A stretch of DNA of 64,000 nucleotides, from positions 20,257,432-20,321,431 of the forward strand of contig NC_092679.1 of the NCBI RefSeq assembly GCF_964355755.1, given 5' to 3'. This DNA is from Antedon mediterranea. Taxonomy: Eukaryota; Animalia; Echinodermata. Numbering within the stretch: position 1 is the first letter of the stretch; every line of letters starts with the position of its first letter. Shown here one piece after another: positions 1 to 64,000 of this stretch. The notes under the pieces are model-generated. The model was not told the origin of the DNA. It searched no databases and saw nothing but the letters and a program-made list of their open reading frames with translations. The position numbers and the translations under genes are program-made.

Positions 1-231
1 TAGGAACAAGATTAACACTATACCGAAAGAAACTTTTTGAAGCTCTAACTGATGTTGGCTCTGATAATTTTCATACTGTTATTAATTCTTACAAACTTAA
101 AGGCCGTAACTTTAAAAATATATGGGATGTTGTTTTCCACCTTGAGAAAGAGGAACTGTTTGATAATACCAAAGAAAAGTGTAAACGGTTTGCAAATCTA
201 CTAAGCAAAAAGTCAAAAAGCAAATTACTAG
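1..231 (+). CDS. Partial exon encoding the second death effector domain (DED) of a kinase-DED family paralog; 5' part is outside the window
   Basis: Frame from position 3 reads GTRLTLYRKKLFEALTDVGSDNF...NIWDVVFHLEKEELFDNTKEKCKRFANLLSKKSKSKLL, colinear with the DED exon at 28837-29350. It has the same phase-1 donor (cta g|gtaat). Confidence 0.8.
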
Positions 232-429
232 GTAATCACTCTTACTTGATGTTTTTTAATTAAAAGAATTATTTCCTAACTGGTGTAGGCATTCAATCAG
301 TACCTGGGGAATGTCCTCTCCTATAATATAGTGAAAATGATTACGTCTTCAAAGTTAATTATTTCAGAAATTAAAGTAGAAAAAGAGGTACTTCAGACAG
401 AAAATGACCTTGGTGTATTTCCTGATTAC

Positions 430-630
430 GTAATTTCCGCCAGGTGTTTCTAATGAAGGTCGTTCATTTCCTGTTATTGTAATAGTTATGTAACTTCCGC
501 CAGGTGTTTCTAATGAAGGTCGTTCTTTTCCTGTTATTGTAATAGTTATGTAATTTCCGCCAGGTGTTTCTAATGAAGGTCGTTCTTTTCCTGGTTTCGT
601 ACTAGTTATGTAATTTCCGCCAGGTGTTTC
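430..630. repeat. Subterminal 60-bp tandem repeat (~3.3 units), mirrored at ~13754-13954
   Basis: gtaatttccgccaggtgtttctaatgaaggtcgttc...tagttat recurs at a 60-nt period on consecutive lines. Confidence 0.95.
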
Positions 631-801
631 TTTGTCTCTTATTTATTATTTTTTCGGCGCGAGGTTCTGGTACGTGGTGAGTGACGTCATTACTTTATTT
701 ATGATTTAAGACGGTGAAACAAAGTGAAGCGGTTATTGTTGTACTATTCTCCAGTTGTTTTGTCTATTTTTGCGTAGAGTATCTCTTTACAGTATTTTAT
801 T

Positions 802-1356
802 ATGTCTGGAAGTATATATTTTTCGCAAGGGAGTTGTGAAGATACTGTTATAATAATTAGCGATGACGAGGAGACTGTTGTTGTTCCAGGCAGTGATATA
901 GATGATCGTTACACGGAGGCCGAAGAGGTTATCCCCGTCGGTATAGATGAAGGAGTCGAGAGGAATAACAGGCCTACAAGTTGTATATTCACGTACGTGG
1001 ACGAGGTGGAGAGAGAATTTTTGTTGAAAATGGAGCGTTTGGTTAAACAATTGTTTGCTGCTCAAGTGTTAGCCAAGTGTTGGGTTTTAAGTAAAGCGGC
1101 ATGTTATGGTTGTGAATTTGACAGGAGCAGTCAAAAAGATCATGATTTCTGTTGTATGAAGTCTCTAGAAGAACAGATTGACTATTTTTATCGGGAGGTT
1201 CTGGATAAGAAGTATGTTTCAGTCGATACCGTTTACAACGAACTAAATATGCACGGGGAATATTCATTGCCTCGGTATAGACATTTCGTTTATTTTCTTG
1301 TCAATACCCTGATTAATTCAGAGACTATTTTTAAGCTGTTGTGCGAGGATATTTAA
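802..1356 (+). CDS. 184-aa element-borne protein with acidic N-terminus, SIM-like motif and Cys/His cluster
   Basis: Intact ORF with the same protein in both arms; motifs VIIISDDEE and CYGCEFDRSSQKDHDFCC. Confidence 0.7.
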   Translation: MSGSIYFSQGSCEDTVIIISDDEETVVVPGSDIDDRYTEAEEVIPVGIDEGVERNNRPTSCIFTYVDEVEREFLLKMERLVKQLFAAQVLAKCWVLSKAACYGCEFDRSSQKDHDFCCMKSLEEQIDYFYREVLDKKYVSVDTVYNELNMHGEYSLPRYRHFVYFLVNTLINSETIFKLLCEDI

Positions 1357-1515
1357 ATTGTGTTTCGCACGTGTCACGGAAACGATTGACCGGAAATAAC
1401 AATCATTATCTTTTTAATTACTGTACTGGGCTACTTCCCTACTGAGCTGCATATATATCCTGACTCAAGCGTAATCGTTCGTTTCACTCTCTGTAACTCT
1501 CTACAGTCTATAAAC

Positions 1516-3354
1516 ATGAGTTTCAACTGTTTACCTACTCCGAAATTAGCAATTGGTGAGAAAGCCCGTAGGACTATGAAAAGAGTTATGGGGAGTTCTA
1601 ATGGTCAAGCTGACGAGTGTAGCAGTTTAAAATTACCAACGATGGCTTCTACATCAGCGAATATAATGGATTCTATAAAATCTTTTAACGGTCAAACAGA
1701 TGAGTGTAAAGGTTTGAGTAAAGCCTCAGGAATGAGCGCCCGAGATTTTGCCGTAATGACCGATGGTGTACCAAAGATTTCCATAACTTCAAAGAATCGG
1801 ATTTTCTTGTCTGAAAAACGCCATGTAGTGGCCCAACGATGGGGTGACGATGTTTATGTTTGTCTCAGAGAGTATTACCAAACGGAAGAATATGGTGCCT
1901 TCAAACCTGGACCTCTAGGTATTAATTTACCCGTTCTGCTGTGGCAAAAACTTTTCAACAATATTGATTTAATTATTCAGGCACTGGAAGACTTACAAAG
2001 AGACATTAACATGGTGGAGGCAGTAAGAATCCCACTTTCGGACATAATTCATGTGGTAGTTAGTAACTGGAAAGAAGAACAATTTGTGTGTATTCGCCGC
2101 TATTACCAGTCAGAAGAAGGAGGCAAGTTTAAACCCGGTAAAAAAGGTGTAAACCTTCCAAAGAGTCAGTGGTTCAAGATAATTGAAAAACACGGTGAAA
2201 TACAAAAGATGATTGAGGAGGTTGGTAATGATAATGCGGCTACTGTTGAAGCGGGTGTTGACAAAAACGGTAATGGAGGACGTTTATTCAATTCAGAACA
2301 TCAATTGCTACCTCCTGATAAGTTATCGGTGCAAAAGATAATAGGGGAAAATTTAGACTGTGATTACCTTCAACTTCTTGATAAAGGAGCAGCCGATACC
2401 TTGTTTAAAAGATGTGAGGAAGAGATTGACTATTTTACCGGTGATCTTGCAAAGGTGAAAGTGTACGGAAAGTGGTTTAATATTTCTAGAAAACAGGTTA
2501 GTTCCATTATGTTTTTATCCGTGGTTTTGTATTAATGACTTGTTAATTACTTGTATATCGTTTCCTTTGTTTTTCTTTATTTACCGCTGTGTAGCTATAG
2601 GTGTAATTTACTCTTTTACTGTAAATTATTTTATTTAGGCGTGTTCATTTACATCTCACCAAATAATAAATGACTTTCTTTGTATGGTTTCCTCTCTGCA
2701 GGTTTCGTTTGGCGATTCGGGCTTAACTTACAAATATTCAGGCAATACAGTACCAGCTTTACCGTGGCCACCATTCCTGAAAGATCTCCGCGACCTTTTA
2801 AAATCGGTTACAGGACATTACTTCAATTTTGTTTTGGTCAACCGGTAAATATTCTTGTTTATTATTTTATTTATTTATTTTATTTATTGATTAAAAGGGT
2901 CCATCGTTTACCTCTAAAACGAATGAACACTATCAGTATTCATACTGGATGATTTCTGCAATTTGCTAGATAAGATTGTTTTAATGGATAATTGGGTTTT
3001 TTTAGTCTCATCTTAAAATATTTTATTTTCTATTGTATTTTGTCGTTACTCTATAGATATGCTACTGGAAGTGATTACATTGGCGAACACAAAGATGATG
3101 AGAAAGACATGAATCAGTTTAGTCCAATCGCCTCTGTATCATTGGGGCAGACACGTATGTTTAGATTTCGACATGGTGATGCGCGAGGTAAGAGTCCCAA
3201 AAGAATCATTGAGCCAGTAACTGTTGATCTTAAACACGGTACATTATTAATGATGAATTATCCCACTAATGAGTACTGGTACCATTCACTGCCTAAAAAT
3301 CAATCCATCAAGCTACCAAGAATAAATCTCACGTTTAGAGATATTAAAAGATGA
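1516..3354 (+). CDS. PC4-PC4-ALKBH2-like fusion, 473 aa; exons 1516-2496, 2702-2844, 3057-3354
   Basis: Two PC4/Sub1-like repeats (VYVCLREYY...FKPGPLGINLP..W and FVCIRRYY...FKPGKKGVNLP..W). GT-AG splicing joins RKQ|VSFGDSGLTYKYSG...FNFVLVNR|YATGSDYIGEHKDDE...WYHSLP...RINLTFR, which resembles ALKBH2 and keeps HxD, the distal H and the RxxxxxR motif. Total 1422 nt, in frame. Confidence 0.9.
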
Positions 3355-6300
3355 GAGAAATGTTATGCAAACATTACAGTCTTTAATAGTGATTGCAGAT
3401 CTCAAGAATATCAACTGTTCATGATCTGTTCTCATTTAGTATAGTAGTACCAGTTGAATTATTTTTGTGATGATATTCCTAAAAATGGTTGTATTATTGT
3501 ATTGAAGTTAATTCACTTAGATCTAGGCCTAATTCCATTGATCGTTAATAATCATGTGATTGTTTGTCATTGTGTGGATAATGATTAACTTTACGAATAA
3601 TTTCTTAAAAGTAACTTGTAATGTATTTCTAATTGTTAAATACAATTTTTTATGTTTTTAATAAGTGTGTAAGTTTTTCTTTAAAGCGTTTTAATCGTAA
3701 TTTCAAGAGTAATAGGTGCTTGTAACGTTTGAAACGGACTGGTAGATAAAACAAAACAAAAACAAAAACAAAACCCGTTATAATAACACTAATAATAGCA
3801 CATATTTTCGTACATGTATCAATGATTTAACTAAAAAAGTGTGATTAATATTATTACAATAAAGACCATGTAGATCTACGATATTTTTACTGTAAGTGGT
3901 ATTGTAAATCAAATTATGAATTCAATCGTGAGAAATGACCGATATCTGTGTATTATTTTATATTACTTTTATCATAATTGCAACAAAAAAAAACTCAAAG
4001 AAATCATAATTATCGAATACAGAAAGACGTTTTGGTTACCAATTGTATTTCTTGACACTTAACACATTTTAACAGAAAACAAGACCTTCAACCGGAGCCA
4101 AAAATTGAAATTTGTTTACGTGAAGGTTATTGCCATTAGATATTCTTAGAACTACTTTGGTTTTTATAAATATTGTAACTTTTTTCTTAGACGTTTATCT
4201 ACCGAGATTTTTTTTCCTTTTTATGAATCTTCTGCTGTTCCTAAGCATTTTTAATTTTTTACAGGCCTTGTTCTTCGCTTTGCAGGCTAAATCTTATAAC
4301 GGCATAGGCCTGCATTTTAACGGTTCTTTGTAAATATCCTCTTATTGATTGTTAACTATAGTTCTCTGAATGTTTTAATTTACCGTAGATGATGAAAAAA
4401 TCCCTTAATCTAGCACCATTTTATAAAAAAGATTCCGCAGTAAATGGTTTATTTTTTATGGTATTGATGGAATCATCGAGGCACAATATTAGGCTGAAAA
4501 ACATGACGTCACTGTTTTAAACGGTTTATCATACAAGAACAATTAACCAATCACAAAACTGAGCTACTGATTTGCGTAAAAGTTTCTGGAAATGACAAAT
4601 TAAGGAAACACGTACACATTAATAAATATATATTAATTTTTATATAAATAATAGACAAAACAAAAGGAAATACACCAAACAAATCATTTTCGTTATGAAT
4701 TTATAATAACTTTAAATTTCGTCCATCACAGGAGACGCGTTTAGCGTTTTCCAATTGTAAAACAGTTTCGCATTGCGTCGCAACACATGCACATACTGCA
4801 AGTACCGTACCGTACTGTAACAAGTCTACTGATATGTATTTTGTTGGTCACTCATCATTTTAGCCAACACATTATTTAACTCATAAGGTGTAATATCTTT
4901 TCACAAATCCTTTATATCTTTACTTTTTATTGACAACTCATAACAAACAAGAACAGTACTCTGAATGAGTGTGGGAGAGGTGTGTGGGAGTCCCATTCAA
5001 CCAAACCTTGCCAATTTGTACTCGACCTACGATAAAACCATTTTTTAAAAGTCAACATAGCGACACGAGAAAACAATTGATAATAGGGATAAAAAGTTTT
5101 TCTTGCATTGTTATACAGTAACCTATGTTTTTCGGGTGTTTACACCATCTCATTGTTTATAATTACGTTTGTTAATATCGATAGTGTTTCTCTAGCAGAG
5201 TTATATTACTTGTTTATACTCGTATAGTTTGCAGTCCTCCATGTTGTTCGTATATTTTGTAAAAAGTGTACTTATGATTACTTTTAAAAACCAACTCATT
5301 TTATTTGCATTTTATCTACACCTCATGGTTAAAATGTCTTGTTTTTCATAGAGTGTGATGCTGCTTAAAACGTTATACTAGTATAACCACCAAAACGGTT
5401 TATTATCTGTAGGAAATCATCAATTGTAACATGCGGTAAACAATACAAATTAGTTTCACAAATTATTAAAAAATAGCACAATTGTTACAAATGAATTTAA
5501 GAAAATAAAGGTGTACAGATTTTATTTCGAAAAAGTGTAGGCCTAGACCTACAAAGATAATTTTACATGAAGTGTACAGAATAAATTAACAAAAAAAAGG
5601 TCACACATACATTAAACTAATTCTTATAAAAGTGTAGTGTACTTCGGTTATCAGGTATATCAACTTTAGTATTTTAAGTATAGGGCCTATTTGTGGCAAA
5701 CACACGGTCCCTTTTAATTGTGGGTAGAGGCCTTTTGCCGTTCGTAATTCAAACTGTTCGTAAAATTGAAGTTAATATTCTGAGATTAGGCCTATAGCCT
5801 ATGATTGCAGCTTATACTAGTCAACGGTCTAAAAGAGCTGTATTGCAGGATGCGAAACATAAAAGTTCATTAATAAACAGTATATTATAACGATAAAGAA
5901 ACGAATGTACGATACACCAATATAGCAATACAATAACTGATTAACTGAAAACTTGAAGTCTACTGTATTCCTACAATCATTCAAGTAGACATTGTTTGCT
6001 GAGTGTATGGTACTTTCTCCAAAGAGAATTCGAACGATGTGCTTTCGAACGTGTTTCTACGGTTATCAGAACGGGTCGATAATGAAAAAAAAACAAACCA
6101 AAACAAACAAACTGCCTACTAACTCCCAAAAAAAATCAATACCTATAAATAAGCTGAACCTACCCCACTAAATAATCTCTTCCATACATCAAAATCGACC
6201 GAAAATGATCTGGACATTGAAAAGTGGACACGGTCGTCTGTTCTTCTTTTTTGTTTCCACGGCTTGGGACGACATCCCTGTTAGTGATGTACGGTAGCCA

Positions 6301-6703
6301 TGCGGTCTACACACTTATGATGACCACATCGCATAACATGTTCAGGGAACTTATTTTTCAACTCTCTGATACAATATTTAAATACAAGTAGACTGGAAAC
6401 CATTTAGGAACAGGGGTTTCTAATAATAAAAGTTGTTTAAAACTTTAGTTATTGTCAAGGGGAATTGTTCAAGACTTGGAGTAAAAATGGTCAAGACCGG
6501 GGGAAAATGGTCAAGACCGGAAGAAAATTAAATTTCACCATTTTATAAGTTTATAGTCATTTATTGTGTTAAAATTCATTTATTATTAGACCTGTATACG
6601 TATTCAATAACAAAAAATAACTTTGTTACATTAATAACATATCTTTAGTGGTTAAGGTAATATATTATTTCTCTGTATACTGACGTCACAAATATAGATA
6701 AAG

Positions 6704-7003
6704 AGAGACTGTAACTAAATGTTTATTACTTATTAGGGTTACAGGGAGAGTTCCATGCAGCATTAAAAGGTCAATTAATGAGCCACCCAACTTAATTAAT
6801 TAAGTGCCGGTACTTAACAAATGTGCTCAAACTCAATAAGGGTTACAAATCTACAAGAGACTGTAACTAAATGTTTATTACTTATTAGGGTTACAGGGAG
6901 AGTTCCATGCAACATTAAAAGGTCAACTAATGAGCCACCCAACTTAATTAAGTACCGGTACTTAACAAATGTGCTCAAACTCAATAAGGGTTACAAATCT
7001 ACA
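6704..7003. repeat. ~150-bp tandem duplication near the palindrome centre (mirrored ~7380-7679)
   Basis: agagactgtaactaaatgtttattac...ggttacaaatctaca occurs at 6704 and again at 6856. Confidence 0.9.
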
Positions 7004-7158
7004 AAAGAGGATATTTTATTTTAAAACTAGGTTTAATAATTAAAAGGTTAATTACTTGAACTCTGAACATGGGAAAAAAGACTTGTGTCAATTGACACTT
7101 GAACTTGACCTCTATACAAGGACGAATAGACTGTGACAATTAACCATGACCTCTGGTC

Positions 7159-7224
7159 AGCCGTTTTATTGGGGGGGCTCTCAAATTTCGACGAAGTCGA
7201 AAACTGAAACCCCCATGCTTTTGG
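7159..7224. other. Central spacer of the palindrome; imperfect hairpin with a GAA triloop
   Basis: TTTCGAC-GAA-GTCGAAA (7186-7202), flanked by TCA/TGA and by G-run (7171-7177) / C-run (7210-7214) pairing. Confidence 0.85.
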
Positions 7225-10200
7225 GACCAGAGGTCATGGTTAATTGTCACAGTCTATTCGTCCTTGTATAGAGGTCAAGTTCAAGTGTCAATTGACACAA
7301 GTCTTTTTTCCCATGTTCAGAGTTCAAGTAATTAACCTTTTAATTATTAAACCTAGTTTAAAAATAAAATATCCTCTTTTGTAGATTTGTAACCCTTATT
7401 GAGTTTGAGCACATTTGTTAAGTACCGGTACTTAATTAAGTTGGGTGGCTCATTAGTTGACCTTTTAATGTTGCATGGAACTCTCCCTGTAACCCTAATA
7501 AGTAATAAACATTTATTTACAGTCTCTTGTAGATTTGTAACCCTTATTGAGTTTGAGCACATTTGTTAAGTACCGGCACTTAATTAATTAAGTTGGGTGG
7601 CTCATTAATTGACCTTTTAATGCTGCATGGAACTCTCCCTGTAACCCTAATAAGTAATAAACATTTAGTTACAGTCTCTCTTTATCTATATTTGTGACGT
7701 CAGTATACAGAGAAATAATATATTACCTTAACCACTAAAGATATGTTATTAATGTAACAAAGTTATTTTTTGTTATTGAATACGTATACAGGTCTAATAA
7801 TAAATGAATTTTAACACAATAAATGACTATAAACTTATAAAATGGTGAAATTTAATTTTCTTCCGGTCTTGACCATTTTCCCCCGGTCTTGACCATTCTT
7901 ACTCCAAGTCTTGAACAATTCCCCTTGACAATAACTAAAGTTTTAAACAACTTTTATTATTAGAAACCCCTGTTCCTAAATGGTTTCCAGTCTACTTGTA
8001 TTTAAATATTGTATCAGAGAGTTGAAAAATAAGTTCCCTGAACATGTTATGCGATGTGGTCATCATAAGTGTGTAGACCGCATGGCTACCGTACATCACT
8101 AACAGGGATGTCGTCCCAAGCCGTGGAAACAGAAAAGAAGAACAGACGACCGTGTCCACTTTTCAATGTCCAGATCATTTTCGGTCGATTTTGATGTATG
8201 GAAGAGATTATTTAGTGGGGTAGGTTCAGCTTATTTATAGGTATTGATTTTTTTTGGGAGTTAGTAGGCAGTTTGTTTGTTTTGGTTTGTTTTTTTTTCA
8301 TTATCGACCCGTTCTGATAACCGTAGAAACACGTCCGAAAGCACATCGTTCGAATTCTCTTTGGAGAAAGTACCATACACTCAGCAAACAATGTCTACTT
8401 GAATGATTGTAGGAATACAGTAGACTTCAAGTTTTCAGTTAATCAGTTATTGTATTGCTATATTGGTGTATCGTACATTCGTTTCTTTATCGTTATAATA
8501 TACTGTTTATTAATGAACTTTTATGTTTCGCATCCTGCAATACAGCTCTTTTAGACCGTTGACTAGTATAAGCTGCAATCATAGGCTATAGGCCTAATCT
8601 CAGAATATTAACTTCAATTTTACGAACAGTTTGAATTACGAACGGCAAAAGGCCTCTACCCACAATTAAAAGGGACCGTGTGTTTGCCACAAATAGGCCC
8701 TATACTTAAAATACTAAAGTTGATATACCTGATAACCGAAGTACACTACACTTTTATAAGAATTAGTTTAATGTATGTGTGACCTTTTTTTTGTTAATTT
8801 ATTCTGTACACTTCATGTAAAATTATCTTTGTAGGTCTAGGCCTACACTTTTTCGAAATAAAATCTGTACACCTTTATTTTCTTAAATTCATTTGTAACA
8901 ATTGTGCTATTTTTTAATAATTTGTGAAACTAATTTGTATTGTTTACCGCATGTTACAATTGATGATTTCCTACAGATAATAAACCGTTTTGGTGGTTAT
9001 ACTAGTATAACGTTTTAAGCAGCATCACACTCTATGAAAAACAAGACATTTTAACCATGAGGTGTAGATAAAATGCAAATAAAATGAGTTGGTTTTTAAA
9101 AGTAATCATAAGTACACTTTTTACAAAATATACGAACAACATGGAGGACTGCAAACTATACGAGTATAAACAAGTAATATAACTCTGCTAGAGAAACACT
9201 ATCGATATTAACAAACGTAATTATAAACAATGAGATGGTGTAAACACCCGAAAAACATAGGTTACTGTATAACAATGCAAGAAAAACTTTTTATCCCTAT
9301 TATCAATTGTTTTCTCGTGTCGCTATGTTGACTTTTAAAAAATGGTTTTATTGTAGGTCGAGTACAAATTGGCAAGGTTTGGTTGAATGGGACTCCCACA
9401 CACCTCTCCCACACTCATTCAGAGTACTGTTCTTGTTTGTTATGAGTTGTCAATAAAAAGTAAAGATATAAAGGATTTGTGAAAAGATATTACACCTTAT
9501 GAGTTAAATAATGTGTTGGCTAAAATGATGAGTGACCAACAAAATACATATCAGTAGACTTGTTACAGTACGGTACGGTACTTGCAGTATGTGCATGTGT
9601 TGCGACGCAATGCGAAACTGTTTTACAATTGGAAAACGCTAAACGCGTCTCCTGTGATGGACGAAATTTAAAGTTATTATAAATTCATAACGAAAATGAT
9701 TTGTTTGGTGTATTTCCTTTTGTTTTGTCTATTATTTATATAAAAATTAATATATATTTATTAATGTGTACGTGTTTCCTTAATTTGTCATTTCCAGAAA
9801 CTTTTACGCAAATCAGTAGCTCAGTTTTGTGATTGGTTAATTGTTCTTGTATGATAAACCGTTTAAAACAGTGACGTCATGTTTTTCAGCCTAATATTGT
9901 GCCTCGATGATTCCATCAATACCATAAAAAATAAACCATTTACTGCGGAATCTTTTTTATAAAATGGTGCTAGATTAAGGGATTTTTTCATCATCTACGG
10001 TAAATTAAAACATTCAGAGAACTATAGTTAACAATCAATAAGAGGATATTTACAAAGAACCGTTAAAATGTAGGCCTATGCCGTTATAAGATTTAGCCTG
10101 CAAAGCGAAGAACAAGGCCTGTAAAAAATTAAAAATGCTTAGGAACAGCGGAAGATTCATAAAAAGGAAAAAAAAATCTCGGTAGATAAACGTCTAAGAA

Positions 10201-11029
10201 AAAAGTTACAATATTTATAAAAACCAAAGTAGTTCTAAGAATATCTAATGGCAATAACCTTCACGTAAACAAATTTCAATTTTTGGCTCCGGTTGAAGGT
10301 CTTGTTTTCTGTTAAAATGTGTTAAGTGTCAAGAAATACAATTGGTAACCAAAACGTCTTTCTGTATTCGATAATTATGATTTCTTTGAGTTTTTTTTTG
10401 TTGCAATTATGATAAAAGTAATATAAAATAATACACAGATATCGGTCATTTCTCACGATTGAATTCATAATTTGATTTACAATACCACTTACAGTAAAAA
10501 TATCGTAGATCTACATGGTCTTTATTGTAATAATATTAATCACACTTTTTTAGTTAAATCATTGATACATGTACGAAAATATGTGCTATTATTAGTGTTA
10601 TTATAACGGGTTTTGTTTTTGTTTTTGTTTTGTTTTATCTACCAGTCCGTTTCAAACGTTACAAGCACCTATTACTCTTGAAATTACGATTAAAACGCTT
10701 TAAAGAAAAACTTACACACTTATTAAAAACATAAAAAATTGTATTTAACAATTAGAAATACATTACAAGTTACTTTTAAGAAATTATTCGTAAAGTTAAT
10801 CATTATCCACACAATGACAAACAATCACATGATTATTAACGATCAATGGAATTAGGCCTAGATCTAAGTGAATTAACTTCAATACAATAATACAATCATT
10901 TTTAGGAATATCATCACAAAAATAATTCAACTGGTACTACTATACTAAATGAGAACAGATCATGAACAGTTGATATTCTTGAGATCTGCAATCACTATTA
11001 AAGACTGTAATGTTTGCATAACATTTCTC

Positions 11030-12868
11030 TCATCTTTTAATATCTCTAAACGTGAGATTTATTCTTGGTAGCTTGATGGATTGATTTTTAGGCAGTGAAT
11101 GGTACCAGTACTCATTAGTGGGATAATTCATCATTAATAATGTACCGTGTTTAAGATCAACAGTTACTGGCTCAATGATTCTTTTGGGACTCTTACCTCG
11201 CGCATCACCATGTCGAAATCTAAACATACGTGTCTGCCCCAATGATACAGAGGCGATTGGACTAAACTGATTCATGTCTTTCTCATCATCTTTGTGTTCG
11301 CCAATGTAATCACTTCCAGTAGCATATCTATAGAGTAACGACAAAATACAATAGAAAATAAAATATTTTAAGATGAGACTAAAAAAACCCAATTATCCAT
11401 TAAAACAATCTTATCTAGCAAATTGCAGAAATCATCCAGTATGAATACTGATAGTGTTCATTCGTTTTAGAGGTAAACGATGGACCCTTTTAATCAATAA
11501 ATAAAATAAATAAATAAAATAATAAACAAGAATATTTACCGGTTGACCAAAACAAAATTGAAGTAATGTCCTGTAACCGATTTTAAAAGGTCGCGGAGAT
11601 CTTTCAGGAATGGTGGCCACGGTAAAGCTGGTACTGTATTGCCTGAATATTTGTAAGTTAAGCCCGAATCGCCAAACGAAACCTGCAGAGAGGAAACCAT
11701 ACAAAGAAAGTCATTTATTATTTGGTGAGATGTAAATGAACACGCCTAAATAAAATAATTTACAGTAAAAGAGTAAATTACACCTATAGCTACACAGCGG
11801 TAAATAAAGAAAAACAAAGGAAACGATATACAAGTAATTAACAAGTCATTAATACAAAACCACGGATAAAAACATAATGGAACTAACCTGTTTTCTAGAA
11901 ATATTAAACCACTTTCCGTACACTTTCACCTTTGCAAGATCACCGGTAAAATAGTCAATCTCTTCCTCACATCTTTTAAACAATGTATCGGCTGCTCCTT
12001 TATCAAGAAGTTGAAGGTAATCACAGTCTAAATTTTCCCCTATTATCTTTTGCACCGATAACTTATCAGGAGGTAGCAATTGATGTTCTGAATTGAATAA
12101 ACGTCCTCCATTACCGTTTTTGTCAACACCCGCTTCAACAGTAGCCGCATTATCATTACCAACCTCCTCAATCATCTTTTGTATTTCACCGTGTTTTTCA
12201 ATTATCTTGAACCACTGACTCTTTGGAAGGTTTACACCTTTTTTACCGGGTTTAAACTTGCCTCCTTCTTCTGACTGGTAATAGCGGCGAATACACACAA
12301 ATTGTTCTTCTTTCCAGTTACTAACTACCACATGAATTATGTCCGAAAGTGGGATTCTTACTGCCTCCACCATGTTAATGTCTCTTTGTAAGTCTTCCAG
12401 TGCCTGAATAATTAAATCAATATTGTTGAAAAGTTTTTGCCACAGCAGAACGGGTAAATTAATACCTAGAGGTCCAGGTTTGAAGGCACCATATTCTTCC
12501 GTTTGGTAATACTCTCTGAGACAAACATAAACATCGTCACCCCATCGTTGGGCCACTACATGGCGTTTTTCAGACAAGAAAATCCGATTCTTTGAAGTTA
12601 TGGAAATCTTTGGTACACCATCGGTCATTACGGCAAAATCTCGGGTGCTCATTCCTGAGGCTTTACTCAAACCTTTACACTCATCTGTTTGACCGTTAAA
12701 AGATTTTATAGAATCCATTATATTCGCTGATGTAGAAGCCATCGTTGGTAATTTTAAACTGCTACACTCGTCAGCTTGACCATTAGAACTCCCCATAAAT
12801 CTTTTCATAGTCCTACGGGCTTTCTCACCAATTGCTAATTTCGGAGTAGGTAAACAGTTGAAACTCAT
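11030..12868 (-). CDS. Second copy of the PC4-PC4-ALKBH2-like fusion; exons 12868-11888, 11682-11540, 11327-11030
   Basis: Mirror of 1516-3354. It differs by a V/F and an A/T substitution in the N-terminal region and by a synonymous change. Confidence 0.9.
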
Positions 12869-13027
12869 GTTTATAGACTGTAGAGAGTTACAGAGAGTAA
12901 AACGAACGATTACGCTTGAGTCAGGATATATATGCAGCTCAGTAGGGAAGTAGCCCAGTACAGTAATTAAAAAGATAATGATTGTTATTTCCGGTCAATC
13001 GTTTCCGTGACACGTGCGAAACACAAT

Positions 13028-13582
13028 TTAAATATCCTCGCACAACAGCTTAAAAATAGTCTCTGAATTAATCAAGGTATTGACAAGAAAATAAACGAAA
13101 TGTCTATACCGAGGCAATGAATATTCCCCGTGCATATTTAGTTCGTTGTAAACGGTATCGACTGAAACATACTTCTTATCCAGAACCTCCCGATAAAAAT
13201 AGTCAATCTGTTCTTCTAGAGACTTCATACAACAGAAATCATGATCTTTTTGACTGCTCCTGTCAAATTCACAACCATAACATGCCGCTTTACTTAAAAC
13301 CCAACACTTGGCTAACACTTGAGCAGCAAACAATTGTTTAACCAAACGCTCCATTTTCAACAAAAATTCTCTCTCCACCTCGTCCACGTACGTGAATATA
13401 CAACTTGTAGGCCTGTTATTCCTCTCGACTCCTTCATCTATACCGACGGGGATAACCTCTTCGGCCTCCGTGTAACGATCATCTATATCACTGCCTGGAA
13501 CAACAACAGTCTCCTCGTCATCGCTAATTATTATAACAGTATCTTCACAACTCCCTTGCGAAAAATATATACTTCCAGACAT
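13028..13582 (-). CDS. Second copy of the 184-aa Cys/His protein
   Basis: Identical translation to 802-1356. Confidence 0.7.
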   Translation of the reverse strand: MSGSIYFSQGSCEDTVIIISDDEETVVVPGSDIDDRYTEAEEVIPVGIDEGVERNNRPTSCIFTYVDEVEREFLLKMERLVKQLFAAQVLAKCWVLSKAACYGCEFDRSSQKDHDFCCMKSLEEQIDYFYREVLDKKYVSVDTVYNELNMHGEYSLPRYRHFVYFLVNTLINSETIFKLLCEDI

Positions 13583-14095
13583 AATGAAATACTGTAAAGA
13601 GATACTCTACGCAAAAATAGACAAAACAACTGGAGAATAGTACAACAATAACCGCTTCACTTTGTTTCACCGTCTTAAATCATAAATAAAGTAATGACGT
13701 CACTCACCACGTACCAGAACCTCGCGCCGAAAAAATAATAAATAAGAGACAAAGAAACACCTGGCGGAAATTACATAACTAGTACGAAACCAGGAAAAGA
13801 ACGACCTTCATTAGAAACACCTGGCGGAAATTACATAACTATTACAATAACAGGAAAAGAACGACCTTCATTAGAAACACCTGGCGGAAGTTACATAACT
13901 ATTACAATAACAGGAAATGAACGACCTTCATTAGAAACACCTGGCGGAAATTACGTAATCAGGAAATACACCAAGGTCATTTTCTGTCTGAAGTACCTCT
14001 TTTTCTACTAATTAATGTTATGGAAATTGTATAATTCTTATTTTATCAATGAATGATACTTAATACTAATTACATTTGTCGTATTTTTTCCACAG

Positions 14096-14114
14096 CTGCT
14101 GCCAACGAGTCAAG
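14096..14114 (+). CDS. 19-nt micro-exon of the host kinase-DED paralog
   Basis: ttttccacag|ctgctgccaacgagtcaag|gtaaga matches the paralogous micro-exon ttcccacag|ctgct...aag|gtaaga at 29496-29517. Its phases (1 in, 2 out) fit the exons at 1-231 and 23082. Confidence 0.65.
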
Positions 14115-14209
14115 GTAAGAAAACGAACTTAACTAGAGATACTACGTTCAATAAGAATTTTTCATGAGGATCATAAACGTTATATTTACGTTACTCTTTA
14201 CTTTAACAT

Positions 14210-15985
14210 AGGAAAACGCATAGGATCGGGGTTTGGAATGCACAATCTATCTCAATAAAACAACTCCTTTTTTGTTGACCACGTTATTTTTGTCCCAGAA
14301 ACATGGCTTTGTGAGAATGATACAGCTCGAATCTCTGCTTGTAAACCAGATCGTTTTACATTTTTATTCATTTCCTCATCTGGGTAAAAGAGGTGGTGGT
14401 ATCGGAGTTTTATCATGTAAAAGTAATTTCAGTACCTTTGACCCGGTCACTGATGATTTACTTAATGTCATTAGGTCAGCCTCCATTACCTCTTGCTCCC
14501 TGGATCCGCTTCCTCTTAAATTATTTAAGACTTGTCTTCCTACCCTTCTTCCCTTCTTTACCAAAGTTGTCAACACCTCACTGAGCTTAGGTATCTTTTC
14601 ATCTTCACTCAAACATGCCTGCATAACACCATTGTTAAAGAAGCCATCTCTGGATACTGAAGAATTTGCAAGTTACAGACCCATTTCCAATCTTCCATTT
14701 CTTGGAAAAATTATTGAAAGGGTTTTTTCCAGTCAGCTGCAATCATATTTGAATAGCAATGGCTTATTTGCCACTAGACAATCCGCCTATCGGCCAAACC
14801 ATAGTGTAGAATCTGCTCTTCTTCTTGTGCATAATGATATTAGCATTGCACTTGATAACCATAATGAGGTTCTTATGGTCCTTTTGGACTTCAGTACTGC
14901 TTTTGACACCATCAACCATAAGCAGTTATTAAATCGTCTATCATCACGTTACGGTATCTCTGAAATCTGTCATAATTGGTTTGCATCATATCTAAATGAT
15001 AGGTCCCAGTCAATTGTCATCAAGGATGTTTTGTCGAACCCGACTCTGCTTACAGTAGGTGTTCCACAAGGGTCTGTGATTGGTCCTCTTCTGTTTATTT
15101 TATTTACCGCCCCACTACTTGACCTCATTGAATCTCACAATGTGAAGTGTATGGCGTATGCTGATGACACTCAGCTTTATGTCATTTTCAACCCTAATCA
15201 GCGTGATTCTGCTGTCAGTAAAATTTGAATCCTGTATTTCCGAAGTTCGAGCATGGTGTCTATCTAACAACCTAGTTATGAATGATGCTAAAACAGAACT
15301 TATTCATTTTTCTTCTCGTTTTAAGCCTGCCTGTTGGACTGCATCTGTTAAGAGTGGTAATTCTTTCATTCAACCTTCGTCATCCTGTAGAAACTTTGGA
15401 GTTGTCACGCTATTCGTAAAATTGGAAGCATTCGGAAGTACCTGGATTCAAGATCAACTGAGATGCTTGTTTTCGCATTTGTTACATCAAGGCTAGACTG
15501 TTGTAACTCATTACTTTATAGCTTACCAGCTAATGATATCTCTAAAATTCAGCGAGTTCAGAACACAGCTGCCCGATTGATCGTTCAAAGCCCCACAAGG
15601 CAACATATCACACCTGTGCTGAGACAACTTCATTGGCTTCCAGTAACACAAAGAATTACCTTCAAGATCCTGCTTTTTGTTTTCAAAGCTCTTCATAATT
15701 CTTCATCTAAGTTCATTTCTGGACTTATTCAATCTTATGTTCCTAAGCGGTCTCTGAGATCAGGATCAGAGTCTCTTCTTGCCCATTTTGTTCATCCGTC
15801 CACTAAGTTATTTCTCTTTGGAATGCGTTGCCTATTGACATCTGTCAGGCAACTTCCACCAGTGTCTTCAAATCTCTCCTCAAATCCCACCTTTTGAATT
15901 TTTAATTTTCTAAACGTTCCTGTCAATGTAAAGCGCATTGAGGCTTTCAGCATAATGCGCTATATCAGGTACCAGTTATTATTAA
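14210..15985 (+). mobile_element. Degenerate L2/CR1-group non-LTR retrotransposon: internally deleted ORF2 with RT and 3' tail
   Basis: RT motifs YRPISNL, QSAYR, LLDFSTAFDT, GVPQGSVIGP, YADD; C-terminal SRLDCCNSLL and HWLPV; frameshifted; 3' stem-loop aaagcgcattg...aatgcgct followed by a tta-rich tail. Confidence 0.85.
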
Positions 15986-15999
15986 TATTATTTTAAGGC

Positions 16000-18570
16000 T
16001 TGCGAGTCAAAGATTAGTATTCCATCCATCCATAAAAACATCGTAATCGTTATTGTTTATAGACCCCCTCCCGCCTCGACAGCTCAATTCACTGCATATT
16101 TTTCAAAACTTGTTGAAGAACAATACTCTTTATATGCTAATCTCATTATCACCGGCGACTTTAATATCCACGTTGATAAGACTGATGATTCTCATACCAA
16201 ACGCTTTATGGACATATTGGATTCTACCAATTTCGTGCAATTGGTCAAACTACGCCCACACAAAAGCATGGACATACACTTGACCTTTTAATTACCAATA
16301 ACCCCAATTTAATTGTACATTCACACATACATCAATATAATGTCTGGTCACTATTTTCTCCACGCCTTACTTAATGTCTCTAAACCATCAATGCAATAAC
16401 ACAAAAGAAAATTAGGCCTACATTCCGTTGTTTTAAGAATATCAACACCATTGATTTAAAATCGAAATTGTCTGATGGCTTTAGCGATTTCCTTGCTGAA
16501 TCTTGTGATGTTAGTTCAAACTCTCTGCTGTATCTTTTTACAATCAATTTTTATTCTCCTTTTTTTTATCTTTCGTGGGAATCACCCATCTTTATTGTAA
16601 TTTCTTCTCATTTTCAATGTATAATACTATAAATAATTCTGTCATTCTTAAAACGATATAGATAAATATTTGGCATAAAGGTAAATAGACTCTATACAGA
16701 TGAAGCTATAATAGAACCATTGATGAAATATTTAGTGATACATTATACATATTGTATATTTAAAATTGTACTGTGCAGGTAGATTAAAATATTGCATATA
16801 TTAAAACAGTGGATAAAATAAAATCAAGGTAAATTCTCTAAAATGCTAGTTTTTATATTTTTCCATTTTTTGTCTTCTTTAATAAATCGCATCCGTATTC
16901 ATTTGTAATTAAGGACTTCAATTCAACAAATTCCATATCACTTCATGTTTTTTCTAATTTTTCCAAAATGCATGATTTGTGAATGCAAAATGTGAATAAT
17001 GAAATAAGTTCATTTACAACTATGTTTCGTGTACCTGTTATTATTTTATACCAATTGATAGTACCTTCTTTTGGAAAACACTTAAATACGAGGTCATTAA
17101 ATGTAAACCATACATTTTGAATTGCTGTACATTCAACTAGCATATGTAATTCACATTCAATTTCTTTTTTTACACCTGTCTACTATTTTCCAATCTTTAA
17201 GCCTTTTTTTACAAGGTAACATGTTGTGTAGTAATTTAAAATTAAATTGTGCAATTCTATTATGTGCTTAAAGTTGTGTATTTTATTTGTCCATACTTCA
17301 TACCAATCTAGTTCAGCATTATTAAAGACTACTTCCAATTTTGCCTCTGCAATGAAATTGGGATTTACAAAATGCCTATAATAAAATTGACATTTGTTCT
17401 CTTTTCGGAACAATTGTGTTCACTTGTTCGTCATCGTATTGGTCTCTCGCTATAGATTCTTTCCATTCAATGATGTATGGCATTAATAAGCACCATGTAT
17501 TCTATTAGACCATTTTTTCTTTTGGATAGAGTTGGTATTAATACATCAGGTGCTATTATTCTGTTATTTACTATAATATCATTAATTACTTTATATCCAG
17601 AATGTAACCATGTTTCAAAATATATTGATTTTCCATTAGTTGTAATATACCTATTTTCCCGCAATTGTTGTTTTTTAATTTCTGCTACATTTATTGGATG
17701 TCGACCTAACATATTTTAACGTTTCTACATAGAAGTCTGATAAAGAATTTTTATTCTCGCTTCGAGACGAGTTGGCTCCCGAGAAATCAAAGATCATTAA
17801 CATCAGGTGAAGATCTCAGTGGTTCTCTGATGATTGTAGAATTTCCAAGAGAAAGTGTCGCATTCTTGAACGCAAATGGGTAAAGAATCCATCATCTGAA
17901 AATCTATTAGCTTTAAAGAAACAATGCACAGCATACCACATAAACTACTGCACGGTACAAGAACAACTTACATGCAGTCCAAAATTGATGGCTGTGGTTC
18001 TGACCAACGTCGATTTTTTCACATTATGAACAAACTTCTTGGTAAAGGAAAAGATGGTTCATTTCCAACTGCTGTGTCTGACTTGCAACTTGCCAATGAC
18101 TTTAACATCTTCTTTCGTGACAAGGTTGTTAATCTCAGGAAGTCATTTGGTGATATACCATGCCCACATCAAATTCCTCAGCAGCTGGATTCAGAACGTT
18201 CATCAAACTCACCCACACTTTGCAACTTCACCGTAGTCACTGACGATGTAATTCACAAGCTAATAATGAACATCAAAGCTCTTGATCCATTTCCAACACA
18301 GTATTTCCAGTATTTAGAATTATTATTAATTTATCTTTATCAACTGGTACTTTTCTTGGGTCTTGTTACACTTATTTTAAAGAAGCCTTCATTGGATCAT
18401 ACTTCCATAGCAAATTTTCGACCTATTTCTAATGTTGCTTTCTTGTCCAAGATCCTTGAGAAATGCGTTTCCTTAGATCTCATCCATTTTCTTGACGGCA
18501 ATGTTCGACCCTCTTCAATCAGCATATAGAAAGCACCACAGGAGAGAGTCAGCCATTCTTAAGGTGCAAA
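16000..18570 (+). mobile_element. Second degenerate L2/CR1-group LINE fragment (APE, linker, start of RT), interrupted by a Tx1/L1-like fragment
   Basis: APE-like IVIVYRP and IITGDFNIHVD at ~16040-16175; linker/RT text NDFNIFFRDKV and NFRPISNVAFLSKILEK at 17924-18529. Confidence 0.7.
16560..17720 (-). mobile_element. 3' fragment of an L1/Tx1-like retrotransposon
   Basis: Broken ORFs (ENRYITTNGKSIYFETWLHSG; LDWYEVW) resemble the C-terminus of the Tx1 ORF2 copies elsewhere in the window. Confidence 0.65.
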
Positions 18571-19692
18571 TCCACCTCTATCGACCTGAAATGCGGTGTT
18601 GTTCAAGGATCAATACTGCTTGCTTGCAAATCGTTTGCTTTGTTGGCTTTAGTTCTTCTAAGCGATTTGTTTACTTACATGGGTAAACGATTGGGCATTG
18701 GTGCAATGTAGGTAAAAAAGCTGTAAGTTGTTATTTTAATAATTGGAATACCTGCTGCTGATTTGAGGTTGTTATTTATCAGATTAGCAGCATCTATATA
18801 GTCGTTTCCGTCAATATCCATGTTTATTTTTATTTTAACACAACTGGGTTTTCCGGCACCTATTAATTTTTAAATTTCTTTGTGCCATTGTGCTAGATCA
18901 CTTGTTTGTGTTTCTTAATACGCGTATGGTAACAATCTTTTTTGCAAGCGATACCTCTGTGATACTTTTTGTTTCATGCTTTCTTGGTTTTTGAGACCGA
19001 AATGCTCTTTGTATTTTCTTAATTTTTTGTGTTATCGTATAACAAGACAGTTAAAGTCACCAAGTATGAGGACTGCCGCGTCGGGATGCTGTGATATAAT
19101 TTTATCAAATGTATAAGATGTGGTCAACAAGTAAATGTCCCACCTGGTCATCGGGGGGCAAATACAATATAGCAAAAAACATACATACACGTATGGGTCT
19201 ACATTTAATCCGAAGTATTTCGACGATTAAATATATCATTGATTATTTTAATTTTCTTAAAAGAACGTCTTCCCGCACTTCATATACAACAGTTCTGACG
19301 TTCTGAACCTCCATACACAGACCGTTTACACGTTTACACTAACACAAAGACATTTAAAAAACTTATTTTAAGAACGATTAGGCGTCAGCTTTATCAGCGC
19401 ATACTACACATACTACCGTATGAGTAACTGATACCACTAGTACTGTAGTGGTGAGATGATACTAATGATATTAATCACAATATCACTACTAGAATTCTTT
19501 ATACAGATTTATCAGATCACTATCCTATATTTTCAATCACAAAATCTGAGAATCGTAAAAAATAATACAAACATTCATTTATTTTAAAACGTACGTACCT
19601 GTCCGGATTTTTTCCTATTAGGTTAAGGCAGAAACTATAGAGAATCTGAATCCATACATTGATATTCATTATGTGACGAAAACCCTGGAAAT

Positions 19693-19880
19693 AGCATCAC
19701 TATAAAATGGCGACCATTTTTGACGCCATCTTGGATTTCAAGGTGACCGCAGTAAATTTGCAACGGCACATCTCGTGATTATTGTGTTTAAGGGTATTAG
19801 CTAACAAAAAAATTTGTGCGCTGAGTGTGTAGAAACATGGCAATGAGAGCTCTCTAAACAAGCTATTGTACCTCCGCTTA
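19693..19880 (+). repeat. Isolated copy of the transposon end seen at 53762-53950
   Basis: gcatcactataaaatggcg...cctccgctta is highly similar in both places, and similarity stops at the same base. Confidence 0.75.
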
Positions 19881-22800
19881 GTAATCGAAAATGATCTCTC
19901 ATCATGCAAAAACACTCAACCAACCATGTAGCCGCGCCCTACGTACGTATAGTATTACAAATTGAGTGTAAATGAAATTGATTAAAAATTTGACACTGTT
20001 TTCTAACCCTTCTGAAAAATTTACATACACTAGAGGTGAGCTCGCTTCGCTCGCTCCCCCTCTAGGAAGTGTAGACGATGGTTCTCGGAATGATAATGTT
20101 CTTCTTTTACGTTTTCTGTCGGTTACCATTATTGAAAATGCTTGACATTCGTAAAACTAAACTATTCTGTTTCACAGTGTCTTAGATGATTAATAACATT
20201 TTAAAGTATAGTCTTTATTATTTGGTAGGGCCCTTATAGGGCGGAGGTGGGGAGGCGGAGTTCATTTGACTCGAGGGAGGGGCTTATTCGAGGGATATAT
20301 GTTACATTTTTTAGTTTTAATAATATGGTAACATTTATAATCAAATGAAATCCTCTATCTAATAGATATGAAAAGTGGTAAAAAAGAATAACAAATGCTT
20401 GGTAAATTGTAGATAACAGTGCGATGAATTCTACTACAAACAGTATAATTGTGTTATTATAAATGTGGATGGACGTTTATTAGATAGTTGGGTTGGCGGG
20501 GGGGGGGGGGGCATGACAGAGTGGGCCATTTCGGCCCAAGAAAGAAGACATTACAGCTTGCAACATGGGCAGACATCTCGGTCCTAACAGGATACAGATA
20601 GCCTACATTCCTGCCAGCTTACTTAATAAAACTCAGCTATAGGGATTTCACTCGATTAATGTCTTATCATCAAATCTCACTATGTAATTTTATAATACTA
20701 TTCCCCACAATATATTCCGATTCTTTATGGCGTATATTTAATTTGATCTTTATTAATTTGCAGTATAATTTTTATTTTTTAACTACTGTACCTTTCACAC
20801 GCGCGGTCCGTTCCTAAAATAAACAAAAAACTAAAATGGCTATGACTAATGGCCAACTTAAGCTCCAGTCCTACTATAGTATCTGTTTTTTTCTTCCGTC
20901 TTCCAAAGGGACACTGTATTGATTGATGGAAAGTGCCTGTTTCCAGTCACCTTTAGGGTCAAATCTATTATTTTAACTGCTCCCTTGTGTATAAAAGAGA
21001 GAAAAAAGGTTGTGTTTATGAACATTTAAAGTATCTGGATATGCCAGAGGTCTCTCCTGACAAGGCTAAATCAAAATTCTCCCTACCGTTTACAGACTTC
21101 TAATTATCCGGCTACTCATGGCCTTATTTTCAGCCTGATTTGCGTGATTATCTCATAAAATACATTGTTTAATCCAGCAAGGTCGCCTTCAACTCCCCTG
21201 AGGACAAGCCAACCCTCCAAATTTGCCGGGCTGAGGTTGGTCCGGATAACCCAGGTGGTAGTACTCAAAAAAGCCATTAAGGGTCGTTAAGGCATGATTA
21301 ATGACCCCAAAAGATGACAAGTTATCCGGATACTTGCTGTTCGTAAACGGGCCCATAGTTGAAACCAAGTTGCTGGAAGGTGAACTTTTCATAAACCCGG
21401 AAATAACTTGACCGCCAAGAATTGAAATTGAGTAGAAAATCTACTGTTGAAATCATAAATGTTGTTAAAAAACTCTTTATAATATCTTGCTAAGATAGAA
21501 ATATGGAAAAATAGCGTCGAACTGCACATTAATGTTATCAAATCTACGTTTCGCGGTACATCTGAGATAGATATGGTAGGTATCCAAGGCGGAGATTTGT
21601 ACCGAAGTTTTTGCATTGTGCTCGCCTATGTCAGAATTAACCATAATTTATATATAGATGTTTCATGTTAGTCTAACATTGTACTTTCAGACATAACATA
21701 AATTATTCCATATTATGGAAACATCATCAACTGCTAATGCAAAAAAGTACAAATAGAAACGTTATGGTATATATGTTGCTTATAGGCCTATTTATGAAAT
21801 ATTTATTTTTTTTACATCCAACAATGTACATATTAATTGAATTAATTAAAACTCACACATAACCTTTAGAATCATCAAGAACCATTTTATTTATATTTAG
21901 GTGTGTGCAATCATGAATTATTCCTGTGTTTTTAATCATTTTTTTTTGTTTTTTTATCAATTTGTAATTAAAAGCTCAATTTCAGGCAATTTCGTTTTCC
22001 AATTCCCAGTGTTTATGTATGTAGCTGATATGATGCTTAGTTGATGTGATCCAAGATTCTATGTTAAAACACTTCGTATGCAGATATAGATTTTCTGTTC
22101 AAACCACCGCCTATTTTTAAAGTTAAACCAATATCATAAACAATCGCACCAATAAAATAAAAGATATACAGGCCTAGTAAGTATAGGCCTACACTAGCTA
22201 GGCTGTAAGAAGGCTTCTACTTTATTTAGTATTAAAATAAACTTTGTTGGTTCTAGGCCTACTTCTCATAGGGTAGTTAAAATAACTAACACCAAATAAA
22301 TAATTAATAAAGGGATGTGCTATATATTAAATTATTTTAAAATACCAGTAGGCGAACAAACAACTCAACAACAACATCGAGATAAAAAGAGTACAGAACT
22401 CCGATCTGCACTGCGAACGTGCATCAGTGACAGTGTTTTTTGCAAGTATGACGTCATGAGCTCACGCATGCATCATGAATATCAATAAAAACAGTAACAC
22501 TGCAAATAAAACTGTACTTACTTCACGCACGCAAAACTAATAAACAAACATTTCACCGTTCGCGTTAAAATCATGCCTTTTAACTGAAAGGTCGTCGTAA
22601 CTTAACCCACAAACGATCCTTGGGTCTGTCAATCGTTATGTAGGCTGACGTTGATCACCGCTGCATTAATAAATGAAATTTAAGCGAAAAGTTACTACAC
22701 TCATTCCTGACGTCATCTGGAATGACAAAACACCACGTGTCTCCCAGGAGACCAAAAAGCATAAAAATCGACCATTTTATCCCTTCCCGACCTCCGATAA

Positions 22801-23081
22801 CAATCTCACGAACAAGCTATAGATGGGAAGGTAGAGGCTAACTGGGTAATAATGATATATAACATAACGCCTTAATAATAGGTAAGGTAGAGTAAGTAAG
22901 GTAATAAGGTAGTTAGACATTTAATCGTTGACGTAAAATACGGATGAATCGGGTTACGGGGAACCTTGCCCTAGCCAAGCATTACTGGGCCTAGGTAACA
23001 AAAAATGTTGAGTTTACAGGCTAGTAATTACACAAAGTCCCCAATTAATTAAAACTTATTGATACACTTTTGTAAATTTAG

Positions 23082-23214
23082 AAATTCAACCACGCCTTTA
23101 CCTCAACCAAACTTGAATGCACAATCTGAACCAGACCGGAGACTAAACGTGGAGCGGAATCAACCGTCACTTGATAATGAAACGGAAACAATTAGCAGTA
23201 AAAAAGAGTATAGA
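23082..23214 (+). CDS. Putative linker exon of the first kinase-DED paralog; locally duplicated at ~23644-23770
   Basis: aaatttag|a acceptor and tat aga|gtaaag donor mirror the exon at 29880-30030. It reads NSTTPLPQP...SLDNETETISSKKEYR. Segment ~22927-23198 is repeated at ~23486-23760. Confidence 0.5.
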
Positions 23215-24020
23215 GTAAAGAGTACAAACACAGTATGTATAGTATGCACTTTTCATGCATGTAAGGCACAGAGAAGTCAAAATCAGTCATTCATAATCAT
23301 TAATTTATTTTTTTAATATTGTGTTTTATGTTTTTTTTTTCAGCTCTAAATTCAAACAATAAGTATCCTTGCCTTATATTTATTTTTTTTGTGCTTAGAC
23401 TCAATGCAGATGGTTAGCTGGCTACCTAGGCGCAATTTGTGTAGCAGTGATACTCGCCGTTTTAATTCAAAAATGTTCTGAATGGTTGAGGTAAAATACG
23501 GATGAATCGAATTACAGGAAAACTCGCTTCATCCAAGCATTACTGAGCCTAGGTAACAAAACCAATGTTGAGTTTAGGTGCTTACAGGCTAGTAATTACA
23601 CAAAGTCTCCAATTGATTAAAACTTATCGATACACCTTTGTAGAAATTCAACCACGCCTTTACCTCAACCAAACTTGAATACACAATCTGAACCAGACCG
23701 GAGACCAAAGGTGGAGCGGAATGAACCGTCACTTGATAATGAAACGGAAACAATTAGCAGGGAAAAGAGAACATAATTATGTATATTTGTACAATTGTTA
23801 TCAAATATCTCTCGAAAACAACACGACACAATTTTATTATAACTAAACTAAGAAAATCTGGTTTAAAGGAACAATAATCAAAGTTATAAAAACAATGTAA
23901 AGTAAACTAATAGGTCATGTAAAGATAGGTAACACAATTTAAATGTGAAATAAGAATGCAACAAGGGTCACCTTTATCTTAATTATTATTTAATATTTTT
24001 ATTAATGATTTATTGTTCAA

Positions 24021-24095
24021 ACTCGATTGGTCTAATGGTTAGGACATCTGCATATCAAGCAGAAGGTTCCGGGTTCGAGTCTCGGTTGGGGCGAC
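24021..24095 (+). pseudogene. tRNA-derived sequence (pseudo-tRNA or SINE head)
   Basis: A-box TGGTCTAATGG, stem TCTGC/GCAGA, B-box GGTTCGAGTC; poor acceptor stem; related sequence at ~55797-55850. Confidence 0.55.
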
Positions 24096-24277
24096 TTTTT
24101 CTCATTCTCACAGATTTCCTCATCTTTATCGTTTCAAATTAATTAATTAAATTTAAGTATATCACCGGGCGGTTTAAAATTAATGTTCTATGCCCGATGT
24201 GTTTATATATATATATTTTTTTTTTATTATGGTAGTTGTAAGTGTAAATAGGCTAACTGCACACTACAAAGTGGGTG

Positions 24278-24348
24278 AGAGTTTGGTGTAATGGTTATGT
24301 ATCCAGCCTCTCACAGTTGAGATCGCTGGTTCAATTCCCGCTGAGGTT
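24278..24348 (+). pseudogene. Second tRNA-like sequence (Glu-CTC-like, degenerate)
   Basis: TGGTGTAATGGTTA A-box, CTCTCAC loop, GGTTCAATTCCC B-box, followed by a T-run. Confidence 0.45.
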
Positions 24349-24389
24349 TTTTTTTTAAATTATTTTTTTAAATTTTTTTTTTTTTGGGG

Positions 24390-24695
24390 ACCTTGATCTT
24401 TGACCCTCACCCTTCAAAATTTAACCATAATTATATGATGAGTCATCGATCATTGTGGCTAATTTTGGTGAGAATCGGATAAAAACTGTTGTCTCTAGAA
24501 AATAGTTTTTTGTTAGTTGTGACCTTGATCTATGACCTTTTCCTATCACAATCGAACTCGTCCGAGCTTTTGGGGCATAGATCATTGTGGCCAAATTTGG
24601 CCGGATTCGGATGAAAACTGTGGCCTCCAGGCTGTTCACAGACACACACACACAAACACACAGGGGTGAAAATATAACCTCCTTGGCGGAGGTAA
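24390..24695 (-). mobile_element. Helentron/DINE-1-like non-autonomous element, 5' part
   Basis: Minus strand begins TTACCTCCGCCAAGGAGGTTAT (subterminal inverted repeat), followed by a (GT)n microsatellite and GACCTTGA-type motifs. Confidence 0.55.
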
Positions 24696-27675
24696 CTACT
24701 AAATGTATAAAGTAAACTATGCAATTTATTCCAAGTGAATCAAGTGAGGATTCTCAATAAATAAATAAAATATACAATATACAATATTTGATAAGACAGT
24801 GCAATTGAGAAAAGAGTATGTTGATAATGTGGTCAGTGCATGGTAATATTGGGCTTGGCCCATCTCATCTGACCAATTAAGATTAAGAGAATTAATGTGG
24901 TTTACTTGAAATCCATTAGCTAGAAAAGTGAAGGTAACCTGTCAATGTGAGGTTAAATAAAAAGATATATACAGGATGTATAAATAATCAAATTAAAAGT
25001 AAATGTTAAAATGCAAACCCCAAAGCACGTCTGGGAGAATAGAGTCTATGAAAACATTTCCTGATAGATACAGTATTATTGAGATGCATGTAGACGGTAA
25101 TCTGTAAAATCTTGTTCAATGAATAATGACTTTGTTCTTGCTGTCAGTCTAGGCCGGTATTATCATAATTCACTGTCAAATAATCAAAACTTTATTTTGG
25201 CTGTATTTACAATGACTCCCATTTGACTGTCAATCTAGGCCGATATTATAATACTGTCAGATAATCATTAAATTATGATCAAAACAGTCAATAATAAAGT
25301 TTTTGTTTGTAATAGGATACAATTTGTTCACACTTGAATGTCCCATTTATCACTTGTTGACATCTAGGCTTGATGAAGTGACCCCCAGACTTGACCTTAG
25401 CAATAAATAAACTAAAATGACAGAAATTTAGTCTGTTTAGTGGTCTAAAATTGGCTTTAATATATATTATTTAGACATCATTTTTATTTAATTTATTCAA
25501 TAAGCACATCATCTTTTACAGATTCAGTATTATGACATATCAAAGTATTAATTCTTGTTGTATTTTAGTTCAAATACAAAAGTTATTCACTTCCTTCAAA
25601 AAAAAATTATTATTCATTTATAAAAAGAGAAAAGAAACCATTGTCTGACAGACAATTTAAGTATTTTTTGCTTTAAATTACATTTTTTCTGGTAAATACT
25701 TTTTTGGTTAAAGTGAATAAGTATTTTGTGACAAAAAAAAAATTCAGGGGGGACAATATATCTTTAAAACTAAGAAATATTTCTTGTTTTTATTTTATGT
25801 CTTTGGCACATGTGGCCAAGAATTACCAATAGTAAATCATGAAGTTATAAACTCCATGATACCATACTGTACACCGCACCAAAGCCAACTGTGCACAAGC
25901 TTGCATGTTTCAGTCCATCACATGGGTGGGGGGCTGCAGGATACAGTCCAACAGTCGTACAAAACGTACTACAGTCGTACAAAACAAGAAATAAGGCCAT
26001 GGCCTAACTTGGCTTGGAGTCATTGGTCAACTAGGTCTACTTGACCTGGCTTGGCTAGCCTACTATTTTAGGCCTAGGCTTAGTCTAACTAGCTAGAGTA
26101 GGGCTAGCCTAGCTAGGCTAGGCCTAAAAAATCGGACAGAAAATGTGGAGTTATTTACCTGTATTTCACTAATACAAATCTAACAAGCAATTATAGTCAA
26201 CAAAATATTGATAATAAGTGACAAAGTATCATTTTAAAGTTAATATTGTGCCTTAAAAGGGGTTATTTGATTGTCAATTGGCTGTGTTTACAAAGGGCTG
26301 TCACATACGGGATGCTGACTGGAAGAAAGAGCATGCTGCAGGGATGACAGCACATGTTTTTCCACTGTATTGCATTTTTTTTCTAATATAATAATGCGTA
26401 TAGGTTATACTGTAGATATTAAAAAACCTTAGGCCTACTTAATATGAATGAATGCGCTGCTTGCACAGCATTTATTGTCAAATATATAAAATATTTAAAA
26501 TGTGAAGTTTGTACACAGACAAGGCTCTTAAAATTATAAAAAACATCAAAAAACACGATAATGAAAAAACACATCAAAAGAATAATATAATTCCTGTACG
26601 ATGTTTTCTAATTTAATTATACAAAAATAAAACAAGTTTTAACAAAATGTCCATGTCAAAGGAGAAAATAAATTGTTAAACGTATTGCAATTAAACTCCA
26701 GTCGTTCTGACGGTTTGACAGGCTCGTCCATTGTACTAAATAGGTAACATACCTTTTTCTTACAATTTTCAAAGTTAATAATTGCTCTATTGTTAGTCAA
26801 CTGAAACTGTTGTTAGTTGATATAATTAATGTTATTCTGTTACTATTTGCAGCATTTTTTTTAAAGTACCAGTTTATGTGTAATTGTTTATTTCATTCTG
26901 TAAAACTGGTTAATTAAGCAAGATTAGCTGATAAGAACGAAATGAACTAATATTAAATAGGCCAAAACCCCCCAACACATTTCTGTTTATAAGGGAATTA
27001 TACTAAATGGACAAAAAATGAATAAAATATAAAGTAGTATACCCAATGGACGGGCACCTTGATAAATTAAGTGCATACATGTTCTATAAATGGATATATA
27101 ATGTGTATATGAAACGTCATTTATATCCTGGATTTATAAAGCGCTTTATATTGTGAAATCTATATGTAAGCCCTGATAATACAGTAGAAACTGAGGGAAA
27201 CCAAAATCGAAGTATGGTGATACGCCCTGGCGGTAACTCTGGAATCTCTCTGTGAAAGGCTGGATACATAACCATTACACTCGCATTCACATGGTTGTGG
27301 TGAAATTAGCTTAATCACACACAGCATTAAGACAGAATGAAAAAAGTTGTAAATATTTTCCCGAAAAATCTTATGTAGACCTAGAGGAATTTTACAGTAG
27401 GTGGAGGTATGCACTCTCGGAGTGCCGTTTAGTTGTTATTATAAAAGCCTTTTACCCACTGTTGAATACTGTAGGTTATTGTTGCTAGTTGACTATTTAA
27501 AGCTGCATTATACACGAACGAGCACTTACAAAACACAAATCATACGAAGGCCATATCGTATTGTTACATGTTTTCTTTATGTTCATGGGAAATATTTCCA
27601 ATTTGTATTCAAACCGATCCATGCATGCTCTTCCGTGTTCGATATTGAATAGTTAATTTTGTACAGTAAGATAGC

Positions 27676-30600
27676 ATGGATACCAGCTTACGTGTATTTC
27701 GACCAAATGATATCAAAATCAAGAATACTCTGGGAGGTAATGATAAATTCAATGTTTTCATTGGAATTGTAAAAGATACTGGAAAGTTAGTAGTTGTGAA
27801 GAATGTTACGATTGGCGAACATAAACGGGAGTTAGATGTATTGAAGAATCTACGACACAAAAATGTTATCCGACTGTTGGGGACTATTGAGCAAGAACTG
27901 TCCACGTCAACGGGGTTAGTGCTTGAATATGCACCCAATGGTAGCCTATATGAGTTCTTACATAAGAAGCCTAGAACTCATTTCGATTACTTAGATTGGT
28001 GCAAACAGGCCGTAAGTTCGGTCGTGTATATTCACGATAAAGAAATATCGCATAGAGATATAAAATCTAAGAATTATTTAGTGTTTGGAGCTGTTATCAA
28101 GTTAACCGATTTCGGCTTGTCAAAATTCCTAAAGGACGGTAACTCGCGAAATGTACGCGGTACGATTCTCTGGATGTCTCCTGAAGTCCTGACGGAAGCT
28201 GAAGATGTGGATTATTTTAAATCAGATATATACTCCTTAGGAGTAGTCTTATGGGAATTGTATCACCAGAGAAAACCCTACCAACAAGTAAGTATTCTAA
28301 GCGTCCTGCAACATGTCATTCACAATAAAGGTCATCCAGAAATTGATGATTCATGTGACGTACGCTTGCGTGATGTGATGCTGAATTGCTGGAATTACCA
28401 ACCAGATCAAAGACCAAATGCAGAGCAGATTCTGACGTCACTTGATAACGTACCTGAAACATTGGTCAGAAGCAGTTCGAGGGAAAAAGAGAAACAAATA
28501 CATAGAGTACGGATAGTATATTGCTTCTTGTATTTTAATGTTTAATTCTAGTGTACGTCAACATCTTAACAGATTTAACATGCATTCTTTTAATTTCTGC
28601 CTCATCGATAACTATAAATATTAGGCAGATCCGTATACATGAGTTTGCTCAAACTCTCTATTCTTAATAGTTCAGTGTCGTCATACATTTAGTATATGTT
28701 TAGATTTTGAAATAGGTCTAATCATTAATACCTGCAATACAGTACAATTACATCATTTTTGTAAATACATCAATATAATTTTGTAATGGTAATATGCTCA
28801 TCTTTTTCCATTAATTGATGAATTTTATATTTGCAGGAAGAAGATCAGACCGCATTTCAACATTTGCTAGCAAACCTCAGCAAAGATTATGCTGGTAATA
28901 AATACCGTTGGTTAAGAATGCTTCTACATGATATTATACCAAGTGGAGATTTAGAATATAGCACTACAGGGCTTGACTTATTTAATAAACTTGTTGACAT
29001 CGGAAAGATTTCAATTACTGATGTCACCCTCTTGTCAGATGTTGCTGAAACCACCGAACAGACATCGGCAAAAGATCGTATTGCCGAATATAAAAGGACT
29101 GTACAATGCAGTGAAACATTAGGAACAAAATTAACATCATATCGAAGGGCACTTTTTGAAGCCCTCATGAATGTTGGGCATGATGATTTACTTAAGGTCA
29201 TTGGTTTCTATACACTTAAGCACCATGGCTTTGACAATATATGGGATGTTGTCTTTCACCTTGAGCAACAGGAACTATTAATTGATACCCAAGAAAAGTG
29301 TAAACGGTTTGCAGATCTTCTGAACAAAAAGACAGGGAGGATTTTACTAGGTAAATCTTGATAATTATAATTATACATTTCTGGTTATATATAATAATAC
29401 TATTAGAATCAAATTTGGTGGAAGAATTTTTCAATTCTGAATTTACTCGAATGTTAGAATAGATGTCATAATGTAAATGTCTTCTTTTCCCACAGCTGCT
29501 TCTAAGACCCTACTAAGGTAAGAACACTTTACCAAAACGGATAAAAATAAGATAACTCGAGATTTTAACATTTTTTCGGACGTAACGAATTGATTGATTT
29601 TTCTGATAATCATTAGGCATGATGGTCTGTTAGTATAAGTTATTCACAAAATTCAGGACGATAAACATACATGTAAAGCTAGTAGCCATAATATTAGGGT
29701 TTGACAAAATGCTTGTGGCGAATGAATATGATTTGATTTCAAAAGTTTAAAGTTAATTATAATTGCCCTTTGAAACTGGGATTTAATAAATAGTATGTAT
29801 TAGTTTACCAAGCCTGAAATCAACACATCATTTATTTAACAAGCTAATCGATGTCAGTGATAAAACTTTACAAATTTAGAGATGCAACCTGTATGCCTTC
29901 TCTTCAACAATCCGAAGTAACTTTACAACCTGTAACAGCTTCTTTTCTCGAACCAAATGCGAAGATAACGACTGAAACATTTGTCAGTAGTAGTGCCAGG
30001 GAGAAAAAGAAGCACTTACCAGTATACAGAGTAAGGATAGTATAAACCATCTTGCATTGTACGCTTAGTGAAGTAAAACATTTCTCAGAAGTAATGTTCT
30101 TTTAAATGAATAATGATAATAATAACTTGTTTGAAGGTTTGCATGGCGAAATCAAATGTTTGCGGTACACCACGTATATTAATTCTGAAAAGAACTGTTG
30201 AGAAAGTCTTTCTGCATTCTCACTCCTGAGGACGATCAAAGCATATTGATCGAAACGTCGAGAAACTCAACAGTTCTTTTCAGAACTACAGTAATATACG
30301 TGGTTTACCGCAAACTTTATATCAACGATAGTAGTAACAACAATAATATACTAATAATAGAAGATATCTTTATTTTTTTAGATCTATTTGTCAAAGACAC
30401 TGGTTATTGTTATCGCTATTGTTATTTTGATTGCAAGCGTATATGTACAATTACAAACCACCACAGCGCCTCCTAAAAATTGGCTAGCAGAAGCGATGAA
30501 ACGAATGAGGGAAAATCATCTTGAAAAAAACAAAGGAGGGACGGTAAGGCTAACATTTAGATGATTGTACTTCTGACTGGATTATTATTATTATTCATGG

Positions 30601-31018
30601 CGATTTCGTTCTTTGCATTGGTAATGAGTTCAGTTGGTGCCCAATAGTATAAGGCCTGTATTTAGCACCAATGTACAATTACGGCTTGTATTGCAGCTCT
30701 TCATACATTGCAATACAGCTGCGTATGTTGTTACAATTCTACTGTTACAAGTAAGCATACCAATGATTATTATTCGTTCAGGTGGTTTTTGTGAATAGTA
30801 TTTAAAGTTTATTTTTAATATCACAGGTGAAAGTATACGATCGGGAATTCAGCTTTAAATCTGGCCATGAATTGTGGAAGTATTACTCGACCGCTACTGA
30901 TGTTGTAACTGGGACCAAAGCGAAAGCCGGGGGATATCAGTCAATGGATGGGGCTAATCAGCACGCTGTCGAAAACCTTATCTATAAGCTCATGGCAAAA
31001 GGTTTGATAAAAAATTGA
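27676..31018 (+). CDS. TKL-type protein kinase - tandem DED - linker - TM - ALF-like protein, 623 aa; exons 27676-28506, 28837-29350, 29496-29517, 29880-30030, 30382-30543, 30827-31018
   Basis: Kinase motifs VVVK, HRDIKSKN, DFG, GTILWMSPE, SDIYSLG. DED pattern FQHLLANLS...GLDLFNKL...DVTLL, with a second repeat LTSYRRALFE. Hydrophobic LVIVIAIVILIASVYV. All introns are GT-AG and phase-compatible (1872 nt total). Kinase and DED exons are firm; linkage to the last two exons is inferred. Confidence 0.7.
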
Positions 31019-33770
31019 AACTGAATTTTCTATGAATTACAGATTAGACTATCTATAGATTGATTTTAGTGTAGTTCAATTGATAATATATCATAGTAAC
31101 TTTGAGCTATTTAATAATACAGGTATCGTCTTATAATGGAATTTGGATGATGTCATTTTGATGTATTTTGTGTTTTAAAACTTGCTACTATAAAACATTT
31201 ATACATATAATCCTAATTAAAATGTTTGATTGGGGAAGATAATCTTTTTGGAGACTAAAGCAATTTTTATATTAATTTTAAGTTTAAATGAATTATACAG
31301 TAACTAATTACTGTATCATAGGCCTTAATTTGTTTTTTCTTCGTTAAACTTTGTTTTATATGAATTATCATTTTCCTATGTAAGCTTTTCATTTCAATTA
31401 TGAGTTGTATTTTGAGTCTTTTTATACCGATTAAATAAATAAAAATAAAAAGCATGGAGGAAAGAGCAATGACAATCATAAAGGGAACCTAAAAATAAAC
31501 GTTTTTATACAAATTAAAAGTGATCGGAAAGGACATGTGGCTTCGTAGCCTCAGGGAGGGAAACTGACCTAACCTGACCCCCCACTTAAAAATCGTTCCC
31601 GCGCCGATGATTCGTAGTGTGCCTTGTTGAGTTTCTTTTTTAAGTATACCATGTCGTTCAAAATGTAAGTAGGCCTAACATGTTTTTCAATCAGTTATGT
31701 TGTTTTCGTGACATTATAGACATGTGTATTTTAATGTTTTAGATAAATTTGATAGTAGGCCTACAGTATTAAATTTGCAAACATTACTATATTTGAATAA
31801 ATAATGAATTGGTCTCCATAAAAGTGCTCTCTAATATAAGTGCTTACAACTTTCTAAAACCACTATATGGAACTTGTATTGAAGTATTTACATCAGTATA
31901 TTTTACGCGTTTTGTGACGTTTGTGTTTGGCCACGATACAGTTTATACAATATACAATGCATACACATACGATTCAATAGTGTATGTATACTATATTGTA
32001 GTTACACTAACACCATCTATTACAGTACATGGAAGGAAGTAGGACACCTACACATATTTTAGTTGAATTTTCTACGAAGTCTATATAGCCTAGGACAGGC
32101 CCGTATGCAGCATTTATAATGGGGGGTGCAAGCGAAGCGAGCAACAATGGCTGGGGGCCAGGGGGCCGCCAAGGGCCCCCAGTAATTTGCGTTATTTGAC
32201 GTTCTAAAGACTGATGTAAGACTCTCTGTTGTGGCTTGGGCTAGTTGAACGATGGACACCAGAACTTAACGCTTTCATGATGAGGCCAACTCAGCAGGGG
32301 TGGCGCCAGGATCTTCCCGACGCGGGGGCTACATTCCCCGACGAGGGGGCTATGCGAGCGAAGCGAGCATCACTAGGCTGAGGGCCAGGGGCCGCCAAGG
32401 GCCCCCGGTGGGGTCCAGGGGCGAAGCCCCCGGAAGCAACGCGTTCTAGCGTCATTTGAGGTCTTTTTAATCAGATTTAGGGTAGCCATTTTTTCCATTT
32501 TTTATAATGCATAAATAAAATACTGCGTGCAAAAAAACGATGCGCGATGACTCTTTCAATCCATATTTTTCAATTTAAAAAATAAAAGTTCAAAGAAAAT
32601 TTAGAAAAATAGAGTTGGAGGTCCCGGAAATTGGACTTATTATACTTCAAAACATGAAAAAAAATATATAAGTCCCTATCATGGGTTGTGACTGAGCTAA
32701 GAAATGTTTGAAAAATAGAGATGTTAGGTCCCGGAAAATGTACTTCTTGTTCTTCGAAATATGACCAGCTTTATTGTTGGGGCTGAGCTAAGAAAATGTT
32801 TAAAACTAGAGCTGCAGGTCTTCAAAAAATTGCATTTTATACTTTGGAAACATCAGGCCTAGAGGCTTAAAAAACGCAAGCGTAGACCTTTTTCATTCGG
32901 GGAAAAAAGTTTATTCCTCCCAGGTGTATGCATGCGTACCATCTGGACTTCCGAGTGGTGAGAAATTCATGACATACAGGATATTGAAAATGTAATAACT
33001 ATAGCTATAATGTAATGTACAAAGACTGGGCATTTAGCTTTTCAATGCAAAGCTGATATAATCTGTTTCAAGTGTCATTTACCAGGGCATACTAGGGACA
33101 GATGTAATGTTGAAGCGCATAATGTATCATCATCTGGTTCACCTGGTGCATACATTAATAAAGTTTGGGAATCGGTTTTTAACTTTGAAAACCCAAAAAA
33201 TAATAATGCTAACGATAACCACTACGGGAAAAGAGCTACGGTACAATCTGATACAGAAACACATGATGAAGTGTTTAGTATTGATGGAAGTAGTGAATCA
33301 TCAGATGATGAAAATGCGCAGAAAGAAACAAGTGTGATCACTATAGAACAACACACAAACCAAAATGAGCAGGAAGATGATGACAAAGAGGAGCAGAGAG
33401 AAGAGCAGGAAGTGGACGAAAGAGAGGAGGAGGAAGTTGAAGAAGGAGAGGAAATAGAAGTACCGGGAAGAAAGTACCAGAAAGCTGAAGAAAGAGAGGA
33501 GCAGGAAGTTGGGGAAAGAGAGGAGCATGAACAGAAGAAGGTAACTGACTACTTTGAAAAAAGTATGCAAAAAAGTAAAAGTGTTAGCACAAACAAGAAA
33601 GCAGCGAGAGATCTGAAGGAACAGTCCGGAAATGAAGGCAGGATAGAAGAAAAAACAAAGAGTATTGAAAAAAGAAGTTTAAGAAAGAGAAAAAAAAACA
33701 AGTAATTTAATCTTAATAATATGTATTCTAAATATTGTAATTTCCCTAGGAAGCTCTTTACTCTAATCTT

Positions 33771-36700
33771 ATGAATTTACATTGTATAACACTAAACGTT
33801 AGAGGAGCTAGAAATATAAATAAGCAACATAAGCTATTCCAATGGGTAAAAGATCAAAAAGCGGATATATGTCTGCTTCAGGAAACCCATCTAACAAATG
33901 AGATTATTAATAAATCAAACTTTGTTTGGGAAGGTGAAGCGATCCATAGTATAGGTAATTCACATAGTAGAGGAGTGTCGATACTATTACGAAAAGGTCT
34001 TGAATGCAAAATTGTTAAAAAGTTAACTGATATTGATGGAAGATATATATTTCTTAATTTAATGATAAATGAAAAGGAATTGGACATTATAAATATTTAT
34101 GCTCCTAATGAAAGCAAAAATAGAAGTGCATTCTTTAGGACCATACACAAATGTTACAATGACTTTGATGGAGGGAAGGGTAATTCTATCATTCTAGGTG
34201 GAGATCTGAATTGCATCATGAATAGTGACATTGACCAAAAAGGTAGCGCAAATAGGTCTGATAAATCTGTTTTTACGATTAAAAACCTAATGAAAAATTT
34301 AAATTTAAATGATATTTGGAGATCCAAAAACATGAATAAGCGACAATTTACGTGGCGTAAGAGATTTAACAACATTTTCCGTAGGCTGGATTACTGGTTA
34401 ATATCAGAAGATCTCTTTTTAAATGGAGATGTTTTAGCCTGTGACATTCGTCCAGCTATTCTCACAGATCACCAGGCGGTATCAATTAAAATAGATTTGC
34501 ATGAAAAAAAACGCGGTCCTGGTTTATGGATGTTCAACAATAGCTTTCTGAAAGATGAAACATTTACAAAATTAGTAATTAAAATAATTGATGTTTCAAT
34601 ACTAAAAAATAATAGAGAACCTGTAAGTGCAAGTTTGTTATGGGAGCTTGTAAAAACAAAAATAAAAGAATTTTCAATTGCATACGGAAAACAAAAAAAT
34701 AAAAACCAGAATAAAAAGAAAGAAAAATTACAAAAACAAATAAAAAACTTAAATGAAACTAGACATGTAACTCGTCACTTTGACGAGTTTGGTTATCCGC
34801 CGCGCCGCGCAAGTGGTGCAACATTAACATTAAGGGGATAGGTTGAGGACAAAAGGAAGTGTTCACGTTGGCATTATGACCTGAACTGAAGAATATGATA
34901 TGTTGTTATTGCTGAATTTTATTATTTAAATTCATATATAGTATACACAGTATAATCTGTATCTATCACATACAGTGACATACATAGAATAGGTGAAGTT
35001 ACGGGACCCGCTATTTATTGCAATTTTTTAACATGTTTACGGTTTTAAAATGAAACGCGAAGGTAGCAATTCCGAAAGGAAATTATCTCAGCAACAACGT
35101 ATTAGCGTGTAGAAGAAATTTGAATACGTGAAATATTGATGCGCGCTCTTTTAAATGTAATGAATTATGACGCAAAAGATGAAAATACGACCTTTTTTAT
35201 TTAACTGGCCATATGATGACGTCACAACATCCGATTGGCAACATTTTTACATAATTTCGTATCTACAATCCAATAGCTTCCAGAAAAAGTTTTAATCGTG
35301 ATTATCACATTTTATTCTTACGAGCTATAACAGATTAACATTTACTGTAAAGATGAAATTAATGCCACACGTGATTTAAATTTTTAGGCACGATGACGTC
35401 AAAAAAATTAAAATATTTTTAACTCATGCGAAAGATACTTGATTTACCTAGACAATATCAAAATCGGGGTGAAAATGGAAAACGGATAAGTGGAGATGCG
35501 CTCTATTCAATGTGATGAGCTATGACGAAAGATACAAAAATCCTAAATTTTATATTCGCATGGCCATACGATGACGTCATAATGTCCGGTTACCCATATT
35601 AATACCTGATCCGATATCTACAACTCATCTACTTCCAGAATATGTCATCCACAAAAATTTGACCGTCTAGTTTAGAAATTACGACTGTTTAAAAAAAGGC
35701 ATATTTTAAACGAATTTTTTAACCTTTTCATAAAAAACGCGCGCAAATTGTCCAATTCGACGTGCTCGTATGACGTATCTTTAAGTCGAAATTGTTTAAA
35801 ATTTGGTAAAATTACTAGAAAAGGCTGAAAAAACATAAATCACGCGAAAAAAATACGTTTTCAATGCTACGTGCGTACCGTACACGTAAAAATGTGCGCA
35901 CGCGTGGGAATTTTTGACATGCTCAAAACGACATGAAACGCGTAGAAAGTTGATTAGAAATTAATTTTGCGCATTTTGAAATTTTAAATGCGCGTGCGCG
36001 CGTAACTTTGTGTAAAATACGCAATTTTTTTTTCAACAGACAGTTAGCGCATGATATAAATTAAACTTTTGCAAAGTTTCACTTTAAAATGTTATTTGGT
36101 TTTCGACATATGTTAAATACGAGAAAATCGTTAAATCGCGCGTACGTCACGTTGCGCAATTGTAAACATCATGAAAAGCTTCGCTTGACGACGTTACGTG
36201 AATGTCAAAATGTTAACATAGTTAACAAAATGTTATGTTTGCAAGTTTTAGAGAAAAGCGTTACACAAAAATCATACAGAAAGAAAGAAGATGACAAAAA
36301 AGATGATGATTTCGTACAATCACAAGAGGTTATCCTGCAACTTCGTTGCGGATAACCAACAATTATGAATACTCAAAATTGTGATATAACCATTGAAAAT
36401 AAAATTGAAAACAAAAAAATAGAGCTTGAAAACATTTATAATGTAGAAGCAAAAGGCGCGCAAATTAGGTCCAGAGTAAAATGGATAGAGGAAGGCGAGC
36501 GGAATACAAAATACTTTCTTGGGTTAGAAAGATCCAAAAGTAAAAAGAAACACATAAAAAGTTTAATTACTAAAGATGGGAGCTTAGCAACGAGCCCAAT
36601 TGATATTTTAAAGGAACAAATACAACATTTCGAAGGTTTATACGCAAAAAATGTTATAAACCCTGGAAAAATTAATAAATACCTTTGTAATTCTATTATA

Positions 36701-39130
36701 AACAAGCTTTCAGAAATAGAAAAAGAAAATTGTGAAGGTTACGTCACTATTGATGAATGTAAAAAGGCCATTTCAATGATGGAAAAAAATAAAACACCTG
36801 GATCGGATGGTCTAAGTGTTGAATTTTATGTGTTCTTTTGGAATAATATTAAACATTTAATTTGCGATGCGTTAAATGAAAGTTATAATTCTCAGAATTA
36901 TCCTTTTCGCAAAAACGAGGTGTAATCACCCTTTTGTTCAAGGATGGAGAAAGAGAAAATTTGAATAATTGGCGTCCCATTACCCTCTTAAACACCGATT
37001 ACAAAATTCTTGCACATGTATTAAGTAACAGACTTAAAATGGTTATTAAATCAATAGTAAGTTCAGACCAAAAAGGTTATATAAAAGGCCGTTTCGCTGG
37101 TGAAAACATTCGGTTAATAGAAGACCTGCTTTATTATACAGAGTGTAATGATATCGAAGGGGCAATAATTACCGTAGATTTTAAGAAGGCTTTTGACTCT
37201 ATTAGTAGAGATTTTATGTTCAATGTTCTAGAAAAGTTTAACTTTGGAATGTTCTTTTGTAACTGGGTAAAAGTATTATACAATAACGTTGAATGTGTCA
37301 CAGTTAACAATGGTTGGGTTTCAAACAATTTTAAAATGAAAAGAGGTATTAGACAAGGTTGTCCTCTATCTGCTCTGTTATTCATTTTAGTGGTTGAAGT
37401 AATGGCATCTAGAATAAGAAACAAAGATGACTATAAGGGTATTAAACTTCCAAATAATGAAAATAACATAGAAGCTAGAATAAGCCAATTAGCCGATGAT
37501 ACTGTTTTGTATGTTGGTAATGACAAAAGTATTAAGTCAGCAGTCAGTGTAATTGAACGTTTTTGTGAAGTATCTGGAATGACACTAAATAAAAAAAACC
37601 CCAATGCTTTTTGGATTGGTAAATGGAAGAACAGAATAGATAGACCTTTAGAATTAAATTGGGTAAAACACCCGATCAAAATTTTAGGCATATATGTAGG
37701 GTATAATACAGAAGAATGTACCAGAAAAAACTGGGATGTTAAATTAATAGAGCTAGAAAAGACTTTAAAACAATGGAATGCTAGAAATCTCTCAATTTTT
37801 GGTAGAATAATAATCCTGAAAAGTCTTGCACTATCTAAATTAACATATGCTGCAAATATCACTGATGTTCCAAAATATGTATATACACAAGTTACAAATC
37901 TAATATATAATTTTATTTGGAACAATAAAAGGGAAAAGATAAAAAGAAAAACTCTAATTGGTGATGTTGAGATGGGAGGCATTAAAATGCCTGATTTTAC
38001 TCTTCATGTTAACGCACTCATGTGTGGCTGGTTAAAAAGAATTATGAATGATGAGGGTGCTAAATGGAAAAATATTCCAATGTATTATATTTAAAAAATA
38101 TGTGATGTTAATGTTTTACTTAATATGTCATGTTATAACATTATTGATGTTAATTCTGATAAAATTCCACTGTTTTACAAAAATATGATAAAAGCCTACA
38201 TAAATTATAACAGAATCTCTAAAAAAAAACCTGAAACTTATAACGATATAATGAATGAGCAACTGTGGGGAAACCACTACGTTAAACTAAAAAAAAAACG
38301 CTTTTCTACAAGCATTGGATTGACAGTGGCATTATCAGTATTAAAGACATTGTTAATAAGAACACTTTTTTAACATCGAACGAAATACTGGTGAAACTAC
38401 AATGTAAAACAAACTGGTTAAATGAGTATTTGTGCATTATTAAGGCAATACCAATTCAATGGAAACGTATTATTAAGGAGGTAGATATTTTCAATTGTGA
38501 TGATAATGATGAAGTAGTTGGGACTAAGTATGAGATTAATACTACCAAACTAATATACTCATGGTTTGTGAAAGAATATTTCATTATTCCAATGTCACAA
38601 CTAAAATGGGAAGAGTACTTCAATGATAACAACATTGATTGGAAAACTTCTTGGTTACGGAAAGTATGTAAAATGAAAGATAAGAAACTAGCACAATTCA
38701 ATTATAAGATGTTACATAGAATACTGCCTACCAACAAACGGCTGTATCAGTGGAAAGTTAAGGAAACACAAACGTGTGACAAATGTGGAGAAATTGAAAA
38801 TGAAAATCATTTGTTTTTTAGTTGTAGATTTATCAGAAATATTGGAGGAAAATGCTTAGTATCTTTGTAAGTTTAAATCACAATAATATATCATTTAAAC
38901 AATTAATACTAGGAACGGGAGATAAGCTAATAGATTATATTTATACTTTTGCAGCATTTACTATTTATAGAATAAAAATGTTATCTGCACTAAATAAGCC
39001 AGTGGGTAAATCTTTATGGAATTCATTTAAAAGCAATATGTTATATAACATTGAATGTGAAACATATAACAATAAAGAAACAAGTATAGAAAAATGGGTA
39101 GCTTTAAGAAATAAGATTATGATAATATAA
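33771..39130 (+). pseudogene. Tx1 ORF2 (APE-RT), disrupted by an insertion and frameshifts
   Basis: Fragments 33771-34758, 36360-36925, 36934-38094, 38125-38373, 38391-38870, 38852-39130. Confidence 0.9.
34759..36359 (-). mobile_element. Helentron-associated non-autonomous element (HINE/DINE-1-like) inserted in Tx1 ORF2
   Basis: Absent from copy 2, where aatgaaacaatt is intact. Inserted in an A/T run with no clear TSD. Subterminal IR GGTTATCCGC/GCGGATAACC, hairpin AACTCGTCA-CTT-TGACGAGTT and terminal CTAG. Confidence 0.75.
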
Positions 39131-41044
39131 ATTCTAACTTGATACGATTAACCGAAAAGGAATTACAGTGATACGGGTTACTGGTGGTACTGAGCTATTA
39201 TTGTTTTTTTTTATCATGTATATAAATATATTGTATAATCCGGGTTGTAAAATGAAAACAAACAAATGAAAATGTGTGAACTATTTTAAAACGGGATAGA
39301 CGATAATGATGATCCTGTCAAGTGTATAACAAAATATAAGAAAATTAATGAAAAAAGGAGTAATACAGAATTCATATATGTAAAAATGTTACTTATGAAC
39401 TGTAACGACATTTACAAGTTAAATAATACGATTTTATGTAATATGAGATAATATGAATGTGAATAAAAGTGGTGTTTGCGCCACAAAAGAGAAAAAAAAA
39501 ACTATAGCTATAATGTTGGCTAAGCGAAAATGGCATGTTTTTTTGTTTAGTAATGGATGAAAAATTTATTTTAGGTGCCCCACGGTACAGAAGGTTACTT
39601 GTAAATTAAAAAATTGGTGAACAAACGAACAATTAACATAATTCGTTTTTGCTGTAGTGTAGCGTACGTCGACGCAGTACACGACGTAACCGTCGGTAAA
39701 CTAACTTCGCCTGGAAAATAACACATTACACATTTTGGTCCCTGGATGAAACTTGATATCACGCGTCTCGACCCAACGTTGAACGATTCGTACAAAAGGG
39801 ATACCGCCAGACGTAAGGGATACCGTAAGACGCTGTCTGAGTTGGCCTTCCCTTGTTTAGGCGCCGTATTCGATAGTGTCTGTATTTCCAGACACGTCTT
39901 TACCGCCGGTTAAGTTGTCTGTATTTCTCCAGCAAACACTTTAATACCGCGTACCCTGTACATGAAGCGCTAAGCTATTGCTTGTCGTCACATGATCGAC
40001 TGCGCATGTTTTACATCGAGTTTGTAGTCAGTTCAGATTCCGTAATTTAATTACCGGTATTTTTTCATTTTATATTAGCATATTTTTGTTTGTATACCAT
40101 TGATAATGTAAATTTTGTATATATATAATGATATTGTCTTTAGTTAAACAAGACAAGAAAAAATACCAACCGAGGAAATAGTGGACCTTTTGGGACTTGG
40201 GGGGGGGGGGGAGTGCGTCTGCACCCAACGCACCCCTCCCCCCCCCCCCGGGATACGGGCCTGCTAGGAGAAGGAATAAGGAGGACACATCCACACCTAT
40301 TTTAGTGCGGTTTCCATAATACACTTTCTTGTGACGCAAATATGGTTGATTGCTGTACTGTGTTTTCATTGAGTGTTGACAAAGTGCGAGGCAGCGAGGC
40401 ACGCGAGGCAAGCGAGGCATGCCAAATATTTGTGCGAGGCATCATTTTATCATTTCCAAAAGTGCGAGGCATGCGAGGCATATAGTTTACAATTTCAAAA
40501 AGGTGCGAGGCATATCTTAACGTGCTATTATGCTATATTATAGGCCTAATAATCAATCGATACAAGCGTATCTAAATAGATTCGTGTATACACTCATCAT
40601 GTTGTTTATTTTTATGTAACGATTGTTTTTTCATTTAAGTCATATCGTGTCAAATTTTACTTTTACAAAAGTGCCCAAACTACGGTTCAAAAATCTGAAC
40701 GACAGTCTTCAACTTTCGATAAACAATAATTGTTATAGCGACACACTCATCAAATGACTGCAATGTTTGTTGGCATTTCGAGCGTGTTCACTCACATGTC
40801 TCTCGAACATAGCAGAGTGAAAATAATATTTTGTCACACCCCTGCGCCTAGATCCGGTAGACCCGAGAGATGGAAAATCCCTCTTTACTATTTAGCAGGT
40901 AGCGGAATGATTCAGCCCTCAGCTCAGAGGATTGTGGTGCATTCCCCTCCTATAGCACGTGGTTTCAGCAGCAACGCACAGACTTCTCTCTGAGCGGCGT
41001 GCCAAAGACATTTTTGACATTCCATTGTCTCTCTTTTACAAGAA

Positions 41045-42689
41045 ATGGATACAGCAAATGCTGAATTACTTATTAGAAATAATGATCTTGGATACCACAT
41101 TCCACAAGGTATGACTCCAAATGTTCCTCCATTATTTGGATGGGACAACAATGACTACAACAACTACGGCCATTTCTCGGGAACACGTCAAGTACATGAT
41201 ACAACAGGATACATTGCTCAGCCGGGACTACCAATTGCTAGCCATGAACTTCCAGAACAAACTAGTTTAAGTCACTCAAGAACAAGGCGTAGATCTATCA
41301 GGCCATTTGTTGATCAAATCAATAGCTGTATTATAAATAAAAAGACAAATCCATCTCGCTTTCCCAATGCTGTTAAACAGCTCACAACAATCAGTTTGGG
41401 TATTAAAGATACTGCAGATAAAACTGATATGGCTTGGAAGCTTACACGAATGGAGTTTTCTTTAAATAACAACATCGACCCATCACGCCAAAGTGTTCCT
41501 GGATGGAAAGGCTTCAATGCAAACATGCGTAGAGATACAGCTGAGATGGTACCCCATAAAATAGGTTACTGCCAAACCATCCATAAAGCTCCTGATTACA
41601 ATGTGATATACACCTTCCTCAAAAGATCAGTCGAGATGACAGACCAAATTATGGACATTCATCATGGAAAGGGTACATGCTCCGTTCCAGTTGTTGTAGA
41701 TATGGGAATTTGGACAAAAGCTTTTCAAGTTATCCTTAGCAAAGTTAATCAGGATCCTCAAATGGGCCGAATAGTATTGCATCAAGGTCCATTTCACACA
41801 GCAATGCGCTTCCTTGCATGTCCCGGATTTTTATTTGGAAGTGCTGGGTTACGTGACATTCTGATAGAGGCTCGCATTCTAACAGAGGGCTCAGTTGATA
41901 GGGTGTTGGAAGGAAAACAATGGGAACGAGGTTTCTATGCTCATTCACTAACAGCCGAAGCATTTAGTCGTCTTCGATTTATGGCATTTATTGACCAAGT
42001 AGAAGACAGAAGCTATATTGATCAAATGAAACCAGAGATTGAAAGTCTTCGTGAGAGCATGTCTTCTGATGCATTACAGAAGCTAATCGAATCAACCAAC
42101 TATCAACAAATGATGTCAATGTATGTTAACTACATTAAATCCCTTGGTGAAAATGGCAAGTTTTGGTCAATGTATATTGACCTAATTGACATACTATTGC
42201 GACATGTCAGAGCATCTCGTACAGGTGATTGGCAGCTAAGCCTCAATACCGAGTTAGAAATGTTACCTTGGTTCTTTGCTTGTGGAAGAACTGTCTATGC
42301 AAGACACAAACCAATTTACCTATTAACGATGCTAAATCTTGCAGACACGCATAAAGATGCTGAGGTAAATCTTCTAAACGGAATGCTTTTCACTGTTCAA
42401 AAAAGCACAAACAATCCATTTGGCAGAGTTCCTTCATGGCCATGGGTGGATTGTAGCAGGTTCCAGCATTGACATTGATTGGATGGATATACAACCAGCT
42501 CCATCAGTTGTCCTATCAATGACTTGCTGTGGATGTAAAGGTGAATGTACAACCAATAGGTGTCGGTGTTATAAAAGCAATTTACACTGCACTGGAATAT
42601 GTACCTGTTCTGAACTATGCATGAACATGCCCAAACTAGTCACAGAAAACGATGATGATGTTGAAACTGACGAAGATATTGGAAGATAG
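41045..42689 (+). pseudogene. Academ-like transposase remnant joined out of frame to a C-terminal CXC/Cys8 finger
   Basis: Motifs WDNND, PGWKGFN, VVVDMGIW, GPFH, GSAGLRDIL, YAH; jumps after NPFGRVP to HGW...CGCKGECTTNRCRCYKSNLHCTGICTC. Confidence 0.65.
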
Positions 42690-42749
42690 TGATATGGATT
42701 GAGATGGTATGATCTGTAAACATTCATTTGTGTATATGAATGATTTTCC

Positions 42750-43197
42750 AGATACAAATGTACTAAACACCTGTGTATATGAATGTGAATCAACGATGTT
42801 CCAGGTATAAATGTACTAAACACTTGTGTATATGAATGTGAATCAACGATGTTCCAGGTATAAATGTACTAAACACTTGTGTATATGAATGTGAATCAAC
42901 GATGTTCCAGGTATAAATGTACTAAACACTTGTGTATATGAATGTGTGAATCAACGATGTTCCAGGTATAAATGTACTAAACACTTGTGTATATGAATGT
43001 GAATCAACGATGTTCCTGATATAAATGTACTAAACACTTGTGTATATGAATGTGAATCAACGATGTTCCAGGTATAAATGTACTAAACACTTGTGTATAT
43101 GAATGTGAATCAACGATGTTCCAGGTATAAATGTACTAAACACTTGTGTATATGAATGTGAATCAACGATGTCCCAGGTATAAATGTACTAAACACC
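42750..43197. repeat. 53-bp tandem array (~8 units), continuing at 52824-53085
   Basis: Unit cacttgtgtatatgaatgtgaatcaacgatgttccaggtataaatgtactaaa. Confidence 0.95.
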
Positions 43198-44202
43198 CAG
43201 GGGTGGCGCCAGGATCTTCCCGACGCGGGGGCTACATTCCCCCCGACGAGGGGGCTATGCGAGCGAAGCGAGCATCACTAGGCTGGGGGCCAGGGGGCCG
43301 CCAAGGGCTCCCGGTGGGGGTCCAGGGGGCGAATCCCCCGGAAGCAACGCGTTCTAGCGTCATTTGAGGTCATTTTAATCAGATTTAGGGTAGCCATTTT
43401 TTCCATTTTTTATAATGCATAAATAAAATACTGCGTGCAAAAAAACGATGCGCGATGACTGTTTCAATCCATATTTTTCAATTTAAAAAATAAAATTTCA
43501 GAGAAAATTTAGAAAAATAGAGTTGGAGGTCCCGGAAATTGGACTTATTATACTTCAAAACATGAAACAAAATATATAAGTCCCTATCATGGTTGTGACT
43601 GAGCTAAGAAATGTTTGAAAAATAGAGATGTTAGGTCCCGGAAAATGCACTTCTTGTACTTCGAAATATGACCAGCTTTATTGTTGGGGCTGAGCTAAGA
43701 AACTGTTTAAAACTAGAGCTGCAGGTCTTCAAAAAATTGCATTTTATACTTTGGAAACATCAGGCCTAGAGGCTTAAAAAACGCAAGCGTAGACCTTTTT
43801 CAGTCGGGGAAATAAGTTTATTCCTCCCAAGTGTATGCGTGCGTACCATCTGGACTTCCGAGTGGTGAGAAATTCATGACATACAGGACATTGAAAATGT
43901 AATAACTTAGCTATAATAAGATGTTGGCTAAGCGAAAATGGCATGTTTTTTTGTTTAGTAATGGATGAAAAATTTATTTTAGGTGCCCCACGGTACAGAG
44001 AAGGTTACTTGTAAATTAAAAAATTGGTGAACATACGGACAATTAACATAATTCGTTTTTGCTGCTGTAGTGTAGCGTACGTCGACGCAGTAGACGACGT
44101 AACCGTCAGTAAACTTCGCCTGGAAAATAACTACAGTACACATTTTGGTCCCTGGATGGAACATGATATCACGCGTCTCGACCCAACGTTGAACGATTCG
44201 TA

Positions 44203-47200
44203 CAGGGGTGGCGCCAGGATCTTCCCGACGCGGGGGCTACATTCCCCGACGAGGGGGCTATGCGAGCATCACAAGGCTGGGGGCCAGGGGGCCGCCAAGG
44301 GGGCCCCGGTGGGGGTCCAGGGGGGCGAAGCCCCCGGAAGCAACGCGTTCTAGCGTCATTTGAGGTCATTTTAATCAGATTTAGGGTAGCCATTTTTTTC
44401 CATTTTTTATAATGCATAAATAAAATACTGCGTGCAAAAAAACGGTGCGCGATGACTGTTTCAATCCATATTTTTCAATTTAAAAAATAAAAGTTCAAAG
44501 AAAATTTAGAAAAATAGAGTTGGAGGTCCTGGAAATTGGACTTATTATACTTCAAAACATGAAACAAAATATATAAGTCCCTATCATGGTTGTGACTGAG
44601 CTAAGAACTGTTTGAAAAATAGAGATGTTAGGTCCCGGAAAATGCACTTCTTGTACTTCGAAATATGACCAGCTTTATTGTTGGGGCTGAGCTAAGAAAA
44701 TGTTTAAAACTAGAGCTGCAGGTCTTCAAAAAATTGCATTTTATGCTTTGGAAACATCAGGCCCAGAGGCTTAAAAAACGCAAGCGTAGACCTTTTCAGT
44801 CGGGGAAATAAGTTTATTCCTCCCAAGTGTATGCCTGCGTACCATCTGGACTTCCGAGTGGTGAGAAATTCATGACATACAGGACATTGAAAATTTAATA
44901 ACTTAGCTATAATAAGATGTTGGCTAAGCGAAAATGGCATGTTTTTTTGTTTAGTAATGGATGAAATATTTATTTTAGGTGCCCCACGGTACAGAAGGTT
45001 ACTTGTAAATTAAAAAATTGGTGAACATCTATATATAAATTTACGTAAGGGCAAAATTCGGTAAATCGCGCCTTACTTCTAGAATTTTTACTCGATGGTA
45101 TATAAAGTTGGTTCGTACTTTCGGTACTGATTTTAACCACTTGATGTAACCCTGTTTACTAATTAAATTAAGTTAGATAATTAGTTATTGACGATTAAAA
45201 CGAATTTAGGTTCAACGATTTGCCCCAAATAGGGGTGTTTTCCGATCGTGGTATACACTGTCTAATGGATGTCCATCTTGAAAAATACCCGCCACAAAAA
45301 TGCGAGGAGGCTTCGTACTTTACTATCTCCTCCTACGATAATTGTTTTTAATAGCTGAAAACCGGTTGAACAGTTCGAGTACAGCATCATAATGTTGAAG
45401 ACAGGCCGATTTTCTTTAAAAAATACTATTTTGATACATTTAATATACGTTTTTACAAATGTATTGATTTGTGATGAATGGAACATTCCAAATTATTTGG
45501 TTTAACCATACAGGTATAGATTTAGATTTATGGGCCCCCTTGGAGAATAAACATAAATAGTATTGCAATGCTGTACAATACTGTTAAGGTATTAACCACT
45601 TTTGATCGCAATTTGAATCGCAAATTTCTTACTGTGAGTGTTGGTACTGTTAGATGTAATATAAAAATATATACAAATAAACTTTATTACTGTGAGTGTG
45701 GGTAGGCCCTACTGTTAGATTATAAACATATAATATACAAATAAACATTCCAAATTATTTGGTTTAACCATAGAGGTATAGATTTAGATTTATGGGCCCC
45801 CTTGGAAAATAAACATAAATAGTATTGCAATGCTGTACAATACTGTTAAGGTATTAACCACTTTTGATCGCAATTTGAATCGCAAATTTCTTACTGTGAG
45901 TGTTGGTACTGTTAGATGTAATATAAAAATATATACAACCTCTTTTGATCGCAATTTGAATCGCAAATTTCTTACTGTGAGTGTTGGTACTGTTAGATGT
46001 AATATAAAAATATATACAAATAAACTTTATTACTGTGAGTGTGGGTAGGCCCTACTGTTAGATTATAAACATATAATATACAAATAAATAAATGTTATTA
46101 CTGACAGTTGCTTCTCAACGTTTGTATTAATTAATAATTTAAAAATATATAAACGTCGTAGTGGTGTATCGTTACATGTAATTTACTATTTCAATCGACT
46201 ATGACAGTGAGAGTTTTAACAAAGTACCGTATTAAATCGTAAATGTTTTACTGTATTTAGTGGTATATTATTTATAGGCCTATAAAACATTAAAAACAAT
46301 ATTTCGTGGAGTGGATAAGAATATATTTTAAAATGTTTCCTCTTTGTACCTATCTTCTTCCCCCATCCCTCAACCCTTAATGTTACATACAAAACACAAA
46401 TTGGGTTTGTTTAAATGAGTCCAAATAAAAAAATTTGACTCATTTTGTTTCTTTCTCGGAAGTAATTCTCAGGGTGCTAATTTTGGTTGACTACATAAAT
46501 CATTGTGTATATTTATTCGTTTCTGTAAACGACAATGTATTATAGTCCTGCGGTACGTACATTTGAAATCTCCATTTTTTTCTCGCTGGAAATACTGTGT
46601 ATTCGAGAACCATCTGTGGGCACGACCTAGATGGTACGCGAGCGAAGCGAGCGTGCCATCTAGTACGAACAATTAACATAATTCGTTTTTGCTGTAGTGT
46701 AGCGTACGTCGACACAGTACACGACGTAACCGTCGGTAAACTTCGCCTGGAAAATAACTACAGTACACATTTTGGTCCCTGGATGGAACATGATATCACG
46801 ACCCAACGTTGAACGATTCGTACAAAGGGATACCGCCAGACAAGTGCGTACCTATAGCTATTGTTTAGTAGTAAGTTAGATTGCTGGCAATAATGAATGC
46901 ATATAAAGTGCATAATATCACTCTGACGTACTCTCACGGTCAATGAAACGTCGAGGTTTTCTAGGCGCTGAAGCTACGAAGTGAACGCGAACGAATTATA
47001 TTCCCCGACAAAAAGTATCCGAACCGTCGGTAAACTTCGCCTGGAAAATAACTACATTACACATTTTGGTCCCTGGATGGAACTTGATATCACCCGTCTC
47101 GACCCAACGTTGAACGATTCGTACAAAGGGATACCGCCAGACAAGTGCGTACCTAGCTAATGTTTAGTAGTAAGTTAGATCGCTGGCAATAATGAATGCA

Positions 47201-47734
47201 TATAAATTGCATAATAGCACTCTGACGTACTCTCACGGTCAATGAGACGTCGCGGTTTTCTAGGCGCTGAAGCTACCAAGTGAACGCGAACGTTTTTTAC
47301 TGTATATTATATTCCCCGACAAAAAGTACCCGTGTTCCCTTCGGTAACCGTCGGTAAACTTCGCCTGGAAAATAACTACATTACACATTATTGGTCCCTG
47401 GATGGAACATGATATCACGCGTCTCGACCCAACGGTGAACGATTCGTACAAAGGGATACCGCCAAACAAGTGCGTACTAGCTATTGTTTAGTAGTTAGAT
47501 CTCTGGCAATAATGAATGCATAAAAGTGCATAATAGCCCTCTGACGTACCGTACTCTCACGGTCAATGGAACGTCGTGGTTTTCTAGGCGCTGAAGCTAT
47601 ATGAAGTGAACGCGAACGTTTTTTACTGTATATATATTCCCCGACAAAAAGTACCCGTGTTCCCCGACGGGGGGGCTAGGCTCCCCGACGAGGGGGCTAG
47701 AGCCCCCATAGCCCCCCCGCTGGCGCCACCACTG
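44203..47734 (+). mobile_element. Non-autonomous hAT family copy 3, inserted into copy 2
   Basis: Same TIRs; 8-bp TSD GATTCGTA (44195-44202, 47735-47742); internal ~300-bp tandem units. Confidence 0.92.
45028..46663 (+). mobile_element. Non-autonomous Helitron
   Basis: 5'-TC start, CTAG-3' end, subterminal hairpin GATGGTACGC...GCGTGCCATC. Inserted between A and T with no TSD (empty site gaaca|tacg in copy 2). Internal tandem duplication at ~45484-46085. Confidence 0.88.
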
Positions 47735-48226
47735 GATTCGTACAAAGGGATACCGAGAGACAAGTGCGAACCTAGCTATTGTTTAGTAGTAAGTTAGATC
47801 GCTGGCAATAATGAATGCATATAAAGTGCATAATATCACTCTGACGTACTCTCACGGTCAATGAAACGTCGCGGTTTTCTAGGCGCTGAAGCTAGCTACG
47901 AAGTGAACGCGAACGCTTTTTACTGTATATTATATTCCCCGACAAAAAGTACCCGTGTTCCCTTCGGTAACCGCCGGTAAACTTCGCCTGGAAAATAACT
48001 ACATTACACATTTTGGTCCCTGGATGGAACTTGATATCACGCGTAAGCGTGTCGACCCAACGTTGAACGATTCGTACAAAGGGATACCGCCAGACAAGTG
48101 CGTACCTAGCTAATGTTTAGTAGTAAGTTAGATCGCTGGCAATAAATGAATGCATAAAAGTGCATAATAGCCCTCTGACGTACTCTCACGGTCAATGGAA
48201 CGTCGTGGTTTTCTAGGCGCTGAAGC

Positions 48227-51200
48227 TTTTTTTTTTTCTCTTTTGTGGCGCAAACACCACTTTTATTCACATTCATATTATCTCATATTACATAAAATCA
48301 TATTATTTAACTTGTAATTGTCGTTACAGTTCATAAGTAACATTTTTACATATATGAATTCTGTATTACTCCTTTTTTCATTAATTTTCTTATATTTTGT
48401 TATACACTTGACAGGATTCATTATCATCTATCCCGTTTTAAAATAGTTCACACATTTTCATTTGATTGTTTTCATTTTACAACCCGGATTATACAATATA
48501 TTTATATACATGATAAAAAAAAACAATAATAGCTCAGTACCACCAGTAACCCGTATCACTGTAATTCCTTTTCGGTTAATCGTATCAAATTAGAAACTAT
48601 ATTATCATAATCTTATTTCTTAAAGCTACCCATTTTTCTATACTTGTTTCTTTATTGTTATATGTTTCACATTCAATGTTATATAACATATTGCTTTTAA
48701 ATGAATTCCATAAAGATTTACCCACTGGCTTATTTAGTGCAGATAACATTTTTATTCTATAAATAGTAAATGCTGCAAAAGTGTAAATATAATCTATTAG
48801 CTTATCTCCCGTTCCTAGTATTAATTGTTTAAATGATATATTATTGTGATTTAAACTTACAAAGATACTAAGCATTTTCCTCCAATATTTCTGAATGAAT
48901 CTACAACTAAAAAACAAATGATTTTCATTTTCAATTTCTCCACATTTGTCACACGTTTGTGTTTCCTTAACTTTCCACTGATACAGCCGTTTGTTGGTAG
49001 GCAGTATTCTATGTAACATCTTATAATTGAATTGTGCTAGTTTCTTATCTTTCATTTTACATACTTTCCGTAACCAAGAAGTTTTCCAATCAATGTTGTT
49101 ATCATTGAAGTAGGCTACTCTTCCCATTTTAGTTGTGACATTGGAATAATGAAATATTGTTTCACAAACCATGAGTATATTAGTTTGGTAGTATTAATCT
49201 CATACTTAGTCCCAACTAATTCATCATTATCATCACAATTGAAAATATCTACCTCCTTAATAATACGTTTCCATTGAATTGGTATTGCCTTAATAATGCA
49301 CAAATACTCATTTAACCAGTTTGTTTTACATTGTAGTTTTACCAGTATTTCGTTTGATGTTAAAAAAGTGTTCTTATTAACAATGTCTTTAATACTGATA
49401 ATGCCACTGTCAATCCAATGCTTGTAGAAAAGCGTTTTTTTTTTTAGTTTAACGTAGTGGTTTCCCCACAGTTGCTCATTCATTATATCGTTATAAGTTT
49501 CAGGTTTTTTTTTAGAGATTCTGTTATAATTTATGTAGGCTTTTATCATATTTTTGTAAAACAGTGGAATTTTATCAGAATTAACATCAATAATGTTATA
49601 ACATGACATATTAAGTAAAACATTAACATCACATATTTTTTTAATATAATACATTGGAATATTTTTCCATTTAGCACCATCATCATTCATAATTCTTTTT
49701 AACCAGCCACACATGAGTGCGTTAACATGAAGAGTAAAATCAGGCATTTTAATGCCTCCCATCTCAACATCACCAATTAGAGTTTTTCTTTTTATCTTTT
49801 CCCTTTTATTGTTCCAAATAAAATTATATATTAGATTTGTAACTTGTGTATATACATATTTTGGAACATCAGTGATATTTGCAGTATATGTTAATTTAGA
49901 TAGTGCAAGACTTTTCAGGATTATTATTCTACCAAAAATTGAGAGATTTCTAGCATTCCATTGTTTTAAAGTCTTTTCTAGCTCTATTAATTTAACATCC
50001 CAGTTTTTTCTGGTACATTCTTCTGTATTATACCCTACATATATGCCTAAAATTTTGATCGGGTGTTTTACCCAATTTAATTCTAAAGGTCTATCTATTC
50101 TGTTCTTCCATTTACCAATCCAAAAAGCATTGGTTTTTTTTTATTTAGTGTCATTCCAGATACTTCACAAAAACGTTCAATTACACTGACTGCTGACTTA
50201 ATACTTTTGTCATTACCAACATACAAAACAGTATCATCGGCTAATTGGCTTATTCTAGCTTCTATGTTATTTTCATTATTTGGAAGTTTAATACCCTTAT
50301 AGTCATCTTTGTTTCTTATTCTAGATGCCATTACTTCAACCACTAAAATGAATAACAGAGCAGATAGAGGACAACCTTGTCTAATACCTCTTTCCATTTT
50401 AAAATTGTTTGAAACCCAACCATTGTTAACTGTGACACATTCAACGTTATTGTATAATACTTTTACCCAGTTACAAAAGAACATTCCAAAGTTAAACTTT
50501 TCTAGAACATTGAACATAAAATCTCTACTAAGAGTCAAAAGCCTTCTTAAAATCTACGGTAATTATTGCCCCTTCGATATCATTACACTCTGTATAATAA
50601 AGCAGGTCTTCTATTAACCGAATGTTTTCACCAGCGAAACGGCCTTTTATATAACCTTTTTGGTCTGAACTTACTATTGATTTAATAACCATTTTAAGTC
50701 TGTTACTTAATACATGTGCAAGAATTTTGTAATCGGTGTTTAAGAGGGTAATGGGACGCCAATTATTCAAATTTTCTCTTTCTCCATCCTTGAACAAAAG
50801 GGTGATTACACCTCGTTTTTGCGAAAAGGATAATACTTGAGAATTATAACTTTCATTTAACGCATCGCAAATTAAATGTTTAATATTATTCCAAAAGAAC
50901 ACATAAAATTCAACACTTAGACCATCCGATCCAGGTGTTTTATTTTTTTCCATCATTGAAATGGCCTTTTTACATTCATCAATAGTGACGTAACCTTCAC
51001 AATTTTCTTTTTCTATTTCTGGAAGCTTGTTTATAATAGAATTACAAAGGTATTTATTAATTTTTCCAGGGTTTATAACATTTTTTGCGTATAAACCTTC
51101 GAAATGTTGTATTTGTTCCTTTAAAATATCAATTGGGCTCGTTGCTAAGCTCCCATCTTTAGTAATTAAACTTTTTATGTGTTTCTTTTTACTTTTGGAT

Positions 51201-52667
51201 CTTTCTAACCCAAGAAAGTATTTTGTATTCCGCTCGCCTTCCTCTATCCATTTTACTCTGGACCTAATTTGCGCGCCTTTTGCTTCTACATTATAAATGT
51301 TTTCAAGCTCTATTTTTTTGTTTTCAATTTTATTTTCAATGGTTATGTCACAATTTTGAGTATTCATAATTGTTTCATTTAAGTTTTTTATTTGTTTTTG
51401 TAATTTTTCTTTCTTTTTATTCTGGTTTTTATTTTTTTGTTTTCCGTATGCAATTGAAAATTCTTTTATTTTTGTTTTTACAAGCTCCCATAACAAACTT
51501 GCACTTACAGGTTCTCTATTATTTTTTAGTATTGAAACATCAATTATTTTAATTACTAATTTTGTAAATGTTTCATTTTTCAGAAAGCTATTGTTGAACA
51601 TCCATAAACCAGGACCGCGTTTTTTTTTCATGCAAATCTATTTTAATTGATACCGCCTGGTGATCTGTGAGAATAGCTGGACGAATGTCACAGGCTAAAC
51701 CATCTCCATTTGAAAAGAGATCTTCTGATATTAACCAGTAATCCAGCCTACGGAAAATGTTGTTAAATCTCTTACGCCACGTAAATTGTCGCTTATTCAT
51801 GTTTTTGGATCTCCAAATATCATTTAAATTTAAATTTTTCATTAGGTTTTTAATCGTAAAAACAGATTTATCAGACCTATTTGCGCTACCTTTTTGGTCA
51901 ATGTCACTATTCATGATGCAATTCAGATCTCCACCTAGAATGATAGAATTACCCTTCCCTCCATCAAAGTCATTGTAACGTTTGTGTATGGTCCTAAAGA
52001 ATGCACTTCTATTTTTGCTTTCATTAGGAGCATAAATATTTATAATGTCCAATTCCTTTTCATTTATCATTAAATTAAGAAATATATATCTTCCATCAAT
52101 ATCAGTTAACTTTTTAACAATTTTGCATTCAAGACCTTTTCGTAATAGTATCGACACTCCTCTACTATGTGAATTACCTATACTATGGATCGCTTCACCT
52201 TCCCAAACAAAGTTTGATTTATTAATAATCTCATTTGTTAGATGGGTTTCCTGAAGCAGACATATATCTGCTTTTTGATTTTTTACCCATTGGAATAGCT
52301 TATGTTGCTTATTTATATTTCTAGCTCCTCTAACGTTTAGTGTTATACAATGTAAATTCATAAGATTAGAGTAAAGAGCTTCCTAGGGAAATTACAATAT
52401 TTAGAATACATATTATTAAGATTAAATTACTTGTTTTTGTTTCTCTTTCTTAAACTTCTTTTTTCAATACTCTTTGTTTTTTCTTCTGTCCTGCCTTCAT
52501 TTCCGGACTGTTCCTTCAGATCTCTCGCTGCTTTCTTGTTTGTGCTAACACTTTTACTTTTTTGCATAATTTTTTCAAAGTAGTCAGTTACCTTCTTCTG
52601 TTCATGCTCCTCTCTTTCCCCAACTTCCTGCTCCTCTCTTTCTTCAGCTTTCTGGTACTTTCTTCCC
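48227..52667 (-). mobile_element. Tx1/L1-clade retrotransposon, 5'-truncated copy 2 (ORF2 frameshifted)
   Basis: Near-identical to 33464-39499 without the Helentron insert; poly(T) at 48227; TSD GGCGCTGAAGC(T) at 48216 and 52668; ORF2 pieces 52361-48597. Confidence 0.92.
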
Positions 52668-53950
52668 GGCGCTGAAGCTATATGAAGTGAACGCGAACAT
52701 TTTTTACTGTATATTATATTCCCCGACAAAAAGTACCCGTGTTCCCCGACGGGGGGGCTAGGCTCCCCGACGAGGGGGCTAGAGCCCCCGTAGCCCCCCC
52801 CCCCCCCGCTGGCGCCACCACTGTAAACACCTGTGTATATGAATGTGAATCAACGATGTTCCAGGTATAAATGTACTAAACACTTGTGTATATGAATGCG
52901 AGAATGATGTTCCAGATATAAATGTACTAAACACTTGTGTATATGAATGTGAATCAACGATGTTCCAGATATAAATGTACTAAACACTTGTGTATATGAA
53001 TGTGAATCAACGATGTTCCAGGTATAAATGTACTAAACACTTGTGTATATGAATGTGAATCAATGATGTTCCAGGTATAAATGTATTGATCATTTGTGTT
53101 TCAATGATGTTAACGATATAAATGTTAAAAAAAATCAAATCCTGCAGGTTAGGCCTAAACTATTTCTTTTTACCTCATAAAAAGATATAGTTTTAATTAG
53201 ATTTACACAAATAATACATTTTTCATATGTATTTATTATCTAACATGACTATTAAATAATTAATAAGGAAGAAGGTTTAATTATCTATAAAATAAATCTA
53301 TTTTCATCATAATCGGTTAAGTATTTAATGAGTTACAAGCAAAAATAGAGTACCTTTCACTTACTTAAATAGCGCCCTCAACTTCAAAATTTTATTAAAC
53401 ATTATTAAATCCCTGCTACAAGTACCCAAACTTAATCGTTAATAACTTATGTTTGCCTTTTCACAAACACATGTAGTTTACACATTATTTGCTAGTATAT
53501 AGTGGGTCAGTTTTTTTTTTGTGCATATGTGAAAAAAAAAATAAATATGACTTTTTGCCTTAATTAACATAATAAATATGATATATCGCACATTTTTCTG
53601 AATTTTTTGCTAAAATTCTATATTTTTGCTTAAAGAATGTTATTTCATTACAGTAAAGTTAAAAAAAAATTATTTTATTGAATAGATAATGTAAATAGCT
53701 ATTAATCAACATTATTTTCAACAAAATACATCAAATATTTATTAAGTTATGGACAATAAAGTGCATCACTATAAAATGGCGGCCATTTTTGACGCCATCT
53801 TGGATTTCAAGGTGACCGCAGTAAATTTGCAACGGCACACCTCGTGATTATTTTGTCTCAGGGTATTAGCTAATAAAAAAAGTTGGTGTGCTGAGTGTGT
53901 AGAAACATGGCAATGGGACCTCTCTATACAAGCTATTGGACCTCCGCTTA

Positions 53951-54251
53951 TTAGCTAGGTACGCACTTGTCTGACGGTATCCCTTTGTACGAATCGTTCA
54001 ACGTTGGGTTGAGACGCGTGATATCAAGTTCCATCCAGGGACCAAAATGTGTAAGGTAGTTATTTTCCAGGCGAAGTTTACCGACGGTTACCGAAGAAAA
54101 CACGGGTACTTTTTGTCGGGGAATATAATATACAGTAAAAAGCGTTCGCGTTCACTTCGTAGCTAGCTTCAGCGCCTAGAAAACCGCGACGTTTCATTGA
54201 CCGTGAGAGTACGTCAGAGTGATATTATGCACTTTATATGCATTCATTATT
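53951..54251 (-). repeat. Inverted fragment of the hAT internal ~300-bp unit
   Basis: Reverse complement of ~47810-48113. Confidence 0.85.
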
Positions 54252-57200
54252 CACCCGATTCTGCTACTGTCCACAGGTGCTATCTGTAAAACTATAGAAA
54301 GTTATACACGTTGCTGTCTGCTATAAATGCTGTACTTTTAACACACGGTACACTGTCTGTAGCACAGTGTGTGTTGACAATTTACAATGATGTACAACCA
54401 TAGGCAGGTTTTCGTACTGCCATGCAAGAATGGATAGGTGTTTTCCGCCGCTTTTAGGCCTTCTAGTCAATTATTGTTATTATTATACGAATTACGTAAT
54501 TAGTCTACTAGCTCATCTACCTTTTTAGCAGGGCATAATGAATATTGTAGCTAGGCTAGGCCTACTAGTCTAGCGGGAAATCAACCAATTATTTGGTTGG
54601 ATACGAGTTTAGGGTAGGAAGTTAAGTACGAGTTGGCATGGGTACGAGTCGACCAGAGGTGAATCGACCAGAGTACACCCGGCCGCCCTACTAGAGCATA
54701 GGCTACAGGCCTGCAGGAATGGGAAATCTGTCCTAGCTATAGGCATAGGCCTACATTGGGATGCCCAAAAAAGCCATCCTATGAGCATAAAAAGGCCTCG
54801 TAGAGCCAGACATGTTAACATATACTACACAGTACTAGTACGTCTACCATTTATTATAGTTCCATGGTACTACGGATCACTACTAGGCTATCTAGGTCTA
54901 GTAGGCTAGGGTAGGGTTCCAGTAATTTCGGTCGCGTTTTTTCAGGAGGGCATGTGAGAGGTGAGGTAGGTTAGCCCAGCTAGTGTAATATAATGTTGCG
55001 TTGTTGAGGTACTAATGAAGACTCTGACTCGCTTGACTGTCGTAACACATATATTGTTTATTCAGTATAATACTTCAGTACAATATACAACTATAAGTAT
55101 AGATAAGGAACGGAGATCAATGATGCTGTCGGTGAGGTGTGAAGTGTGTAGGTCTGCTTCTGAAGAAGTGGCTGTGAGGTGTAGATGTTCTTCTGAAGAA
55201 GTGGCTGTGAGGTGTGTCTGGGCCCTTCTGAAACTTGGGAGTATATTGGCCCTCGGTTCATTTGCATATGTCACTACGTAATCTGTGAGGGTAACGATTG
55301 GTCCTAAGTTGATCCAGGGGTGTTTAAGTGGGAATGATTGATCTTATCTGGGGAGGTTACAATGATGAATTGGCCCTGTCGAATCTCTGCTAAAAGCTGT
55401 CAATATCTAATTGTTTTACGATGAGAACAGTCACAAAATTAAGCTAAGTGTTTTCTTTAGGGATTCTATTAATATTATAAACTAAATGGTCGTTAAAACA
55501 TCTGGACAAACTCTCCTCTGGACTTTCTGGGTCAAGTTTGTGAACCTATTTGAATTCCGATACAAAGGTCAATTTCTTAAATATAAAAGTATATCGTTAT
55601 ATTACACTAGGCTAAACTAACATGTAAGTAGTATTCTACCATGGGATGGGAACGAGTCGGCATGGGGTACGGGTTGATCTTTATCCGTATTCTAGGGTGC
55701 TGGTCAACCCGTAACGTACCCATGTCAACTCGTACCAAACTTGGCTAACTCGTACCCAAATAATTGGTCAACTCGTACCAATAGCTTTATTGATATCTGG
55801 GTTCAAATCTAGGTTGGGACGGTTTTTTCTCATTCTAAAACAGATTTCCTTATAATAATAAAATAATATCGACCTATGAATTTAACTGTAATATTGTATT
55901 GTATACATAATATTAGTAGTAATAGTAATTCCCATTGCATTTATTATTATAATATATTTTACGGTTACCCCTTAACTATACTATAGTATAACTTCCTTGT
56001 TATATTTTACAATATTTTCTTCATCAATCAACAATTTTTTTTTCACAGCTAATTATCAAACTGAATCGTCACACACCAAATCTCATGAAGTCTCTAGTGT
56101 ATTTCTCCAAGCTAATCCAGCTACATGGTATTGCCTTGAGGCTAAACTACACTGTATACTGGGCACTACCATCATTCCTGGCCCGTCAACCTGGACCACA
56201 TTATGGTCCAACACTGTCGTGTACTACTGATTCCAAATAGTGAATTACATCCTGTGGTCAAGGATTTATTTGCACTTATCAATCAATCAATCAATCAATA
56301 ATTTTTATTTCTCAAATATGCTTATTTCCTCCAACATACAGAGTATGTAGGGCTTTTAATTTGCTTTTATACCTGTTAATTAAAAAATCGTTTATGCCTA
56401 TTGTGCATAAAGATCAAATTTAGACTGTAAATACTGGGATGATCACCCTAAATTTCTTTTTCATTTAACAATTTTATATTTCACAGCCAGAAAAAAGCAT
56501 ACAGAGTTTTTTTTATTCATAACTGTTGAATTGCATCCCAATACATGGTACCTATTGGTATTATATCTATAAATATAAAGTACGGTACTCTCTTATAAAT
56601 AGATGTATCTCTCCAAACTACTCCAACTACCTAATCTAATAATAGTACTATTAGCATACTACTGTACACTTTGTAGACAAGAAATAAGTTGTATCCACCT
56701 AGAGGACTTATGGTAGTACTGTACAGTCGATCGTCCTCTCACTGGCCTGGTCAACATAATCTATGTCTAGATTATTACAGTAATTAAAAAGTACATTATT
56801 ACAGAGATTTTTTTTTTTTGCAGAAATCAAAGTTATGTGTATAGAAAGCAGTACTCGTATTAAAAACTAAGCAGGTTGTACTAAACGCAAACTGGCAGGA
56901 TATTTTGAATATTTTTTGTTCATTTTCCACGAACTGGAGACAAAGACATATTACGACCCTTTTATTTAAATTTATTTGGATAGACCTCCATATAAATTCA
57001 TTAAAGGCTATATGATTGTTTTATATTTTAATAATGTGATAGTAGAAAACCATTGTGCATAATGAGGACTATGAATCTAATATTTACTTGCATTCTCATC
57101 TTTTTAACATTTCATTTATAATGCTGGTAATGAATTTACTATTGAAAAGGTCATGTTTCCACTTATCTCAAATGTTGGCACCCACCTCTAACCTTGGTAG

Positions 57201-60200
57201 AACTGACTGTGTTCTACATGAGTACATATAGTAGTGTTTCCACCAGACTACTTCAACCTGGTAATTGAATAAATTTCATTGGGGTAACATTTAAACTAAT
57301 TATCACCTTTAACATAAAGTATCCTCCTGAAACATGTATTTGTACTGTACTTCATCTGATATCCATTACTTAATACTAATTTATGTGATTTATGTCTAAC
57401 TTCAGGAATGATCTGAGGCTAGAAGAACGAATTTCTGTACACATATAAAAAATAAACCAATGTTTTCCTAATAATTTAACCCCTAGGTTGATAACTAACA
57501 AAGAAATTATTGAAATTATGTTCTCATAAAGGTGTACTGTATCTACATATGCATGCTGCTGTACTTGTTTTTAACCGCATAATGGCATTGAAAACAAGAA
57601 TGTTTTATAATTATTATAGGTTATTTCCAAATATTAAAGGTCTGAAACAGAAACCAAATGTTACCAAACTATGTTTTTGAAAATCTCTAAGATATAATAT
57701 AATAATATGAACATAATATTAAATTATATTGATAATCATGTCCTTATAAATTCATTTATATTTCTTTTGTGTAATATAGTTCATATATTATGTATTAAAT
57801 AAATTGGTAAGGCCCTATACTGTTTATATTTAAGAAAAGTTTATATACACTGTTATTTTATGCCTACCAATATTAGTATTAATTGTTTATGTAACTATTT
57901 TGTCTAATTGCATTGATTTTTTGTATAGGCCAATGGCATTAATGTTTTTCTCAAAGCAAATTAGCCTAATAATGCCATATTTAGACACTTAATTCATTGA
58001 TTTCTGATATTCTGTACTTGTGTATGCATTACTAAAATAGTAGTTATTTTATTTCATTTATAATGTATGTATAAACATTTATTCAGTTCTTTTTTTACCT
58101 TTTTAAGTTTAAAAAATATTAAAATACCTATCAACCTTTCTGTTATTGTTACTATTATAATATTTTTTGCAGAAGATTGATTTCAATAAAAAAAATTTAA
58201 AACATTTAATTTGACTTATACTGTACTATGTTAGTTCAGGAGATGAAGTAAGTGTGTGTTGGTAGAATCTGGTGTGTTTGAGGTTGGTGATGTGAGGTGT
58301 ATTTTTGTGACTTTAAGACCTAAATTAGATGTTTTCTGAAGAAAAGAAGCAAATAGGCTTCCCAATAAAATAGTATGTAATAGTGTATATTAAAGTACAT
58401 TGAATGAATTCGAGCGGAAAAATAACACACATAAAAAAATATTCATTTTCTTGTCGAAAAGCGCCCTCTCTAGTTTTCTATTAATTTATTAATAATTATT
58501 ATTAATTAATGAGTAATATAAACATATTTTTAACATTTGATGATGGAAGCTGATTCTACTCCAAACAAAGTTTCATACCTCCAAATTTCATCAACGTATT
58601 CAAAGCACTTCAATAAATATCACATTGAACATTAAAAATTAGGGTTATGGATAGAATTTTGCTTAAAACATATACAAAAAACATCGATAAAAAATAGTTT
58701 TCGTATTCAAAAACAGTTGATACTTGGTATAAATGTTCAATATAGGTTGCTCCATCCATATTGCAAAAAAAAAATAACTATCGAGCCATATTACTGATTT
58801 TTTAAATTTACGTTTTCACAAAATGTACACTTATGAAAGACCATACAATTCCAATGCATTTTTTAAACCTAATCACGATTTTGAAAAAAACAACCAACAA
58901 AAAACGTTCATGAATGAAATTTTGTTTCTGTGAATAGAGCAACCTATATTGAACATATAAAAGAAGTTTCAAATGTTTTTAAATTCGAAAAGTATTTTTT
59001 ATCGATGTTTTTTGTATGTTTTTAAGCAAAATTCTATCCATAACCCTAATTTTTAATGTTCAATGTGATATTTATTGAAGTGCTTTGAATACGTTGACGA
59101 AATTTGGAGGTATGACACCTTGTTAGGAGTAGAATCAGCTTCCAGCATTAAATGTTAAAAATAAGTTTATATTACTCATTAATTAATAATAATTATTAAT
59201 AAATTAATAGAAAACTAGAGAGGGCGTTTTTCGACAAGGAAATGAATGATTTTTTATGTGTGTTATTTTTCCGCTCGAGTTTATTCAATGTAGTGTAATA
59301 TACACTGTTACATACTATTTTATTGGGAAGTAATTATTTTTGTGTGAATCTTCTTGGAGTTGTTTTAAAGCCTATCCACTTACTTCTTTTCTTCAGAAAA
59401 CATCTAATTTAGGTCTTAAAGTGACAAAAATACACCTCACATCACCAACCTCCAACACACCAGATTCTACCAACACACACTTCATCTCCTGAACTAACAT
59501 AGTACAGTATAAATCAAATTAATTGTTTACAATTTTTTTTATTGAAATCAATCTGCCGCAAAAAATATTATAATAGTAACAATAACAGAAAGGTAGATAG
59601 GTATTTTAATAATTTTTAAACTTAAAAATGTAAAAAAAAAATGAATAAAAGTTTATACATACATTATAAATGAAATAAAATAACTACTATTTTAGTAATG
59701 CATACACAAGTACAGAATATCAGAAATCAATGAATTATGTTTCTAAATATGGCATTATTAGGCTAATTTGATTTGAGAAAACATTAATGCCATTGGCCTA
59801 TACAAAAAATCAATGCAATTAGACAAGTTACATAAACAATTAATACTAATATTGGTAAGCATAAAATAATAGTGTATATAAACTTTCCTTAAATATAAAC
59901 AGTATAGGGCCTTACCAATTTATTTAATACATAATATATGAACTATATTACACAAAATAAATATAAATGAATTTATAAGGACATGATGATTATCAAAAAT
60001 AGTCAATATAATTTAATATTATGTTCATATTGTTATATTATATCATAGAGATTTTCAAAAACATAGTTTGGTAACATTTAGTTTCGGTTTCAGACCTTTA
60101 ATATTTGGAAATAACATAATACTGTAATTATAAAACATTCTTTTTTTTAAATGCCATTATGCGGTTAAAAACAAGTACAGCAGTATGCATATGTAGATAC

Positions 60201-61275
60201 AGTACACATATATTGTGAGAACACAATTTCAATAATTTCTTTGTTAGTTATCAACCTAGGGGTTAAATTTTTAGGAAAACATTGGTTTATTTTTTATATA
60301 AATTATAATTTATGTGCAGAAATTCGTTCCTGAAGTTAGACATAAATCACCCAAATTAGTATTAAGTAATTAAATGAATAGTAGATGCAGTACAAAATGA
60401 ATAGTAGATGCAGTACAGTACAAATACATGTTTCAGGAGGATACTTTATGTTAAAGGTGATAATTTTACCCCGATGAAATGTATTAAATTACCAGGTTGA
60501 AGTATGGTGGAAACACTACTATATGGTAAATTAAATGTACTCGTATAGAACACAGTCAGTTCTTGAGCACTCTGGAGTGGTATGTGCGCTATAAAAATCT
60601 TATTATTATTATTATTATTACCAAGGTTAGAGGTGTGCCACAATTTGAGATAAGTGGACACATGATTTTTTCAATAGTAAATTCATTACCAGCATTATAA
60701 ATACAATTTAAAAAAGATGAGAATGCAAGTAAATATCAGATTCATAGTCCTCATTATACACAATGATTTTCTACTATCACATATTAAAATATAAAACAAT
60801 CATATAGCCTTTAATGAATTTACATGGAGGTCTATCCAAATAAATTTAAATAAAAGGGTCGTAATTATGTCTTCGTCTCCCTAAACTCTTATCCAACCAA
60901 ATAATTGGTTGATTTCCCGCTAAACTAGTAGGCCTAGCCTAGCTACAATATTCATTATGCCCTGCTAAAAAGGTAGATGAGCTACTAGACTAATTACGTA
61001 ATTCGTATAATAATAACAATAATTGACTAGAGAAGGCCTAAAAGCGGCGGAAAACACCTATCCATTCTTGCATGGCAGTACGAAAACCTGCCTATGGTTG
61101 TACCATGGAGTAAAGAATAAGTCTTTACTCCATGGTTGTACATCATTGTAAATTGTCAACACACACTGTGCTACAGACAGTGTACCATGTGTTAAAAGTA
61201 CAGCAGCAGACAGCAACGTGTATAACTTTCTATAGTTTTACAGATAGCACCTGTGGACAGTAGCAGAATCGGGTG
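54252..61275. mobile_element. Foldback-type non-coding element with CAC...GTG termini
   Basis: Outer IR 54252-~54612 / ~60881-61275 (CACCCGATTCTGCTACTG / CAGTAGCAGAATCGGGTG). Inner diverged IR ~56936-58770 / ~58930-60880. A similar terminus occurs at 63031. No TSD. Confidence 0.7.
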
Positions 61276-61618
61276 GCAAACCAATAATCCTATTGTCGTT
61301 GTAATTAACTGTTTTGATGTAGTCGTGCAAACATTTTCTATAAAATATGGTAATGCCTCCATAGGGGCGTCCTTCAAGTAAGCCATCGGAACTCTTAACA
61401 GACGATATCCCAAAACAATCAAACTCTTCATGTAATGATTTTAATATAGGTAACTCGTCATCAAGCAGTTAATGCTCCTGAATGGCAATAATATCATTAC
61501 TCATACAAAGATTTTTTGCGAGATTTAAATGACCTACAGTTAAAAGAAACACATTTCAGTTTAATACAATTAATTTTAGATTCACTATCCATCATGATGT
61601 ATTGTTTGCCTTATCGGT

Positions 61619-62626
61619 TCATAATACCGTCTGATTATACAGATTGAGGCGCGGCCAGAGCTCCGCTTCATTAATAATACAGTTCTTATTCTTATTATGT
61701 GCAAAACCGCATTCAACCATAAACGAAGTATAGTCAGAACGCTTACTAGGCAACACTTCCACAGTAACGTCAATTTTCTTTACTCTTTTTAGATACGATT
61801 TTATTTCGTCCGCTTTAGTATCAGGACTCAGATTTCCTACATACATCTTGTAAGGTGGGGGATCCCTACCTTTTAAAGCAATATCAACACCGGTTCCACG
61901 CTTGAAATTACCCCGTTTGCGTTTTCGTCTTGGGTACTGAAAGCCGTCATCACAATCCATCCAATCACGAGCGTCCGGATCACTGGAAGGCGGAGTCATT
62001 ACGTCATGTTTGTTTACTTCTGGACGGGTAATTCCCCTCTTCAATACTGGTACGGTAGCTGATTTCACAAACTGTGTTACCGAAGCGGAGTTGCTGTTCT
62101 TACTATTAGCAACTGGGCCGGTATTGGTTGCTACTACGTTAGAAAACAGTTTGTTACTTACAGTGTTTGTAATAGGTTGCAAATCACGATCAGCTAACTT
62201 TTTGTGGGAATCCATAACATCCCTCACTTGTTGAGCAAGCTTACATCGCTGGTTAGTAGCGTAGGCTATGTCGGCCTTAACACAATGGAATTCTGTCCTC
62301 AACCTTTGTAGTTCTCTGAAAATCAATGGGGCATCAATAGCATCCACAGGCACAACCGGTATTTTATTAAGGTTTGCTGCAGCAAAAATAGGCAATTTAG
62401 ACAGGTCACATTGGATGAGATAGCCCAACACATCATTTAGTATACCATCAGCTTTGCGTCGAGGTTTAGGAATCGCATTTTCAGGATCACCTACACAGAC
62501 GCATAACATCTCCTTGGCCTTCTTTATGTCATCATTTGGAAAATTGGCCATACAGATAGCATGTAACCGATCAAATGTCATACTACCCATGTTATTGACT
62601 ACAAAGCACAGAAGTTCATTAATCAA
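61619..62626 (-). CDS. ORF1-like protein of a CR1/L2-group LINE (5' half of the element; decayed APE follows at ~61560-61276)
   Basis: INELLCFVVN N-terminal motif, coiled-coil segment, basic RRKRKR and RRM-like MYVGNLSPDT; followed by SFNCRS-type APE start and PYGG motif; truncated by the foldback. Confidence 0.65.
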   Translation of the reverse strand: MINELLCFVVNNMGSMTFDRLHAICMANFPNDDIKKAKEMLCVCVGDPENAIPKPRRKADGILNDVLGYLIQCDLSKLPIFAAANLNKIPVVPVDAIDAPLIFRELQRLRTEFHCVKADIAYATNQRCKLAQQVRDVMDSHKKLADRDLQPITNTVSNKLFSNVVATNTGPVANSKNSNSASVTQFVKSATVPVLKRGITRPEVNKHDVMTPPSSDPDARDWMDCDDGFQYPRRKRKRGNFKRGTGVDIALKGRDPPPYKMYVGNLSPDTKADEIKSYLKRVKKIDVTVEVLPSKRSDYTSFMVECGFAHNKNKNCIINEAELWPRLNLYNQTVL

Positions 62627-63554
62627 TAGTAATACATCATTTGGACCTTTTCCAGTGGAATCATGATGATCAAATTGGGTGTCATCATCTTCATCAGCAC
62701 CACCATGATTAGCAATCGAGTTATCATCATGATCGCCATGTAATTGTCTTCGGTTCCAGCTAGCCCCCTTTCAGATGACGCCATCACTACGCGCCAATTT
62801 CAAGGGGACGCTACCGGTCAAAACAATGGGCTCACACAGGTTGGACAAAAGGTGATCCCAATGACAGTTCGTGCTAGCTTTTAATGACACAGATACTGAT
62901 AAAAAACATCAATCTTAACAGAATATCTTCACCGATCTTGAAATTTCATACTAGTAGTACATTACCCAAATATATAGGCCTACTAAATTTTCAAAATCCT
63001 GTTAGATTTGTATCAAAAATCGGGAAAATACACCCGATTCTGTAGCTGTTAGTACACTCAGTGTGTCAGTCTACTATATTCTATGACACGTATGACGTAT
63101 TGTATGTAATTTTGGAAAATACAGTATCTAAGACTAAAGTATAGATTTTGCGTGAATATACCCAGTGGCGCATCAGGACCAATGCCTAAAAAGTGCGTAA
63201 CCCAAAATAATTGTATTCTTGCGTGCTCAGAAATCGATTGAAACGACATATAAATTACTCAAAGAGCCGTGGAAAGTATTTCATTTTTATACGTCCCCCA
63301 CTGCTGCCACGGATCTGCGCCGATGACACCCTGTTTTTAGCACACAAGTGCCCCTCACCTTCTACACAGATTATTTCATGTGACGTAAGTATGGTTCACT
63401 ACTATTACTGTAGGCCTTGTCTCTAATATGATGTATATAATTATTCTAGTGTCCATTCTGTTGTAATGCGTTGTGTTATTCTGACGCTTTCTATTCTTAT
63501 AGACTTATAGGAATACCATACCATACATGAACCTGCATTTAAAACCAACAATTC

Positions 63555-63927
63555 ATAACGAGTTTTGTTATTCAAGTTTGCAAAGCTACCTCGAATAGTG
63601 GACGCGGTACTTTCATCTGAAGTAATGAATGGATCAAAAGGGGTTGATCATTTCAAATCAGATGTATACTCTTTAGGAATAGTCTTATGGGAATTGTATC
63701 ACCAGAGGAAGCCCTATGAGGATCTGAATGTGCCAAGTATCATTCAGCACGTGGTTAACGATGGTCATCCAGTAATTGATGCTGAATGTGACGTACGGTT
63801 ACGTGATGTGATGCTAAAATGCTGGAATTACCAACCCGACCAGAGACCAAATGCGGAGCAGATTCTGACGTCACTAATTAACAAAACGAAAGATAGTTCA
63901 AAGGAAAAAGAGAAACATATACATAAA
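63555..63927 (+). pseudogene. Kinase C-lobe fragment paralogous to 27676-28506
   Basis: FKSDVYSLGIVLWELYHQRKPY...CWNYQPDQRPNAEQILTSL, with the same phase-0 donor (cat aaa|gtaagg). The DFG/activation-loop region is frameshifted and no N-lobe is seen. Confidence 0.75.
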
Positions 63928-64000
63928 GTAAGGATAGTAGTTGTTTTCTTTATTTAAGGTATAGAAGACGGTACGTCAAAATCTTAACGAATTGAACATG

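Follow-up and report, generated by a model that had tools for sequence, protein, structure and literature searches.

A multicopy palindromic element of Antedon mediterranea that probably depends on Polinton/Maverick enzymes

The window analysed here is a 64,000-nucleotide stretch of contig NC_092679.1 from the echinoderm Antedon mediterranea. It appears to contain a recent insertion of a multicopy element that is palindromic throughout and has no polymerase, integrase, or capsid genes of its own; an autonomous Polinton/Maverick of the same host likely supplied the enzymes for its copying and insertion. The probability of this reading is put at about 0.72. The best reading of its class is a non-autonomous palindromic Polinton satellite, for which we infer a helper and fold-back replication.

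Structure and insertion site of the element

The element spans 375-14009 (13,635 bp), with AGTAG at its start and CTACT at its end. Self-BLAST of the window gave a single 13.6-kb inverted match with 99.5% identity. The inverted arms proposed in the initial annotation are real. The AGTAG and CTACT ends and the direct 6-bp AATTAA duplication, which it had also described, were confirmed to the base. The structural features are as follows.

1..231, plus strand: host exon upstream of the interrupted intron, resembling death-domain exons (paralog at 29120-29354)
369..374, plus strand: left target-site duplication AATTAA, directly abutting the element
375..7158, plus strand: left arm, 6,784 bp, beginning with AGTAGA
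426..631 (mirror 13753-13958), plus strand: subterminal 60-bp tandem repeat, 3.4 copies, each unit opened by a TTA(C/T)GTAA motif
6704..7008 (mirror 7375-7679), plus strand: 152-bp tandem repeat, 2 copies, copy number variable in run X6
7159..7224, no strand: centre, 66 bp, with an imperfect hairpin at 7186-7202 (7-bp stem, GAA loop)
7225..14009, minus strand: right arm, 6,785 bp, an inverted copy with 17 differences
14010..14015, plus strand: right target-site duplication AATTAA, directly abutting the element
14096..14114, plus strand: host mini-exon downstream of the interrupted intron, matching the paralog mini-exon at 29496

The arms differ by 15 substitutions and 2 one-base indels (0.25%), and the transitions/transversions between them are 11/4. 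The probability of finding AATTAA at the right junction by chance is ~0.13%. AATTAA is a direct repeat outside the palindrome; the left flank and the reverse-complemented right flank are alike at only 9/40 positions. A 6-bp duplication of the Polinton type is present, known from one site only. The element sits within an intron of a death-domain-like gene, and both flanks belong to this one intron. A paralog with the same arrangement of exon and mini-exon is found at 29120-29517.

The DNA of the centre folds at -11.2 and -11.4 kcal/mol (z -1.8 and -2.1), and 18 and 8 of 300 shuffles were equally low. The folding of the centre beats shuffles just modestly.

Genes carried by the element

The arms are not gene-less; each of them holds two genes that the initial annotation missed, ORF1 and a PC4-PC4-ALKBH2 fusion gene. 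The central hairpin and the asymmetric or deleted variants described below were likewise overlooked earlier.

802..1356, plus strand: ORF1 of the left arm, a 184-aa Cys/His protein of the Polinton-associated CxGC-x5-SQ-x2-H-x2-C family
1516..3354, plus strand: PC4-PC4-ALKBH2 fusion gene of the left arm, 473 aa, exons 1516-2496, 2702-2844, and 3057-3354, with GT-AG introns
11030..12868, minus strand: PC4-PC4-ALKBH2 gene of the right arm, with 2 amino-acid differences, both before the PC4 domains
13028..13582, minus strand: ORF1 of the right arm, protein identical to the left-arm copy

Each of the three exons of the fusion gene matches P0015 exactly. Its ALKBH2 part aligns to human ALKBH2 structures (E 9e-71). 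The iron ligands (HxD and H) and the two C-terminal arginines (R..R) are intact in 20 of the 21 proteins examined. Judged by its sequence, the gene is intact-looking, and its product, with the catalytic motifs kept, is a predicted demethylase. The structure model of the tandem PC4, whose confidence is middling (pLDDT 64), matches the ssDNA-binding MoSub1 (E 9e-4) and resembles the tandem PURA repeats I-II with a TM of 0.52 over 146 columns. Among 9 hits, the fusion of PC4 with an AlkB enzyme occurred in Antedon proteins only, and the PC4-ALKBH2 protein had no match in viral contigs.

There are 17 related gene models in Antedon mediterranea, located on 7 contigs. In three cases, two models from the same contig are each other's nearest neighbours, with 0, 0, and 1 differences between them. 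The other 11 gene models lack such a reciprocal partner on their contig, and two of these are two accessions of one sequence. In the ALKBH2 tree, the 18 Antedon rows were split from the 3 other echinoderm rows (100/100); the PC4-fused rows may have one origin or several.

The absence of replication, integration, and capsid genes, which was noted before, holds: there was no tblastn match and no long frame. Searching the element by tblastn with 12 core-gene ORFs of three Polinton loci (L003, L004, and L006; E up to 1) detected no core gene. A protein-primed DNA polymerase B is absent, with no long frame present and no tblastn match to the two polymerase fragments of L003. No retroviral-type integrase was detected by tblastn and Pfam. 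No capsid, packaging ATPase, or protease gene was detected by tblastn with the ORFs of L004 and L006 or by frame scan. There are no stop-to-stop frames >75 aa between 3400 and 7250. No support was found for a spliced gene concealed within the inner arm (3400-7158); the 8 short frames there showed no Pfam match.

Relationship to Polintons

Nine loci with ORF1 homologs were picked by a motif scan blind to gene context, and ORF1 of the window matches all of them (E 9e-9 to 4e-6). The homologs adjoin Polinton core genes in 4/9 loci and PC4 in 1/9, while the remaining 4/9 are too short for context. The neighbours at L004 are an rve integrase (E 3e-12) and a chromodomain. A protease-like ORF lies beside the homolog at L005 and L006, the latter with matches to Peptidase_C5 (E 0.023) and to the viral cysteine protease S273R (E 0.003). 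At L003, a family-B polymerase motif was read by eye. The putative core-gene assignments at L005, L006, and L003 are weak by profile. The PC4 neighbour at L007 has an E of 3e-7, and P0031 is an ORF1 homolog fused to PC4. These gene neighbourhoods suggest that the element carries a gene of Polinton origin. An ORF1-type gene with this motif may also ride on other elements.

A full HMMER search with ORF1 retrieved 25 relatives, and a word-based search with ORF1 alone retrieved none. The ORF1 motif had no match in viral contigs, and no Pfam family was assigned to ORF1. Its predicted fold is confident (pLDDT 85.6) and all helical. The model matched nothing in the viral and PDB structure libraries at E up to 0.001, and the hits of the ESM Atlas search were all <0.9.

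In the accessible text of two sources, Polintons/Mavericks have terminal repeats of 46-1,447 bp and a unique core with 7-8 intronless genes (Barreat and Katzourakis 2021, PMC8097293; 10.1101/2023.08.22.554363). For vertebrates, the same text gives 12.7-24.6 kb for intact Mavericks and (AGT)2 or (AG)3 as the end motif (PMC8097293; 10.1101/2023.08.22.554363). Compared with these descriptions, the element shares the 6-bp duplication, the AG...CT ends, the overall size, the centre-pointing genes, and an accessory family adjoining core genes. In contrast, it has repeats of 6.78 kb around a core of 66 bp, lacks core genes, and has introns in its main gene. The end motif AGTAGA has 5/6 letters of (AGT)2, and the published motifs come from vertebrates. 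The initial annotation had seen a defective or satellite form of a Polinton-like element. The 6-bp duplication, the lack of core genes, the existence of a family, and the ORF1 link favour this view; the end motif agrees in part with the published one.

MuDR-type foldback transposons generate 9-11 bp duplications. The element might instead belong to another transposon superfamily, as a foldback element that acquired Polinton accessory genes: foldback transposons typically have long arms with tandem repeats inside them, and the end motif is not the exact published one of Mavericks. However, the duplication is 6 bp, on which length a MuDR-type identity fails; moreover, the ends are AG...CT and ORF1 is Polinton-associated. 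Such an origin is quite improbable.

Other copies of the element

The centre was found in all four sequencing runs examined (X1, X5, X6, and X7). In X6 and X7, which come from a second organism (organism B), it is bridged by 131-bp contigs with 33 arm letters per side. The X7 contig was compared by eye: its arm ends are reverse-complementary at 29/30 letters, and three changes relative to the window are common to both arms. These changes come within ~15 bases of the centre on both sides. By a rough figure, the depth of the centre in X1 is ~10x that of the flank contig. Because 17 gene models lie on 7 contigs and the centre has this depth in X1, the element is a dispersed multicopy family. Of 413 contigs aligned from X1, 274 are <99% alike, whereas the two arms of the element in the window differ by 0.25%. 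The terminal 22-mer was absent from metagenome contigs.

False palindromes can arise from fold-back reads in sequencing and assembly. An artefact of this kind has a negligible likelihood here, because contigs of the second organism bridge the head-to-head centre and the same three changes occur on both arms of one contig; the 17 arm differences are also transition-rich, and the flanks are unique and non-inverted, with a direct duplication. Another explanation is that a truncated Polinton end was duplicated in inverted orientation just once, at this locus, and fold-back inversions at breaks are known to yield palindromes, according to the accessible part of the literature. This is largely refuted and highly improbable: both ends bear the same direct duplication, the non-inverted flanks form one continuous intron, and the centre recurs in every run, at high depth in X1.

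Symmetry is not universal among the copies, as asymmetric and deleted variants exist. The rough arm-to-centre depth, for which pure palindromes expect 2, is 2.3 in X6, 1.5-1.7 in X1, 1.3 in X7, and 1.1 in X5. The sole centre contig of X5 links the centre to ~6620-6650 on one side, and about 1/3 of the arm depth in X6 lacks 6058-7121. An intron was rejected for the latter gap, because its ends do not conform to GT-AG and a short microhomology is present.

Proposed replication

For a Polinton satellite, replication might proceed as follows. The protein-primed polymerase of the helper would start at the identical AGTAG ends. The displaced strand would fold back over its full length into a 6.8-kb hairpin duplex, which would again offer a double-stranded end, so a separate second-strand step would be unnecessary. 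Copying round the central GAA hairpin, or folding back at it, would regenerate the palindrome and reset the arms to near identity. The retroviral-type integrase of the helper would then insert the element with a 6-bp duplication. The tandem PC4 may serve as a single-chain ssDNA-binding unit and recruit ALKBH2 to exposed strands, the sites at which 1-methyladenine and 3-methylcytosine lesions would arise. The PC4-ALKBH2 protein is thereby predicted to protect the single-stranded copying intermediates of the element.

Large palindromes, including those on the human Y chromosome, are kept homogeneous by gene conversion. A Polinton-derived palindrome might be moved by a helper integrase while chromosomal arm-to-arm gene conversion keeps the arms alike, with no fold-back intermediate and with the cargo gene as a passenger. 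The asymmetric and deleted variants and the modest folding of the centre fit this explanation. However, the centre is kept in two organisms, and the arm changes of X7 approach it closely on both sides; an integrase alone raises no copy number, yet the gene models are spread over 7 contigs. Gene conversion as the sole process is unlikely. Near-identical arms in a young insertion are expected under gene conversion as well.

Returning to the fold-back scheme, in its fullest form the element would be an inherited snap-back satellite that depends on an endogenous DNA virus. Such Polinton dependants would replicate as a half-length hairpin, with a single-strand maintenance enzyme made from a Polinton-associated PC4 pair fused to a captured host ALKBH2. 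This form is tentative, and we give it appreciably less than an even chance.

Comparison with known systems and implications

Palindromic defective genomes are known for protein-primed replicons, including phi29 mini-genomes, symmetric recombinants of adenovirus, and palindromic linear plasmids of Streptomyces. The element resembles them in having one end doubled head to head, the same origin at both ends, and dependence on helper proteins. Those palindromes are transient laboratory products; whereas the element is germline-integrated, dispersed, common to two organisms, and gene-bearing.

The accessible text on Teratorn describes a combination of herpesvirus and piggyBac of 41-182 kb with a large unique region (PMC6431247). 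It is likewise a virus-derived giant transposon with long inverted repeats, but the element has no large unique region. Plant RNA viruses carry AlkB domains, which were proposed to guard the single-stranded genome, as far as the accessible text describes (van den Born et al. 2008, PMC2553587). The element would similarly be a replicon with its own, predicted AlkB-type demethylase. By comparison with that text, its ALKBH2 is distinct in having introns, a relationship to host genes of echinoderms, a fusion to two PC4 domains, and a location on a DNA element. According to the structure models and the accessible descriptions, the PC4 pair would share an ssDNA-binding fold with PC4/Sub1, the phage T5 PC4 homolog, and PURA repeats I-II, with two units per chain as in PURA; unlike all of these, it is fused to an AlkB enzyme. 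No published description of such an element was found in the literature searched.

For animal Polintons, the replication cycle is so far a model drawn from gene content. A multicopy dependant that is all palindrome predicts a half-length snap-back hairpin with one end blocked, which is searchable in tissue. If the snap-back satellite is true, this hairpin would give Polinton replication its first intermediate open to direct detection, and the age of the insertion could be read from the 17 arm differences, as that of a provirus is read from differences between its LTRs. Such a dependant would also define the minimal cis signals, comprising the two ends, the 60-bp repeats, and the hairpin at the centre. 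Because assemblies readily collapse palindromes of this kind or drop them as artefacts, this class of element may be more common than counts suggest. With its PC4-PC4-ALKBH2 fusion, a DNA element would have an equivalent of the AlkB domains carried by RNA viruses. Of the many 'ALKBH2-like' gene models of Antedon, the majority are probably cargo of the element, not an expansion of a host gene.

Structure and insertion site of the element

The element spans 375-14009 (13,635 bp), with AGTAGA at its start and TCTACT at its end. The initial annotation described near-perfect inverted arms (375-7158 and 7225-14009), and this was confirmed. Self-BLAST gave a single inverted match of 99.5% across the full element length; global alignment of the arms gave 17 differences, namely 15 substitutions (11 of them transitions) and 2 one-base indels. 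The AG...CT ends and the 6-bp duplication also held at both junctions, where AATTAA abuts the element directly on the outer side; such a duplication has a chance probability of about 0.13%. The flanks are not inverted (9/40 matches). The palindromic element is real.

The exon ending at 231 in the left flank is 76% identical to 29120-29354. The right flank has an acceptor at 14095, followed by a mini-exon resembling that of the paralog at 29496. The interrupted intron minus the element is 223 bases, and the paralog intron is 145. The element has therefore inserted into one intron. The interrupted host gene is called death domain by resemblance. Protein-kinase and death-domain-like exons at 1-231, 27670-29361, and 63559-63957 form a tandem cluster, with the element inside one of its introns; the cluster is probably an immune gene array.

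Gene content of the arms

Each arm has two genes, both directed toward the centre. The left-arm copies are:
802-1356, plus strand, ORF1 (184 aa; without a Pfam family)
1516-2496, 2702-2844, and 3057-3354, plus strand, exons of the PC4-PC4-ALKBH2 gene (GT-AG introns)

The larger gene encodes two PC4 domains (Pfam E 1e-23) and an ALKBH2 domain (E 9e-71 to human ALKBH2 structures). The 473-aa Antedon mediterranea model P0015 is identical to each of its three exons. These matches point to an Antedon feather star as host. Of the 21 proteins examined, 20 keep the motifs HxD, H, and R..R; P0002 is without the last two. A structure model of the PC4 pair (pLDDT 64) matches MoSub1 and PC4, and across the whole pair it also matches PURA repeats I-II; the model suggests that the pair may form a one-chain dimer.

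In the sequencing run X5, one contig runs from the last bases of exon 1 straight into the first of exon 2 (18 of its 19 loose letters match). It hints weakly at splicing in some member of the family, the RNA label of X5 being a guess. Four Antedon ALKBH2-like models (P0006, P0022, P0008, and P0023) are without PC4. The P0008 and P0023 isoforms differ where the first intron of the element gene sits, which suggests that an ALKBH2 gene was captured as DNA, introns included.

As the initial annotation had claimed for replication, integration, and capsid genes, no core Polinton genes (polymerase, integrase, capsid, ATPase, protease) were found in the element. Three TGACGTCA sites occur per arm (682, 4504, and 6681), against an expectation of 0.95 derived from the flanks. 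Four TTA(C/T)GTAA sites lie at 426-613 within 60-bp repeats. Both are possibly host transcription-factor sites.

ORF1 homologues and their neighbours

ORF1 has 25 relatives by HMMER and 182 by profile, with a common CxGC-x5-SQ-x2-H-x2-C motif. Structure comparison of its predicted fold against viral and PDB libraries gave no match. Metagenome contigs were scanned for the motif, and nine loci (L001-L009) were obtained. At L004, the homologue lies amid an integrase with rve and chromodomain matches (E 3e-12 and 4e-7) and ATPase, capsid, and protease ORFs (read by eye). A protease-like ORF adjoins the homologue at L005 and L006 (for L006, Peptidase_C5 E 0.023 and S273R E 0.003). At L003 it is preceded by a family-B polymerase motif, and at L007 it is followed by a PC4 gene (E 3e-7). 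Informative neighbours were not found at L001, L002, L008, and L009. ORF1 is thus tied to Polinton core genes in 4 of 9 loci and to PC4 in 1 of 9. On the 8.5-kb contig of L004, 704-8470 resembles a Polinton module of integrase and virion genes, in which the ORF1-family gene sits between capsid-like and protease-like ORFs.

Related copies and symmetry of the arms

Antedon has 17 different related gene models on seven contigs (distinguished by length), besides the four models without PC4. Three pairs are mutual nearest neighbours on one contig: P0001/P0010 (1 difference in 238; consecutive accessions), P0011/P0017 (0 in 304), and P0012/P0015 (0 in 393), the last probably being the window's element. 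The remaining 11 have no such partner on their own contig. The two identical pairs could be isoforms; P0001/P0010 are not, because one difference separates them.

Parts of the arm are present in 11 runs from 5 studies, and contigs were compared in four (X1, X5, and, from organism B, X6 and X7). All 30 bins of 1-7600 are covered in all four. X1 is possibly the source of the window itself; there, a contig of depth 19.8 spans 120-404 without a difference and enters the element by 30 bases, one below the bridging criterion. At 6424-6712, a contig steps back 289 bases in all four runs; this is a tandem duplication in other family copies. Summed X1 contig depth, inflated by repeats, is 700-5,600 over 255-2794, several times the 170-700 in the inner arm; the terminal region and genes may be common to other elements, perhaps the helper, a supposed autonomous Polinton.

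The 66-bp centre is covered by a 131-bp contig over 7126-7257 in each of X6 and X7, with 33 arm bases on either side. In X1, overlapping contigs cross it at depth 205-231, about ten times the flank contig, a rough ratio because contig depth is no copy number. Arm-to-centre depth is 2.3 in X6, 1.5-1.7 in X1, 1.3 in X7, and 1.1 in X5. The centre folds as an imperfect hairpin, whose 7-bp stem is capped by a GAA loop (z -1.8 and -2.1); C-GAA-G loops have unusual stability. In organism B, a change at 7185 extends the stem by one pair. In one X7 contig (depth 56.8), the arm ends are complementary at 29/30 letters and both carry three changes relative to the window (read by eye), which indicates a subfamily with the two arms altered together. 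For the identity of the arms in general, gene conversion is the main rival explanation. In X5, the sole centre contig leads on one side from the centre to about 6620-6650. In contigs of X6 (depth 132 of 360) and X7, 6057 is joined to 7122, a deletion on one or both arms of a copy. These contigs speak against uniform symmetry of the copies.

Other features of the window

A second self-inverted stretch of about 3.4 kb (57199-60563; 84.7% identity) is older, very AT-rich, and without a long ORF; it is possibly a decayed foldback element. Two LINE copies in opposite orientation (33463-39501, interrupted at 34760-36357, and 48228-52669, frameshifted) are 98.9-99.2% identical and have ORFs named endonuclease- and reverse-transcriptase-like by resemblance. 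A broken LINE reverse transcriptase (14224-15897; RVT_1, E 7e-27) lies some 200 bases beyond the right end of the element, and another fragment lies at 17900-18529. By resemblance, a 484-aa frame (41018-42472) is a possible Academ-type transposase, and a 383-aa frame (61619-62770, minus strand) is a possible ORF1 of a CR1/L2 LINE.

Relationship to Polintons and proposed mechanism

According to PMC8097293, vertebrate Mavericks that are intact measure 12.7-24.6 kb and have terminal repeats of 46-1,447 bp, 6-bp duplications, and (AGT)2 or (AG)3 ends. Other reports give terminal repeats of 100-1,500 bp (a nematode study) and 584 bp (an Anolis element). Teratorn and Tlr are further relatives with long repeats (PMC6431247, PMC4028283). 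The element departs from autonomous Polintons in four features and shares the 6-bp duplication and an accessory gene. It is probably a non-autonomous Polinton derivative. No mention of AlkB was found in the adintovirus passages searched. Neither a fully palindromic Polinton nor a Polinton-borne PC4-ALKBH2 fusion was found in literature titles and abstract openings, the founding paper and Repbase apart.

The element is likely a helper-dependent Polinton satellite (probability about 0.7). The palindrome, duplication, family, conserved centre, and cargo are observed; the steps proposed here are modelled on protein-primed replicons. Copying by the helper polymerase would begin at one end or the other. 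Because the displaced strand is self-complementary, it would form a half-length duplex retaining an intact end. Copying through the centre, or fold-back there, would rebuild the palindrome and equalise the arms, and the helper integrase would insert it. The fold-back intermediate is less certain, at roughly even odds.

PC4 is a single-strand binder, and 1-methyladenine and 3-methylcytosine arise mainly in single strands. AlkB enzymes repair both lesions by reversal (PMC2553587). With both predicted activities, the fusion would suit long displaced strands; a protective role of this cargo is about evenly balanced.

The locus adds independent evidence that, in a second organism, the centre is conserved and the arms are concerted, and it adds a gene-level tie to Polintons. 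It also adds an apparently intact, predicted ssDNA-binding repair fusion carried as cargo.

Follow-up and report, generated by a model that had tools for sequence, protein, structure and literature searches.

The window, a 64,000-nt stretch of the Antedon mediterranea genome, carries a gene that joins two PC4-like modules to an ALKBH2-type dioxygenase in one protein. The gene is real, intact, lineage-specific and mobile, and it is a new domain combination made from known parts. Its coding sequence of 1422 nt (473 codons and a stop) runs through three exons separated by GT..AG introns and holds no internal stop. The product is identical at 473/473 residues to RefSeq XP_071962887.1, annotated as an ‘uncharacterized protein’ of Antedon mediterranea, and the three-exon, 473-aa frame put forward in an earlier sequence-only reading of this DNA is thereby confirmed. 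Because the whole carrier element is one palindrome, the fusion gene is present twice, and its parts lie in the window as follows.

1516..2496, plus strand: exon 1, aa 1-327, with the N-terminal leader, both PC4 repeats, the linker and the AlkB domain up to its 57th residue
1780..1995, plus strand: PC4 repeat 1, aa 89-160
2011..2223, plus strand: PC4 repeat 2, aa 166-236
2497..2701, plus strand: intron 1, GT..AG, phase 0, within the AlkB domain
2702..2844, plus strand: exon 2, from the AlkB F2 hairpin to FVLVN-R
2845..3056, plus strand: intron 2, GT..AG, phase 2, as in the RefSeq model
3057..3354, plus strand: exon 3, with H386, D388, H451, R463, R469 and the stop
11030..12868, minus strand: mirror copy of the fusion gene, intact, with 2 aa different

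The PC4 family is matched twice in exon 1 (Pfam PF02229, 83.1 bits, E 9.5e-24, above cut-off), and 2OG-FeII_Oxy_2 is matched in exon 3 (Pfam E 1.7e-19) and weakly in exon 2 (E 0.012). Since a single exon and a single open frame hold both PC4 repeats together with the start of the AlkB domain, the fusion is independent of splice prediction, and the likely fusion point is near aa 255. The two splice junctions named in the earlier reading fared differently. Junction 2496/2702 is present in one contig of sequencing run X1, where the last 19 bases of exon 1 (with one difference) are joined to exon 2; this contig stops short of the PC4 part and comes from a run that is RNA by guess only, and it indicates that intron 1 is spliced in some family member. 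Junction 2844/3057, between exons 2 and 3, occurs in no spliced contig among the matches listed. RefSeq contains 17 related Antedon models on 7 sequences of different length, and 3 of the 17 start at Met232 and hence are without PC4, while several others are truncated; the truncated, deleted or AlkB-only models are P0002, P0003, P0004, P0011, P0014, P0015, P0020 and P0021. The copy described here has a private substitution at residue 324, a position that is otherwise near-invariant, so that this copy may be weaker than the rest of the family.

The enzyme half is of the ALKBH2 type. Residues 271-471 match human ALKBH2 structures without gaps at E 8.8e-71, against only 1.5e-22 for ALKBH3, and the AlkB part is modelled at pLDDT about 90 in the AlphaFold prediction of the full-length protein. 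The metal ligands H386-x-D388...H451 align to human H171, D173 and H236, and the 2-oxoglutarate motif R463-INLTF-R469 aligns to the C-terminal arginines. Together with the Pfam and PDB matches, these aligned ligands bear out what had been read from the letters, namely two PC4-like domains and an ALKBH2-like domain with intact HxD...H and RINLTFR. The F1 wedge is retained as V314, V316, Y317 and G318 (human V99, V101, F102 and G103), the F2 aromatics are Y337 and Y339, and the hydrophobic network for dsDNA repair is mostly retained (V99, V101, F102 as Y, G103, Y122, F124 as Y, L129 as V, and L157). The F-to-Y change in the wedge is also seen in sea urchin orthologues. The protein thus resembles human ALKBH2 and its animal orthologues in clade, fold, the three metal ligands, the two 2-oxoglutarate arginines and the F1 and F2 hairpins, but it differs from the human enzyme in its N-terminal tandem PC4, in being multicopy on a mobile element, and in the absence of the RKK motif. 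In ALKBH2 the RKK motif grips the complementary strand. In our alignment it is missing from crinoid copies, fused and unfused, but sea urchins and most vertebrates have it, and L127 is likewise replaced in all crinoid copies, fused or unfused.

The AlkB half was apparently taken from a crinoid host ALKBH2, as judged from sequence relationships. The tree comprised 33 ALKBH2 rows and no ALKBH3 rows; in it, a crinoid clade of 14 rows (support 100/99) unites 10 element-type AlkB sequences with three unfused Antedon sequences and the Anneissia protein, the order within the clade being without support; its stem is long (0.51). The element-type AlkB is 82-83% identical to the unfused Antedon copies, 73% to the Anneissia protein and 54-65% to the other 19 rows. 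The unfused Antedon ALKBH2 is itself duplicated (P0006, P0023, P0008/P0024). One unfused gene has an intron position in common with the fusion gene: its isoforms P0008 and P0024 differ by a segment that ends at the intron 1 site, which suggests that genomic DNA was captured. Origin of the AlkB part as a retrocopy was ruled out because introns are present.

The PC4 half is predicted to form a single-chain pseudo-dimer on a flexible linker. AlphaFold, given a deeper alignment, predicts a single folded unit for residues 86-240 (pLDDT 94, pTM 0.88); in the full-length model, made from a shallow alignment, the PC4 part is at pLDDT under 50. Among solved structures, Pur-alpha repeats I-II match the PC4-PC4 model best over its whole length (Z 11.2, rmsd 3.6 Å, 129 aligned), and each half matches PC4/MoSub1 structures. 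Pur-alpha-like proteins are intramolecular-dimer (type I) PC4-like domains, and those of type I that are asymmetric bind just a single strand (PMC7549692). At the level of structure prediction, the single-chain dimer of the sequence-only reading therefore holds. The likeness to type I domains (Pur-alpha I-II, Whirly, MRP1/2; PMC7549692) lies in two beta4-alpha repeats that are predicted to pair in one chain, whereas the fusion differs from Pur-alpha in its PC4/Sub1-type sequence (6% identity) and in being joined to an enzyme. Six residues of human PC4 contact ssDNA, R70, F77, R86, W89, R100 and K101 (PMC4350104). Repeat 1 keeps four of the six (R70, F77 as W, R86, and W89 as Y) and is missing the R100/K101 basic pair, and repeat 2 keeps five (F77 as W, R86, W89 as Y, and R100/K101 as KK) and is missing the R70 equivalent. 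Both repeats are near neutral, with 8 and 12 K+R against 9 and 10 D+E. Given this partial loss of basic contact residues, ssDNA binding may be one-sided or weak.

A HMMER search with the PC4 half gave 212 matches, and relatives were assessed among the best 150 of the 212. The closest among the matches listed stand alone as genes; Anneissia japonica contributes five, including the tandem P0131, and there are three others. The Anneissia genes have in common with the fusion both the leader and a DENDNG tail before the join. The crinoid repeats are identical to each other at 29/66 and 43/74 positions (44-58%), which points to local duplication. Among viral proteins, to which the viral structure library is confined, the top match of the tandem model is MOSUB of a Branchiostoma lancelet adintovirus (E 2e-7, TMq 0.80, 22% identity), and a second adintovirus MOSUB stands at rank 41. 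Tandem PC4 proteins are also common in algae. The low identity, the viral-only library, the algal tandem proteins and the likeness between the crinoid repeats all argue against simple descent from MOSUB.

The gene is carried by a 13.6-kb element with the following layout in the window.

375..14009: whole element, a 13,635-bp palindrome with arms of about 6.78 kb and ends AGTAGA...TCTACT
369..374, plus strand: left target-site duplication AATTAA, 6 bp
14010..14015, plus strand: right target-site duplication AATTAA, 6 bp
426..631, plus strand: subterminal 60-bp tandem repeat, 3.4 copies, mirrored at 13753-13958
802..1356, plus strand: ORF1, 184 aa, with an acidic N-terminus and a CYGC...SQ..H..C motif, mirrored at 13028-13582 on the minus strand
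6704..7008, plus strand: 152-bp tandem pair near the centre, mirrored at 7375-7679
7159..7224: centre of 66 nt, asymmetric, enclosing at 7186-7202 a 7-bp stem with a GAA loop, a candidate turnaround hairpin

The element is mobile, as had been claimed: it is bounded by the AATTAA duplication, it has AGTAGA/TCTACT ends, and the same terminus is found next to other flanks. Specifically, terminus 374/375 is joined to other flanks in 3, 5 and 3 contigs of DNA runs X2, X3 and X5 (one sample), and in no contig of run X1; these flanks have no fixed motif at their end. The copy sits in the intron of another gene, and when the element and one duplication are removed, the flanks appear to align across the junction with an intron and the next exon of a paralogous kinase-DED gene located at about 29.4 kb, the aligned sequence being AT-rich. 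Identity as a TTAA-specific transposon was ruled out, since the duplication is 6 bp long and the other flanks differ, and a parvovirus-like or Helitron identity was ruled out by the presence of a target-site duplication and the lack of a Rep/NS1 ORF.

Each arm contains the 60-bp repeat, ORF1, the fusion gene, 3.8 kb that is gene-free by recognition, and the 152-bp tandem pair. Only two ORFs in each arm are longer than 140 aa, and no ORF in the element encodes a polymerase, integrase or capsid protein. In region 3448-7139, the 22 short frames give no Pfam match above cut-off; ORF1 has no Pfam family, no homologue among 49 candidates and only sub-0.9 atlas matches; and Rfam has no match in 300-7400. 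Aligned over 6782 bases, the arms differ by 15 mismatches and 1 indel (99.8% identical). Among the 40 best-supported rows, those in which the alternative base accounted for all or almost all of the depth gave 17 DNA differences from other copies, and 15 of these 17 occur in both arms, as do 5/5 residues that are private to this locus among 15 paralogues. Differences shared by both arms mean that the arms were made alike since this copy separated from its relatives; the route may have been copying through the centre, or else gene conversion in place. CpG observed/expected is 0.80-1.16 in the element versus 0.49 in the adjacent CR1 copy, so that heavy long-term methylation is not evident.

Probably, the element is a non-autonomous fold-back derivative of a Polinton/Maverick. 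Intact vertebrate Mavericks have 6-bp TSDs, (AGT)2 or (AG)3 ends and TIRs of 46-1447 bp (PMC8097293). The ends here, AGTAGA//TCTACT, agree with (AGT)2 at 5/6 bases, the motif list being a vertebrate one, and arms of this length greatly exceed the TIRs of intact Mavericks. It is the combination of Maverick-kind ends with the lack of any core gene that we read as a non-autonomous fold-back derivative. Polintons/Mavericks and adintoviruses are alike with this element in the 6-bp TSD, the AG...CT ends and a PC4-fold gene near the terminus, and a supplementary map, whose layout was machine-read, places MOSUB beside an ITR (PMC8502044). In contrast to Polintons/Mavericks, the element is without polymerase, integrase, ATPase, protease and capsid genes and is as a whole one palindrome, and the fusion gene has introns whereas intact Maverick genes do not. 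No AlkB was found in the accessible text or the readable supplement of the adintovirus paper (PMC8502044). No related locus was found in viral contigs scanned with PC4, ORF1, P0154 and alignment A4, or in metagenome contigs.

In the sequences searched, the PC4-PC4-ALKBH2 combination was found only in the Antedon lineage and only on the palindromic element. Both Pfam domains occur together in 3/112 matches of the full-protein search, all of them from Antedon, and likewise in 3/10 matches of the search with exon 1. The ALKBH2 profile is in none of the 148 non-Antedon PC4 matches among those listed (best 150 of 212), and the PC4 profile is in none of 112 unfused ALKBH2-type proteins, in a cross-profile scan that covered a middle range of protein lengths. 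The earlier reading did not recognise this architecture from cellular genes, and no PC4 plus AlkB protein from outside Antedon is among the matches listed; nor does the host's own ALKBH2 have the same fusion, as the unfused Antedon ALKBH2 and those of other animals are without PC4. With stand-alone PC4 genes in Anneissia and the fusion in Antedon, the event can be dated between the two crinoids. We found no description of a PC4 plus AlkB architecture in the literature outside subscription journals and Repbase, and the accessible parts of PMC11662393, PMC3597677, PMC6431247 and PMC5499653 contain nothing on a PC4-ALKBH2 architecture. Precedents for AlkB capture are an orchid Ty3/Gypsy element and plant RNA viruses (PMC9289625) and giant DNA viruses (PMC10598087), and they limit the surprise. 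What they have in common with the present case is a mobile carrier with a host-type AlkB that is proposed to protect its own nucleic acid, but the captured enzymes are ALKBH5/9-like RNA demethylases or belong to other AlkB clades, and in the accessible parts of those sources none is described as ALKBH2-type, as PC4-fused or as residing on an animal DNA transposon.

We now put forward a hypothetical function for the fusion, in which we have about even confidence: the product would bind unpaired DNA via its PC4 dimer and repair 1-meA and 3-meC there, amounting to tethered repair of element DNA. In this scheme a PC4 gene already present on the element family would have captured a genomic ALKBH2, introns included, with the join made near residue 255. 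A helper's protein-primed polymerase would copy the element in trans, from the open end through the central hairpin, thereby re-making matching arms, and the helper's integrase would insert the element. Strand-displacement copying would leave a single strand of as much as about 6.8 kb exposed, on which 1-meA and 3-meC would form and block polymerases. These two lesions form mainly in ssDNA. The PC4 unit would be the element's ssDNA binder and would tether the dioxygenase, adding location and not new chemistry. Consistent with such steps, Polintons are proposed to copy via a single-stranded (racket) intermediate (PMC4196379), and 3mC stalls replication (PMC9246332). What counts against the tether is that the displaced strand of a palindrome re-pairs once copying has passed the centre, so that exposure of ssDNA would be shorter. 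The AlkB-only models that start at Met232 were also counted against it.

The sequence-only reading had gone further and proposed that PC4 redirects the specificity of the enzyme to ssDNA. That claim is weakened: human ABH2 demethylates ss and ds DNA efficiently, and the F1 wedge, which decides dsDNA use (PMC2965238), is kept here, so that a PC4 tether is likelier than a specificity switch. The activity of ABH2 on ssDNA and the retained dsDNA wedge count, in addition, against the need for a tether. The removal of host-imposed methyl marks, suggested in the same reading, found no support, as the ALKBH2 clade reverses 1-meA and 3-meC and 5mC is not a named substrate in the accessible parts of the sources; the sole methyltransferase link found there is off-target 3mC damage (PMC9246332), and CpG is not depleted. 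The most complete form of our proposal, which we hold tentatively and rate as rather less than probable, is that, in a fold-back satellite of an animal Polinton, the element's own binder of single strands became joined to a captured repair enzyme, and that the resulting unit rides the displaced strand. If this is true, PC4/MOSUB would be the single-strand binder of Polintons, and alkylation damage would select on animal DNA transposons and virus-like elements. If the tether works, the protein would be a single-chain device of natural origin for delivering a direct-reversal repair enzyme to ssDNA. One small protein makes testable both the role of the PC4/MOSUB accessory gene in Polintons and the existence of long-lived single strands in Polinton copying.

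Any such function must be weighed against the possibility that the protein is passive cargo: host ALKBH2 would have been captured in frame by chance and copied along with a successful young element, to which it is useless. The family is indeed young, since most copies are 95-99% alike, and the truncated, deleted or AlkB-only models listed above would suit such cargo. We nevertheless regard it as unlikely, because the frame is open across the join, a spliced form occurs in run X1, and the catalytic residues are retained in 7/7 other element-type rows with an intact C-terminus (alignment A1). The comparison with subfamily P0022 points the same way: AlkB is 97% identical (198/205) and the PC4 repeats 71/80 and 59/72, versus 74% for the linker (23/31) and 45% for the leader (19/42). 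This contrast would fit purifying selection and would also fit recent exchange, and the 21 coding variants that were classified, a best-supported subset, are mostly in the linker. The high AlkB identity could also mean recent spread by recombination. A comparably unlikely reading has the protein working on duplex DNA, with PC4 melting or holding bubbles, hairpins or transcribed DNA while AlkB repairs lesions in the element when it is integrated or duplex, among them off-target 3mC from host DNA methyltransferases. The F1 wedge and most of the dsDNA hydrophobic network are kept, PC4-like domains unwind duplex DNA (PMC7549692), and DNMTs generate 3mC and show co-evolution with ALKB2 (PMC9246332), all of which would suit it. 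The absent RKK motif and the replaced L127 speak against duplex work, though both are features of all crinoid copies, and so does the undepleted CpG of the element.

Selection could instead act via the host, if the element served to raise the dosage of alkylation repair for the animal. The duplication of the unfused Antedon ALKBH2 is in keeping with this, and the long crinoid stem hints at changed selection on the enzyme, but the gene travels in an element whose ends are fresh and which has inserted at many sites, the copy here lies in an intron of another gene, and no domesticated single locus was seen; we consider such a service to the host quite improbable. That the palindrome and its doubled gene are a fold-back artefact of the assembly is highly improbable, even though the arms are nearly identical and no contig spans a whole arm. 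An artefact would not be expected to have an exact 6-bp duplication, 15 differences between the arms and a non-palindromic 66-nt centre; moreover, the flanks rejoin along the paralogue, contigs bridge the left junction without difference, and the centre is covered in all four runs. The fusion itself stands regardless.

Crinoid ALKBH2 sits on a long stem branch and is without the RKK motif (the complementary-strand motif of ALKBH2), and this lineage shift is older than the apparent capture of ALKBH2 from the crinoid host by the element. In Antedon, unfused ALKBH2 has undergone duplication (P0006, P0023, and P0008/P0024; P-numbers are our working labels for homology-search proteins). The protein set behind these observations also includes P0028.

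Among the PC4-type proteins, many members of P0132-P0205 have three or four PC4 repeats, frequently with DEK_C alongside, and two such proteins come from green algae. Three others (P0197, P0202, and P0204) join a Z-alpha domain to two PC4 repeats. P0190, P0249, P0251, P0269, and P0272 combine tandem PC4 with a Cys/His-rich tail and are possibly related to MOSUB, the PC4-fold accessory gene of adintoviruses.

Besides the fusion gene, the palindromic element contains the following features:

802-1356, ORF1, a 184-aa orphan frame with a CYGC...SQ..H..C motif
13028-13582, mirror copy of ORF1 in the other arm
7186-7202, inner hairpin exactly midway along the element, its loop being C(GAA)G

The ORF1 motif, which we take to be one that occurs in Polinton-associated ORFs of invertebrates, may bind metal. 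Loops of the C(GAA)G type are unusually stable in single-stranded DNA, and the central hairpin is consistent with a replication turnaround.

The element is inserted in an intron of the first of at least three paralogues of a kinase plus death-effector-domain gene in the window (1-263, 27670-29361, and 63559-64000; Pfam). A 484-aa frame at 41018-42472 had no match in a Pfam scan; its motifs give it a transposase-like appearance. Two mutually inverted copies of an L1/Tx1-like retrotransposon (33016-39501 and 48228-52669; 99% identity) flank tandem-repeat arrays, and further retrotransposon remains were assigned by eye:

14224-15897, 17900-18529, and 61619-62770, pieces of CR1/L2-like reverse transcriptase together with an ORF1-like frame

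Follow-up and report, generated by a model that had tools for sequence, protein, structure and literature searches.

A crinoid gene predicted to encode a type II membrane protein joining a kinase and death-effector domains to a cysteine-less ALF-like domain

Within a 64,000-nucleotide stretch of the genome of the crinoid Antedon mediterranea (contig NC_092679.1; hereafter "the window"), we identified a gene, P0001, whose single open reading frame brings together a protein kinase domain, a death-effector domain (DED), a likely second DED, a predicted membrane helix and, at its C-terminal end, a domain related in its modelled fold to the anti-LPS factors (ALFs) but devoid of their cysteines. We consider it somewhat more probable than its alternatives taken together that this protein is a single-chain type II innate-immune receptor, which would cluster on binding a ligand and signal via its DEDs and kinase.

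Results

A six-exon gene with a single open reading frame

As anticipated by the initial annotation, six phase-compatible exons on the + strand, bordered by GT donors and AG acceptors throughout, were found to join into a single 623-aa open reading frame with one terminal stop. The exon phases are 0/1/2/0/0, the introns measure 145-362 nt, and the coding part runs for 1,872 bases without interruption. A search with exon 6 retrieved the RefSeq prediction XP_071963914.1 (uncharacterised, Antedon mediterranea), which is identical at all positions; this match is a second prediction and no proof of a transcript. The gene model is real and well-formed, and comprises the following features:

27676..28506, + strand: exon 1, with the ATG and a complete TKL/MLK-like Ser/Thr kinase domain (aa 14-256)
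28837..29350, + strand: exon 2, with DED1 (aa 284-364) and a likely second DED (~aa 372-448)
29496..29517, + strand: exon 3, a 22-nt micro-exon, the skipping of which breaks the frame
29880..30030, + strand: exon 4, a predicted cytosolic linker
30382..30543, + strand: exon 5, with a predicted signal-anchor helix, a short Thr/Pro linker and the first ALF-like helix
30400-30447, + strand: predicted signal-anchor helix (aa 513-528), within exon 5
30827..31018, + strand: exon 6, encoding the rest of the cysteine-less ALF-like domain (a sheet of four strands and the C-terminal helix) and the stop codon

The hydrophobic helix of 16 residues that had been described earlier was recovered at aa 513-528 (19-residue Kyte-Doolittle maximum 2.75). 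The peptides quoted for the tail are likewise present, although the domain spans 89 aa (535-623) instead of the ~95 first given. When exon skipping was modelled, one of the six combinations tried stayed in frame, namely 1-5-6 (394 aa). Since exon 2 has its first Met only at aa 305, and exon 5 has none upstream of its hydrophobic stretch and reads an in-frame stop in its acceptor, both DED1 and the helix need upstream exons. For the same reason a secreted peptide of its own cannot begin in exon 5, and the idea that exons 5 and 6 form a gene of that kind, which had been named as a possible refutation, was rejected.

Kinase and death-effector domains

The kinase domain was readily recognised by Pfam (Pkinase / PK_Tyr_Ser-Thr, E 1e-45) and, among single-domain PDB sequences, lies nearest to DLK, TAK1 and ZAK. 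It possesses K42, E52, HRD126-128, N133, DFG145-147 and MSPE at the APE position. The Gly loop, which reads LGGNDKFNV and departs from GxGxxG, is degenerate here as it is in two relatives described below (P0004 and P0012), and the Anneissia kinase (XP_033124901.1) carries Thr instead of the catalytic-loop Asn. Because the catalytic residues are kept but the Gly loop is degenerate, it is possible that P0001 harbours a weak or scaffold kinase.

The tandem DEDs of the initial annotation were borne out in part. DED1 scores above the Pfam cut-off (DED, E 3.7e-09), while the second proved weaker than claimed: the region at ~aa 372-448, scanned on its own, gave no Pfam match, and comparison of DED1 with DED2 gave an hhalign probability of 0.4%. 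The profile of one alignment (A4) matched no DED structure. In a Foldseek search with a low-confidence model (pLDDT 53), the best ten rows were caspase-8/cFLIP tandem-DED entries (E 0.07-0.26, 151-184 columns), and as modelled a second DED is likely. Pfam scans of the nine Antedon models described below detected no caspase or pseudo-caspase domain, and those of P0001 no leucine zipper, RHIM, death domain or caspase domain.

The C-terminal domain is related to the ALF fold

The tail (aa 535-623) was modelled with AlphaFold2 from a 4-row alignment, yielding a best pLDDT of 91, with two of the five models good and three poor. The model consists of a helix (H6-16), four strands and a second helix (H66-83), in the order of the ALF fold, with the last ALF helix absent. 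When it was used as a query, shrimp ALFPm3 (2JOB) ranked first both in Foldseek (E 0.034, TMq 0.66, 88 columns) and, among 48,161 chains, in VIA-align (Z 8.7, rmsd 3.5, 83 aligned). In the ESM Atlas, PF11630 clusters headed the feature ranking, at 0.80, which is no more than a lead, and the structure ranking as well (TM 0.76, 85 residues); exon 6 alone gave no match there.

Sequence searches pointed the same way. Three Antedon tails, compared by HMMER with 1.84 billion representatives, gave 40 matches: the three queries, 34 others and three giant proteins (P0019, P0021 and P0029), which were dropped as false positives, P0019 and P0029 being shown to be bacterial Ig-repeat proteins. PF11630 was matched at E <=0.1 by 18 of the 36 relatives scanned and above the Pfam cut-off by 13, all but one of which (12/13) are multi-repeat proteins, most passing by summed repeats. 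A 28-row profile, 11 members of which match Pfam ALF, had 2JOB as its sole match among PDB sequences up to E 10, at E 0.84. The three Antedon tails themselves had no direct Pfam match; against the PDB, direct phmmer and a 3-row profile gave chance matches only; and a word-index search for short tail relatives found none among 6 candidates. Ten matches were looked up, and the named sources were Anneissia japonica, Branchiostoma belcheri and the coral Desmophyllum pertusum. For two further proteins, P0045 and P0047, a death fold at the start was considered and discarded when Pfam and PDB gave no support. Each of these routes is modest and together they agree: judged from models and alignments, the tail is related to the ALF fold. 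The resemblance noted at first is upheld by 2JOB and by the relatives above the PF11630 cut-off, and the fold, as predicted, is ALF-like rather than unrelated.

Departures from canonical ALFs

Compared with ALF (PF11630 / scygonadin; ALFPm3, 2JOB), the P0001 tail shares the predicted succession of helix, four-stranded sheet and helix, collinear over 71 positions. The two are also alike in gene structure, as a hydrophobic leader or anchor is encoded together with the first helix in one exon, as described for ALF genes in PMC6213531. The P0001 tail differs, however, in following an internal anchor in place of a signal peptide, in lying at the C-terminal end of a 623-aa chain where ALFs are secreted single domains, in being fused to signalling domains, and in belonging to a deuterostome. 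It also has no disulfide, its hairpin is five residues shorter and uncharged, and the third helix is missing. In the 28-row profile alignment to 2JOB, the ALF cysteine positions are occupied in P0001 by F568 and D585, which confirms the absence of the two cysteines remarked on earlier. Across 78 aligned domains (near-copies included), none has Cys at the ALF positions, while an Asp is kept in 76.

Of seven lipid A residues proposed for ALF, as listed in PMC3701609, only K591 is kept in P0001 (1/7). The net charge of the hairpin, 0 in P0001, ranges from -1 to -2 across three paralogs and reaches +4 in Anneissia. Group D shrimp ALFs with 2/7 of these residues bind LPS 20-fold more weakly (PMC3701609). 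With the Cys pair gone, one of the seven lipid A residues kept and a hairpin net charge of 0, LPS appears a doubtful ligand for the P0001 copy, and the suggestion of LPS binding is left unsupported.

Predicted membrane topology

P0001 has a single hydrophobic segment above 1.6 on the Kyte-Doolittle scale (aa 513-528) and no N-terminal signal. Five Lys or Arg residues precede the helix and one follows it, and such residues are commoner on the N side in five of the six helix-bearing models of the family. Furthermore, MAM, an extracellular module, forms the C-terminal end of three paralogs, and the stalks of the family are 40-62% Thr/Ser/Pro. The single internal helix, the 5 versus 1 charge distribution and the position of MAM in the paralogs support, as a prediction, the type II single-pass topology (N-in, C-out) proposed for this protein at the outset.

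A tandem family with exchanged ectodomains

A search with the DED exon identified nine Antedon models corresponding to eight genes (P0005 and P0006 are isoforms of one gene), and eight of the nine models share a longest contig of 25.05 Mb. The family as a whole consists of computational predictions and lies in a tandem array rich in repeats; its members are organised as follows:

P0001 (the gene studied here): kinase-DEDs-TM-ALF-like
P0004: kinase-DEDs-TM-stalk-MAM, with the kinase-DED junction as in P0001
P0007 and P0008: DEDs-TM-MAM (the P0007 helix scores 1.57, just under the 1.6 cut)
P0002 and P0006: DEDs-TM-ALF-like
P0005: as P0006, minus exactly the 37-aa membrane segment
P0003: partial kinase-DEDs-ALF-like, with no helix
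P0009: DEDs with repeats

In a tree of the DEDs, P0001 (ALF-like) and P0004 (MAM) were sisters with support 100/99, and a single MAM clade was rejected (p-AU 0.009, in a topology test that left out P0009), which indicates that ectodomains have been exchanged among family members. As read from these layouts, the kinase, the membrane exon and the ectodomain (ALF-like or MAM) have been shuffled around a shared DED exon, a modularity that the initial annotation had missed. Summed contig depth was higher over the DED exon than over the introns, a value that is not a copy number.

Exon 4 bears a trace of this history. Its 3' end, together with the donor and the first intron bases, repeats in diverged form the end of the kinase exon: the local alignment scores 128, where 500 shuffles reach 84 at most, and blastn gives 73% over 100 nt. 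It follows that a kinase exon formerly preceded the membrane exon. In Anneissia japonica, XP_033124901.1 (P0012) has the layout kinase-stalk-ALF-like, is 50% identical to P0001 in both parts and, as modelled, contains no DED and no helix. The likely ancestor of the family is a kinase-(TM)-ALF-like gene of the sort that Anneissia still has; a DED exon would have entered it by recombination, and exon 4 would have been left behind as a stub of a kinase exon.

Discussion

A probable receptor and its alternatives

If P0001 is a receptor, its C-terminal ALF-like ectodomain would bind a microbial or altered-self surface ligand, probably not by classical lipid A binding, and this would cluster the receptor chains. 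Once clustered, the chains would use their cytosolic DEDs to engage partners that carry DEDs themselves, FADD or caspase-8-like proteins for example, which is established behaviour for DEDs according to PMC8195603, while the clustered kinase would trans-phosphorylate or act as a scaffold, with an output of the MLK/TAK1 kind.

Several features of the wider family raise another possibility, namely that the cysteine-less domain acts in the cytosol, as a sensor or as an adaptor for homotypic contacts. Membrane-less splice forms would then do the work, a kinase-ALF chain in the manner of the kinase-CARD of RIPK2 and a DED-DED-ALF chain in that of FADD, and the anchored form would be tethered or a decoy. 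We regard this as unlikely, although it is the main alternative. Three of the five crinoid tail-bearing models besides P0001 lack a helix: P0003, Anneissia P0012 and P0005, the isoform of P0006 from which precisely the membrane segment has been dropped. Stand-alone tail relatives of 90-102 aa have no signal-like N-terminus. Such membrane-less models and the many small relatives without a signal peptide fit a cytosolic role, and the lack of ALF-position Cys in all 78 aligned domains counts on the same side. In P0001, however, the helix and the first ALF helix share an exon, so that the anchor is not skippable without loss of part of the domain; in paralogs the same slot is filled by MAM domains and Thr/Pro stalks; and in five relatives (P0010, P0011, P0013, P0016 and P0017) an N-terminal hydrophobic helix is followed by 4-5 tandem ALF-like domains, a layout of surface display.

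The six-exon chain might also be an annotation read-through or a recent, non-functional product of shuffling within an unstable tandem array, the expressed genes being paralogs (DED-DED-TM-ALF-like and kinase-DED-DED-TM-MAM); this we hold to be improbable. It draws on broken pieces of paralogs that flank the gene:

3..231, + strand: paralogous DED exon end with donor (tblastn 61.5%, translation), followed by a 13.6-kb palindrome
23080..23210, + strand: orphan exon-4 homologue (a further copy lies around 23645-23770), likely a remainder of the upstream paralog
63610..63927, + strand: 5'-truncated paralogous kinase exon, C-lobe only, with donor context as in P0001

The last fragment is 65.8% identical to P0001 and 79.3% to P0003 by tblastn, and no membrane or MAM exon of the broken upstream paralog was found within the 64-kb window. 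A Nei-Gojobori comparison of DED2 with positions 3-230 gave 0.62 over 76 codons; that copy is possibly broken and the value was left out of the argument.

The read-through reading draws too on X1, a single run made on a different sample and presumed to be RNA. Its contigs cover exons and hardly any intron, with pieces beginning and ending at the borders of exon 2, and one paralog contig joins 30543 to 30827 across a GT..AG gap, with intron 5 spliced. As the coding contigs are 80-96% alike to P0001 and their loose ends match the paralogs P0002 and P0006, they indicate that the family is spliced, and the splicing of P0001 itself is not thereby shown. The sole piece closer to the locus is a 188-nt fragment of the 3' flank (99% alike, depth 2.7). 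The coding exons of P0001 are absent from X1, the membrane segment at 30382-30428 is uncovered, and among its paralog-like coding contigs the junction 30030/30382 is without RNA support; since X1 is one run from another sample, this silence is uninformative and no evidence. A further point in favour of read-through is that exon 1 joins exon 5 in frame as well (394 aa). Against it stand the 1,872 open coding bases, canonical splice sites, introns of 145-362 nt and frame-keeping micro-exon, the recurrence of the kinase-DED junction in P0004, and the presence of both a kinase and an ALF-like domain in Anneissia.

A nucleic-acid-binding tail, in a PKR-like or endosomal RNA sensor, has very little to recommend it. 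Below the first rank, dsRBDs fill most rows in Foldseek (TMq up to 0.57) and VIA-align (Z at most 7.1, against 8.7 for 2JOB), which makes a dsRBD identity second best; it was rejected, the comparison of the two folds proposed earlier coming out in favour of ALF in the ESM Atlas, Foldseek, VIA-align and profile searches. The tail model has four strands after its first helix, as in ALF, whereas the dsRBD sheet is three-stranded. Pfam dsrm was found in none of the 28 profile members (versus 11 for ALF) and, weakly, in 1 of the 36 relatives scanned. Finally, dsRBDs open their last helix with a basic motif, KKxAK, and this position reads MDGAN in the tail.

A non-immune or allorecognition/adhesion receptor, serving development, regeneration or self-recognition through death-fold signalling, would suit the loss of the LPS site from the P0001 tail and the use of MAM domains as adhesion modules in many receptors, and is just as hard to credit. 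The DEDs, the kinship with ALFs, the tandem expansion within one lineage and the shuffling of domains are all typical of invertebrate immune families (PMC2575513, PMC8195603).

Significance

None of the parts of P0001 is new in itself, and invertebrate deuterostomes commonly have hybrid receptors. In nearly all animal receptor kinases the ectodomain precedes the kinase, and no direct LPS receptor is known to be established in echinoderms. A kinase-first receptor with built-in DEDs and interchangeable outer domains would represent a new immune-signalling layout, in the least studied echinoderm class, and would give echinoderms a candidate family of sensors. Reviews confine ALFs to chelicerates and crustaceans (PMC6213531, PMC5437397), and one rotifer gene bears a PF11630 tag in a table of PMC12220480; cysteine-less relatives in crinoids, amphioxus and one coral move the fold beyond arthropods, and make the origin of ALFs and their ancestral ligand testable through a 90-residue domain. 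The full-text literature searched, which takes in few subscription papers, yielded no description of the P0001 layout or of an echinoderm ALF-like domain. Supplementary domain tables, such as the architecture lists of PMC8195603, could hold such proteins, and a family of type II DED receptors in which ectodomains are interchangeable is likely undescribed in crinoids.

More tentatively, and with the balance still tilted against it, one may envisage that crinoids possess inverted (type II) receptor kinases whose constant DED core is paired with exchangeable ectodomains, and that the ALF fold, regarded as that of an arthropod antimicrobial peptide, is an ancient pattern-recognition module without cysteines, deployed across animals (crinoids, amphioxus, corals) as ectodomain, cytosolic sensor or tandem surface lectin, with skipping of the membrane exon toggling between surface and cytosolic surveillance within one gene.

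Comparison with known systems

Close parallels are Drosophila PGRP-LC / PGRP-LE and vertebrate Dectin-1, which are type II pattern-recognition systems with a C-terminal ligand domain outside and signalling towards FADD and DED caspases, and which have splice forms with and without the anchor. These proteins contain neither an enzyme nor a death fold and rely on adaptors, whereas P0001 carries DEDs and a kinase in the chain. The bacterial PASTA kinases PknB and StkP combine an N-terminal Ser/Thr kinase, one helix and a C-terminal outer domain that binds a microbial wall component. Their polarity is that of P0001, but with an unrelated ectodomain, no DEDs and a bacterial origin they offer an analogy only. 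The MLK-group TKL kinases to which the P0001 kinase is near (DLK/MAP3K12, ZAK/MAP3K20 and TAK1) are themselves soluble, with no anchor or ectodomain, and the same is true of RIPK1, caspase-8 and cFLIP, although the P0001 DED region resembles the tandem DEDs of the latter two. In amphioxus and oyster, "shortcut" receptors (TNFR-caspase; Cys-rich-TM-DED-TRADD-N) are likewise lineage-specific fusions of ectodomains to death-pathway modules that arose by shuffling, as described in PMC2575513 and PMC8195603. Those hybrids are type I, with the ectodomain first, whereas the crinoid family is predicted to have the opposite polarity, with a constant DED core and a variable ectodomain.

MAM-bearing paralogs

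Three Antedon paralog models that share the DED exon with the main gene (P0004, P0007 and P0008) belong to the same family, and their products are laid out either as kinase-DED-DED-TM-mucin-like stalk-MAM or as DED-DED-TM-MAM. P0004 (853 aa) is a candidate second inverted receptor kinase, that is, a type II protein with the kinase first and a C-terminal predicted ectodomain.

Repeats and mobile elements in the window

375-14009, near-perfect palindrome of 13.6 kb with a 66-nt centre
27236-27420, short high-copy repeat 5' of the main gene
30127-30326, short high-copy repeat within intron 4 of the main gene
33016-39500 and 48228-52669, two copies of a LINE-type element
41018-42472, long ORF (484 aa)
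57199-60563, another, older palindrome (85% over 3.5 kb)
61619-62770, long ORF (383 aa)

The 13.6-kb palindrome, which begins ~140 nt downstream of a paralogous DED exon, carries on each arm a tandem-PC4 ORF (1390-2535; Pfam E 1.5e-23), a 192-aa ORF containing Cys (778-1356) and 60-bp subterminal repeats; it represents either a fold-back mobile element or an assembly artefact. The LINE-type copies are ~99% alike, lie in opposite orientations and contain endonuclease and reverse-transcriptase-like ORFs. Neither the 484-aa nor the 383-aa ORF has a Pfam match, and both are probably derived from transposons.

Other proteins with ALF-like domains

Among relatives of the cysteine-less ALF-like tail encoded outside the window, five (P0010, P0011, P0013, P0016 and P0017) combine a short N-terminus and a single hydrophobic helix with 4-5 cysteine-less ALF-like repeats. 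These repeats cluster in a tree (SH-aLRT 93), and the proteins may, at a guess, be of protist origin. Two further proteins from outside the window, P0045 and P0047, consist of a ~100-aa helical N-terminal domain, for which a death fold was not confirmed, followed by an ALF-like domain; neither protein has a membrane helix, and both look like a two-domain adaptor.
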